From Raillietiella orientalis (Eukaryota), in assembly GCA_036172245.1 (NCBI GenBank), contig JAYWIR010000010.1, forward strand, positions 4,278,001 to 4,342,000: a stretch of 64,000 bases of DNA. The letters are read 5' to 3'. This document shows, in pieces, positions 1 to 64,000 of the stretch (position 1 is its first letter; every line of letters begins with the position of its first letter). The notes under the pieces were generated by a model, which had not been told where the DNA came from, ran no database searches, and saw only the letters and a list, made by a program, of their open reading frames with translations. Position numbers and translations under genes: made by a program.

Positions 1-299
1 ACCCAGGCGAAGGGTTGCCAGCAAAAGTCAAGGGAATGCTGCTAGATGGCCTTCAAGAACCCGAGATTGTCCCCAAAAAGCATCTCCCGCTTTTAATACT
101 CTGGAATTTATTATGATTATTATTATTAAATAATTCAATGTTATTTAATCTTCAGATTCAATAGTACAAAAACAAAATGCAAACGGACAATGAATTCACG
201 TGAGATTAACGCCATGAAGCCACTGCTGCACGTGCGCGATACTCTTGCAGCGAGAGCGCCGCACTGCCGGTCTCATCGTTCTTAATTAAAAGAAAACGT

Positions 300-1766
300 T
301 AGACCACTGGAGGTCGCACGAGACCGCGAGGTATTACCACCACTCCCTCGTGATCAGGTAGATCGATATGATGAGGGTAAAGCTCACCCACAGGACGCGC
401 CAACAACTACACGTGGTACAGGATGAACAAGAGAAACCTTCTCCGAAGCCCTCCAGGAAGCCACCAATTGCTACAGGAATGACACTTTCAATTTGTTGGC
501 GATTGGAGCGACGCTTGGGAGAGTGAATCTGCTGCAGGACACGCCGGATAAATGCCCCAATGTTTTACCACGGAGGAATCCAAAGTGGGTCCAGACTGAA
601 ACACTTCACCGGCGAGCAAGACGATGAGGATGATTGCAGGGCATGTGGTGACGTGACACGAGACTTCACATCTTGACCTATCCCACAATGCACTAAGATT
701 GGCAATCCCTGAAAAGGATTATCGGGACTGCCGAACAGCTCGAAGATGGAAGTCCTGGCCGGGATGTTCCAGGGGAACGGAAACGTGCTCCGCTACAACC
801 AATGATCAGGACGACCATTGCTCTGTTCATCATCGCCATCCTCATACGATGGTGGAAGATGAGAACAGCCAGTGTAGCCTTATCTCCTTTGGAAATCCTG
901 AAAGGGATTAACCAAAAGGAGATTGGCATCCGGAACTGTGGACGAGGACACACTTGGACGTACCGTTACAGCCTGAAAAGTATTGAGGACACCGTCCAGG
1001 CACGCCCAACGCCCAGTCCCCCCTAGTGCAAAATCCAAGTGCAATGCCCCAAAGGAGTGAATCTCGAACTGAGAATCGGCAAATCTGTGCCCCTCTTTTG
1101 AGTGGACGTGTGTGTAGTATGAATGAAAATAAATCTACCCACCCCTCGGGGACTTCCCACACACTCCTCGGAAGAAGAAGACCTTCCCACACTTATTAGT
1201 AGACTGTTCTGCCCTTCGACCCCTTTGGAATCGTCTCTCGACGATCCTAGGAAAACCGAAGGGCGAATCCAGAGGCATTTTCCGACACCTCCTCCGGCGT
1301 ACCGATCTGCAACCAGCCGCGGTCCGTAGCGGTTCTCTGCTGCTGTGTCCGTGGAATCGTGACATGCTGGAACGCGACAAGGAGAGGGCGAAATGGCAGG
1401 GACGCCATCCACTGGACGAACATCTTTTTGAGGACCGCACCTGGGCAATGCAAGACAGCATTTGCAGCATCCTGAACGGGATGCAGAGGACGTTTCCAGG
1501 CAAACAGTGATTCCATCCCTCCCTCCCCTCCCTAAGAATCCTCCCCCCCTTTTTTTCTTCTCTTGTTTGTTTTTTGTGATTTTCCATCCCCCTCCGCCGA
1601 TGGAACGGACCTTACCGGTCTGCGTACCCGCTTTTGGCAAGTGATCCGCGCGTGGTAGAACCAAATGTTCTACCACGAATCTGTAATATAGATGATTTCT
1701 ATTATAAATTTTTATAATAAGTTTAATCGGAAAATCTGGGTGAAAAACCCCTCGAGGGACTGGGAA
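300..1766 (+). mobile_element. 3' fragment of Tx1/L1-clade LINE (lineage A relative): ORF2 C-terminal zinc-finger region and 3' UTR, interrupted by LINE-B copy B1
   Basis: Frameshifted MFYHGGIQSG..CRACGD..LHILT parallels LLMFYHRC..LHIYT at 6830-6960. Ends with AATAAA (1128-1133) and a hairpin CCCACCCCTCGAGGGACTGGG once 1155-1746 is removed. 5' boundary approximate. Confidence 0.65.
1155..1746 (+). mobile_element. 5'-truncated LINE-B copy (B1): C-terminal CCHC region and 3' UTR
   Basis: Encodes FPHLLVDCSALRPLWNRL, homologous to 31428-32135 and 51341-51682. Near-perfect TSD ACCCCTCG(A)GGGACT at 1141-1154 and 1747-1761. 3' hairpin at 1651-1677. Confidence 0.85.
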
Positions 1767-4700
1767 AATTATAGTAGCCTGTTTGAAGAGCGGACTTCCG
1801 TCCACGTCTTTTGCCAAATGGACAAGACGACAAGAGGTTTGTACCGATGAAACATATAGTGGACAAGCCACGTTGAAGTTAAGGATGTCCAAAGATACCA
1901 GGATACCTCGCACATGGTGCTATTAGACGAGCACACCACCAGTCTTCAGGTCACGTACCGGGAGCAATCCGACTTTTTGTCGGGGGTTTATGTTCTTTGG
2001 TCACCTCACGGCGGTCTGTCCAGCAGCAGGTGCAAGAAGTGCGGAAAGCCGGGTTACGCGACCGCCGAGTGCGTGTGCCTGGACCACCGCTACTTCTTCT
2101 GCAAGTCCGCGGATCACGAACGAAAGGACTGAGAGAAGTACGCAGGGTGGTCGGTCTTTCAAGAACTCCGGAGCTCCAAGGCTGCAAAGGATCAGGAGAA
2201 CGAGGCGACTTCTATGAGCCCTCTCACCGCCTCACCCTACCCGGCTGCAGCGCCCTCCTCCAGGAGGAAGACGCACAGCTCGGGAAAACCACGGAAGAAC
2301 ACGGTGGATGACAAGCAACCGCCCACCACCGTTTCCAGCCCAACAACCCGTGCGCACAGTAAAGAGGAAGGGGGGGAGGAGGAGGTAATGGAAACCGTCC
2401 CTGCAAAACAGACCGTTCTACCTTTCCCTCGCTCTTGGGGGCGATCGAGGAAATGAAACCGGAAAGCTCGTGAGCTCACCTCCAAAGACATGCTGGCGGA
2501 GCTGAAGGAACAGTCGATCCCCTCGCTGCCGAAGAACCAACTGGAGACCCAGGTCTACCCGGCGGTGCAGCTGGCCTTCGTCTCCTCCGAGCCGAAGCGC
2601 AAAGATTCGCGCGCTTCCACGGCCCAGCCGCAGGAGTCTCTGCCTGCGAAGGGAACATCTTCAGCTGCTTCCACATCGGAAAGCGAGGGAGGCGTCACGA
2701 TGGGCTGTTGCTCCACCTCCGAGGACGACGGATACCCCCAAGCGAAGTCGTCGACCAAACGGCCCACTGGCCACAAAGGACAGAAGAAATCAATCCTGGT
2801 GATCGCGCAGCAGTCCGAAAAGAAGAGGAAGGTGGCACCGGCCTCATCCTCCCACGCTCGCCACGAATCCATGGCGCAGTTCCTGTCGTCCGTGAGGAAG
2901 ATCGGAACATCCTGGAACATAAACGAGTGCACGAACTCGACGAGAGGAAGATCCATGAAGTGGCTCCTGAGTCAGGAGACTCACTTCCTGACTCCCAAAG
3001 TGCGAGACGAGCTCGAATGCGACCTTCAAGTGGACATCTACGTCGACCAAGGCACGACCAGCCGCAAGGGCGTATCCATACTTGTGAAGACTCTCTTGCA
3101 CCGACCGTCCTGGAGGTGTTCAGCGGATGAGCAGGTCACGTTCTAGATCTGAGGATGTCATGGTCCGGAAACGTCCACCTGTTCGTGGCTGAATGTCTAC
3201 GGACGACAGTTCGAGAAGAAAGCCTTCGCGGTCGCCCTCGTGGACCTGATCGAGACCAAGACCACACCCAAGGACGTCGTCGTGATCGCCGGCAACTTCA
3301 ACGTCCGTCTGGACGAGACTCGTCACGACGAGACCGGAGCACTGAGAGGGTTTACCGGCTCGTGGAGGAAGAATCTCGCCCCGACGTGCACGGGGACGAA
3401 CATGACGCGAATCGACCACATGCTGTGCCCCGAAGCTCTCACCAACCGTATCCAGGGGATCCGAGAACACCGGGATCTCGGACTACCCTCTGCTAAATTG
3501 GAGGAGAATGCTCTCACTGCCCCGGACAGCCCTCATCTGCCTGTTACTTTGCCGGAGGAGCGCCGGCCGTCGCCTTCCTTGCTCTTCCTGGGGTCCCCTA
3601 GGGCAGAAATGGGATCGCCCTCCCGTCGCCCTGGAAAGATGAGGTCTGCTCAAAGCGCTCCTGGTGATGACAGCATCCTCCAACCTCGTACCAGCGAGTC
3701 GTGGAGACCATCCTGAACGTGACCAACATCCTGCTCGTGGAGGACTGGGACACCTTCAAGCACACCATGCATCTCTTCTCTAAACTCCGATACGGTGACC
3801 GGGACCTCCGCGAGGAAGCCCACAGGGAGATCCACCAACTCCACCCTTCCCACTACTAGGAAGAGTACCGGATACTCTACCTCGACAGAAATGTCAAGAA
3901 AGACATCGAACGGCTGGAAAAAAGAAACCTGGCGACGAACATCTTTCACGTCCTTTATCAGGATAAGGACCGCAGAACCTTGGATGAAGTACCGGATGCC
4001 TTCCAGCACCACTACTCTGAGCTGTTCAGGATTAGGAATCTGGATATCGGGGGCCAGGAGCGGATTCTCCGCAACGCGAAGCAGCGCCTAGCCTCCCACG
4101 AACAACGAGAACTGGTGGAAGACTTCACCGCCGAAGAGGTCAAAACGGCGTTCAACGGACTGCGCAGAGACGTGGCAGCGGCTCTGTCACGCACTACCAG
4201 AGGTACCCGTCAGCCTATCTGAGCCTGTTCCGTCAATGCATTAACAAAGAAGGACGACTACCCGCCTCCTTCCACACAAGCAGGATGGGGTTGCTCCCCA
4301 AGAACGGCAGGGACCTTTTAACGTCAGTCAGTGGAGGCCCATCTCCGTCCTGAATTCAGGTGCAAAGTGGAAGTCGGAGATCTGGGCGAACCAACTGAAG
4401 AAGATGCCGAAGTCGATGGTTTCCCCCATGCAGAAGTGTGCCGTCCCAGGAAGACGCATGTGGGATAACCTGAAGTGCTCCCAGGCTTTTCTGGGATACA
4501 ATCGTATCCTAGGGAACGAACGACCTGGTTCACCGACATCGAGAAGGTCTTCGACTCGGTGCGGCACGTCGTGCTGCTGAAGATCCTGAGGGAGCTAGAC
4601 TTCCAGAGGAGATTCATGTAGTACATGGCCCACTCTGGAGGAGGCCAACTTGACGATCAGCGTAAACTGGTTCACGCCGCGGGACATCAAGATGGGAAGC

Positions 4701-7416
4701 GGAGTTCGGCAGGGAGACGCCCTGAGCCTCTTGCTCTTCGTGATATACATGGAGGCGGTGAGTGCCTTCGTGAAGAGCGAGAGTCGTCTCGAGGGCGTCA
4801 CCTTGGGACAAGAAAAAAACATCACGCACCTGGCATACACCGACGACCTGCTCTTCGTCATATAGGACCAGCGGGATCAGGAGGAGTTGTTGGACATCGT
4901 GCAGGCCATGGAATGCGGCCTCGGACTTGAGGTGAATCCCAGCAAGCCCCATCTGCTCGCCGTGGGCATACCGGACGTCACCGTCCTCCACGCCCACGGC
5001 TTCCACATCGCGGACAGGGTCAAGTAGCCTAGGATACAAATCGGTGACAAAACACCAGCCATGGAATTTCGGCAATGGTCGACCATCCTGGCCAAGCTGC
5101 GCGGAGAAACCAGCCAGTACGTCGGAGTCTTCTCGCAGAAGGACAAGGCCAATCTCTGGAACGGGGTGATGGCACCGAAGTTCCTTTTCGCCGTGCCCCT
5201 CCTCTTGATTCCCCAAAGGGCGGAAAAAGAGTTGGCCGATATCCAGAAGAACCTGGTCTCGAGCGGCAAAAGACCGAAGGCGAACTTGTCTCTTCCGCGG
5301 ACGGAAGGAGGTACCGGCATGCGCGACATCGCCACTGCCGTGAAGCTTCAGGACCTGAAACATCAGGTCCGAATCGTGAGCTCATGGGATGACTGCCATT
5401 TGTGTTTCACTGCGTCTGAGCAAGGCTGGAGTACAGAACTGACGATCTCCTGCCAGCCATGGCTCTCCAAGAGGGAGACTGCAAGACTGTGAACCCGACT
5501 TGGCCGAGAATCCAGTGTCTCCTGTGGACCATGAAACTGAAGATCGTCCCTAGAAGCAAAGAGTTCTGGGACAAGGAACCGACCAAGATGATCCCGCTGC
5601 TCATCAGCGTCCCTTGGGATACGGTAACCTGGTTCAACAAGAACAAGAAAGTGAAGTTTGATTCTCACGCGGGTGCATCGGGGCGTTTATTTCATGAACA
5701 TATTATGAGAACTGTGGTTGGACCAACCGGTCCAACCACGCACAATTTATTGGAGACCTGCCGGGTCACCGGTTCGCAGACCGACGCGGTCCACCACAGT
5801 AGCAGAGGGAAGGGGACAAACAAAAAGAAAAAAAAAGAAACCAAAAATAAAAATAAATACACTTTGGGGGTGCGGGAAGGGATCACTATCTGCTGGTCGC
5901 AGTCCGGTCCATCCTCTGTAGGATGTCGACAAGGTCTTGCTGCATGTTATTTTCCAGGTAGGGCCATCTCGCTGCTATCCTGATGAATTGGATGTGCGTC
6001 CGAAGTGAATGGCATCCCTATCGCTGGATCCTTCCGTTGCTTTGCTTCAAGTAGCGACGATTCTGCATAGGCAGCAAAGGGCTGCCAGCGAGGCCGCTGG
6101 CCGGAGGGCGTCGCGAAACGAACGAAGAGAGATTTGATAGCGTCCCTGGAGTTGCCTCTGGGGACTGCCAGGGCCGCGGCAAAGCGTTCCCAGAGGGGAG
6201 CAGGGCAACACAGTCCACTAACAGGTGGGGGAAGGGTTCATGCATCCCGTACCTGACGCAGTTCGGGTCCACACATACCCACGTCCAGTGATGATAGCGG
6301 TTGTTTCACGGGAGTCCCCAGTGCAGCACCAACACCTGCCACTTCAGGAGGGTGCGAATGCCCATGAGCACCGGTTGCCACTTCAGATGTTCCAACGGAA
6401 CATCCAATAGCTCGCTCCAGCTCTTGGAGTGGTGTACTCGGGGTCACAGCGTCGGTGAGCTGGCCTGTCTTCCACTTGCCCAGTCTTTTCTCCCTTCCGG
6501 AGATCACTTTCTACTTTCTATCTTTATATCTAAGTTTGAGGAATGCGAGCGACTGTCGAACAGCATGGTTATCCACGCGCGGCAGATCCTCGCATACAAA
6601 AGATCTTTGGAGGGAAGGATAACCCAAAGGACCCGAGAGCTTTGGAAGGAGGAAGGCTCGCAGTGGTCCTGCATGAGCCCCCAAATGAACAACCTAAACA
6701 TTCCTGAAGACGTCGCATCATCCCAAATGATGAGAAAGATGAGGGGCAGGCCCGGCAAACCCGTCCTCGACCCACAGGAGATCGGGACGGTCCTGTGGAG
6801 ATCCTCTTTGTCGCCGGACATTCAGGATCGCCTCCTGATGTTTTATCACAGATGTATCCTGCGCGGCATGAGGTCCCAACATCGGACCGGGAACTCAACG
6901 ATGATCAATGTCCAGAGTCTAGTGTCCGACGGAGGACGGGCTGCACATCTACACCTCCCGAACCCTCGTCCAGGATTGGGGATTGGTGAGGCAGGCAATC
7001 GAGATGGAAGGCATGCCGACGCTGGAGATCTTGCGAGGACTCTTCGAAGGTGACTGAAGACTGCGTGCCCGCTGCAGCCCAACCGTGAGGGTGATCGCTT
7101 CTTCCTGGGGAGCATCCTCACCAGAAGAACGAAGTCGAGGAAAGGATACGCGTGCAACGCATGGGAGATTTTGCGAGAACTTTGAAAAAGAGAAGCCAGC
7201 GTTCGTGCGTGAGGAAGACTGCTACCTTGGACCCTCCCGCACTTCTTCCGAATTCTGAAGGGTGCGGAAAGGACAGTGTAGTGCTATACCCGCGCAGGCC
7301 GCAGCGTTTGAAAGCGGCCCAATGAAAGTGATTGCGTGTTTTCTTGTGTGAGTGTGTCCTTAGTGTGGATGAGTGATTGATCAATAAATTCACTCTACCG
7401 CAAGTCGGGCTGGGGA
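1767..7416 (+). mobile_element. Degenerate near-full-length Tx1/L1-clade LINE (lineage A): ORF1 zinc knuckles, AP endonuclease, RT, C-terminal domain
   Basis: ORF1 knuckles CRG..FGHLTAVC, CKKCGKPGYATAEC, FFCKSADHERKD (~1978-2132). Endonuclease motifs SWNINE, SQETH, GVSIL, AGNFN, RIDH (2900-3430). RT motifs WRPISVLN, AVPGR, DIEKVFD, GVRQGDALSLLLF, YTDD (4836-4847), PRTEGGTG. AATAAA at 7383-7388. Many stops and frameshifts. Confidence 0.95.
5662..6531 (-). mobile_element. 5'-truncated LINE-B copy (B2) nested in LINE-A ORF2
   Basis: Perfect 8-bp TSD AAGTTTGA at 5654-5661 and 6532-6539. Encodes CVRYG.HEPFPHLLVDC. Family 3' terminus at 5662-5692. Confidence 0.92.
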
Positions 7417-9802
7417 GGGAGCGGTCTGCAAACTGCAATGAAAAATACTCAAACGAGTTGGAGCTGCCCTACGGCAATCTCAATTTAAATGCTAAAATAT
7501 TTCACTAAGAAAATGAGGTCGTCTTCCTCGGCAATTTTTAGCAACAGTGCGATGATTTCTTCATGGGGCTCCACATCCGCCAAGATGGAAACAGGTGAAT
7601 AGACACATCCATCCAATTCTATTTCAGGCTGTCTACAACATCCACAATTGAAAATCTTCTCTGCATCCATGAGAAACCCGTGAGCTTCGGTGGCGATTTC
7701 AAAACCGCGTGGATTCCCGCTCGGAGGGATCGAATGTTTTTAGCCGCTAGATGGGGCTCTTCCCCAAACGGGAAGCGAACGGGAAGCGCAGACCTAGCGG
7801 GGAAACCCTAAATTGTCAACCCTGCCCAGGCGGGAGTGTTTCGTCGCAGCCGCGCTCACGAAACCCCATCCACCTCCCCTCCTCGTCAGAAAGGGTGGTG
7901 GTAGTGGTGGTGCATCGGCTGGCTGGAAGCACGGCGGCGCTGACCGACACCCGAGTGGCTTTCCCACCGCGCGCCTCCTCGCGTTGGAGATCGCCTGCAG
8001 GCAGGCTGTGCGCGCGCCTCCCCCTACTGCAGGTCGAGACCCTAGTCGGAAGGGCAGGGAGGGACGAGGAGGTCACTCTACCTTGCCGGCTTCTCTCCTG
8101 TCGGTAGGGTCGACAGATTGGGATGCCCTCCGTTGGGCGGCGCGCCCTCCGCACCGCGCTGGGGCTTCGCGGGCACCGGAAGGGCAACGTCGCGGCTCTC
8201 CAGGTCTACCGGAAGGGCGGAGGAGTGGGGAGGTAAGGGAAGGGCGAACTCTGCCGGTCGACAAAACATCCTTACCCTGTGCTGCTTCCTTTCCGTCCAT
8301 ATCCCCCACCCCCCCCTAGCGCCTCCTGCCTACTCCGACCTTCACGACGGAGTGCGCACTCTCCCTTTCCTGCGCAAGCGCCTCAGATGAGGCGAGTGAG
8401 GAACGCGGACGCTCGGCAATGGACATCGGTCCGCCCCGCCTCCTGACCGACCTGCTTGTTTGCTGACCCTCCCTTCCCACCCGCCACCCCTTTCGTCATG
8501 TCGCCCCCGGCGGTGAGACCCATTCGCTGGATGTCCGACCCTCTCTTTCGCCGAAGCCTTGCCCCTATTTATTTCAAACAAACGGACTGGCACATTGCCG
8601 GGGCGAGGAGGTCACCCCTGGTCGTTTATTAGGATCTGCAAGCTCAAGCGTGTGAGCAGGCAGCTCCGACCAGAGCCTTGGGGGTCCCGGGAAGGAGCGG
8701 GGGATGGCGACCCGCAGGTCGAAGGAGGCGAGGACCGGAATGGCTAGAGGGAAGGGGAGAGAAATCGTTGTGCATAAATAAATGAGGTAAACAGATGGGG
8801 TGAGGGGAAAGAGGTCGCTGCTGCTGTCCGTTGGCGATCCTGGAGACGCGTGTCGCGTCGTGAAAGTCCTCCTGGCCGCTCAGCGTGCGGATCGATGGCT
8901 GCTGCCGGTGGCCGCTGGGGCAGAGTCGTCACGCGGCGACGCGACAACAGGTGGAGGGAACTCCGCTTCGTGTGAAGAAGCGCAGACGCTGCCCGATTTC
9001 CCCGGTAAGGCTGCCCCACTAGACGTTGCCGACCTGAGCTTGGAGGGCCTCATGATCCGGCACCAGAGATGCGCGTGGAGGATCCTGCTTCTGGGGACTG
9101 CCTTTGAAATTATGGCATCTGCCCCATCCTCCGCCCCGGCCCCCTTCCTCGTACGGAGATCGTGCGCTTGCTGCACGAGGGAGAACTGCGGAGCGGCAAG
9201 AGAGCCGCCGCCTGTGCTGCAGACTGGCGGCGAGAACGGAACTGCTCGTGCATTCAAGGGAGACCGGCAGAGTCCGCACGAGGAAACTCGTGCTTTGCGT
9301 TGCCTTGGCCGCCAGGGGCTGTCGTGGCGGTCGACGGCTGGACCGGTCTACCTGCCGCCCCAGAGTCCCACCGCTCCCACGAAGGAGAGCAGGAAGAAGT
9401 CCGTCCCACCTTGCCAGCTGGCAGCTGCCGTTCCCTCCCCCCACGTGAACCAGAAAAGCGTGGGATGACGTTCGGTTAGGTCAGGCCCTGGCTAAACCCC
9501 GCCGTTTTCAAGTCCGGGAGATCCACGCGAGTTCTCCATGTGGAAGGCGAGGCGTTCCCCCCTCCCGCCACCCAAGTCCTCTGATGACCCGCACCAGCAG
9601 GAAACCGTAGTTAGCCTCGGGATGCTGGCCAAGTTTTCCACCCTTCTAGGAAACCGCGGATCCTCCACGATCGCGTAAACCCACTTCTACTCATTTATTT
9701 ATTTTTTCCCTTCTCACACGTCTGCATTTCACTCGCGGGGGTTCCCGAGGGAGCAGTGGATCGACACTTCCTCTGGTCGGAAGGCGCTCCCTTTCTTTTC
9801 TT

Positions 9803-9840
9803 TATATATATTTATATATATATATATATTTATGTATGTA
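9803..9840. repeat. (AT)n microsatellite
   Basis: Interrupted TATATA run. Confidence 0.9.
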
Positions 9841-12289
9841 AGGAAGTTTTACCCGCACGTGTGAAAATAAGGGAGACGGGAGCACCCGGAATGCCGCGTG
9901 CCTCCCTGCTGCGCCGGTTCGGAAACGCGGTCTCCGCCTCCCCGCCATTTGGGGCTGTTCGACACTTGCGCGGCAGCCTCGTGGGGTCAGAACCCCGTAA
10001 AAAGCACGCACGCACTTCCCTGGAGCAGTGGCGTCGCTTCCGTACCTGGTCTGCCGGGCGCGTGGGGCAAAAGCGGGCGGCAGCAGCCTGGGGGCGCCTC
10101 CCCCATCGCCGGCACCGGAACGGCAGGCAGGCACTCTGGGGTCGCGCCGTGCATCTCCGCCAGCCGGCATTCACGCAGCGTGGGGAGGACCGACTCGGGG
10201 AAGCCGAACGAACGAATTCCTCCTCTTCCTCGTGAGAGGGTCCAAGGCACGCTCCACGTTGCTATGCCACGCTCACGTTGGCGCCGGCCAAGCTCGATGA
10301 ATCTTGCGTTTTCGACGTGGACACGATTGTTGAACCGTTCGCCAATCGCGAAGCTTGTTATTTTTAGCACAACAATGGCGAGATTTGATTTTCTAAACGC
10401 AGAGTGTACAGGGGTGATAAGTAGGAAAAGTGTATAAAGTTTCGCTCTGTACATTCGTCTGAATACATTAAAGTAGTAGATATATTAGTAGATATATGAA
10501 TTGATCTCATTCGACGGAAAAAAAGCAGTTATTCGTTCATGTAGCGCAGCATAACCGCGTAAAATTTATCAATTGCTATTTGATTAATATATTTACACCG
10601 CACCTGGGATTTTATGTAACATTTGTAAATCGTTCCCTCAGGAGGAGAACTTGGGATCACTTGGGAACGTGGGATGTGCTTTTATTTACAAATACCATAA
10701 ATGCATAAGCATACACGCATAATATTCTGTATTACAGTCATGTACATGGTAAGCACAATGAAACATAATTTATAAAAAGTATTGAAAACAAGGTCAAGGA
10801 GTGCCAGTAATTTGACCTGAGGCTCTGTATTCTCATCGCATAGTGCAAGGTAAGAATCGTAGCACTTTCTGGAGAAAATGATTGCAAATCCTCCTTTAAT
10901 TTGGTAATTAGGACTTGCCTTTTAGTTTTCTTTCATATTTATATATATATATATAAACGAATTATTTTTATTGCAGCCTCAAGGAAGAGCTTCTTGATGA
11001 ATGTACTTCTGATATGTAACGGATGAAATTTAGGATTCATACACTGGCTTCGGCAGCAGCTGTTTCCACGCCGAATTTTTCTCTGGCTTTGATGACATGG
11101 TGTGTATTGATTTTAAGAGGAGTTGCAGCGTGGTAAGAGTGGCGTTTGAATCCGGAGGCCGTGGCGGATGCCTCAGAACGATTATTTATTGGATTACAGG
11201 GATACCTGAGAAAACCTTTCTCTGAGACGCGAACATCCTTGAATCTCTGAGGCATCAAGAAGGAAGGAACATTCCGGGGCAATAAATTTCAACAAATTGC
11301 TTGTCGGCTGCAATCGGCAGAGGACGAGGCGGAATCAACCAGAACGGAAAGGGAACGCGAAAGCAGAGCTCCGGAGGAGAGGAGCTCAGCGGCACGTTTC
11401 TCGCGTGCGAACCGCGTGCTCCGAGGCTGCGGAGGGCACACCTTCGGTTGGGACGAGCAGTCACGCTCCAGCTCAGCCTCCCCCCCCCCTTTCCGATTCC
11501 GACGTGGGGGGAGTGAGGCTCTTTGAAACAGAGCACGTCGAAGATTTGTCAGCGGGTCATTTGTGCGTTCAGCCCGTTTCCCTGCTCTCCACATCCCGTC
11601 CCTGGAGTTTCTTCCGAGATCCGGGGGGAAGCGGCTCACGGAAGGTGCACCTTGCGGCACGTGCGTGCACCGAGCGTGCGCAACTAGTTGCAGCCGGAAG
11701 TCTTTCGGAGGCTTCCATATTGGAGGGAGACCCTCGAATGGAAGAACGCAAGATGGAGACTGGAGGAGATGATGCAACTGCCTTCCCAGACCACGGCAAG
11801 CTGGTGCCTCTGACCCTTTTGCTTTTCAACAGATGCACTGTTGTGATATTCATCGGCAGTAATAAGAAAAAGAAATCCACGAGCACGTCTCCGCCATCTG
11901 GGGGGGGGGGGGGGGAAGGGAATAAGGAAGCTAGGAAGACGCCAATTTTTTGAATTACAGGATGCCGTCCGTGCCCCCGCCAGCTGCGGAGGAGACGACG
12001 GCCTCAACGAATCGCACAGGCGGGGGCGCGTTCGCAGCTCCAAGGACCACCGTTCGCGTCCTTTGGCTTGCGGGAACCGTCTTCAACGCTCTTCACCGCA
12101 CTGACCCGGGGGAGTCCTTCCTGTTTTGACAGTCTTCTCGGACATTTTCGTCCGTCGACAGGTTCCCGAACATTCTTAGGGCTCCGGCGCAAACTGGCAC
12201 CCACGATGGATTCACGGTAGTGGACCGGTAGTGTCAGTCTCACAAGAGGCGGCCGCTTCGAAAGTGGCACAGCTAGGAAGGTGACACCG

Positions 12290-12740
12290 ATCCCCCTTCA
12301 GCACTGCAATGAAGCAGATCGATCGACCCTCGAGGGTTGTCTCTTCAGAGAGTGTAAAGAAATGCGCTGTTCCCTTCGGGGAGCTCCTTCAGGGAAATGG
12401 GGGAGCATCCCTTCGGGGTTCTCTTCAGAGGAGCAACGAAGAGCGGATGCTTTCCGAAGGGTCCTGGGAAGAAGAAACGAGGAGTGGACCCCTCTAAAGA
12501 GAACAAGGAAGAGGTTCCTTCTGGGGTTACTCCTGCCGAGCGTAAGAGGAACACGGATTCCTTCCAGAGCCCTTCCTGGATTCGTGGAGTTGTCCTTCCG
12601 GGGTTGCCCCCTAACTCGAAGAGTCAACACGCACCCTTGGGTGGCATGGGCAGGGTTTACAAGAGCTTTGCGCTTTCCTCCCGAGGAGGCGAACGGCTCT
12701 TCAGCACTTGGCGAACCACGAAAGAAAGAAAAAACACCTG
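12290..12740 (+). mobile_element. Headless copy of the tRNA-headed hairpin-array element
   Basis: Colinear with the reverse complement of 21.0-21.6, 37.9-38.5 and 52.3-52.9 kb (CCCTTCGGGGTTCTCTTCAGAGGAG; CCTTCCTGGATTC; GCACTTGGCGAACC followed by an A-rich run). Confidence 0.85.
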
Positions 12741-12789
12741 GGTAGATGGTACTTGAGATTTCTGGAGCGCTTTTTATCGATAGGAAAGG

Positions 12790-14700
12790 CAAGTAGTTGG
12801 TGACGCCTCCTCAGGATCGTGTCTCTTCAGCCTCGTCTTCGGGACGAGCACGGGCTAGGACCTGTAGGTGACCCCATCCCTTGCTTCTGATCTCTCAAGT
12901 GTCGACTCCTTATGGCGATCCTCCCCCCTATCTCATGCTCTTTGTTGGTTTTTTCGGGATCCTTTCTGGACGCGGAGGGGGTAGTGGCTTTTCCTTGGGT
13001 CTCAGTCGAAGGTCTCGTCTCGTCCTAGGGTGGACTTGTCGTAGGCCAGCAGTTCCCATTGCCCGAGGATGGCCCTCTTTGTCCGTCACGCCTGAGGTTC
13101 CGTCTTAACGCCCGACGACCGCTGTCAGGTGGCTGAAGGTGCGGCAATCGAGGGCGTGGCGTGGGGATACCTCGCATCTTCTGAGGTCAGCTTCATCCCT
13201 GGCTGGTGACCCTCGAGCGGGCAGCTCCGTCGCCACTCTACGGGAAATCTCCCGAAACGCGATCCCTTTTGGCGCAAACGATGGTCTCCTGACCTGGGTG
13301 CCCCGCGATTCCGCGCGCGGGCCCGAGGCCACCGCTCCTTTCCTCGTGCTGGACATCGACGGTGAAGCTGCGAGTGTGAGATTGGGTGATTTGCCGTGGG
13401 AGGCTGCCTTCGACTTGGGACCACCTCCGGCGCTCGTACCCGCTCGCACGACGCCTTTGCCGTCGCTGCTGGGCTCTCGCACCACCACCCTCTTTTAGTT
13501 GCGTGACTGGACGCGAAAGCTCCACCCGGGTGCTCACTCGTCGGTAGCACCTGCGCTCGCCTTTCAGCCACTGGTCACGCAAGGCCGGATTGGGCGAGGT
13601 CGTCACCACTTCGGTCTTCGTCGTCATCGTGCGCTGCTGGAGTCTCGGATCGTCTTTTCCGGAGAGGTCGCTGCTCCTTTCAGAAGCGGGAGCGGGCTCC
13701 CGCGAGGGTCTGAGGGTTTCTGTGGCCGACACCTGGATCGAGTCGAACCCCCCTTTCCCGCTTCCGAAAGGCTCGCAGGCCTGGGTTAGCACTGGCATCC
13801 TGTTCGGCATCCTCGCTTGAAGCTCTGTCCCCTGCGGAGCGTCGCTCTTGTTCGTGCCGAGGCTGCAGGGTCTCCTTCCCTATCGTGCTAACGGAGCCGG
13901 TACATTACATAAGGGAGACTCCAGGATTCGAGGTCAATGGAGAACCACCTTTGTGGCGCTCCAGCAGCTGTGCAAAATCATACTTCATCAGGATCTTTGA
14001 TAGAGTGTGATTATCACGAAACTCCTCCAATCTCGGAGAAAGCAGCTGTGCATCCGAAGCGCCAACGTCAGTCCAACGCAATGCGCGTCGGACAGGCGCG
14101 CCTCTTTCCCTGAAGACGAAGCTCACGTCAGCGAACGTTCCGGAACTGAAGAGAGCCTGCGTTGGGAATCCGAACTCCTCCTCGCCCCCCAAATGAAGAC
14201 TCTTCTATCGCGTACCCTCGCTCTCACCTCAACTGGCCTGCTCGTGGCATCACGGCAAACGTTCCACGCGGTTTCATTCCCTGTTTCACAGTCCAAGCCG
14301 GGAACTTTCCTCGTAGAGAACCTTGGTGCCATCTCTCCGAAGAATTCCCGAACTCCTTGGCATGAGAATTCCGTCATCCTGAGTGGGGGACGCGCTTTCC
14401 CCCAGGGGGTTTCGTTGTTGTAAGCGCACGGGTCGGTCACCGAACGTATCGAAAGCATCATCAGCGTGCTCGCTGGTGCCGCTGTTCTCTCTGGGCGGTC
14501 CCAGACCAAACCCCGGCAGCTCCCCGTCTCAACCCCACCTCCACAGAAGAGGCAGCGCTTTGATCCCGGAGGAGACGGTTGACTTTCTGAGTCTTTCATT
14601 CCCGGTTCGAACTGCTTGTGGCACCCTCCAGAGTTGCCCCCTTCTGCGTCCGCCCGCACCAAAGATGCACGGCCTTCCCAGATACCTTGGGAGGCGAAGA
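12790..14700 (-). mobile_element. Possible decayed LINE ORF1-like region
   Basis: VREFFGEM..RKVPGLDCETGN..VRVRDRRVFIWG loosely resembles the Tx1 ORF1 segment before the knuckles, followed by S/P/R-rich sequence. No clean zinc knuckle seen. Confidence 0.25.
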
Positions 14701-16454
14701 CATCGGCGGCGGGTTTCTATCTTGCTCGGCATCGTCAGGAGAATCCATCAGAAAGAAAAAGGGAACGGTTCCCATCCGTCGGTGGCGTCTGCGCTCGCTT
14801 TTTGACCGCTGGTCATGATGGAGTCTTGCTGTGGGGAAGGGCAAGTCGGCGGCTGCCCGTCTGCCTCACCCGGTCCAGCCAGGAGGCTGTCCTGACCTCA
14901 GCCCCTTCCCTCAGCTCCTGACAGGGGTGGGGGCAGCGGAGCCCACATGAGATCGAAGTGCACTGACCGGATCTCCTCGGCTGCCCTTGAACGACCGACG
15001 GCACGTCGCGCCGTTCTGGACGCGCTAGCACCCCACAGGATCCACAGCGGTCGAACCAGTGATCTCCCTCTTGTCGGCGCGGCGGGTGACCAGATGGCTC
15101 TCCCGGCACCGAGCTGGTCTCTCGCACGCCCTCGCGGAAGTGCGAGCTCGCTTCCATGGTTACCTCCGCTTCGCCTTTTTCACGCGTCTCTCGCGAACGC
15201 GTCGGGAGGGTTCTCGGGGAGTTTCGAGACCCCTCTCGCGGGCACCCCTGTCGCGTGCAGGATGACCTATTTCTCTGGAGCAGGGGGAAGCCATGTGATC
15301 CTATCCGTCGCGTGACTCAACGGCAGCTCTGAGCACGAACTGAGCACGAGGGCGATTCCAAAGCGAGGGAGATGCAAATCCGAGAGGGGACGCCTCTCCC
15401 CCTTTCCTCCTTTCCTTTCCACCCTCCACCACTGGCAGTGCCCTGCCCAAGCCCTCCACCAGCGGGTAGCAGGAATTGTTGGCACGAGACTTCTCCAGTC
15501 TGAGAGCAGCTGTTTTCCGGGGAGGTGTCCTCCGCCGGGAGCTCAGGACGCTCCCATGCTGAAGAATAAGTGGCAGGCTCTATTTATAATCGGGAATTCC
15601 AGGTAACTCAATGCTCCGCAGGAGTTGGCATTCTTCGGGCAGGTCGCCCTTCTGTCTCAGCGACTCGCCCTTCGGGAGCAACAGCTCTCGCTACTGCTTC
15701 TCGTCTAATTCGAGGATAGAAACCTTCTTCGGCGCTCCATCGTTTTATTTGCTTCTCGTTTTCTTCGTCTCCGAATCGTTGTATTCTTTCCGTCGCCCGG
15801 GTAAGATATCGAAGGTTTTTTTTCCATCCGCCGGGAAGGGTGGGGCTTCGACGATCTTCCTGAAACCCAGCTTTGAGCACGCTGGACCGAACAGGCCTGG
15901 TTAGATGCTGCTCACGTGAGTGCACGGTGCGCTGATGCTTTGAGGACTCGGAAGGGGAAGCAACAGGGCGCGTTCGCCTAGCGCATGCGCGCCGATGCCT
16001 CTCACTCCGTCGGAGAGAGAGGCCTCGCCGCCTGCTTGCGAACCGCGCCTGCGAGGGCGCCATGGCGGGTGAGAGCGGCGAGTGGCCACCGAAGCCGACC
16101 CGGGAGCGATCTGCTTAGCGCGGAGAGGGCAACGCCCATCCCATCGAGTGGGCTGATGCGGCGCAGCCACGGGGTTTCTTTAGGCGGCCCAGCCTCTTCG
16201 GCACAGATTTGCGAGCAGTATTCTTGTGCCGATGCCGCAGAGGGAACCCGACCTCGTTGCGAACAAGATCCTTGCGGGAGGTCCAGCCCAAGTCCATCTG
16301 ACCTGAGTCGGAGTCAGTCCGAACGATGCTCCAGAGCACATTTCCTCCGTCTTCACGAATGTACGCAAATGGGCAAAGAGTCAACTCCGGCAAGAAGAGA
16401 AAGAGCGTTGCCAACTCCCATTCCACCACTTGAGGATGTTAGCGTAAATTGGAA

Positions 16455-16720
16455 CTAAAATACACGTGTGCATTTGCACATGCATATGCACACATATATG
16501 TAAGCGTACGATTATATGTATGTATATATATACGTTTGTATGTGTATCGCTTCTCAGTCTTTTGACTAAAAGCAAACCATATATGTATGTATGTGTGTGT
16601 GTCTTCATGTACATGCACGTGCATATGAGTATGTGCACTGCGCGTGCACGTGTCTACCTTTAAGCATTATGCATACGTGCATATGTAGCTTTAGGTGTAC
16701 CGTACATGCACATGTACCCA
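16455..16720. repeat. Alternating purine-pyrimidine (AT/GT/CA) low-complexity tract
   Basis: Mixture of CATATG, GTGCAC and TATGTA units. Confidence 0.85.
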
Positions 16721-16949
16721 GCGAGGTTCAAAAGTAATTATGACTCAGATCATTAAAAATTAAAAGAACACGGATTAATGTTTTTTACATTTTATTTATT
16801 GAACATGGGATCCATCTGGCTCTGTACAGTGCTTGGCGTGGGATTCTGGCTTTTACATGGGACTGGCGTAGTCCCTTCCAGGGATCTCCCTCCAAGTGTT
16901 CTGTCACAGCTATCTGAATGTCATTGATGATGTCAAATCGGGCCCCTTT

Positions 16950-19900
16950 CAGCTTTCCTTTTGGGAAATAGGGAGCAGCGAAGAGACAAATCCGGCGTGT
17001 AGGGGAGATGGTCCAACGTCGACTTCTGTTTTCGCGCCAAAAACCCGCGTGTCTCTTTTTGCTTTCGCGACAGGGAACGCAACATGGATCGAGAGCACAG
17101 TTTCCTTCTCTTTGAATCTTCGTGCAAGACGCTCAGCACCACGGCTTTCGGGTGAGCCGGGAGTTTCCCCCCGTCCTTCGAAGTCTTCTGAAGAGTTGGC
17201 ACCGCGTTCCAAAGCCGCTGCACCACCACCTTCCTTCCCTCGCGTCCATCTTGAAATATTGGCAGATGGCGAAAGAGCGAGCCGCGCGAAAGGTATTTTC
17301 CCGTCGTCAACGAAACGCTCAGTCGCGCCGTGCCGCGTGCCCTTTGAGGAAGGTGCGTGGCCTGACCGGTGCGACCGTGTGAACATTCAGTCCTGGAACT
17401 TTTGGACCGCCCTGCGCACGCACCGCGCACGTGCGCGAGTTGTTCCCACAGTTCCTCGAACAGTAGTCTTCTTGGACTTGCAGCCGCAGTTGCTTTTTCT
17501 TCTCTCCCTCTCTCCAGACCCTTCCTGCTCGGAAAAGAAGGGGTTGCGTAAGAAGTCGACGCGGACCGGAAGTTTCGCGGGCTCTCCACGCAACTATCGG
17601 CGAGTTTTCAAGACGCACCGTTTTTAAATTGGTTTCCTTGGACGCGATGCCACGATCTTCCCTCTTCCGCGTTCCCGTTCTCCGGCAGCGTGCTTTGGAG
17701 ATTTGAGATCCGGCCCTTTCCGTGGTTGCCGGGAGACGACGCATTCGGAGTGACCGCCTCTACCGAGGGAACCACTCTTCTTGCGAAGGTCACTCTTGAA
17801 ACTCTGCGCACGTCTCGGAAGAGATCCAAAGAATCGCCCGCCTCGGTTTGTCCCTCGGCTGAGCAATCCTCTCAACATTCCCCGAGGAGCAAACGAAAGA
17901 CTAAAACCCCCTCAGCCCCTTGTTGCGCGGAGCATGGCGGTCCCCGAGCACGCCCGGCCTTTGGACAACCCGGATCTGCGTCCGCGCGCGCGGGCGGGCG
18001 CAGCACCTGGCGGCTCTTTCAGAGGGCGCGGCGAACTCTTCGGGTTGGACAGCGGAAGGAGATCGCCCGGGTCCGCGCGATCGAGAGCAGGGAGCGCGCG
18101 CTGCTCCAGGAGGGTGCGACGGCCCTTCAGGCTCGTCCGACCGTGGTCGCGCGCGCGACCGGTGGCGGTGCTTTGCGTCGCCGCTCAAGAGCACTGCCTT
18201 CCGCGGCGATCTGCCTCGGAATTCCACGACTCGGACACTCTCTTCAATCCCCTCCCCTCCTTCCGAGGTCAGCGCGACGAGCCAGCGAATCCTGCAATGA
18301 AGGTTCTCCATCCCCTCCCCCTTCCCAGTCCCTCCGACGTGATGCACTCACAGAACCCGCCGACGCAATCGCGGCTTCCGTGCACGTGGCCCTTTGAAAG
18401 CAGCGGCTGGCTCTTTGCTTGCCGCCCTTTCGCGTTGTCTGCACGGCTTGTTCTGTTGTTCGTCCGTCCGACCGCAGTCCCACAGCGCGGCCCCTCCGAC
18501 AGACAGCGTTTTCCCGCCCCGGCGACCGTTGTCTCGCGGTGCAGTCCGGCATCCGCGGAGAAACTGCCGCCCGCTCCTCCAGCTCGGCTCTCCGGAAACT
18601 GCGTTCGACGAGATTTCTTTGTTAGGTGGACGATGGACGACGTGCGGACGTCACGCCGATGAAACGAGGTATCTTCGGGATGAGAACGGGTCTTCGAGAT
18701 TCCCGTTCTTGTCCTAAGCAGCGAAGAGGTTGCCTGAGTCGAAGCCTCGAAAACGAAACGGAGGAATGTGGCTGGGTCATCTGAATGAACGCGGGCGTCA
18801 AAGGCGATGGGCGGGCACCACGGAACGTTCTTCCGATAATGAAGTTTCCGGGCAGGTGTCATTAAAAAAAAAGAGAGAGAGAGTCAGACGAAGAAGGAGG
18901 AAATAAAAAAACACGTGCGCTCGCGCACACATTCATGATTCTAAGAAACCTTCAGGACATTTCTTTTAGGGAGAACACAGGTGGGAAGTTCGTGCCCGCC
19001 CTTTTTTTTAAAGGAAAACCTTTCCCATTCTTGGCTGATGGGTGGCGTTCCGACAAGCCCCTCCGCTGGAACCAGGAACGCTCGAGCAGCAGCAGGCGAT
19101 CGGAGAGAATACCCACCTTTTTTTCGTTTTTTCGTTTTCGCTCTGCTCCGCTCTTGCTGGCTGTCCATACGCCTTGGCAAAGGGCGTGGTTTTCGCGGGC
19201 GCGGGCGCCCTGCCGAATGCGACGGTTCGCCATCCTTCGCAGATCGATGAGAGGCGGGTGGACGGGAAGAGGAGACCTCCTCCATCAGTCTGCCTCCCTC
19301 CGCTGAAAGAGGGCATTTGGAGCTTACGATCGCGCGCGTGGGCAGCGCGAACCTTTCTCGAGGACTTTACGTGCGTGCGCGGCTGCAAGCACCCCGCAGG
19401 TGCTGGACTTCCGTTAACTGTAGGTGCGCAAATTGGAGGGTGGTCGGAACTCCCTCGCATCATGGAGCAGCGCCACACTAAAGGGTGCCGCGAGCAACTT
19501 GACGACGGCATCTTCGCTGCTGCGGTAGCCTCTCTGACACCTGTTAGGAAGGCACGTTTCCAAGGGACACTTTGGGACCATCCTTCGCGTCTCAGCCACT
19601 TGTTAGAAAGGAGAACGAACGACGGGGAACTTTTACCCGTCGTTCCGGGTAAAAGTTTCGGTTTTACCCGGTCACGCACCGGGACGTTTATTTTGCAAAA
19701 ACAAAGCAAACCACAAGGAAGAAGGGAAGAAGAGCATCCCCTCAAAGAACAAGAAATACCCAAGAAAAAAGTAAGTTCATCTGCGATAACCCTCGGTACG
19801 CAGGCTGGCTTCCAAAAAGTAGGGAACGGAGGGAAGGAACAATGAATAAATAAAAAAAGACGGGAGGGTGGGGACAGGGGTATTTGGTTAAATATGTTGC

Positions 19901-20800
19901 TTTCCTTCTAGAAGCGGCTATGCATGGTGGAGATATCCCTGGAGACTTCTGGCGGATGAGGACACCTTGCTGTTGTCCTCATGAGGGCTGCTTCCGGTGA
20001 AGAAGCGTCTCGGCAAGTCCAAAGAGAGGGAGGCAGGGTCATGCGGTTGTCGGAGCGCCGTAGCGAGTCTCCGCCACGAGTCCTCAAGGGCACTGCAGTC
20101 CAGCAAAAAGAACGGGACGACCCGGGAAATCCTCGACGTGCCGAGCACTTCTGGTCTGTCAGCATGGAGGATGACCCGATGACTTCTCGAATGAGCGAGG
20201 CTGATTTTTTTTTTAATGTTTTTCATGAGATCGCGTTCGTTCTTCTACCTGTGAAGTCAAAACTCGTCTGAGCATCCTGAAAGTAGAGGGCGACGGCTTT
20301 CCCGGAGCCGGCGGCATTTCGGGATCCGGCCGCTAAGAAGCGATGAAAGACTTTTTTAGAGCGCGGCACCCTTCTTCATACGCAAACTGAAGCTCGGCGG
20401 GAACCGAAAGGGAGATAGCCTTGCTGCCCGAGAAAGATCGACTTCAGGCTGAAGCGCGAGCACTTCATCGTAGGCACGCTAGGATCGTGGGAGTCTTCAT
20501 AACGACGGAGCAATTCTGGAGTTGGGTATCCCGAAACAATGTGCGGAACACAACGAGGAATCTGCTGGTGGCGTCCTTCATGCGTCCAGGACCGCAGGAG
20601 CCTGCGAAGGATTCTTCTGTTTCTTGGGGAGATTCTTGGTAGACATCCGAGAAACCGAAAAGGGAGGTCCATCGTAAGCGTGCAGCAGCATCCAGCACGA
20701 AAAGGTCGATCGAATGACTAAGAGAAGGCCGGAAGGCGGGACGTTTCAAACGGCAACCCGTCGCTCCGAACGTGGAAGACAATCTGGAAGAGACTGCCTT
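16950..20800 (-). pseudogene. Heavily decayed ankyrin-repeat gene remnant, interrupted by LINE-B copy B3
   Basis: Scattered minus-strand ankyrin-like motifs: LERGANSSEDFEGRGETP, VDDGKIPF, GPSPLHA, RGRSPRKAVLLSG, AAHARDRKLQMP, RWTSLF, MKTPTILACLR. No continuous ORF. Confidence 0.5.
19662..20170 (-). mobile_element. 5'-truncated LINE-B copy (B3)
   Basis: LLDCSALEDSWRRLATAL..RRFF matches the family C-terminus. Terminal AATAAACGTCCCGGTGCGTGACCGGGTAAAA on the minus strand at 19662-19692. Confidence 0.85.
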
Positions 20801-20996
20801 CATTTCAAACTCGAAGGTTTCGGGTTTCGAAAGAAAGTTCCGTTGCCCTACCTGAGACGATGGAACACCGAACGCCGAAGAAAGGATGGTCCTGTAGCCA
20901 AGCGATACAAGCGGTTATCTTTCTGGATGGCACTCTTTCCTCTTGAACGGATCAAATGATTCCCAAACTTTGGTCTTTAATGTTACCTACATATCC

Positions 20997-21650
20997 TGGG
21001 TGATGGAAATCCTTTCGAGTTCTTCTGTTTTGCTGCTTTCCTTCCAGTTTTTTTTTTTCTTCCGGGTTTTCTTTTATTTTGGTTCGCAAAGTGCTGAATA
21101 ACCGTCGCCTCCTCAGGGGGGGGGGGCTCACGAAGCTCTTGTAGAAACCACCCACGCCGCCCGAGGGTGCGTGCAGCTCTTTAAAGGTTAGGGGGTCACC
21201 CCGTAGGGACTACCCTATGAATCCAGGGAGGCCCCGCGGAAGGGATCCATTCCTCTTTCTCTTTCCTCTTGGGTAGGGGGCCCCGAAGGGAACCTCTTTC
21301 CTCCTTCTCTCCGGAGTGACCCCCCAGAGGGGGGAAATTCCTCATTCCTTCTCCGAAGGGACCCCCTGGAAAGGATCCACTCCCGGAATTTCTTCTCCGG
21401 AGGAACCGCTTGGAAAGAATCCGCTCCTTGTTTCCTCCTCTGAAGAGAACCCCGAAGAGAGACTTCCCGATTTCTCTGAGGGGAGCTCTCCGAAGGGAGC
21501 AGAGCGCCTATTACACTCTGGAGGGGCGATGCCCCGAGGGGGGTACGACTCCATTTTCGCAACCGGAGGGGAACCCAAAAGGGAACAGAGTTCTTGATTC
21601 TTGGAAGGTCAACTGCCAATCCCGGCCAATCGACGGGGGCATCCGGTTTC
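20997..21650 (-). mobile_element. Headless copy of the hairpin-array element (about nine ~40-nt units)
   Basis: Degenerate tandem unit on + strand approx. CTCTCCGGAGGGAACCCCGAAGGGA..CTCC at 21220-21600. Colinear with the 37.9-38.6 and 52.2-53.0 kb copies. Confidence 0.88.
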
Positions 21651-21720
21651 CGACTCCCTTCTTTTGCAGCTATCTTCTCTTTCCGCGGGTTGATTACGTC
21701 GTCTGGAAGACATCCTAGAC

Positions 21721-22573
21721 CAGTGCTTCTCAAAGTGGGCGGTACTGCCCCCTGGTGAGCGCTGGAACAATCCAGGAAGGGGGCGATAGTAGCCTCAGGT
21801 GCAACTGGGGGGCGTTGAATAAAAATAGGCGAGGGCGATGAAAGAATAAAGAAAGAGAAGATGGGAAAATAAAAAAAAAAAACCTTTGTACAAGTTTCAT
21901 CTGTTGTGTACCACGAGAAGCCGTAGTTAGGTTAGGCACTTTGTTTCCCAAACAAACACACAAAATGCAAGTTGCAATCCATTAGTGGTCAAGTCTGCGG
22001 GCAGTCTCGTCAAGAACGTGTTGATAGGCGAGCGCACTGTCGGAGAACCCAGCATCCATCTGCAGGAATGTGTGAGTCATTACTTGCTTAAATTACGATT
22101 CTATTAATGGGAGAAATTATGAAATCAAGTTTAAAGTGTTTCTGAACTGCGCGAGAAGCAGTCAAAAATAGTGCAAGTGCATTAATTTTTAAATTAATGT
22201 ACTTGCACTAGTTACAGGCAGGTTACAGGCAAGTTACAGGTGAGTATATATGTATATGTGTAAATCTACCATACGGTTCTGTGTCTTCTAGTGTTTACTA
22301 CTAATCAAATTGTAGCAGGCTTGTGTCGGTACAATACTTTTTGAAGTGTACAGTTGATATATTTGTCAAATCTTTTATTACAATATCAACGAACACAGGA
22401 GAACGAAATCGCAAAAGAAAAACAAACTGTTGACCATTAACATTTACATACATTTCATTTCCATCGAACCATTTGTGTTAATTGGTAAATGAGAAGGTAC
22501 ATTTTCAGGGAAGCGCTGAGTAATTTTCTATAGGAAAAAGGGACGGTAGGCCAAATAAGCTTGGGGACCTATG
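21721..22573 (+). mobile_element. Non-autonomous hAT (Charlie/Buster-type) DNA transposon
   Basis: 5' end CAGTGCTTCTCAAAGT; 3' end AAGCTTGGGGACCTATG (degenerate TIR). 8-bp flanks TCCTAGAC and CTCTGGAC match 5/8 and fit the nTCTAGAn target. AT-rich interior. Confidence 0.75.
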
Positions 22574-25500
22574 CTCTGGACGTTGCGTCCAGTAGGGATC
22601 CCCGCTGTACTGGATGCATGAAAGAAGTCACCATCAAGGGTCTCGCATACCGCTTCGGGATCCCCAACTTCCGAATTACTCTATCGTCACGAAGACCTCC
22701 ACGATCCTAGCGCGCCTACGATGAAGTGTTCGGTCTTCAGCCTGCAAGTCCTTTTTTCTTGAGCAGGTCACACCAGGTCAGGTCTCTTACTGGAATCTCA
22801 GCCAGACGCAGGGTTGTTAGACCAGCTTCCACTCTGCGGTATCCGCCGCTGCCGTTAGCCGTTCAGCGACGACATTGTGCCCAGCTGTGTCTAGGAGAGA
22901 ATGCCTCACTCAATGATCCAAAATGTGAGGCAAGGTCCCATCCCAAGATTTACGGCATCGGTCTGATCTTCCTCCTTGGAGACCTCCTTGTGATCTTGGC
23001 CGAAAGGCCGAGAAACGATTTCACAGTGCTTCCTGGGGACACGTCGCCCGCAGGTAGAAGGGTTTCACACCCTGATCGGCAGGGATCATCAAAGTAGCAG
23101 CCCAGAATGAAAAAGGATCCAAATTCTGGTTTCATGTAAGCGAATTCTTCCGCGTCAGGCTGGACATAGAAAATATACTGGGAGCCCTGGCTGCCCGTGT
23201 GCTTGGGGGTTCGGGTACAGATTTTTTTTTCTCAGCGCTCTATCTACGTTGTTTCATTATTATATTCCGTGGATGTATTATTTATCTACAAAACATGCAA
23301 CCCATGAAGAACCGCGAAGTTTTTATGTATTCTTATCACAAGTTAATTTAGGATGGATTTACGTTGGTGTTTAAGCATGTCTAAATTTGGAGTCCTGTGG
23401 TTAGCAAAAATAGCATCTCGGGCTGCCATTTTCACAGCCAAACTATGGAGGACAAAAAAGGAAGTTGAGAGAAAGGAAACCTGAGGGATTCCCGACAAAT
23501 GGAGGTTTTTTCCCTTTTCGTTTTGTTGAGGAAGGAACTTGGAAGGATGAGCGGCTCTTTTTCCCTTCTTCTTTCCCTCCTAATCCATGTATTTCCTATT
23601 TTCCGTGATCGTTCTCGATAAGAGTTGCTTACCAAGTACGATGTGGTTTCATCATCTCGTTCAGTTGAAAGTGGAAGACGATCCTGGAATTGATTCTCAG
23701 TTCTGTTTCTTGAGGAAACTCTTGGTAGATCTGAGCACCTGAAACTTTTGTTTCTTACGTTCGGTTCTCGTTCCTGAAGCAAACCCGAAAAGAGAATGCC
23801 CATAACGGCTTCTGTAATTTGTACAAGCGATTGATCAAGAACATGCATTTGTAGTCAAAAATCACGGAATCACCCTATTCCGATAGGCACTGATCATTCA
23901 TAAATTTACAGAATTTGTTTAAAGTTCTACGAAAGCTGATCAAAAGTTTGGAATGGGTGGTTTACATTTCATGGGTGTTAAACCTCCATGAAATCGCGAA
24001 AGAAAGAAAAAAAAAAAGGCAACATTTGTGAAGTCTTCCCCGAAAGGAGAGCAAAAGGCTGAGAAACGGATTGTGGACTGACCAAGCTGTTGAGAAGAGG
24101 ACCAACTGCAAAACAGATACGATTCATCATCAAAACCAATTTTGCATTTCAAGTTTGGACGCATTTCCCCTTCTTGGAGTTTTCTAGATACAGATCTTTC
24201 ATACTGTTCGTATTGTTTCTTTCAAGTAGCCACCCCTAAAAGATGATTTTGAATCACGCATCATCCATATCCGTTTCATCTTTCGAGCCCCATGGTCGTT
24301 TCCATAGTTGTTGATAGCTTGCAAACAGAAAGTTCAGTACGGGATTAGACAGTTGATGGGAAAATGAAGAGTAATTTCAGAGTGCGGGACTCATCAGATT
24401 TTGACCTTCCGTGTTGACGGCACGCGAGTCGCGGTTGGACGGAACGCTTTTTCGCGTACCGCGTGCTCCGTCGAGGTGCAGACTGACTAACATGAAGTTA
24501 CTATTGTAATTGTTCATTTACGCCACATTAAATAAAATATTTTCACTTTCCCCAAACATATATTATTTATATAAAAATTACAATTCGAATAAACCAATAA
24601 CTGATTCACATTTTCAAGATATCACAAAGATGGTAAACGGTATGATAAATCACATGCCATACCGAGAAACACCGACAACAGTCAGCCGATATAAATAGAA
24701 TTTTGTTTACTGTCGTTGCCAAGGGACTGAATTATAAGAGCGTAAGTGCATGTGTCCATCTCAAACATGGATAGTGTTAACACGTGTCGCGTGGACAAGG
24801 CAAAAGCATTTGCCAAACGCATAGATGCGTCCATAACGCACGCTGATGGTTTCCGTCGGATGCACATGTGCGTCCATAGGGTCAATGCATTTTCGTATGC
24901 AGGACTTCTAAAGGGACACAAGAAATGGCACAGAATTGGCTGTGTTGAATTCGAGAAAGTAAGCACTGTGTATACTTGATACTTTGCATTCACTACTTTA
25001 TCTGAAATGAACTTATGGAAATGTTAGATGCTTCACTCCTACGGATTAACCAAAAAGGCCGAATAGAGACCACCGGCAATGCTGGATGCATTTCTTGGCC
25101 TGCATCGCCTGCTGGCTCGTTCGCACATTGCATCTGATTCCACTTACGTCCTCGTGGTAGAAGAAGCAAGTAGCACTATCTGGAGCACTACCTGCACCGC
25201 ACGCTCTCCACTTGACTCGGGAGATCCACAAGAGCGTGCCTTTGCATTCCCCCCGGGAAGGTGGTGTACTCGATGGCACCAGCGAAGGCCGGATTGGTAT
25301 TTTGCGTTTAGGATCGTGATAAGTTAGTGAAGTATAATTGCTTCCAGCAAAATGTAGATTAGGATTCAAACTGAAGACTCAGCGGGTGGCCTCTGTAAAA
25401 AAAAAAGAAAAAGAAAAAAGAAAGAAATGCTGCTAGCCATGATTCGAAGCGAAATCAGTCCACACGTCCATTCAGCAATGGTTTGGACCCACATTCGTTG

Positions 25501-26344
25501 TGAATTCAATGTTTTTTAAGTAGGAGGACTCTGTATTTTGCTGATGAAACATCCTTTATTCTGGAGGAAACGCTGAACTGCATGGTTTATCGCTTCGAGT
25601 CACCATCGCTTGCGTTCTCATCAACCACCTCCTTTTGATGACATTTTAGTTTCATTCGGGGAGGATTCCAAGGAAACCCAACTTCCATCTCCACAGACGA
25701 TTCAGTTCGTTGGGCACGTTCCCCTACTCTCCTACTATTCCATGCAGGTGGAAAAGCTACACACTGCCGCCTCGATGTGGGTAAATCGGTCCACAGAGAA
25801 CAATGATGCAGGTTTGTTTCCCCTCATCATCTCTGTGAGGCCTGAATTCAAACACCACGTCAGAAATCATCAGAGAGACTCTCGGACGTGTTGCACTGAT
25901 TACTCGGTGTTCAATCTCTTCTTTCCCATCCCAAACGCGAGATGAATTTCATGTGGTCATCCCGCAACTCTCTGGTTGAGGGATGACCATGATGGGTTGG
26001 TGTCGAGAGGAAACGTTTCCGATGTTGCCGGCCAGCCCATGACAAAAGACAAAGAAGTTTCCTCTGTGTTTCTTCAGCAACCCTCCGGAGGAGCCATACT
26101 CATTCAAGCTTCGAAGCTGCCTGCTTGTTTTAGGATTTCTTCCTCTCTTGCTGAGTCTCGCACGTGACTTGGTGAAGAGCTTCGAGAATGTTTCGGTCAC
26201 CAAGGTGACCTTAGAATCTTTCGCACTTTTAAACAGCTCTCAGCCTGCAAACTGCTTGATATGTATCAAAGAAAGGAAACTCAGAAGGTTGGACAGAAGC
26301 AGCCCTTTGATTTCGTAAGGTAATATCCGTTTGATTCTAATAGG

Positions 26345-26640
26345 CAGCAGGCCTCCGTATAACGCGGGGGATGGATATGTTCCAGGTTATATGAGACCCA
26401 TGAATTACACATGAACACAGCACGATGGCATCTACGAACGATAGAAAGTGCATTTTAAACATCTATCCTTCCACTTTAAAACGAAAAAGGAAAGGATTTA
26501 AAGCCTTTAATTCTCATTCAACTTGGAAGTCTTTCAGAGCTTTGCTGGTGTTTAACGAATTTAAACGGTTCCGTAGCTTCAGCTCCATCGTTCTCGCTGT
26601 TGGAAGACACACGTCCTCTTGCTGTGCCCGCGAAAATCTG
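26345..26640. mobile_element. Old pogo/Tigger-like MITE end, copy 1
   Basis: CCTCCGTATAACGCGGGGGAT..GTTCCAGG start; diverged homology to ~34293-34600 and ~59508-59830. Confidence 0.5.
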
Positions 26641-29187
26641 AATAGAATAGAATCCGATCCACTTGGGTGACGTGTTCTTGTTCTTTTTTAAAAACAAGTG
26701 AGCTGACAAGTGCAGTCTGCTTTGAGTTGGTGTCATGAAAGCTCGAGACTACCTACTTCTTGGAACGACCATCATTTCGTTTTTTTTTTTTTGATCTTCG
26801 TACTCGTAAATCAAGTCATTCATCGTGGCAGAATATGATCACATCGCGGAGGAAGTGCCGCCCCTTTATTACAGGCTCTTCTACTCGCTAATAATGCTCA
26901 TCATTATTACTCATCTTATTCCATCTGTTCGTTCCGTTCCTCGATCTTCTCAAATCTTTGGCAAAAAGATTGCCGCCATTAGCGCTGCTTCCAGCTGCTC
27001 CTTCAATGAACCAACAAATGTTTGGTACACCATAGGAGTAGGTGAAAAAAATAATAATGATAGTTATCGGAAATTTTCTGCCTTTTACGAATAAGCGCTA
27101 ATTGCTTTGTGCTCGAAACTTCCCCGAGTGTATTTGCAAATTTTGGATTTTTTTTTTTTTTGGCTGAAACACCGAACATCTTGCTGTTCAGCTTTCGTAT
27201 CGATTTTTTGCACGTGTTACTCGGAAAAATTGGTTTTCACTTCTATTTGACATCTACGAAAAAGGTCTCCAGAAAGATTCTTTCGTTAAGTCTTGTGAGT
27301 TCTTTTCCGAAACATCATCGGCGGATTTTCGGCATCTGACCTGATAGAAGGTTGTCCATAGATTTCGGGTCTCCAACCAACTGGCACCTTGCTGTTTGCT
27401 TTATATTGCCGCCTATTCTTTGCTTCTCTCTAAGGAAAATGCCACTTCTCGTTTTCCGCATACAAAAAAAAAATAAATCAAAAGATTTCCTTTTTGTTCG
27501 AACATTCGGTGGCGCTGCTCGAGACAAACGAGCCAGCAAGATGTTCGTTTTTTTCTTTGCAATGGGATTTTTGCCTTTCCGGAAACGAAACGCTTTCTCA
27601 GTGCCGCCAGGTACGCCTGAAGAACACCACCTATGTATTTCAAGGGGATGGTGTCTACGATATGAGATTTACCCACAGTCAATCATGAGATTTTACGAAG
27701 CAAATCCTTAACTGAGTTACAGGAGGCGTGGCTGCAAAGAGTCCTTAAGGGCGCTGAAGAATAGCTCGGGATTTATCGATCGGTTTCCTGAACCTATGAG
27801 AGCTTTTGTTGGCCCGGGGTCATCGAAGCAAGATACAATATCAAGGGGCCTGTAGCTTCAGAAATGATCGAGGTTTTCCTTTTGCAGACGGTGCCTCCCA
27901 CGACAGGTTCCAAGACCTCCTCCGTGCCGTCATCCGTCGAAACGCTTATTAGTAGCCTGGAAGTGTTGCAAGGTGCTGTCTCGAATCTCAAAGACAAACG
28001 CCGGATTCGGTGGAAGCTTTCACACCTCCAAATCAATCAGACTTTTAGACCGGGAGTGTATCATTGCCAGCGCTATGGCGTAAACGAAGGAATCGTGTTG
28101 CACTGCGTGTATAAAGCCCCGATGCAATGAGGTGCGTTCAGGACTTTCTGGATCTAGAGACGGCCCCAACAAGGAAAGTTTCAAGGAAGACATCCCGGTT
28201 TTTATAACACCCGGAAGAGCCTCCTGCCAGCTGGAGGCTATTTCCGGGGAAAGCCGGCAGCGCGCTCCTTAGGGAAAATTTGCGCGCTTCTCAGAACGTG
28301 CTCGTTTCAGACAAAGTAATAGGAAGTGTAAGCCAAAGTGTTGTCGACATCTTTGAAACGTTCAGAATATTCCAAGAAGTGATCTCAGCTGACGAATTAC
28401 CTTTTTTAAATGCTTCCGACCGCTTTAACCTACCCGGTCCATGCAAGCAATAGGTGATTCCGAAGGATGGATGTCTGAAAAATCGAGGGCTTTTCATTTT
28501 ATCCAGGTGACGAACTCCGGAAACACCGATCCAACCAGAGGCTGCTCCGAGGGGAAGATGGACTTGAACCACGTATGATGTGATGGAATTTCTACCGATT
28601 CGCCTCGTTCCAAAGCTCGGCGAGCGTCCATCTCTCGGTTGAGACGAGCAACGTTTGCAGCTTCTTGCCTCGACACATCTGAAGTCATTTTTCAACTCGC
28701 GGTCTCCCAAAAGGAAACTGCCCGTAGCATGGAAGAATGTTGGAATCCCTTGGCATGGGTGTCTTCTCACGCGACTCCTCGACTTCTCTGGAGCAAACGC
28801 GCGCTCCGCCCCATGTTTGGCCCTCCTGGCCGAATCAAAGCAAAAGCCAACAGGCAAAGCAAAAGACGAAGAAAAAAGTTGGAAGAGAAAAACAGCAGCA
28901 GCAGAAAAGTGAGCACTTTTCCCGAAAGATCAGACTGAGACCACCCACGCAACACGGAAGGCGTCCTGGTACACGTGCTCGAGCAATACACCCTCGAATC
29001 TGAAGAGGATTTCAGCCGACGGCATTGTTTTCTTGCAAGACGATAGCGTCGGTTGAAAGGAACCCCTTGGTTAGCAGCAGTGAATTCCAATAGGGAAAAA
29101 ACAAAAACAAAAGAAGGACAGGGCTATCCAGATTCCCGGTCTCTGGTGACGACGGACACGATCCACACAAGGGGCTCCATTTCCCCC

Positions 29188-29432
29188 GCAAAAGTGCTGC
29201 TCCACGCAAAGGCGAATCTCTTCAGAAATCCGCCTTTTCGCTTTATGCGGCCATCGTCCATGGTGACAGGAAGATGGTCATGGTGCTTCTGCAGGAAGTT
29301 GCGGGGTTATCCTCTCGGGGCGAATACGGAAGCGCCTCGCTGCACTTTGCCTCAGAGCAGATGAACGACCACATCGCTGGATTGCTTGTACTCAGCTATG
29401 CAGACTCTGATGCTTTGAAATGGAGGGGAATG
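29188..29432 (+). pseudogene. Ankyrin-repeat gene fragment (2-3 repeats, frameshifted)
   Basis: AKVLLHAKANL / SLYAAIVHGDRKMVMVLLQEVAGLSSRGEYG / SASLHFASEQMNDHIAGLLVLSYADSDALKWRG; ~33-aa periodicity fits the ankyrin consensus. Confidence 0.7.
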
Positions 29433-31430
29433 GACCGCAGCGCACGGCTCTGTGCTTCCGAAGCCTTGGAGACTGGCAGCGAAAAAAGTCCAACTCTTCT
29501 GCTCACTGGAAATCTGAAAGGACATGACCGAAGGCTCGTCTACCTGCCCGGCTCCACAAAAAAATCTTCACGCCGCTCTTCTGCAGACGTATACGTACAG
29601 GGTGTCCGCTTGTGAAGCAGTGCCGAGGGAGGAATCAAACCGCAAGGTCAGTGCGTTCGAATCAGGCCGTAGCCGATACCAGCTGCCGTGGTCCCTTAAG
29701 GCGATTCGAGATCGATTGGTATTCAAATCAGAAGTTGAAGATTCGGAGTGTTGCAGAATAGACAGATATATTGCAAAAAAAAAATAAAAGAAAATAGCAG
29801 TGGTCAGCTGAAATTTTACGATTTCGTTTTTGGTTTCGTTGAGTTGATTGGTTCAGAGGGCGAGATACAGTTGCTAAGACACCGTAGGAGGACAGCTCAT
29901 AATGTGCATGCATCTCGGAGAGTATCGTTTGTAAGATCTCGTTTGTTCTTGCTCCATCATTCTACTGGAATGCCTTCCTCGCTTTGCCATGGTCACCGCA
30001 CCAGCAGACATCAGTGCAAGAGGGCAACATTGCCGTCTGAACGGATTCCACCTCCCGCCAAGAGAGGAAAAACCTCACCTCACGAACCACTCCTAACCGA
30101 TGGTTTATTTTCGAGATTCGTCCCAGCTCGGCGAGTTCTTGCGGCGGACTCATTTTCGGCATCCGAGTCCCTGTACCTTGAGGACACGGCTGTCCGAGCC
30201 ATTGACTCCGAGTGAATCCTTCCCTAGACATGTCAGACGAACGGAATCCTTGAATAAAATTGTTATGCGTCTCCCTGAACAGTGTTCTAGAAGGAGGCAT
30301 CCAGCAGTGTGGTTTTTCAAAGTCCGCAAGCACTTGGGAACGAGCAGTTCCTAAAGATCCCCCCAACAGGATCCAAGCGCCGCTGAAGCTCGAGCAGATT
30401 TCCGAGGGAAGCGAAACCGACGGGAAGAACGCACCCCGAAAGGAAGGCAGATCGTGCTGTAATCTGAAGCATTGACAGACTTATCCTTGACTCTCGTGCA
30501 TTTGCCAAGGCGCTCCGAGAGCTTCCCTCTTGCCTTCCCTATCTGTTTCCATCAGAAATAAGCGGCAGGCGCGGAAAGGAAGCCCAACCGTTTAAGGGTC
30601 GTGACGGAGCGTGCGCTGCCGCCCTCCGTACAAGCTAGGTGTGCTTCGGAATAAAATTCCCGGAAAATGGCCGGCCATTGGTCTTCGAAGGGATTTACTT
30701 ATCCCCGAACTCGTGCTTTCGTCAAGCGCTGGATGGAGATTCTCAACGAGACGCACGTGGAGCAAAGCGCGCGCGTTTTTCTCTTTTCTTTCGACCCCAG
30801 CAGCAGGTTCGACGCTCCGGCCGTTCGACGCTCTTTGACGTTGTCAGAAAGAAAAGAGCCCATACAGCCTTCTCATACAAAGGCAATCAAAATATAAACG
30901 GAATTCTGTTCCCCTGCTTCTAAACATACGCTTTATTTATTTAGATATAATTTTTCTGTATATTTCTTATCTACCTATGTTTCCATATATATATTTTTTG
31001 ATACATATAGTTTTATCTATCTGGCTGTATTTTTAATATTCGTAAATTTTTTTTATTTTATCGTAGCAGAAAGGCTTCAAGGGTTCGTTTTACTGCTTTG
31101 AACAGCGCTCAGGAATGCCAAAACAGGAGCGCTGCTTCTGGCGTAAGCAGCAAGACTCGAAAGCAATGCAGAATTCCTGAAGATAAGAAGGGAGAGAAGA
31201 GCTCGAAAACAAAGGCTTCTTTGAATAGGTCTCCTCTCTTCCCTCACTGAACTGCCCTTATGAAATTTTGATAGAATAAGCTAATAAGGAATTATAAATC
31301 CTGGTGAAGATCCCGAAGGGAGTTTGCCTTCACAACGTGGTCCATTCCAAGAACGAGTCCACTTGAAATATTATTATTTTTTTTAAAAAAAGCGACCTAA
31401 CGGGGAGATGGTCACCATTGACCTAGGATG

Positions 31431-32446
31431 ATTATCACCCGTTCATGCCGGAGCATTTATTACATAGAGCTGACGTTGCATTGGGGTCTACCCTGCAACG
31501 CGCGCTGCTTCCACTGGACCCGGGGGAGAGTAAATCCTGAGTGTGCCCGGTGTGGGGAGCGGGAATCGCTCCCCCACCTTCTTGTTGACTGTGCTGCCCT
31601 CCGACCCATGTGGGAACGGTTTGGGACGACCCTAGGGCTCCCTACGGGCAGTGCGCTCAGAGACGTTTTCCGACTTCTCTTCGTGCGGGACGCCCTGCAG
31701 CCAGTCGCAGCCGTGGCAGCATTATGCTGCATCCGAGGCGTCGTGGCGGCGTGGAGTGATGCCTGCGACGAAGATGTGGACCAGAACGAGAGGGCCGTCA
31801 TCCCGTATGCTGTTTGCTTTCTGACGAGAGCTACTGGATGGCCCCAGCTGGGTACAATTCGAATGGACTTAAAGGGCTTCCTTCGCAGGATGGGCCCTCC
31901 TCACAGTGCACAGTGTTCCCTTCCCAGCCCTCCAACTTCTTTTTGTTTTCCTTACTTTTTATTTTTCCTTTTGTTTTCTCCCCCATCCTTTCCACTGCCG
32001 AGGAGAGCCACGTCGGGCTGCTTCCCGGCGTCCCAGCAGGTCCGGCGTTGTGTGGCCGTTAGTGGGGCCTGGTACCACGTATGTAGAATGTTTTTTAATA
32101 AACGCCCCGGGATCACCCGGGTGGAAATTACGTAGAGTGATAAAAAAATACATTGGTGTGGTTCTAACTACGTTCTAACCACGTGTGATGTACCTGCCGA
32201 AGAGCGGCTCGCAGACCAGCGAGGTCCGCTTCGGCAGCGTGGGGGAGGGGAAAGCAAAAACAAATAAAACAGGGGAGGGGAATTTCTGCACGGGGAGGGT
32301 GTGGAACCGAGAAAGGGATCACGGTACTCTTCCAGGTGTCCTCTGCGTCCTGTTCAGGATGCTGGCAGGTTCCGTGGGGATTCGAACCCGCAACGTCTGG
32401 GCGCCACGCGCGGAGACACTGCAGCCACGCAACCGCCAAAGCGGGC
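31431..32446 (-). mobile_element. tRNA-headed SINE (~350 bp net) with LINE-B-derived 3' tail, split by B4
   Basis: Head GCCCGCTTTGGCGG..GTGG with B-box GGTTCGAATCC (32378-32388) joins CAGCATCCTGAACAGGACGCAGAGGAC (compare 1465-1491). Terminal AATAAATGCTCCGGCATGAACGGGTGATAA at 31432-31461. Confidence 0.85.
31470..32128 (+). mobile_element. 5'-truncated LINE-B copy (B4)
   Basis: Open frame LHWGLPCN..CARCGERESLPHLLVDCAALRPMW (CCHC). TSD ATTAC(A/G)TAGAG at 31459-31469 and 32127-32137. Confidence 0.92.
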
Positions 32447-34292
32447 GTTTTAAAATCTTCAGATCTCTTCGGCTGATGCTCGTTGTGCCATTCTCCCGAA
32501 TCCTCTGCTTTCTACGTGACCTCAGCATCCTCCAGTCATTTCACCCTGGCGTTCTGCCACTGCTCACCATTTGCTTTTCCCTGGACAGCGTGGATGTTTT
32601 TTTTTTTTTTCCAGAAGGAGCATTCGTCGAGTTCCCCTGTTGTTCATCTTCCATCTTTCATCTCGGCGTCTTTTCATCGGTGTCCGTGGATTCTCTTCGT
32701 CGGAGAGAAGAGAACTTCGCAGGTCTCGGGCGGAAAAGCTCGGAAAATCGAAGGTGCTGAACCAATTTCGCATTCCTCTGGCCTTGGCAATGGACGGTTC
32801 TCCATCAGGGCTCAAGAACCACTATTTTTATCATATCAATGAGAGTGAAAGAAAAAAAAAAAAAAGGTTGTTGACCAGTTACTAACTTGTCTCTGACTTC
32901 GGACGCTGAAGCAACAAAAGTGATGCACGATCTTATTCCTCGAGAGGTCTATGAGGATTTTCTTGGTCTGCCTACAAAATTCATGGAATGCTTTTTATAG
33001 AACTCACGACTGGCAAGAGAATCATTTCCAGGTGAGAAACGAATGGTTTGACCTTGGGAGAGAGAAAGGTTCTTTTACGCCATCGAGATTGCGAGAGGCC
33101 AAAATGAGTGTCCATCCTGCATTCGCGTCAGCGCTCTTTTGTGAGGTCACGGGAAGCCAAGTCAGGCCAAGCGCTTTCCGAATCCTGAACGCTCTTCTCA
33201 GTAACCAAAACCGGATTCCTTCACTCTGTAAAGCAGCGAGGGCAATGGACAATGCCTTGTCCATGGCCGCTTTCGGTCTCTCTTTGCAGAAACAGAAAGG
33301 CGTTCGTTCATCATCCAGACCTCACTCTAGAATCCGAAGACTTGCTTTCAATCGTGACTCGGCTTCTTTCACCGAACCCTGCCCATTCACTGCAGACCAG
33401 CAACGGGCTGCAGTTCGTTGAAGAAATGCGGGGTGCGTCGGAGCTTTAAACACAGTGAATGCCAGCTCCCTTCAGTCTAAAATCTACAATAGCCTTTCTT
33501 TTATTTATTTATTTATTTATGTTACCTCATGTTGGTGTCCTGGAATTTTGCCGATCCAGCTGTTAGATGATGAGTGACCTTTCCCCGGTCACCCGTGCTG
33601 GAGGCATGTTCAGAGAAAAATGGATCAAAGAGGCGGAAGACAATGAGATTCCTTCGTCGAACAGCAATTGCATCCATGGAATAAGAAACAAAAAACATTT
33701 ATAGAAGGCGGGCAAAAAGACTGCAACCGTAAATAAAACCTCAGCAAGCAGTTGCTTACAGCTTCAACAGTAGGATCTTTGATCTCTTTGTGCTCCGAGG
33801 CAAAATGCCTCTCTCTATGTCACATTCTTCCGTAGTTTCGACAGAATCTCGTGAGTTTAAGAATGTAGCTTTCGCAATTACTTCTGCGAAGGAAAATTTT
33901 CCGGTCCAAGCAGAATTGTACTTCTGGTCCACATCACAGCCATTTCTTTCCTTCCTAGTACCAGTAGTTTACACTCTGGGAACGACCGCCTACATAGGTT
34001 TCCTAGACCGCATAGGGATACCGGAAAGACTACTAGTCCTCTGAACGAAGAACAGGAACTTTCGTGTACTTCTTGCTCACGCTTTTGCACTCGCAGCTCC
34101 TCTGATATCTGACATCCTGTGCAGTGGCAGATCCCTCTGTGTGGAAGCAAGTTTTCCAGCACAGCAAGAAATTATCCACAATGGATTTTCAGCGTCAACT
34201 TTTTTTATACTTGAGGTGCTGAACCGCTTTTGCGTTCCAACGTTTCCTTAGCAGTAGAGGGTCCTTTATCAGGGCCTTTTTCAAGTGAAGAA

Positions 34293-34600
34293 TACGGAGA
34301 AATACCCATATAACGCGAGGGATGCGCAACCGCGCGTTATATGAGCCCCATGGGTTGGTTACACATAGCTATGGCAGTATCCATCAAAGATATAAAGTAA
34401 CGGTGGAACGTCCACTTTGAGACGAAAGGAAAAAAAAGTGGAAGGCGCTTCTTTCGTTGTCTGACTGGAAGCAAAGAAAAAAGCTTCCAGAGGTGTGCAG
34501 TGAATTCAGACGCTCCTGAAGTTCCAGCTCTATCTTCCCGATACTTCCGAAAGATGCGTCTCCACGCGCTATGTATTCAGGAGAATCCGAGTCTGTCGGA
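34293..34600. mobile_element. Old pogo/Tigger-like MITE end, copy 2
   Basis: CCCATATAACGCGAGGGATGCG..GTTATATGAGCCCCATG..GATATAAAGT..CCACTTTGAGACGAAA, shared with the 26.35 and 59.5 kb copies. Confidence 0.5.
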
Positions 34601-35001
34601 TCACGTGCTTGCACTCCTTTTTTTTTTTTTACGGGAGCAGCCGGACTGAAACGGTGCCGCGAAAGTAAAAAATTTGTCCACAGCTTCCGTGCGTTAGGAC
34701 CGCTTCACCGCGCTGTACGAGGCATGCTGTGCCGGATTTGCCCAAGCGAGCCTGGAGGAGCGGTACGTTCCCATTTTGAGCCAAGTCTCCGCGGCCCGTA
34801 CAAAGGGACGCCAGGTGGCCCCGCTGCCGCAGAACAATAGGCCCTTCCTATGCGAGTCCAGTAATGGTTTCCGCCCGCGAGATAAAGAATCGATTCGCGC
34901 GGCCAAACTTGCGAGCCGCAGAAGGCCGCCGTGGCATGCAAATCCACAGGAGGAATGCTGGGTCTTCGGGGAGGAAAAAAATTTCCACTAGCAGCCGTCT
35001 T

Positions 35002-36420
35002 TCCCCTGTCCCGACTCGCGGTGGGGTAACTTTTATTAAACTACGAATTAAATTACACTCAGATCATTCTTCCTTTTTCTCCACTGTCGCTGCGATTGGT
35101 GGGTAGTGGACTGAATTTCAGCCCAGATAACAGGAGCATTTATAGGCCTTTGACGTGGGTCATGGCCTGCACCACCTTGCCTTTCTTTTGGAGCCGTTCG
35201 GGGGTGACTACCACTTTAATGGCTGTCTTTTCGTTGATCCTACTGTTGCCATCTTGATGCCTCCTCCTCGGGGGTCCAATTCCCGTGGATTCTCGTTTTC
35301 TGTGCCTGGGGGTGTACCATCTGCACCTCCGGAAGGCGTGCACACACAAGCCACGCTTCTTTCCTTCTGTCTATGGGATGCACGACGGGCAGGATCGCAG
35401 TGTGTATACAGCTGTCTCTGTTTCTTTCTTAGCAGGGGAGCGAAGAGTTTTGTCCTTCACTTCGTCGACCAGGGAGCTCGCCTGGAGAACTAACTTCCCT
35501 TCTGCTTCTGTTGATCGAGGGGGACCCTCTGTTTTCAGTTATTTCGGTTTTTCCAACAGGTTTTTCGTTAGGGGCAGTCCCTCATGTTCCTGCAATTTGG
35601 TTTCCTTTCCTGTCGTGGTCTCCTTGCTGCATCTCATTGCAAACGTCTGTTGCCGTGGTTGGTCACACTCGTTCGCTTCACTTCAGGACCCCCCGGAGGC
35701 AGACGACTTCGAGATTCCGACTGATGCTGAAATTTCCTGCAATCCTTCCTCTCTCGTGACTCGCTGCTTTGCGGAAGAAGGCACCGCATGGGGCGCACGG
35801 AATCGGCTGACGCATGCCCTGTCTTTCCGCACTGCCTGCGTGTTTGGTGCTGGGGCACGTTGCTGCTCTGTGGCCGACCGTCGTGCACTTGCGGCAGAAG
35901 TCCGGCTGTTCGTGGGTCACCCGCACAGTTTGCGAATGTTCGTCGATCCGGGTGAGGCTGGGAATCTTCGCATCTTTGGACATGCGGATCTTCGTCACCA
36001 CCTGTCCCGCAAAGGTTCCGTCCCTGTACGCCTTCTCTCGGAGTTTGGAGACTCCGCCGTGTTGCTCGAAGCACGTCCATATACTCCTGGCTCCCAGGAC
36101 CAAAAGGCGGACTGTCGCCGCCGCCTGTTCGCAGATGACTTGTGAGATCCTTCCATTAAGGAGTGAACCATTCTCCACGAGATCGTCGATCACTTTGGGG
36201 CTATCCGTGTACATAGAGAAGCCCCCGACGCACGGCACGATTGTCTGATCCTGGTGAAGTCGATGTTCTGGTGGTGGATAGCGAGACAGATATCTCGCAC
36301 AGCACTGTTGGCGGCTGATTCCATCGGGAAGGTGACGATGGTCACCTCTGGACCGAAATCTCTCAGAGGACATGAACCTTTCTTGATTCCTCTTCCGGCG
36401 ATAGCGCCTCATTCCGTGGT
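35002..36420 (-). mobile_element. ORF1-only (HAL1-like) derivative of lineage A
   Basis: GTFAGQVVTKIRMSKDAKIP..DEHSQTVRVTHEQPDFCRKCTTVGHRAATC aligns with LINE-A ORF1 (YSGQATLKLRMSKDTRIP..DEHTTSLQVTYREQSDF). Stop at 35140-35142, then AATAAA (35032-35037) and a terminus matching 7383-7416. No EN or RT in between. Confidence 0.78.
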
Positions 36421-36454
36421 TGCCACGGACGCGGCCACGCTTGCGTATGATAAT

Positions 36455-37245
36455 GCTGCAGGTGCCTTATTTGCTGTCCCAGCGTGTTGGGACAGTGGCA
36501 CCCTCCCCCTCGAGTGGCGGGAGTTGGCGTCGCTGGTGTTGCATTCGGGAATCCCATGCAAAGCGCATCTCCATCATCGAACACGGGAAGTATGGATGTC
36601 CGCTGGGGAAGGTGCGGAGAGAAAGAGACTTTCCCTCACCTTCGGCTGGACTGTGCCGCCCCCCGATCCCTTTGGGATCGGCTGTCGACGATCCTAGAAA
36701 TCCCGGAGAGCGGCCCCAAGAACGTTTTTGGGCGCCTCTCCATGCGTGTCGCTCTGCCGCCAGCCGCGTCCCTAGCAGTTCTCTGCTGCTTCCGCGGAAT
36801 CGTGGCAGCCTGGAACGCGGAAAGAAGAGGACGCCATCCTCTAGACTCGGCTCTTTTTGAAGACCGTGTCGAGATAGTCCCACCTTGTCAACATCCTCTA
36901 CAGGATGCAGAGGATGTTTCCCGGTGCCTTGTAATTCTTTCCTCGCCCTCCCCTTCCCAAGAAACATTCCCTCCCCCCCTTTTTTTTTTGTGGTTTTTTT
37001 TGGTTTTCCCTCCCCCTTTGCCGCGGAAACGGACCTCTCCGGTTTACATACCGGTGACGACAAGTTGGCCGTTAGTGGGGCCTGGTACCACGTTTGTGGA
37101 ATGTTTTTTAATAAACGCCCCGGGATTACCCGGGTGGAAATGACAAGTTGGACTCACGTGGTGAACAAGTGTTTCACCACATGACAAATATAATGTACTT
37201 TTATTATTTTTATAATAAGTGCCCCGGCAAATCCGGGTGATAAAA
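36455..37245 (+). mobile_element. 5'-truncated LINE-B copy (B5) containing a 73-bp nested insertion
   Basis: RCGEKETFPHLRLDCAA; 3' UTR colinear with B1. Hairpin at 37158-37180; terminal CCCGGCAAATCCGGGTGA. Confidence 0.88.
37069..37141 (+). mobile_element. 73-bp extreme 3'-end insertion of the B4 subfamily (B6)
   Basis: Perfect 10-bp TSD GACAAGTTGG at 37059-37068 and 37142-37151. About 3 differences from 32056-32128. Confidence 0.92.
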
Positions 37246-37499
37246 CCTGCTGCTGCTCGACAAGGGACGTAATGAATGACATGAATGATGAAAGACATGA
37301 TGAAATGAAAGGGGCGCCATCCACTGGGCGACAATCTTCTCGAAGTCCGCGTTGAGATGGCCCCACCTGGTTAGCCTTCGGAGAGAACTTGTCAGCATCC
37401 TGTCGCAGCTGTCCTCGGCCTAACCGCCGTCCTGGCCGATGGTCCCGCTTCCACTTCCATCCTTTCTGCATTCCCTTCCAGCGTCGTGGGTCTGGGCTA

Positions 37500-37700
37500 T
37501 GGGCCAAGTTTTCAACTAGCCACAATCACGTCTCTGTCTCCGCTCCTCAGCTACTTCCAGTCTGTCCTTCAGCCGTCACTTCTCCCTGTCAGGGCACACC
37601 AAAATCGCCGCGAGGACAGAGGTACTTCACGCTGCACCTGGGCAGGGTGTTGGGTCAAGTTTTCAACTGGCGACTAACGCGTATCCGTCTCCGTCCTCGA
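37500..37700. repeat. Diverged direct repeat with ~150-bp period
   Basis: TGGGCCAAGTTTTCAACTAGC..GTCTCCGCTCCTC versus TGGGTCAAGTTTTCAACTGGC..GTCTCCGTCCTC. Confidence 0.7.
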
Positions 37701-37859
37701 CACAGCGCACGCGCGCGCAAAGGCTCTCCTTAGGGAGCAGTCGTTCCGACCATCATCTGCTGGCACGGGATGCGGTCGCTGTCTCCGGGAGCCACGAAGC
37801 GCGCTCCTTCGTCGCCCGAATTGTAGCGACGGTGGATTCATGGTGCCGTTCTTCGGTGT

Positions 37860-38771
37860 GGTCCTCACGATCGTTCTTCTGGCGACTAGGGTGATGATGG
37901 AGATCCTTTTGGAGTTCTTTTCTGTCTTCGCTGTTTTCCTATCAGCTTTTTTTTTTTTTTCGGGTTTTCTTTTTTGGGGGCTCGCCAAGTGCCTCAGGAA
38001 CCGTCGTACCCCTGGCGGCGGCTCACGCAGCTCTCTGACGCTGTTCCATGCCAACAGAGGGTGCGTGTAATTCTTCAAGATGGAGGGTACCCCGGGAGGG
38101 GGATTCAAGGATTCATAGGGAGGGGACCACCCTATGAATCCAGGAAGGGCTCCAGAGAAAGGAGTCAATTCCTCTCTCTCCTGGGGAGGGATCCCCGAAA
38201 GGAATCCTCCACCCTGGTTGTCTCCGAAGAGAACCCCCCAAAGGGGGCCACTCCATTGTTTCTTCTCCGAAGGGAACCCGGATAGGGTCCGCTAGTAGGA
38301 ATTTCTTCTCCGGAGGGATCCCCCCTGTTTTCCCCCCGGAAGAGAACCCCGAAGGGACGCTTCCGAAATTTCTCAGAAGGACGTTCCCCGAAGGGAGCGG
38401 CGCGCTTCTCTGCACTCTGGAGTGGTACCACACCTACGCCATGGTACGAGACGGAGGGTATCCACCAAAGGGGGAGTCCGCTTCTCTGCGCAACCAGAGG
38501 GGAACCCTCACTCCTTGATTCTGTTTCCTGGAAAACCCCGGAGGATCAACTCCCATTGCCCCGAACACTCATCGGGGGCATCCGGATTGAACCGCTACCG
38601 GTGCCACACCCGAAGTCAACTGCGGCTAAGCAGCGCCATCTTGCAGAAGGAACTGGAAACCCACGACGCACCCCCATTTCTCCGGCGTCGATTCTTCCCG
38701 GGTGGGATTCGAACCGACGACGCTTGGTGCTGCTCTCGGGAGACCGTGACTGCGTGGCCTCCGACGAGGAC
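37860..38771 (-). mobile_element. tRNA-headed hairpin-array element, complete head
   Basis: B-box GGTTCGAATCC at 38705-38715; CAAGATGGCG at 38634-38643; array at 38130-38550. Confidence 0.88.
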
Positions 38772-38779
38772 CGACACCC

Positions 38780-40216
38780 TTTCCACGCCACCCGAGGGTG
38801 CGTGTGGCTCTTCAGGCTAGGTAGCGCCCCAGGGAAAGGACCATCCCGTGAATCCAGAGAGAAGAGTCCATTCCTCTCACGCTTGGGAGGGAACCTCGAA
38901 GGGAACCTCCTCTTCCTTATTCTCTCCGGAGAAGGTCGCCCCTCGTTTCTACCCCGATTTCCACCTGGGTCACCGATGCGCAGGGGGGCTGACCTCGATC
39001 ATGGCGGAGGAGGAGTTGAGAAAACAAAAGGAAAAGGTAAATAAAAATGAATAAAAATCTCCGGAGGGTCAGAAAAGAAAAGGGCCACTGTCCACTGGAG
39101 GGAGTCTGTATCCTTTCCAGGATGCCTGCTAGGTACGTCCGTATAGGTCCCAGGTGAGGCCATCTGGCTGCTGCCATCTGCAGAATGCGTACTGCGAACT
39201 GGACGGCGCCCCGGACATCCCCTGCCGGTTACGCTTCAGGTCGTCACGATCCCGCGGATGCAGCAAAGCGCTTCTGGGGCTGCGGCTGGCTGCAGGTCAC
39301 CTCCCACAAAGAGGAGCCGTAAAACTCCTGGAGGGAGAGGGAGGCTAACTGAGATCCAGAGGATCGTCCCGAAACGTTCTCTCTGGTGCCGGAGGGCAAC
39401 ACGGTCCACGAGCAGGTGCGGGAGGGATTCCTGTTCCGCCCAGCACCTGCGACAGCCTGGGCTCACCCTTCCCAGTGTCCACTGGTGTCGGCGGGAGCTG
39501 CAGGGAAGGCCATGGCGCAACAGTAGCAGAAATGCCAACCCCTGCCACTCCAGGAGGAGAGCGCTGTTGCTATTAAGCACTGCAAAACACTCCAGGTTTC
39601 TGCCGAGCAGCTCGCCCCAGAGCTGTAGCCCTCGTGGAAGGGCACTCGAAGTCGCAGCATCCATCAGTTGCCCCATGGTCCATGCACTCATCAGTTTCTT
39701 CCTGCCTGCGTTTCTTCTTCAGAAGGATCCCCCGGAAAGGGTCCACTCTTGTTTCCTCTTCCTATGAAGAGAATTTCGAAGGAATGCTTCCCAATTTTCC
39801 TGTAGGGCGCTCCCCGAAGGGAGCAGCGCGCTTTTTCTTCATATTCTGGAGAGCTGCCATCAATCCGCCATCTCCATGGTACGAGATGGAGACTTATCCC
39901 CAAAGAGGAAAGGGTACGGCCCCATTTTCACAACCGATGGAGAACCCCGAAGGGAGCCGGCTCCTTGATTCCTGGAAGGACCCCAGAGGGTCGAACCTCA
40001 ATCCCGGCCAGTCAACGGTGGCATCCGACTTTCACTAATGCCTCGCCCGAAGCCACCGGGGGATCAACCAGCGTCATCCTGGGGGTAATGGACTCGAGAC
40101 CCATGACGCACCCTCCGTTCTCCGGCGTCGATCCTTCCCCCGGTGAGATTCGAACCCACGACGCCAGGAGACGCCACACGCTGAGACCGCAGTAGCCGCT
40201 CGGTCAGCGCTGCGGC
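38780..40216 (-). mobile_element. tRNA-headed hairpin-array element interrupted by LINE-B copy B7
   Basis: tRNA-like head GCAGCGCTGACCGAGCGG..GTGGGTTCGAATCTCACC (B-box 40146-40156). Body stops near 39710 and resumes colinearly near 38950. Confidence 0.82.
38957..39708 (-). mobile_element. 5'-truncated LINE-B copy (B7)
   Basis: CRRCWAEQESLPHLLVDR. Ends CCCAGGTGGAAAT. Degenerate TSD CGTTTCT(A/T)C on both sides. Confidence 0.85.
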
Positions 40217-41199
40217 CAGGTGGTGCAGCCCTCCGCTCCAAATTCCTGCGCAGGAAGTTCCTCGACTCATTCCTGACGTTCCCGTAGACCCTGTCGAACC
40301 CTTCGTTTCTCGGTGGCGGGCCGCTGTCGACTCAGAGCCGCTTCCTCCTCCAGAGTGCCGTGCACCTCCGAGCGTCCGAGATGAAATAAACTCTTCGCAA
40401 CATCGCAGTTCTGCTGCCTCCGAGAGCGGCCGCCGCGATACCGAAGAGTCTCCGCAGGGGAAATCGCCCCTGAGGTCCCGAAGAAGGGTCCCAGGGGCTC
40501 AGGGGAAAGTGAAAGCAGCGTTGCAGAAGAGCCGAAGAGCCATCGCGTCGCTCCTTCCTTCAGAGACCTCTCCCTCCTTCCCCTCGACAGGGAAGCTCTG
40601 GGAGAACCCGTCCTCCAGCCCTTCTGCACCCTTCGCGAGCCCCGCTCCTTCTCCCCGACTCGCCGGAGCCTGAGAAAACCAGCCGCCTCCCGACGAGGAA
40701 GCACTGGGGGAGGCTTTGTTCCCGGAGGCTGGGTGGACGGATGGCTTTGCTTCGGTGCTACCCCATATTCAGCAGGTCCCCATCGCCACACCTTGGAGGA
40801 TGCCAACCTCCAGGATGCCGCCGCCCTGCTGTCCCCAGCGCAGCAACCGACGCCTTCTGTGGGACGGGGTGAGCCTCGTGCGGGACGCCTCGTGACCCAA
40901 CGCCAGGTCAGCCTGCCAAAGGGAACCCGTACAATGGCGCCGATGGAAAAGCGGAGCAGTCCGAACCCCAGCCATCGAGAACGCCCCACCCCACTGAGGG
41001 GCTCGAGAATAAGTTGGGGTCGTTTTGGTCCCCGGGGATTCCGGCTATTCGCTCTGCCGTACGGCGCTCCCTTCCCTCCCTTCTGCTGGGATGGGCGCGC
41101 CGGCTGTTCCCAGGGAGGCCTTACAGGGAGCAGGAAGCGAACGAAACAGGCCCATTCCGTCTCTCGCCTCTGCCGTTGCCTGGGAGACCGCACAGGCGA

Positions 41200-44100
41200 T
41201 TGGTCGCATGGGAATCCCATGAACGCGTTCCGAAGGGAGGCAAACGCGCTGAACACTGCGCTGCTCAAAGCAACACGCGGCAACAACGAATGGCGTCGCT
41301 AGCGAAGGAGTCTTCCCGCTGGCGCCGCCTCGGGAGGCGAGGGGAGAGGAGGGCGGTGGGTCGGCGGGGACGGACTGCGAAGCCGCCCTGACGTCGCCGC
41401 CGCCGCGGACTTCCGCGACAGGAGAGTTGCGAAGACCCCGCTCTACCCGGAAGGCGGCGACCACCACCGGACCAGGCGCGCAGCAACCGGGGGACTTCGC
41501 AGAAGAAGGGAACGATCCGCTCAGCCCCCGCTCTCCTGGAGTCAGCGCCTCCCAGAAGCAAAGTCCTCCTCCTCCTTCTCCCCCCCCTCGGCGGTGGTCA
41601 TTTCGACGAATACTACGAACGTTCGCGTCCGTCACCACCCTTTACGGAGAGCCTCCTACCGGTCACAGTCCCGGACTCTGCGGAGGAATCGCTGCCACAG
41701 TCATCGGACGCTTCCGCAGCTCCTCCGGTGGCACCCTCAGCCGCCGCCACCGCCACCGTCGCCGCTGCCGCTGCCGTGGCGAAGACGGCGAGGGGCGTCC
41801 TCGCGACGTCGTCCCTTCCGAGCGCCCCTACCGCGACGTCCTCAGTTGTCCTTCCTGGAGCGCCTTCTGGGTGCCGGGATCGGCACAGTTCCCCGCAGCA
41901 TGCCCGGCTGAGGTCGTACCGCACGGCCTGCGGCAGCAGAAGGGCGCAGCGTGGCTCCGCGCGCCCTCGACCCTGCCAGTCAGCGGGAATCGGTCCTCTC
42001 CCCCTCTCCCCTCCCCCTCCTTAGAACGAGAGCTCCCTCCGCTTGACCCTTCTTGACCTGAGCTCGGAACGATTCCCGATTCCTGCCGGAAGGATTCCGC
42101 CACCCCCACCCCTCCCACCCTGTCCGTCGTTCCGCCCGCATCGACACCGGGCCTTTCCGAGCATTGACATCTAAGGCGACCCCCCAACGGTACGATGCCA
42201 TCCTCCAGACTCATGCAAAAGATGGCTGCCACGTGAATGGGGGTGCAGCCGCGGGCCCGTTGCGTCGCCCATCCATTCTTAGTGACCCAAGATGCTGAGG
42301 AGCCGCCTGCCAGGATCCAAAAGGTCACCCGGGCGACCTCCGCCGACAGACGGGCCCCAGGGCCTCGGCGTTCGGCCTTTTTTTTCCGGAGTGCCCTGGA
42401 GCTGCTCTCGGGGAGGGGACAAAGACGCGCGGGGCAACTTCTTCACTGCACCTGCTCAGCTTCGGGCCGGGTGGGGGCAACGGCCCACTCCGGGTGCAGA
42501 CCCATCGCAGTGGGCCCCTCCCTCCGCAGCCTCCGGCGAGTGGGAGGAGCGACGGATGCGGAAGATCCCAGAGTGCCACAGGAGGACAGCGGGAGATCCT
42601 CCTGGCTTCCTTGGGGCATGCAGTCGGTCCCGACTGGGAAGACGTGGACCAGCGTCCAGACGGTGGAGTCCCGAGGCTCGAAGGATTCTCACGAAGAAAG
42701 GGAGCGAGAGAAATCACCAGGGTAATGGTTGGAGCTGGGAAGGGCAGGGGAGAAGCTGTCCTGCCCTTCCCTTTCCGGGAAGGAAGCGGTCGATCGCATC
42801 CAATGACACGCATGGCGACCTCGCGTGCGCACTCTCGCCCCAGGCAAGGGCCCTCCCCCCGCGCCAGGGTTCCCCACGGTGGCTCCTTTTCCCTCCTTCA
42901 ACCCCAGGTGGATCCTCCCTGCTGCTGCCCGGGTGACCCGGAACTCCCTCCCTTGCGGCGCATCTCAGGAGCGCACGCGCGGAGCGTGCTGGATATATCC
43001 ACCCCTCCGTTGAACGACTTTCTGCCCAATGTCCTCCGATGACCCGGTCCCGGTGACCTCTTATCCGTCGCGGGGTATACCCGAGGGTTGCATCCGGTTC
43101 AGAGTACTCCTTTCCAGGGAAGAGACCCCTCGTGACCAGGAGGATGGGTCCACTCCACTTCCAAACTTGTCCCCGCCCCGACAGCGCGCCGCACCCGCTG
43201 AGGGTCCTTTGACGCTCCTGTCACGAACAGCGCGCGGACCGGGGTCCCCAGGAAGACCAGATGGGCCTCACAGGGATCCGGGAGCCCAGATCCTGAGGCT
43301 GCGTACCGGATTTTGGGGAGGCGATCTGGAGGTCAGCAGCCCGGTGGCTCCTCCAGCGACGACGGGTCTGCCGTGAGGCGACCGCGAGCGGGCTGATGGT
43401 GAGTATGGGACGGGGCTCTCCTCCGCCCTTGCCGCCCGCCGCCTCCGCCTCTGAGCGCAGCCTTGGCGCTGCACGCCCGGGCACGGTGTGGCTCCGGCAG
43501 CGAATAGAGAAGAGGCCGTCACAGCGTGCCAAGTCTGTTTGCCCCCAGGAGGCGACCTGACCAGCCAGCTCACTCTTCCCCGCGCCTTCCTCCAGTGCAC
43601 TCATCGCTCCTCAGACTCCGGAGCCTCGACTGGACCCACCCCCTACGCCGAGTGGGTGCGTGAGCAACCCTCGCTCTCCTCTCCTTTCTTCCTATCTTCC
43701 TCTTCCTCCTTCTCCCTTCCTTCTCCTCATCTCCACCGTCATCATCCTCATTTGCGACGCCGTCGCCGTCGTTGCAGGCCCCATGGGTCATCTCCGGAAA
43801 GCTACGTGGGACGCGCGCCGCTGCCGACCGCACCGCATCTTCCGTCTTTCTTTCCCGTGGGCTGGCGCTCGCCTTCCCGGCGCGCGCGGGTGTGGGGTAC
43901 CCGCGCCACTGCTAAGGATTCTCCCGGGAGCTCTCTAGGACGGAAAGCCGTCCCACTGTGCTCCCAAGGGCATTCCGGGTGCAGGACGCAGAGGAAGTGG
44001 CCCGGTAGTGTCCAACGGGCCCGAGGACAGTGCACCCGGAAAACCGCCTGGTTCCCGTGCTACCGCGGACGTCTTCTGCGGTCCTTGCCTAGTTCCTTCA

Positions 44101-44580
44101 CCCGCCCGCGGGCGGGACGCGGCGGCGCGCGGAGGTCGCACCGACGGCTGACTGGAGACCTGGCGACGGGACGCGCTATCGCCGTCTCTGGGGTGACCCC
44201 TCCGCCGCGTGCGTCGTTCACCTGGGGTTGACTCTACGTGCGTCCGTGTCACCCCGGCGCGGCTTCCATTGTGAGCCACGGGTCAATGCCCGATGGAGAC
44301 GGCTCGGAGCCCGCGCGGCACGTGCCGGAGTGGTCGGTGGGGAGCGAAGCCCGGGGTTTCGCTTCGCGAGCGCGGGAGCGGCGTCGCTCGGGTGCCCCAT
44401 GTGCGTCTTCCTCGTTCCGGTCTCGTTCCGGAATTGGGGACCTGTCTTCTCACCCCCACGACCCTCGCTGCCACCCCTGTCTTCCGTGAGGGAGCACACT
44501 GCAGCGGCGGTGCTCCTTGCCTTCCGCACGCTCCCTTCCGAGCTCCCCGAGAAGACTGCGCCGCCACTGGAGCCTTTGGG
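41200..44580 (-). pseudogene. GC-rich, heavily decayed ankyrin-repeat remnant
   Basis: Minus-strand motifs GCTPIHVAA, GVALDVNARKG, DANVRS, TLLLGGADS, VNDARGGGVTP, RGARKGACGRQGAPPLQCA; scattered over frames. Confidence 0.42.
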
Positions 44581-45554
44581 GAGGTAGAAGGGAAAGGCGG
44601 CCACGGAACTCCGTGAGACGCGTTTATCCGGGCGCACCCGGAGACGCCGCGCGGTTACAGCGCTGCACTCGCGCGTCCGCGGCGCTGAGCACCCCGAAAT
44701 TTCATTTCTGGAGCCAATTTCAAAGCCAAGGGGAGCCTTCTATGTGGCCGCTCCCAACCCCACAATGCAATTTCAGGATCCTCTCCATCGGCATTTGGTT
44801 TTTGTTTCTTCGCTCAATCCCCTCCTTCTCCTCCGATTACCCCTTTACCCCTGGGTCTTCACCTTTTTGTCTCACAAACCCCGTGCGGCGAAAGAACAGT
44901 GACTGCCGGGATTAGAGGTCTCGAATTCCGGGACAGCAGCCACTACGAGCTGCGCGTCATCCACAGGGTGATGCCATTCCATGCATTCGCCTTCTATTTA
45001 TGGATCGCAAACAGGGTTGCAGCATACATTTGTAGTGCAGTTTTCCGCTCTTTGATTTTTACAATTCCAACTCCCGTGCTCTCTTTTGGCGGACGAGTCC
45101 CCCTTTCCGCTCTCCCTCCCCCTCTCTCTCTCCCAGACGATGCCGGAACGTGACCTGTGAAAGAGAACGTATCCACGTGGGATGGCCATCCACGGATTGG
45201 ACAGTGCATTCTTTTCCTTTCTTTTCGTCGCTGTCTCCTATGTGGCCTATGTGTTTCGTCTGCGGTCTGAGAAGCTCAACGGGAAGCTCAGCATCTGGAA
45301 AACATTCTTCCAGACGCAAACCAAGAACGACGCTGTCATTTCTTTTTTTTCTGGAGGGAGGGAGGGGGAGGGGGACGGAGCATTAAACCTATTAAGCGGC
45401 AGCGTGTTGCTTCTTTCTGCCTTTTCATCCCGTTGCACTAGGGTGTTTGTTATCGATCACAGATAATGGGAAGTCCCTCACTGATCCCCAGAAGCAGGGG
45501 ACATGGAGGCCGCCCCCATAGGCTACGGTCACTGATTGAGCTTAGGAATAGGAG

Positions 45555-45832
45555 AATGAATAAGTAAATGAATGAATGAATGGATAAATAAGTAAGTAAA
45601 TTAGTAAGTAAATGGATGAATAATTAATTAGCTGAGTAAGTAAGTGAATGAATAAGTCAGTAAATGAATAAATGAATAGGTAAGTTAGTAGGTGAGTAAA
45701 TAATTGAATGAATAACAAGTAAGTAAATAAATGAACAATTGAGTAAGTAGGTAAGTAAATGGGTCAATAAGTGACTAAGTATGTAAGTGGATGGATGAAT
45801 GAGTAAGTAAGTAAGCAAGCCAGCAAGTAAGT
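45555..45832. repeat. Degenerate tetranucleotide satellite (TAAG/TGAA/TAAA)n
   Basis: Visible 4-bp periodicity. Confidence 0.92.
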
Positions 45833-48800
45833 ATCGTGCAACCAATTTGGGTCCCGTGCGCTGCTGAGAGGGCTGCTTGCATCTCGTGGCTCCTTCCGAC
45901 GCGCCGTTAAGGGCATGCTGATGTAAAAATGGCACGAATCTCCCCCTCCATTCTCTCAAAGAATCCACCCACGGAACGAGAAACTGCGGAGTCATCGCCT
46001 GCAGAGGCATCATCGAATCGAATCCCCATCTCTGCGCTCAAGAATGAAAATTTTAATCTAGGAGGAGAGAAAAGGGAAACAGCCAGAAAAAAAAAAGAAA
46101 GAAAGAAAGAGTCGATAGCGGTTCTCAGGCGCGAGCTTAATGGCGAATTTTCTCCTGCCACGCAAGAATTGTAGAGCTCCTATAAGTTCTAGAAGAGCGA
46201 GAGAGCATTCCCAGTGCCTACAGGAGACTTAAAGAATCAATAGGGAAATTCAATTCGAACATCTGATGGACTACTGCAACCACATGAGATAAAATTCGGA
46301 AGAAGGAAAGCACCCTTTAGCCAAGAGCGCAGCGTGTTCAACACCAAAGTGAACTCGCGATCGCGTCCACACCAGCCGAAGCCCAGAGGGCGTTTTGTGA
46401 CAGAATGATCAGCAGTAGGGCTGCCAGTTGATGCCTGCCCCCTTCTTGGAGTTCCGTTTCCTGAGGCTTTGCTTTGGGGAAGAAAAAAAAAAAAAAAGAA
46501 GGGTGGTGGTGGAGGAGGCATCCGATTTCGAATGTTATATTCGAAAGCTTCTCTTGTTCGGGATTTAAAAGAAACGACGGGCGCTGTGCAAAGAAGCAAC
46601 GAAATTTTGCAGAAGAGGTTTTTGAAGCTTCTTGCACCTGAAGCTGGAGGCTACGCTCACAGGAACGGTGCTTTATCTCGTTGCTACCGGGATGCAGATG
46701 AAAGACTGTTGGGATTTCACCAAACGAGAGGCTCGATCTCGAATCGTCAAGTCTGAACAGCTTTTTGCAGACTCACCGACTCTCTGCCAAGCAGCCGAAC
46801 TTTCGAAAGTCCTCACAGTAAGAATGCCCCGCAGCTCCCCTTCTACTGTTGTCATTGTGCAGTTGCTTTGAGAACAATTCGTGTTGCAGGAGTGTTTATC
46901 GCAAGACGTTACAGTCGCCAAAAATAAGTTGCAAATTACACGCATTTGACGTAAGGAGGTGAGAGGACCACGTGGCAGCTTGTCCCAAGAGGACGCTCTT
47001 CAGTTACCGGGTCGGTTTCTCTTTCGTGAGTCGCGCCGACTTACCGAAGATGGACCTCGAAGCCTGTCGAGTTATTCCAGTGTGAAATGAGGAAAACTGT
47101 CAGAGACGTGACGGCATGGCGACTGCCTCATGAAAAGCCCTTTATCGGCTCCCAGCACGTTGGAGTAACAAAAGCCGTCATGGCAGATGCAAGGAAGTGA
47201 TCTTGAGTTCCACGAGGCGCAGGAGAGTGGGCAGAAAAATGAAATCTCCGGTTCGAATCGTCCAGAGATGCCTGTCGCACTTACGGCTTGATGCACTTGG
47301 AGATCGAGGCCTGGGCACCAGGTCCCGCCGTTGCTAAGGGTCTCACGGAGTTGCCCTTCCCGTGGCTGAGGCGAATTCCAAGCAAGAGGCATAGTGGGTC
47401 TTCCGAATCCGGCTCACGTTTGAAGAAATTTCCAGGCAAGCACCAGCAGACGGGATAAATCTCTCTCCTGCTCACAAGCATTTGGTGCGATTCCCGGGAA
47501 GTGCTGCTGCTCGTCAGAACGTCCAAATGATACTCTTGGATGCCGCTGAGGCTGCTGGGGACAAAGAAAAGAGCGTATGATCCGCGAAGAGAAAGTCCAG
47601 TACTTCCGCCTCCAGCTAAGGAAGACTACAGCTTCCAAGGCGAGAAAACCGATCAAATGAGGAAATGAATGCTGAGAGCAGCCCTCGAAGTGTTTTTTTT
47701 TTGTGAAGTGGGCATCCCCTCGGATGGGAGTGCATTCTGGCTGCTATTGAACCGCTTGGGTGTACTCTGGGAGAAAAAGGAAAGGCAGATATCCACAGGC
47801 TGTTCCAAGAAACAGTGGATTGCGAGTTCCATCTGGAAAGTTGCTCTGGACTCTTCATGTCGACGGTGCAAGCTCTGCTCCCAGTTGCGTCCTTCAAGAG
47901 AGTTTCCAAGGAAGCTGCAACAGCGTCCCAGGACCGAACCCCTGGAACCAGCCATTCGAGGGTCGGAATTTAATTTCCGGAATCACGAAAGGAAATTCCG
48001 ATGTGGTGGATAGCACGACCCGGCGTGGTGGTCGAATCGCGCGCACTTCTGTTTGTTAGTCCATTGCAAATACATTGCCTCTGGGAAACAAGCACGTGAG
48101 ATGGGGTGCTGGAGCCGAAGTGCATGATGGGTGGAGACCCGAAACGTCTGGAGTTTTGAACTGGGAGCAAGAACTGCTTGCCCCATCCTCAGACACAGAA
48201 GCCCTGCTACATATCAGTCCTCCCTGGCTATATTATATAAGGTTGTGTTGATTTCCTAATATTCCGAACATTTATGGTATTTGGAGATCAGAGCACATGT
48301 TCAGTTTCTCTCAAAGAATTGATTATAAATGTGATGTTATGTACCAGGCATGATATACAGTGAGCGACCCTCTCGAAGATCGTTTTCGCGGAGTGACGTC
48401 ATCAGCGCGTGCAATCAGCATGGCGGCCAACAATGCGATGTAAGGTGCGCGACCTGAAACCGTCCGGCCAGAGATCGGCTTAGCGGCGAAACGCAGTGGC
48501 CCTCCTTCTATGAACACGTTTCATTAAATAATGATTAATTTAACCTCCCTGCAAATATATATTAATAACCATATTCGACGGATTGAAATAGACATAAAGT
48601 ATTAAACACTATAAAACAAGAAAGAATAATTATAAATCAACCTGTCTTCACCTTGACTTCATCTATTCGAAATGCAAGAAAAGTGGATTCAAATGAAATT
48701 TATGATTCAAAGTCAAATTTTCTTCCCATGCAAATAAAAAGAATTCAAACAAAAAAAAGGGATTTGGGAATTTCCACGGGGCAGTGTCGTTTTGAAAAAC

Positions 48801-49803
48801 GCGCTCGCGCAGAATCACTCGACTGGAATCTCTGGGATAGATGTGACTCCCTGTACTGGAAACTGCGGTCGCCATGGAGACCGAGGGATGGAGGCTAGGC
48901 CCGTCGTGTGCTTTTAGAAGCCAAATTCTGTCGGGGAAGGAAGGGGGGGGGGGGGCAAAGTGCTTGCAGCACTTTTCCCCCCACGCCACCCCGTTCCCTC
49001 TAACAGAAGAATTCCCTGAAATTCACCACCGCCCTTTTGTCGACGAAAGCCAACGCGCTGGCGAAATCTTCTCTCAGTCTCACCAGCCTTATCACGATGA
49101 TGATACGTCGCACCGACATCTTCCCTCCGACGCAAAAAAAAGAAAAAAGAAGTCCTCTGAGAGCCTCGCACGTACTCTTCGCCCTGGCGAATGAGTGGTT
49201 CGCTTAGGGCAAAGAAGACTCCAGTTAGACGCTTGCCGTTTGTCCAGAGAAGCGGAAGCAGCCGGCCCTCGGAGGAAACGAGGCTTGTCTGTCGGTTTTC
49301 TTGAAGCGTTTGCGATGAGTAGCAGAGAGAGAGAAAAGCTGAGCTCATTTGATCCTCAAGAGCGCACAAACCGGACGACGGAAGGTCTGACTGGTACCAT
49401 CAACGAATCCTCTATGGCGCTTCTTCTTCGCCCTCCTTGCTCCATTCGTCTCGGTCCGTTCATACTCTGAGACAGCTGGAACGCTTCCCCGCGTCTTTCC
49501 TTTCGTCGGAGCACTGCTCTTTCCGTGACCTGCGAAGGGCCTGCCGGCATCCTGGGATTGCATCGAGTCAAACCGAAGCGCCCACTTCCTCCACTGGAAG
49601 CGCTCCTGAGTGCCCTGGGAGTTGTGAAAACGCTCCGGGACGGGAACAGGGGAGCATCGCAACGAATGGGGGAGTGTGCTCCCTCTGTTTGGAGACTCTC
49701 TAGTGTTCCTGCTGGTTATGAGGACGAGAGAGAGCTCGGTTCGAGCGATTGATTTCGGTGCCCGGAGGAGCCCACCCTCTCACCTTCCATTTTCATCCCG
49801 TGA

Positions 49804-52074
49804 CAAATGCCGCTGCCAAAGGCACACGGTATCGACAGAAGCGGCCGGAGGGTACGCCGGGTGCCTTGGCGGTCGCAGTCGACCTCCACAAGGCGTTCGA
49901 TTGCGTGAACCAAGGACTCCTATTGGAGTTCTTGGAACGCCTGGGTCTCCCGGCGCAACTCCTGAAGTACTTGCGCGCATGCTGGCGCCACGCACTAACT
50001 TGCATTTGTTTCAGCGGCTGCCACGTGTACGGTATTCCCGTGCGCATGGGCATCAGGCAGGGTGACAGTTTAAGCCCGTTGCTCTTCAGCATCTTCTTTG
50101 AGTTGGTGCTGAGGGCGTACAGGCTGACGCTGGAATACCTGCCTAGCTCTTGCCCGGGAACGCCTGCAGTGGCCGCCTATGCAGATGACCTGCTCCTTCT
50201 GCTCCCCATGTCCACCCCCGCGTCCAGTGTCGAAGATTTCCTCGAACTGGTTCGACGGGGAGCAGGCGTGAGGGTGAACAGGAAAAAGAGCGTGGTCGTT
50301 CCTGTAGGAGCGTCGTGGGAGGGGCAGTCCAACTGGATCCGCCTGAGGATCCCCACGGCAGGGTACTTCAAGTACCGCGTTCCGTTGGGCGACCTCGGCG
50401 CTGCCGAGGCGTGGTCGGACTGCCTTCATAAGGCAGAGTTGGCTGCCAGCCCGTTTATTAACGGCAAGTTTACCTTGCCGGAACGGGCGGCTATTTGGAA
50501 CACCTTCGTGGCCCCCCTCCTCCAACCCCTCTTTTTTGTCTTGGACCCCCCCTACGCGGCCAGAGAGCGGGAAAAACGCCTGCTAAGGAACGCTCTATGG
50601 GGTCCGGCGCGATCCAGAATCCGTCTGAAAGACCTCACTGCTCCACGTCGGGATGCTGGGCTTGGCATTCTTACGATGGAGAGAATCGGACTGCAAGTGC
50701 AGTTCCGGATGCTCGCACTGTGTGCCAAGCTATAGACTTCCCCCCTGTGTGCGCCTGCGCGCATCCTCCTAAGGAGGTGTGCAGGCAGTGAAGGACTTCT
50801 TTCCTTGGTGCCTGGCTTGCGCCACAGGAAACAGGGATTTGGCTATCCGTTGAGGAAAATCGCCACCCTATTGGAAGCCAATACGTGGATTTCCTGCTGC
50901 CCTACAATGCTTGGCGGCAGGAATCCATTGATTCTTGGGCTGCATTCTTAGGAATGAGCCGTGAAGATCTTCGCCCCCTGCATCGATTCCAACCTTGGTC
51001 ACTCCAAGATGTCATGCAGGACGAGGTGAAGTTTTCATCCTTGGCAGCCACGCCTCTTGCCGAAGCACTGTCTGCCCTCGAGGTTCGAAATGACAGTAGC
51101 CAGCCGGCAAGGTGGGAGTTCTCCTGCACCATTGCAGGAAGAACGAAACTACTTGGCCAATGGGCCACGAGCGAGCTTGCGGATGCCGCTACTTTTCGTG
51201 CTACACCAAAGGGGTTACTCCGGTGGGGAGAAGCTCTTGGTGTTTCCCCCGAGAAACTTATAATCCCTCCCTGGTGTTTGGACGGTTCGGTGTTTCCCCT
51301 TGCATGGAAGCAAGACGTCTTGCTCTTCTTGCACTGAGGCTTGTGCTACAACGAGCGGCGCCACCGAGTTTCCGGTGGGGTGGCTTCTCCCTACTGTGCC
51401 CGGTGCAGGGCGACGGAGTCGTTCCCGCACCTTGTTATGGACTGCGGTGCCCTCCAGGAACTTTGGCGGAGATTAGCAGCAGCTCTCCTGCCAACGGGGG
51501 ACACCGCCCAAGAAGTTCTGCGACGGTTCTTCCAACCACGAGGACTTTCGACGGCTGAGATGTTGGTTGCATCCGCGCAATCGTCACGGTCCGAGACGTG
51601 CTGGAGAACACTGGTCAGCAATGTTGTGTCACCAGGAAGGCTGCCGACTTCATCAGGGCTGCAGCTGGGTGGCGACACTTGAGTGAAGACGCAACGGAGG
51701 AGCTAACTGGCATCCATCGCCGGATGCGCAACGGTTCCGAACGACGAACCCCGTGATCCACCTCCATTCCCTTTAAACTGTATTTTTGTTGTCGCGTCCC
51801 TCCTCCCATTCGCTCCGTAGTGCTTTGGTGCTTCCACTCTGTTTTTCCCGGTGACTGCGGAGCGTCACCAAAGTTCCCTAGCCCATTCCGCCCATTTAGA
51901 CTTTTCTTTTTTGTTTGTAGTCCCCTCCTCCCCCATTCGTTCAGGTCCTTCCTTTTACCTGGCCTGCGTGCCAGTGGTGAATCTCCGTTGTTAGTTTTTG
52001 TAGCCGTTGGCTGGAAACAATTGCTTCCAGCTAGTTTTTATCAATAAACGTCCCGGCGTGACCGGGTAAGAAAA
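49804..52074 (+). mobile_element. LINE-B copy (B8): RT core to 3' end
   Basis: VDLHKAFD, GIRQGDSLSPLLF, YADD, VNRKKS, APRRDAGLG, YCARCRATESFPHLVMDC. 15-bp TSD ATTTTCATCCCG(T/C)GA at 49789-49803 and 52075-52089. AATAAA at 52043-52048. Confidence 0.95.
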
Positions 52075-52147
52075 ATTTTCATCCCGCGAGATGGCGTTTG
52101 CTCAGCGAATTTCGGAAAGTCTTTCATTTTTTTATTTTATTTTAAAA

Positions 52148-53207
52148 GGCCAGTAGCGACCCCCACGAGGAGACAGTTACTATTGGCCTAGGACGATGGA
52201 AATCCTTGGGTTCTTCTTTTTTCTTCTGTATGCTGTTTTCCTTTCAGCTTTTTTTTTTTTTTAAGATTTTTCTTTTTTTGGTTCGCTAAGTACCTCAGAG
52301 CCGGTCGCGTGCCTCGCAGCGCACGTGGCTCTTTTTAAACACACTGTTTTGTTTCCACGCCCCTCCGCCCGCGGCAACCTGCAGGGGGGCGTGTAATTCT
52401 TCAGGATAGGGGGCACCCCGGAATGGGGGTCCGCCCTATGAATCCAGGAAGGGCTCGGAGTCCGTTCCTCTCACGCTTGGGGAGGGGGTCTCCTCTGGAT
52501 GGGGGGGATCGCACCTCCCACCCTGGTTGTCACCGAAAGGGAAACCCGAAGGGAATCTCCTTCCTCATTCTCTCCGGAGGGATACCCCCTCTCTAATGGG
52601 AAGGGGCTGTCCTCTCCATTTCAACTTCTCCGAAGGGAACCCGGAAAGGATCCGCTTGTAGGAATTTCTTCTCCGGTGGGAACCCGCAAGGGAACCGCTC
52701 CTGTTCACTCCTCTGAAGAGAACCCCAAAGGGACGCTCCCGAAACTCAGAAGGGGCGCTGCAGCTTCCCGCAGGGAATCTCTCTCGCTTGCTTCCTTGCA
52801 CTCTGTGAAGAGGCGACGACTCGGAGGGTCCCCCCCTCACAGGGGGGTCCACTCCTTTAAACAACTGGAGAGGTGCCCGTGAGGGCTCTTGCTCCATCTT
52901 GAAACCGGTGAGGTCACCCAGTGGGGGGGTCCGCTCTCCGTTGCACGACAGGAGGGGGAACTCCCCACTCCTTTATTCCTGGGATGACCCGAAGGTCAAT
53001 TTCCCATTGTTCCGGCCTTCATCGGGGACCTCCGGTTTTAACCGCTACCGGTGCCACGTCCGAATGTCTCGGCCAACCAGCGCCATCTTGCAGGAGAAAC
53101 TCGGAACCCGACGACGCAGTGGCGTCAGAGTTTCTGCCGGAGTATTCGAACCCGCGACTCATGGTGCCTCACACGGAAGCCTTAACCACAAGGCCTCCGA
53201 CGCGGGC
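52148..53207 (-). mobile_element. tRNA-headed hairpin-array element, longest copy
   Basis: Head GCCCGCGTCGGAGGCCTTGTGGTTAAGG, B-box 53142-53152, CAAGATGGCG 53081-53090, array 52440-53000. First sense-strand TTTT at 52144-52147. Confidence 0.88.
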
Positions 53208-53211
53208 TTTT

Positions 53212-53333
53212 AAGCGTTCACAGCACCCGGGGTTCCCAGGCGGTCGCCCATCCGAGTATTGACCGGGCCCGACGCTGCTTAACTTCGCCGATCAAACGAG
53301 AGACGGTGCTTTCAGCGTGGTGTGGCCGTGAAC
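53212..53333 (-). rRNA. 5S rRNA: 5S rRNA copy (solitary variant or pseudogene, possibly a SINE3-type head)
   Basis: GTTCACGGCCACACCACGCTGAAAGCACCG..GAAGTTAAGCAGCGTCGGGCC..TACTCGGATGGGCGACCGCCTGGGAACCCCGGGTGCTGTGAAC; ~120 nt, box A and C present, helix I fully paired, no oligo-T terminator. Confidence 0.93.
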
Positions 53334-53689
53334 AATAATATTATATTTTTCGAGAACCTGCCGTGGGACCTCGAAAACCTATAAAGACGTCAACCGTTCT
53401 AGAAGACCATAACTCAGCAGCGGAGAGAAAATATTGCACAAAAATCAAAAACCAGAACCTGAATCCACAACCATGAGGTTACATACTAAAATGAAACCAA
53501 TGGCAATTGTGGTATCGGATTTTTGATATTTTCTCCAATTTAGGAAAAACTGGATTACTCCACCACCCTATCGCAAACGAAAGCAACTCATCTTCCTTAA
53601 AGACCACTATCAGTCTTTGGTTCTTACTACCGAGGGCAGTGAAAATTAGAAGAATGTGTGTTCTTTGGAGAAGGTCAATGACAATAAAG

Positions 53690-55200
53690 TTTTTCACCCA
53701 GTCACGCCGAGGCGTTTATTTTATATAAAAAAAACCAGTTGCGAGCAAAGTTTCCAACCGACGACTACAAGGAACAAACAGGAAGGTCCACCGGCACACA
53801 GGTCGATGGACCTGCCGGAGAGTCCGGAACGAGGGAGGGACAAGAGGGCAACAAAAAAAAAAAACAAAATGTCTGGAAAGGGGCAGTAATCTTTGGTTTC
53901 GCTCCGTATGCAACTGGATAAAAACAAAAAGCACCAAAAAAGTTACGGAATGAAATAGGGGTATGGAATATGAAAAAAAAAAGAATAAAGGGAGGGAGGA
54001 GACAAGGATCACCCGATCTGCCATTCCAAACCGTCCATCAACCGGCGCTGGATGCCGGTGATCTCTTTCGCTTCCTCTTCCAGGTGAGGCCACATTGCAG
54101 CCGCACTGATGTAGGTAGCTGCCATCCTGGTGACCTCCCTTCGATGCGTAGTGATTTCCAACACCAGTCGGGCCCCAACGATGTCACGGATGCAACTCAT
54201 GGTTGCAGTAACGGCTCCCGTCGAGAGGCCTCTCGGCGCGAAGAATCGCCGCAGCACGTCTCGTGCGATGTCCTCCTGGTGCAGGAGTGCTGTTGCCAGC
54301 CTCCTCGACAGCTCTTGGAGGGCACCGCAGTCCAAGAGCAGATTCGGGAGCGATTACGTTACATCTCCGTCGACTTGCACCTGGCACAGTTCGGAGATTC
54401 AACTCCTCCGACAACTCGATGCCGTAGCTCCTGGAATGGAATCTCCAGTGGATGAAGAGCAGTACGGCCTGCTTCCAGGGGAGGGGCAACTACGAACCGT
54501 ACACACAATGGAGAGGGACCACAAGTTCTTCAGGAGCAACACTCCAAAGTTCTCTCCAAGTGCCTTCGCCACAGAACGCGGAGTGGTAGCATCCACCAGC
54601 TCACGCGTCCTCCAGGCACCCAGAAGTTTCGTTTTTCCCGCGATGGAGCAGGAAAACCTCCCACCTTACCGGGTGGCTACTGCCGTCTCCGGACCTGAAG
54701 GAAAACACCGCTGCGGCAAGGGGTTTGGCGGCCAGGGTTAAAGGCTTCACCGCATCCTGAATCACCATTTCCAGAGGTCGTGGCAACAGATGCCACAGGG
54801 GGTGAAGATATTGAGGGCACATTCCCTGGAATGTAACTCAGGATTCAGGTCTCCTAACTCCAGGAGTTAAAGTTCGTTGGAAGGCAAGAGATCCATGGAT
54901 GGGCTTCCACTAGAAAGGATGCAGGGGTTCGGCTATCCACTGAGGCAACTCGCCTCAGTGGATAGCCGAACCCCTGCATCCTGTAACGTGAGCTCGGCAG
55001 CAACGAGAGCATTCGAGTCCCTCGCTGCCAGCGCATCCCTGCAAAATGATGCGTGCAGGTGCACCACGGCAGGAAAGTCCACAACTGGGCACATTCGGAA
55101 CTGAAGTTGCATTCCGATTCGTTCCAGCGTCAGGATGTCGAAGCCAGCATCCCGAAGCAGAATTTCGGAAATCGATCGTTCCTGAGGGAGAGTTCCTTCA
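53690..55200 (-). mobile_element. 5'-truncated LINE-B copy (B9), tail-to-tail with B8
   Basis: RDAGFDILTLERIGMQLQFRM and DCGALQELSRRLATALL match B8. Terminal AATAAACGCCTCGGCGTGACTGGGTGAAAAA. Confidence 0.92.
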
Positions 55201-55498
55201 TGTTTTTCTCTGCGTTCCTCTTGCTTGCATTTGGCGGACGTTCCTGACCGTACGGAAGGAAACTGCAATACAGCCGTCATCCGCAGAGGCGAGAGTGCTT
55301 TGTGGCTCAGGAAACAAAATCGCAAGGTCACAAGGGTGTCCACGGCAGTGTTACTCTTAGCACGAGTAAGGAGACTCTGCTGCTCAGTTGAGCTCAGCTG
55401 TGCCAAACGCGTACAAAGCACTCAATGCTTCCACGTGGCTCGTCTATCGACTTGACAGCTTAAACCAATGCCAATTTAAACGGAAGTCGTTGTCTCGA

Positions 55499-57337
55499 TT
55501 CCACCTGGGGGCGCCGGGCATTTATTTCAAAAGCAAACATATCTCAAGAACTGTGGTTGGACCGGTTAGTCCAGCCACGCACAATTTATTGGAGACCTGC
55601 CGGGTCACCGGTTCGCAGACCGACGCGGTCCACCACAGTAGCAGAGGGAAGGGGACAAACAAAAAGAAAAAAAAAGAAACCAAAAATAAAAATAAATACA
55701 CTTTGGGGGTGCGGGAAGGGATCACTATCTGCTGGTCGCAGTCCGGTCCATCCTCTGTAGGATGTCGACAAGGTCTTGCTGCATGTTATTTTCCAGGTAG
55801 GGCCATCTCGCTGCTATCCTGATGAATTGGATGTGCGTCCGAAGTGAATGGCATCCCTATCGCTGGATCCTTCCGTTGCTTTGCTTCAAGTAGCGACGAT
55901 TCTGCATAGGCAGCAAAGGGCTGCCAGCGAGGCCGCTGGCCGGAGGGCGTCGCGAAACGAACGAAGAGAGATTTGATAGCGTCCCTGGAGTTGCCTCTGG
56001 GGACTGCCAGGGCCGCGGCAAAGCGTTCCCAGAGGGGAGCAGGGCAACACAGTCCACTAACAGGTGGGGTAAGGGTTCATGCATCCCGTACCTGACGCAG
56101 TTCGGGTCCACACATACCCACGTCCAGTGATGATAGCGGTTGTTTCACGGGAGTCCCCAGTGCAGCACCAACACCTGCCACTTCAGGAGGGTGCGAATGC
56201 CCATGAGCGCCGGTTGCCGCTTCAGGTGTTCCAACGGAATATCCAGTAGCTCGCCCCAGCTCAAGAGTTCTTAGGGGGGTGTACGCGGGGTCACAGCGTT
56301 GATGTCTTCCACTCGCTTAGTCCTTTTCCGGAGACGGTCACCTTAACTTCCCATTTAGCCGCGATGATGCAGCTCAGGTGTTCCCTGAGGAAGGGCAACG
56401 CTGCGGCGAGAGAAGCACTTCCTGCCCACGCGCTTTTTCCGGGATCCTCCAAGATCTCCTGGAGCGTGCAGCGGTTTTTGCTCTCGAACAGGAAGCAGTG
56501 CACCTGTTCCGTAGTCCTGGCTCCTCGCCCACGTGCGAACGGTTCCCTGTAGCCAGGCACTACCCTTCGCAGGACAACAGAAGATACATCTCGTGTTCTT
56601 CCTCGTCAGATTGTTCACCCGCCGAAGTTGCAATCCGCAGTGGCAGATGTGGCGGCGACGGAGTACAAGAAAGGATGCAAGTCCCGCGTCGCCGGTGGCT
56701 TGCTCGACAAGGGGCAGTGCAGGGTCGCACCAGGTGGTGCTCCACATCTTCGCCACGAGGGCAAGTGTCCTGAACTGGAGATGAAGCTTCGGCCGCTCCA
56801 GCCTCAGTAAGCTGAGACCGCCGTCCCGACGCGGAGCGCAAAGTCCTTCAAGAGGACTCGGGATCTCCCTTTGCCCCAAAGGGAGATCCTTAGGAGGTCT
56901 TTCGTCTGCTTATTTATCTTATAGGTTGGGGGGCAAAGAAAAAGCAAAGGGCAGAAGAGGGGGGGGGAGCACGAACGTGTTCTATACCGCCGCCCGCTCC
57001 GGCAGGTAAAACCTGCCTCCTAGGAACGGGCCGATCTCCATCTCTGCTTTCGGGAGGCAGCTGGAATACGCCTCCATAGGAAGACAGTCCCCCAGAGACA
57101 CACCGAGGTACCTAAAGTACCAAACCGTGGAGATCCCCAAGCGGATCCAGTCCTGCTGCCCTGCCCATGCCGCACCGACTGGCATCACGGAAGACTTCGT
57201 CCTGTTCACCCGAAGTCCTGTCTTGTGGCCGAGTAGTTCGAAGAAATCCTCGACTGCGGAAGCCGGGGTGGACATGAGGAACAGCAGTAGAAGGTCGTCT
57301 GCGTGCTCTCGGGAAGGCGTCCCGGGACTGTCGCACC
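55499..57337 (-). mobile_element. LINE-B copy (B10), from the YADD region to the 3' end
   Basis: HADDLLLLFLMSTPASAVEDF..FRYLGV. 16-bp TSD GAAGTCGTT(G/C)TCTCGA at 55483-55498 and 57338-57353. Confidence 0.95.
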
Positions 57338-57620
57338 GAAGTCGTTCTCTCGACGGGCTCGCGTGCTTCCTACGGACCAACATTGGGGACGCACCCCTAA
57401 TTCCTCTCCCCCCTTGCGTCACCCGCATTAACCAATGACCATGAGAGCTTGCCAGTCTGCGTCGTCACCCTTATTTTTATGAGAAGCTTCTCCCCGGCAC
57501 GGGGCCGCCGTGCGAGAGTTCCCGACCGCCACGGGCACGGAAATGCTGGATCGCGTCCTTCGAAAAGGAAGAGGCAGCGCTTCCCGCGGCTGCCGCACGC
57601 GAGTCGCTCCAAAGTCGAGG

Positions 57621-58480
57621 AGGTAAATCATAATTTATGACTCATGGAACTTGCTGCACATCGATCCCTCTCGCCAGAAGATCTGTGGCGATCAACGCAC
57701 GACTGGACCCGGTATGGAGAGCCAGAAGTTCTCTTTCCTTCTGCTCCGTTTCTCCATGCACAGCAGGAACGATGAAATCTTTCTCCTGCGTTCCTTTTGT
57801 GAGCCCATCTGCCTTCCGACGTGTGTCACGAAAAATAACAGCCCGTCTTATCGTAAGGGCTTCATGCAGAGTTTTCCTTTTCAGCCATCGACACACAACT
57901 GACGAACAGCATCCGATGGTGAGCTCTCTCTTTTCACGAGAATCCCAGCTGGATCACGCGTGAAGCTTCTTTTACCTCCTCAGGCATGGTGGCCGAGAGA
58001 GGAATCACCTGCTATGTAAACAGCGAAACGCATCGCACATTCGATCTTTAAAACCACGAGAGAACATTTCATCAGCTTCGCCCCTAAGCAAAGGTTTTCA
58101 TTTGGTCAACTCGCAGTGGACGTTCATCACGTCGAAGTCGAGGAGCAGCCACGACGACGCTTTCCCCGTCAGGCCGAGGCACCCCGAAGGTGCTTTTGGA
58201 CGAACCATCTGCGGAAGCGGAAGCACACGAAGCGAGCGGCCATCGTGAGCGCGCATATGCAGCCGTCCGGGAACACATCCGCATACATGCGTGTGTGTGT
58301 GTGTGTGTGTGTGTGTTCTTGCGGGGAGAGAAACCCATGCACGTACGCTTGCGTGCGCGCATGGGTTTTCGAATGGGAGTTTTTTCCCCATTTTATGACG
58401 TCTCCGACAAAGAGAGGCCCCACTGCAACTACAGAGCGAATGTCTTGAGGATGCAAAGACCAGCGCGTAGCAACTGTAAG
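57621..58480 (-). pseudogene. eIF4A: eIF4A DEAD-box helicase pseudogene fragment
   Basis: [73 protein letters not shown]; stops, frameshifts and deletions. The part above ~58170 (YALVFASSR) is weaker. Confidence 0.92.
58291..58316. repeat. (GT)n microsatellite
   Basis: Perfect GT run. Confidence 0.95.
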
Positions 58481-59507
58481 GGTAAGTAATTGCCAATTAT
58501 ATTTCAAGATAATGGTGAATACTCGGACTTCATCTCGCGTTGTCAGTCGGGAAGGGAATCCATTTGCACAAAACACACACACACACAATAAGCTATATAT
58601 TAGCTACATGGCTCTGAGTTTTAAAAGAACCAATCCATGCTGAAGAGGAAAGCAGTCTCAAAAGGAAGCAAACTCAGTAAGGGATAAACATCTGATGTAA
58701 TTGAGCACAACGCAGTTCCTCCATCAATTCTTTTTCATTTAATAACCTCCTTATTTAAATGTGAAAGATCTTTCGATGGGATGCGATTGGTTTTCCTCCT
58801 TCTTTCTGATGCAAATGTCGACGCAGAAGATCCATACCAACAGGGTGGTGCTTTCGTTTACTGCTGCGTTTTTCCCGTGCTTTCTGGAAGTGCTTCCGAG
58901 AGATTCTGCTTCTTTGCTTCGGTGATCCAGCTGCAAATAACGGTGAACGGACCTTTCATTTCAGAGGCAGGTACGTTGTCGGTGCCAACCTGAAGCACAG
59001 GCAATGATGTTCTTAAGGAGATGCTCCGACCAGGGCGTTTTTCAACGAAGGACGCCCTTACTCCCCCATAACACATCAGCTTACAGTGTTGTGTCCGTTA
59101 CCAAATAAGGGCTTCTGCTCCGTCCATTCGAAGAAAATGCTTCATATTTTCATCCCTGAAAAATTATCGCGCCCTCTGTGGACGGCTTTTCGAATCTTTG
59201 CAAGATACGCTCACGAGTTTCATGGGTGATTCAGATTGGTCAGCACACATGCCTGTCTTTGCGATTGAACCTGACCATTTGTCTCATCGCCATTTCATCC
59301 GTCTGCACCTTTTAAGAATAAATTTCCGACTTCGAACAGCCTATTCTTTATCTTTTGCTAATTTGTTCTTGTTCCACTTTCGGTAAGAAAGAATATGGGA
59401 CCACATCGACCAGCGTTTCAATCTAGTGCATAATGTAATATGCAATGAATAATCATGCGAGAAAATTGAGAATAAGGTAAAATAAAGGCTCGCCGTTCCA
59501 AGGCCAG

Positions 59508-59830
59508 ACGGGAAAGTGCCCTCGTACAACGAGGGGATGCGTTCCTTATTATACGAATCCGCGTTGTACGGGCCCTATGGCATAACACGATGGGTATCCA
59601 TAAACGATATAAAGTGTATCTTGAACGTCATGACATTAGAATGTCTATTATCATTTTAAGACGAAAAAAAATTAAAAGCGTTTCTTTGTTATTTAACTTG
59701 AAGTAAAACAAAAAAAGAAAGCGTTTAGAGGTTTGCTGGCATGTAATGAACGACTCCATCGTTTCAGCTGCGTCGTTTTCGTTGTTGAAAAACATATCTT
59801 ATTGAGCTGTTCTATCCAAAAAGGTTTAAG
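59508..59830. mobile_element. Old pogo/Tigger-like MITE end, copy 3
   Basis: CCCTCGTACAACGAGGGGATGCGTTCC..GATATAAAGT..TTTAAGACGAAA. Confidence 0.5.
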
Positions 59831-60139
59831 AGGAATAGACTCGTGGATCGTGTGTTCTTTTTGGAAAACACCTGAAAAGACTCTGCACCACAAAACAGAT
59901 TTTGTCACAGCGTCGCACGGGGTCTGCTGAGATGAAAAATGGATAAAGAATAGGGAGACGGGAGCGCTGGCTGATTACGCTGAGTCTTCTGCAGCCTGCT
60001 TGAGATGCAGGCGGTCGTTCTCCTTCGTTCCATCGTTCCGAGTGAGGTCATTTGTCCACCACTATCACTTTCGCCTTGGAGGAGGAACGCATGAGACCTC
60101 CTGTTGCTGTCGCTGGGCGGGCGGATGAGCGGGCCGAAC

Positions 60140-62093
60140 ACCCCATCCTCCCAAGGCTGCGCTGAATTGGGATTAGGGAAGGATGGTGGCAGATGAAAGA
60201 GTGCCGCGCGTGAGCTGGTGCCACAGCAGCTTCCCTAGTGTTGGACAAGGCGCTGCGGTCCCGGAGCGGGAGCAAAAGAGTTCCCGCTTCCCTGTGCCAG
60301 ACCTCATTCTGGACTGCCACTCTGGAAGTGCGCCCAGGGGAGCTTGGCCCGCTGTGGAAACTCCCTTGCAAACCGCCAGCAGATCTGCGGGAGTGGATGC
60401 AACGGTCTCGGATATAGCCGTCACATGCCTTGCCACAGCACTGTCTGCCCTCAGGGCAAACGATAATAGCATCCAATTGGCAGGGTAGGAGTTGTCCTGC
60501 ACCACTGCAGGAGTCGAGAAACTCCTCGACGGCTGCAAAACGAGCGAGCTGGTGAGCGCCGCCGCTCCTCGTTCTCGGTCAAAGGAACTCCTCCTTCGGT
60601 GGAGCGACCTGTCGGTGTGACCCCGAAGAACTTACGGTCCCTTCCCTGTGTGCGGACACCTCCGTGTTCCGCTGCGGGGAAACCACAGGATGTTCCGCCG
60701 TTTCTGCACTGAGGATTCTAGTGCAACTGGCGCAGGTGCCTAGCTTCCGGGAGAGTTGCCTCCCCGAACTGTTCCAGGTGCGGGGCGATAGAATCGTTCC
60801 CGCAGCTCCTGTTGAACTGCGGTTCCCTAAGGACATGTAGAGGACTCGCTGCGGCGGTCGGCCACCTGGCGGACCCCTTCCGACCTGTTGCGGCACTTCT
60901 TCATTCAAGGCGGTCTGAAGACGGGCTCTGTGATTTCACACCCGGGTATGCTGGGGCGTTTATTCTGTTACAGGAATCGATGGAGCCGATGGCCCATCAA
61001 ATCCCATTGTTATACTAGAAAGAAGGGGGCAGACGGAGAGGTCCATCACTTCCACAAAGGGGAAGGGGGAAGGGGAGAATGAAACAAAATATAAAATGAA
61101 AACAAACTATAACAAGCTTCCCCCCCCCCCCCAAAAAAAAAAAAAAAACAAAAAACAAAAAACAAAAATTAGTTGGGGGAAGGGAAGGGATCACATTTCG
61201 TGGTGGGTGAGACCTTTGCATCCGTTGAAGGATGCCGGCGAGCTCCTCCTCCTCGCTTTCCAGGTGGGGCCACCTTGAAGCCATCTGCAAGAAGCGGATG
61301 GCCTGCAGGGCAGTCCCCCCGTCGCTCCGGACTCTCTTGGCGTCTCACTTCTCCGCGACGGCACCGCGCACGCAGCACAGCTCTGCGATTGAGGCTGCGG
61401 GCGTCATAGCGTCCCGCACGAAGAGGGGCCTCAAGGAGTCTGTGGGATCGCCCACGGGGTGGGAAAGGGACGCAGAGAAACGTTCCCACAGTTCCCGGAG
61501 GGCGACACACTGCACTGTGAGGGGGGGAAAGTCTCCTTCTCTCCACACCTGGCGCAGTTCGGCGATGTGCTTTCCCTCGTCCAGTGGTGCCGGCGCGCAT
61601 TGCACGGAAGACCCCAGTGCAGTCTCAGCAACGCCGACTGCTGCCACTTGAGGGGAAGCAGTTTCCTGTCTGAGCTCGGTGATCGCAGCAATCTGTCGCA
61701 TCCGCTCCATGGTGACAGTTCGCCATGTGTTGGAGTTTCGTTTGCAGCGAAAGGAGGCCACCAGCAAGGCAGCCGCCTCCATGAGAACGGCTGCAAGGTG
61801 GTCCCATCTGCCAGAAGAAGCCATCGGTGAGATCGCCACCACACAGCCACTTCCAGAAAGGAATGAAGGAATGGAACCAAAGCCCCCTGTCCCTTCCATC
61901 TTTTTTATTTATTTATTGTGGTTCCTTCCTCCGTTCTTTACTTTTTTAGAAGTCTGTCTGCGTACCACTGGTCATCCCTAATGAACTCCTGTTTTTCTTT
62001 TTCTTTTGGCATCTCTTGTATTCAGAGGACGCCGTTTCCCTCTGATCTCTGTTTTTTTTTAAATAAACGTCCTAGCGTCACCGGGTACGAAAC
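60140..62093 (+). mobile_element. Old LINE-B copy (B11) split by B12
   Basis: LRHFFIQGGLKTGSV joined to IAAICRIRSMV..AARWSHLPEE aligns with B9. Terminal AATAAACGTCCTAGCGTCACCGGGTACGAAA. Confidence 0.85.
60935..61671 (-). mobile_element. 5'-truncated LINE-B copy (B12) nested in B11
   Basis: LHWGLPCNARRHHWT..CARCGEKETFP. 12-bp TSD G(G/A)GCTC(T/G)GTGAT at 60923-60934 and 61672-61683. Confidence 0.9.
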
Positions 62094-64000
62094 CTCACCC
62101 AGTGTTTCCAGCACTCGCCGAACTGCACATCCCATCGAAAGAAATGGCAACGTCCCACATGCTGTCCACTGGCTTTCAGAAGCTCCTCCTGACGGAGGCT
62201 GATTTGGGGGGAAGAGGGGAAGGGAGAGAGAGGGAGATTAGATGAGACCCTGGAGGTGGCTACCGTGAGCAAGAAAAACCCGAAACGCGGCCGAGGGATT
62301 CTTGAGCTGCACCTGGCCGAAGAACGTTGGCCGTAGAGATCTGCTGCGTGTCTGATCTGTCTGCTGGAGTTCAAAGGTAGGGACCCTCGTTCGTTCCAGG
62401 TCGGACTCACCGTTCTTAGGAGGGCAGTCATCAGCTTGGCTTGGATACTTTCTCCAAAGCGCCGACGTGTGCCTTGAAGAGCACCTTCGTCATCCGTCCT
62501 GGCCGCAGCGGAAGTTCCCTTCGACCGCGTGTCTACTCCAAAGGGGTGGAGGTGAAGGAGAAAGGGAAGTTTCAGAGATCCTTTCTACATGATGCAACCC
62601 AGAGGACCGGACTTTAAACGGGAAAGTCCAGCCGAAAGAGCTGTGAGAGCTCCACGAGACAGGTATCCAAGGAAACGGGGGAAACCACATCCGAGATAGT
62701 GTCCAAGGAGAGAATGGCGTGTTGAGGCACGGGGTTTCCGGGTGGTGCGTCCGCGCCTTTCGAGCAGCTGTTCCTCGCATCGCCTGAAGGGGAGGAATTC
62801 GCACAGTCGGTGACAAGCAACCGGTCTCCCTCGCTCAAGTGGATGCAACGCTCCGCAAAGATGGCGCCGAGCCGTGCGATCTCAGGAGCAGCACGCTGCC
62901 ACCTCGGCAGAGGAGGAGATCCGGTTTAGCACGCCGGGAAGGATCTTCAGGTCCTTCGCCCCTGGAGGAGATTCTACCTCTGCGAGATTACGCTTCCGGG
63001 ACCGTGTTCCCGGAAGCTGGCAAAGGATCAGCCCGGAAGCTCAAAGCGTTTCATGGAGGTCTGGGCTCGGTGCATTTCCAATGAAGCGGAAACATCAGAT
63101 GAAAGCAGAGTCGCGAGATTTTGGCGAGTGAAGGAGACGGGATGATGACCCCATGATGAATGGCGGCAGGAGTAGCTGCTGGGGCGGTGTGCTGCTGTTC
63201 CTTCCTTGCAAGGAGGGGATGCTGCCGTCACTCTGGGAATTCTGGCAGAGCTGTTGATTGCACGAAAGGGGGGGAATGTAGTCCTGAGCAGCAGACGTTC
63301 TGTGAGAGTGGCTCTTGTTGTTACAACCAGGAGGAAGAATTCGTGCTGCGGCTGTCCGCAAGGAAGAGAAGCCACGCAATTCGCGTTGGCATGCCGGACT
63401 AAGATGCTTTTTCAATGCACGAGAATATTAAGCGGTTGAGAAAGAACAACCAGAAACTGCTGAAGAGAACGGTTCGGCCATCACTACTCAGGGATCCTTT
63501 CTCTGACTTGACTGCCGCATCTCGCGTTCTTCCATGTTCAGAAAGATCCTTCCTTTGAACGCCCAGTCCTCGAACGGAAAGCTGCTTATAGGAAAAAAAC
63601 AGGCGTCCTTCATAATTTGTGACTGGAGGCATTCGTAGGGCGTTCCCCAGGAAATCCAAGCACAATCTTTCATATTGTGTTCTCTTGTTCAGTCCATTAC
63701 TTATGTGATTCGAACTTTGGCAGCAACCACTTTGGTAGACTTTTGTGACTCAACATGTGCAACACGTGCGCCTCAAAGCATTCAGGGTTATTTCAACTCC
63801 TTGCAGATCCACCCGTGATCTTCAGAAGCAAATGGTTACCAAATGAGTTCCAGTGGAGTGTGACGTCACCAGCAGGAGACGTTATATCAGCGTGCCTTTG
63901 GAAGAAAAACTTACCCACGTTTACACAGATATCTGGTCTCTAATGAATACGTTGTGAGCATTCCAGTTCTCTGCATCCACCTTGCTTTCCTAAATGCTTG

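Follow-up and report, generated by a model that had tools for sequence, protein, structure and literature searches.

The DNA window and its gene content

The window, by which we mean the whole 64,000-nucleotide stretch of DNA that was analysed, is eukaryotic, repeat-rich DNA with a G+C content of 54%, a CpG observed/expected ratio of 0.92 and a TpA value of 0.52. This GC-rich, TA-poor sequence holds 170 open frames of at least 120 codons. A Pfam scan of these frames, run in two batches of 92 and 78, gave a single match that passed the cut-off and one that came close to it:

49722..50732, plus strand: open frame matching RVT_1 (E = 6.2e-14), the sole Pfam pass among the 170 frames
3153..3713, plus strand: open frame matching Exo_endo_phos, slightly under the Pfam cut-off

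The frame at 49722..50732 resembles the solved L1 ORF2p and R2 proteins and has only two weak relatives in a word-indexed protein search. The spliced-leader motif of dinoflagellates is without a match. A LINE reverse transcriptase is present within the window. Elsewhere, a block at 40001-45000 with 64-68% G+C contains many overlapping open frames without a Pfam match, and after it comes a compound microsatellite of the AATG/AAGT type at 45555-45833.

A degenerate tandem array

The feature with which we are mainly concerned lies near the first third of the window, inside one copy (copy B) of a dispersed element. The strand on which this element has its head at the 5′ end, here called the head strand, is the minus strand for copy B.

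21186..21602, minus strand: degenerate tandem array of 10 units, defined by unit cutting, periodicity and identity against shuffled sequence

The units are 38, 45, 42, 36, 43, 44, 42, 42, 45 and 40 nt long, so that the first-pass annotation, which had described about nine tandem units of about 40 nt at 21220..21600, gave a fair count of them. Each unit runs from a purine-rich part through a CCC..GGG core, often centred on TTCG, to a CTCC-like end, and CTCC followed by GGAG is the common junction between units. Tandem Repeats Finder (TRF) picks up only 2.5 copies, with a period of 44, at 21344-21453. Autocorrelation of copy B has peaks at lags of 44 (z 6.6), 42, 83-86 and 123-127, to be read against shuffle maxima whose 95th percentile is 3.6; copy C of the element peaks at lags of 41-43 (z about 4), and copies E and A do so more weakly. 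The mean unit-to-unit identity in copy B is 0.606, as compared with 0.476 ± 0.014 in dinucleotide-shuffled arrays cut identically (z 9.5), and none of the 200 shuffled arrays reaches it. A unit profile made from 16 units of copies B and C found 25 matches at E ≤ 0.42, all within copies of the element and all on the head strand; they include units of copies A, D and E and of fragment C2, which were absent from the training set, as well as all ten units of copy B, which formed part of it. The best match outside the copies has an E-value of 0.78. Periodicity, unit identity and profile matches together indicate that the tandem array is real.

A degenerate 23-nt pattern taken from the best-kept unit has no relatives among metagenome or prokaryote-genome contigs; one metagenome contig (L001) carries a single match to the pattern, which is due to chance, the contig having no other likeness to the window.

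A family of dispersed copies

Self-comparison and a profile search have revealed six copies or fragments of the element in the 64 kb, in both orientations:

12289..12799, plus strand: copy A, 5′-truncated, one unit short, tail diverged
21001..21712, minus strand: copy B, 5′-truncated, without head, common 3′ end kept
21001..21110, minus strand: 3′ part of copy B, A-rich and closing with the shared end ...GGATTTCCATC
37893..38781, minus strand: copy C, full length, with head
38778..38968, minus strand: fragment C2, body units 7-10 (model positions 515-710, E = 2.1e-51)
39689..40228, minus strand: copy D, head and 5′ half, stopping within the array
52192..53208, minus strand: copy E, full length, with head and additional insertions in the array

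Copy B is matched by the element profile from model position 136 to 841 (nhmmer, E = 1.4e-187), and the copies, B and C2 included, are collinear in a common alignment (A1). Full copies measure about 880 nt (C) and 1020 nt (E), and identity between copies over the array is 67-74%. Copies B (21001), C (37893) and E (52192) have the same 3′ end, an A-rich region and then ...GGATTTCCATC, and differ in their 5′ ends; the 3′ end of the element is constant, with no terminal poly(A). Past the common ends, the flanks of the copies show no likeness to each other in self-comparison and profile search within the window, and the 3′ tail has no profile match elsewhere in the window, which includes the absence of a LINE sharing it. 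Target-site duplications beyond chance were not found at the six sets of boundaries, where the longest shared words are 4-6 nt and are equalled in 29-100 of 100 shuffles; the copies are 26-33% different over the array, so such duplications may have decayed.

Units at the same position in different copies have a mean identity of 0.63-0.70, as against 0.53-0.59 for units at different positions, which supports the view, proposed from the sequence at first sight, that the units diverged before the copies spread. Copy A is short by exactly one unit, through an indel of 44/45 nt. Short contigs from one DNA run, apparently of the same organism, were also aligned to 37700-40400: 116 of the 170 contigs that map there are under 90% alike, which points to many diverged copies, one contig of 241 nt is identical, and another skips 44 nt at 38280-38325. 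These contigs fit an old high-copy family in which the number of units is variable. The copies fill about 3.8 kb of the 64 kb; if the window is typical, the family makes up several percent of the genome and thus belongs in a repeat library for masking and annotation.

The end of copy D and the start of fragment C2 adjoin in the element, so that C2 may continue copy D, as a single copy split by an insertion of some 710 bp. The DNA that separates the two (38990-39700, about 710 bp) has raised contig depth at 39338-39428 in run X1, and the insert may be another repeat.

The element has no coding capacity. A protein-coding repeat, with head-strand open frames of 130-240 codons over the array, might be read into the open frames at 21218-21931 (minus strand), 12221-12742 (plus strand) and 37677-38291 (minus strand), but frames of this size are commonplace in the window, as the total of 170 indicates. 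Every copy has stops in all frames of its head strand, and the sole stop-free frame is antisense and belongs to copy A, the shortest (451 nt). Between 7 of 9 and 11 of 13 array indels per copy pair are not a multiple of 3, and the open frames over the copies have no Pfam match. The coding reading is refuted by these frame-shifting indels between copies, and its probability is next to nil.

The head and its 5S rRNA neighbour

The element had been called tRNA-headed. The head region, about 85 nt long, is present in copies C, D and E, and all three carry a motif of the GGTTCGAAT type, which we take, by eye and against the consensus, to be B-box- or T-arm-like. A-box-like motifs in D and E agree with the consensus, compared in the same way, at 8-9 of 11 positions, and a TGGTTAAGGC-type stretch in the head of copy E resembles the D-loop of class II tRNAs.

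40136..40222, minus strand: tRNA-like head of copy D, with B-box-like GGGTTCGAATCTC, reported by ARAGORN at ps80 only
53215..53333, minus strand: full-length 5S rRNA match (Rfam RF00001, 97.3 bits, model positions 1-120)

Over the whole window, ARAGORN reports no tRNA by default or with -ps; at ps80 it reports one of the three element heads (that of D) and, at 32367-32443, a relative that consists of the head only. No match to the Rfam tRNA model is found at E ≤ 1 in the copies C-D and E, nor at E ≤ 10 in the head of D, and the T-arm of that head resembles mascRNA at an E-value of 0.34, below threshold. What stands of the description is a weakly tRNA-like head in C, D and E; copy B itself has no head and the heads fail tRNA models, so that "tRNA-headed" is a plausible but not an established description of the element. 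On the minus strand at 32367-32443, the second tRNA-like head is akin to that of the element (profile E = 0.012) and is followed by another body, perhaps that of a sister family sharing this head.

Runs of at least four T on the head strand number none in E, one in C, none in D, one in B and none in A, the two runs being at different places, while A runs number 7-9 per full copy. This scarcity would fit a Pol III transcript of the head strand, yet it is also roughly what is expected from a T content of 18-21%, which by our rough estimate gives about one T run per kb.

The 5S rRNA match lies directly 5′ of the head of copy E on the same strand, with no T run between them. It is the sole 5S sequence in the window and accompanies one of the three head-bearing copies, being lacking from C and D, and so may represent a single event and not a feature of the family. 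The arrangement could be a template-switch chimera, a composite head of 5S and tRNA, or an insertion beside a 5S gene. At gathering scores, Rfam recognises the 5S rRNA only, and in E-value mode nothing else was found at E ≤ 0.2 for B, C-D and E; no Rfam family matches the element.

The UUCG motif

The first-pass annotation described at this locus a recurrent loop motif, C(UUCG)G, in an array of tandem hairpins. CCCTTCGG occurs 17 times in the window, as against 4.27 ± 2.18 expected, a number that none of 100 shuffles reaches. Thirteen of the 17 are inside copies of the element, 12 of them on the head strand. Counted on the head strand of the copies, CTTCGG is found 17 times and CCGAAG once. 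The places that had been named for the motif are right to within a few bases, and its reported confinement to the head strand holds at 17:1, with one exception. Does such regularity reveal an RNA structure? A strand-constant CTTCGG is what direct repeats of one unit and copies of one element produce, and since the units share one founder, the recurrence of the motif amounts to one observation, not to ten or seventeen.

The position of the motif in the units is also less regular than it first seemed. Copy B has four CTTCGG, at 21495, 21457, 21358 and 21288, and that at 21358 spans a unit junction, so that three of the ten units have the motif at the place of the loop. Single folds of 36 units (30-60 nt, taken from five copies) gave a TTCG tetraloop in the best fold of three, all of them positional unit 3 (of A, C and D). 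The statement that the hairpins are capped by cUUCGg was therefore an overstatement. In unit 3, a 6-bp stem with a TTCG loop (alignment columns 57-74) is still intact in A, C and D, three of the five copies; in E, a U-A pair there has replaced C-G, and in copy B the 3′ arm has decayed:

21478..21519, minus strand: unit 3 of copy B, 3′ arm decayed to GGAGAGC

Folding and covariation

Folded globally, 21200-21600 shows no excess stability over dinucleotide shuffles in either direction, the z-score being −0.45 for the head strand and −0.62 for its complement. Local folding, with the pair span limited to 36 nt and again compared with dinucleotide shuffles, gave the following z-scores:

Copy B: head strand −0.75, antisense strand −1.68
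Copy A: head strand −0.98, antisense strand −0.46
Copy D: head strand −0.61, antisense strand −0.41
Copy C: head strand −2.45, antisense strand −2.20
Copy E: head strand −3.70, antisense strand −3.98
Consensus array of the family: head strand −2.65, antisense strand −3.46

For the 36 units folded singly, the mean z is −0.18 (head) and −0.39 (antisense), and on either strand five of them lie below −1.64. These scores indicate that, at the DNA level, certain copies have somewhat more short inverted repeats than shuffles do; copy B is not among them, and the head strand is not favoured. The hairpins of copy B fold no better than shuffled sequence, and the stretch therefore looks like ordinary repeat DNA.

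Covariation was considered both between copies and among units. With RNAalifold, the two strands reach −25.8 and −24.5 kcal/mol and the covariation terms, +3.77 and +3.92, are unfavourable in both cases, so that neither strand is preferred. Between copies, two-sided pair changes number 15 on the head strand, as compared with 9.3 in shuffles (reached by 4 of 500), and 11 on the antisense strand, as compared with 6.5 (reached by 7 of 500); the structures tested are span-limited consensus structures taken from the very alignments on which they were tested, power is low with only five sequences, and related sequences pass such a control in 5-25% of structure-free trials. An RNA selected on one strand should tolerate G·U but not A·C, and the departures from Watson-Crick pairing are 29 G·U and 23 A·C in the head-strand structure and 18 and 18 in the antisense structure. 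Among the ten units of copy B, 67.5% of the positions of an 8-bp stem are paired, as against 66.0 ± 2.5 in shuffles (reached by 163 of 500), sliding the partner by −1 makes 70.1% of the cells pair, and only the inner three C-G pairs are kept. Strand-specific covariation is thus not seen: the weak signal between copies is equal on both strands, and among units there is none. A selected array of exceptionally stable UUCG hairpins, as had been suggested, fails in the folding of copy B, in strand bias and in covariation alike.

A regular recurrence of C(UUCG)G on one strand can stem from tandem duplication and shared descent, which calls for caution: recurrence of a motif is in itself no evidence for RNA structure, for which folding and covariation tests on both strands are needed.

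Other repeats in the window

Several further repeats share the window with the element. Inverted repeats of 113 bp, 82% alike, are located at 20424-20535 and 22654-22766, 466 and 942 bp from copy B. Copy B may have inserted into a 2.3 kb foldback or DNA-transposon-like element of which these are the ends, or the reverse could be the case. Copy E and the 5S match are enclosed by another inverted repeat, whose arms of about 540 bp (51017-51554 and 54218-54759) are 70% alike; the left arm extends the LINE frame downstream of the reverse transcriptase, so the two arms resemble decayed LINE fragments that point towards each other.

The youngest repeat in the window by far is a direct duplicate of 716 bp at 5708-6423 and 55547-56262, 98% identical, which contains an A-rich AAAAAAAAAG-like stretch at 5818-5857. 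A GGGGCGTTTATT-like word was seen by eye next to A/T-rich sequence at 5680-5693 (plus strand), about 32095-32110 (minus strand) and about 52040-52062 (minus strand), and may mark the end of another repeat family. The segments 32053-32128 and 37066-37141 are 96% alike.

Nature and origin of the element

The best reading of the copy B stretch is a worn repeat array of about 42 bases per unit within an old, many-copy mobile element of the SINE type, about 1 kb long. The repeat architecture and the family of copies have been demonstrated here, as have the lack of coding capacity and of a structural signal. We put at roughly 0.6 the probability that the array is the central body of an old, abundant and non-coding SINE-like retroposon of about 0.9-1.0 kb, in which the hairpins are incidental.

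An outline of such an element is as follows. On the head strand, it begins with a decayed class-II-tRNA-like head containing A-box-like and B-box-like motifs, from which it would be transcribed by Pol III. A unique stretch of about 150 nt follows, and then the array itself, some 10 units each roughly 42 nt long, presumably generated by tandem duplication of one unit. After another stretch, of about 130 nt, come the A-rich region and the fixed non-poly(A) end, whose recognition by a LINE reverse transcriptase would bring about mobilisation. The array would have diversified in the source element prior to the spread of the copies, and it would still be gaining and losing entire units. From the founding unit, every unit would have inherited a short CCC-(TTCG-like)-GGG inverted repeat, an origin that can reasonably explain why the motif has a period of about 42 nt and is constantly on one strand; the hairpins would then be a by-product of the repeat rather than an RNA structure under selection.

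Features in favour of a SINE are the head and the fixed 3′ end, truncation on the 5′ side, the abundance, the non-coding nature and the presence of a LINE reverse transcriptase. Its length of 0.9-1.0 kb, the lack of target-site duplications at the six sets of boundaries and, in the window, of a LINE with the same tail, and the failure of the head in tRNA models count against it. Against the incidental nature of the hairpins are the folds of C, E and the consensus, which beat shuffles, and the excess of pair changes between copies, both being the same on the two strands. Three options had been offered for the array, namely a SINE body, a multivalent protein-binding scaffold and a LINE 5′ UTR monomer array. 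The first fits best with a dispersed, non-coding, often 5′-truncated element having a common 3′ end and a weakly tRNA-like head with a B-box-like motif. The last is unsupported, since none of the copies has a LINE reading frame of its own orientation next to it.

Among the alternatives that dispense with a SINE, the element could be part of a larger or other mobile element (the untranslated region of a LINE, for instance, a non-autonomous LTR element, or a minisatellite-bearing Helitron or DNA transposon), with the tRNA-like head there by chance or secondarily. We regard this as unlikely. Its length of about 1 kb, the missing target-site duplications and the head that fails tRNA models would suit it, as would the location of copy B between the 113-bp inverted repeats (82%) and of copy E between the two inverted LINE-like fragments (70%), but these two pairs are unrelated and nothing like them surrounds A, C or D, the flanks of the copies are unlike past the common ends, and no frame with a LINE domain lies beside any copy on its own strand. 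Moreover, target-primed reverse transcription yields 5′ truncation with a fixed 3′ end, and this is the pattern of the copies. A host minisatellite locus spread by segmental duplication, and not a mobile element at all, would account for a tandem array with a variable number of units; six copies in both orientations with unrelated flanks, a discrete common 3′ end, and the 116 of 170 run contigs under 90% alike on 37700-40400 make this explanation extremely improbable.

Alternatively, the array of this same element could be under selection for its RNA structure: a Pol III transcript some 1 kb long would contain about ten cooperating hairpins that act, for example, as a multivalent platform for an RNA-binding protein of the partner LINE or of the host. 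The stem and TTCG loop of unit 3 in A, C and D, with U-A for C-G in E, argue for it, and so do the local folds of C, E and the consensus, the two-sided pair changes above shuffles between copies, and a head strand nearly without T runs over 1 kb. The antisense strand, however, gives folding and covariation signals that are as strong or stronger, stem decay has led to G·U and A·C alike, and copies B, A and D fold like shuffles; among the units only the inner CCC/GGG is kept and covariation is absent. One founder unit makes the recurrence of the motif count once, and few T runs are consistent with 18-21% T. We therefore consider a selected structure improbable. The more specific version, in which a Pol III retroposon RNA of about 1 kb has its CCC-UUCG-GGG array kept in the source gene as a multivalent platform, e.g., for a LINE RNA-binding protein, is very improbable; were it true, the element would be an unusually long SINE with a new type of body, and the 5S-fused copy E would show a second Pol III promoter being recruited.

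Comparison with known elements

A literature search made without the name of the organism, and hence a weak negative, found no description of a tRNA-headed element some 1 kb long that contains an array of 42-nt hairpins. The length of the element and its single 5S fusion would be of interest to transposon specialists only if they were confirmed genome-wide.

LINE 5′ UTR monomers, as in mouse L1, are about 200 nt long and are located directly upstream of ORF1. Like the element described here, these arrays consist of tandem units in a retroelement, at one end of it; unlike them, the six copies have no LINE frame beside them on their own strand, neither of the LINE-domain frames (3153-3713 and 49722-50732, both on the plus strand) lying beside a copy on that copy's strand. 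Non-autonomous retroposons with internal arrays are a kind already known, and SVA is an example. It is a composite with an internal GC-rich VNTR, which is built of units about 35-50 nt long and gains or loses entire units, and the middle of our element is also a GC-rich tandem array varying in the same way. SVA is primate-specific, transcribed by Pol II and composed of Alu-like and SINE-R parts with a poly(A) end, and has no sequence relation to the element.

The 5S match beside copy E likewise has counterparts. AmnSINE1 is a chimera of 5S rRNA and a tRNA-SINE. For HaSE3 of Helicoverpa, a composite 5S rRNA/tRNA head has been proposed (PMC3272025). The 5S match of copy E, head-to-tail with a tRNA-like head on the same strand, is similar to these chimeras, and the presence of 5S in one of three head-bearing copies is a difference. 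SINE-linked tandem repeats are also known: parts of SINEs are reported to have been amplified into satellites outside the element (PMC10702118). The link between a SINE and tandem repeats is common to both cases, whereas the array here lies inside each dispersed copy.

The closest comparison is with tRNA-derived SINEs of the SINE2 type. The element differs from them in its length, 0.9-1.0 kb as opposed to the usual 100-600 nt, in a head too decayed for tRNA models, in having within the window neither target-site duplications nor a partner LINE tail, and in a body that is a 10-unit minisatellite and not a unique or conserved core domain. It resembles them in its B-box- and A-box-like head, its non-coding body and its fixed 3′ end, and in its many dispersed copies, often 5′-truncated, in a genome that also contains a LINE reverse transcriptase.
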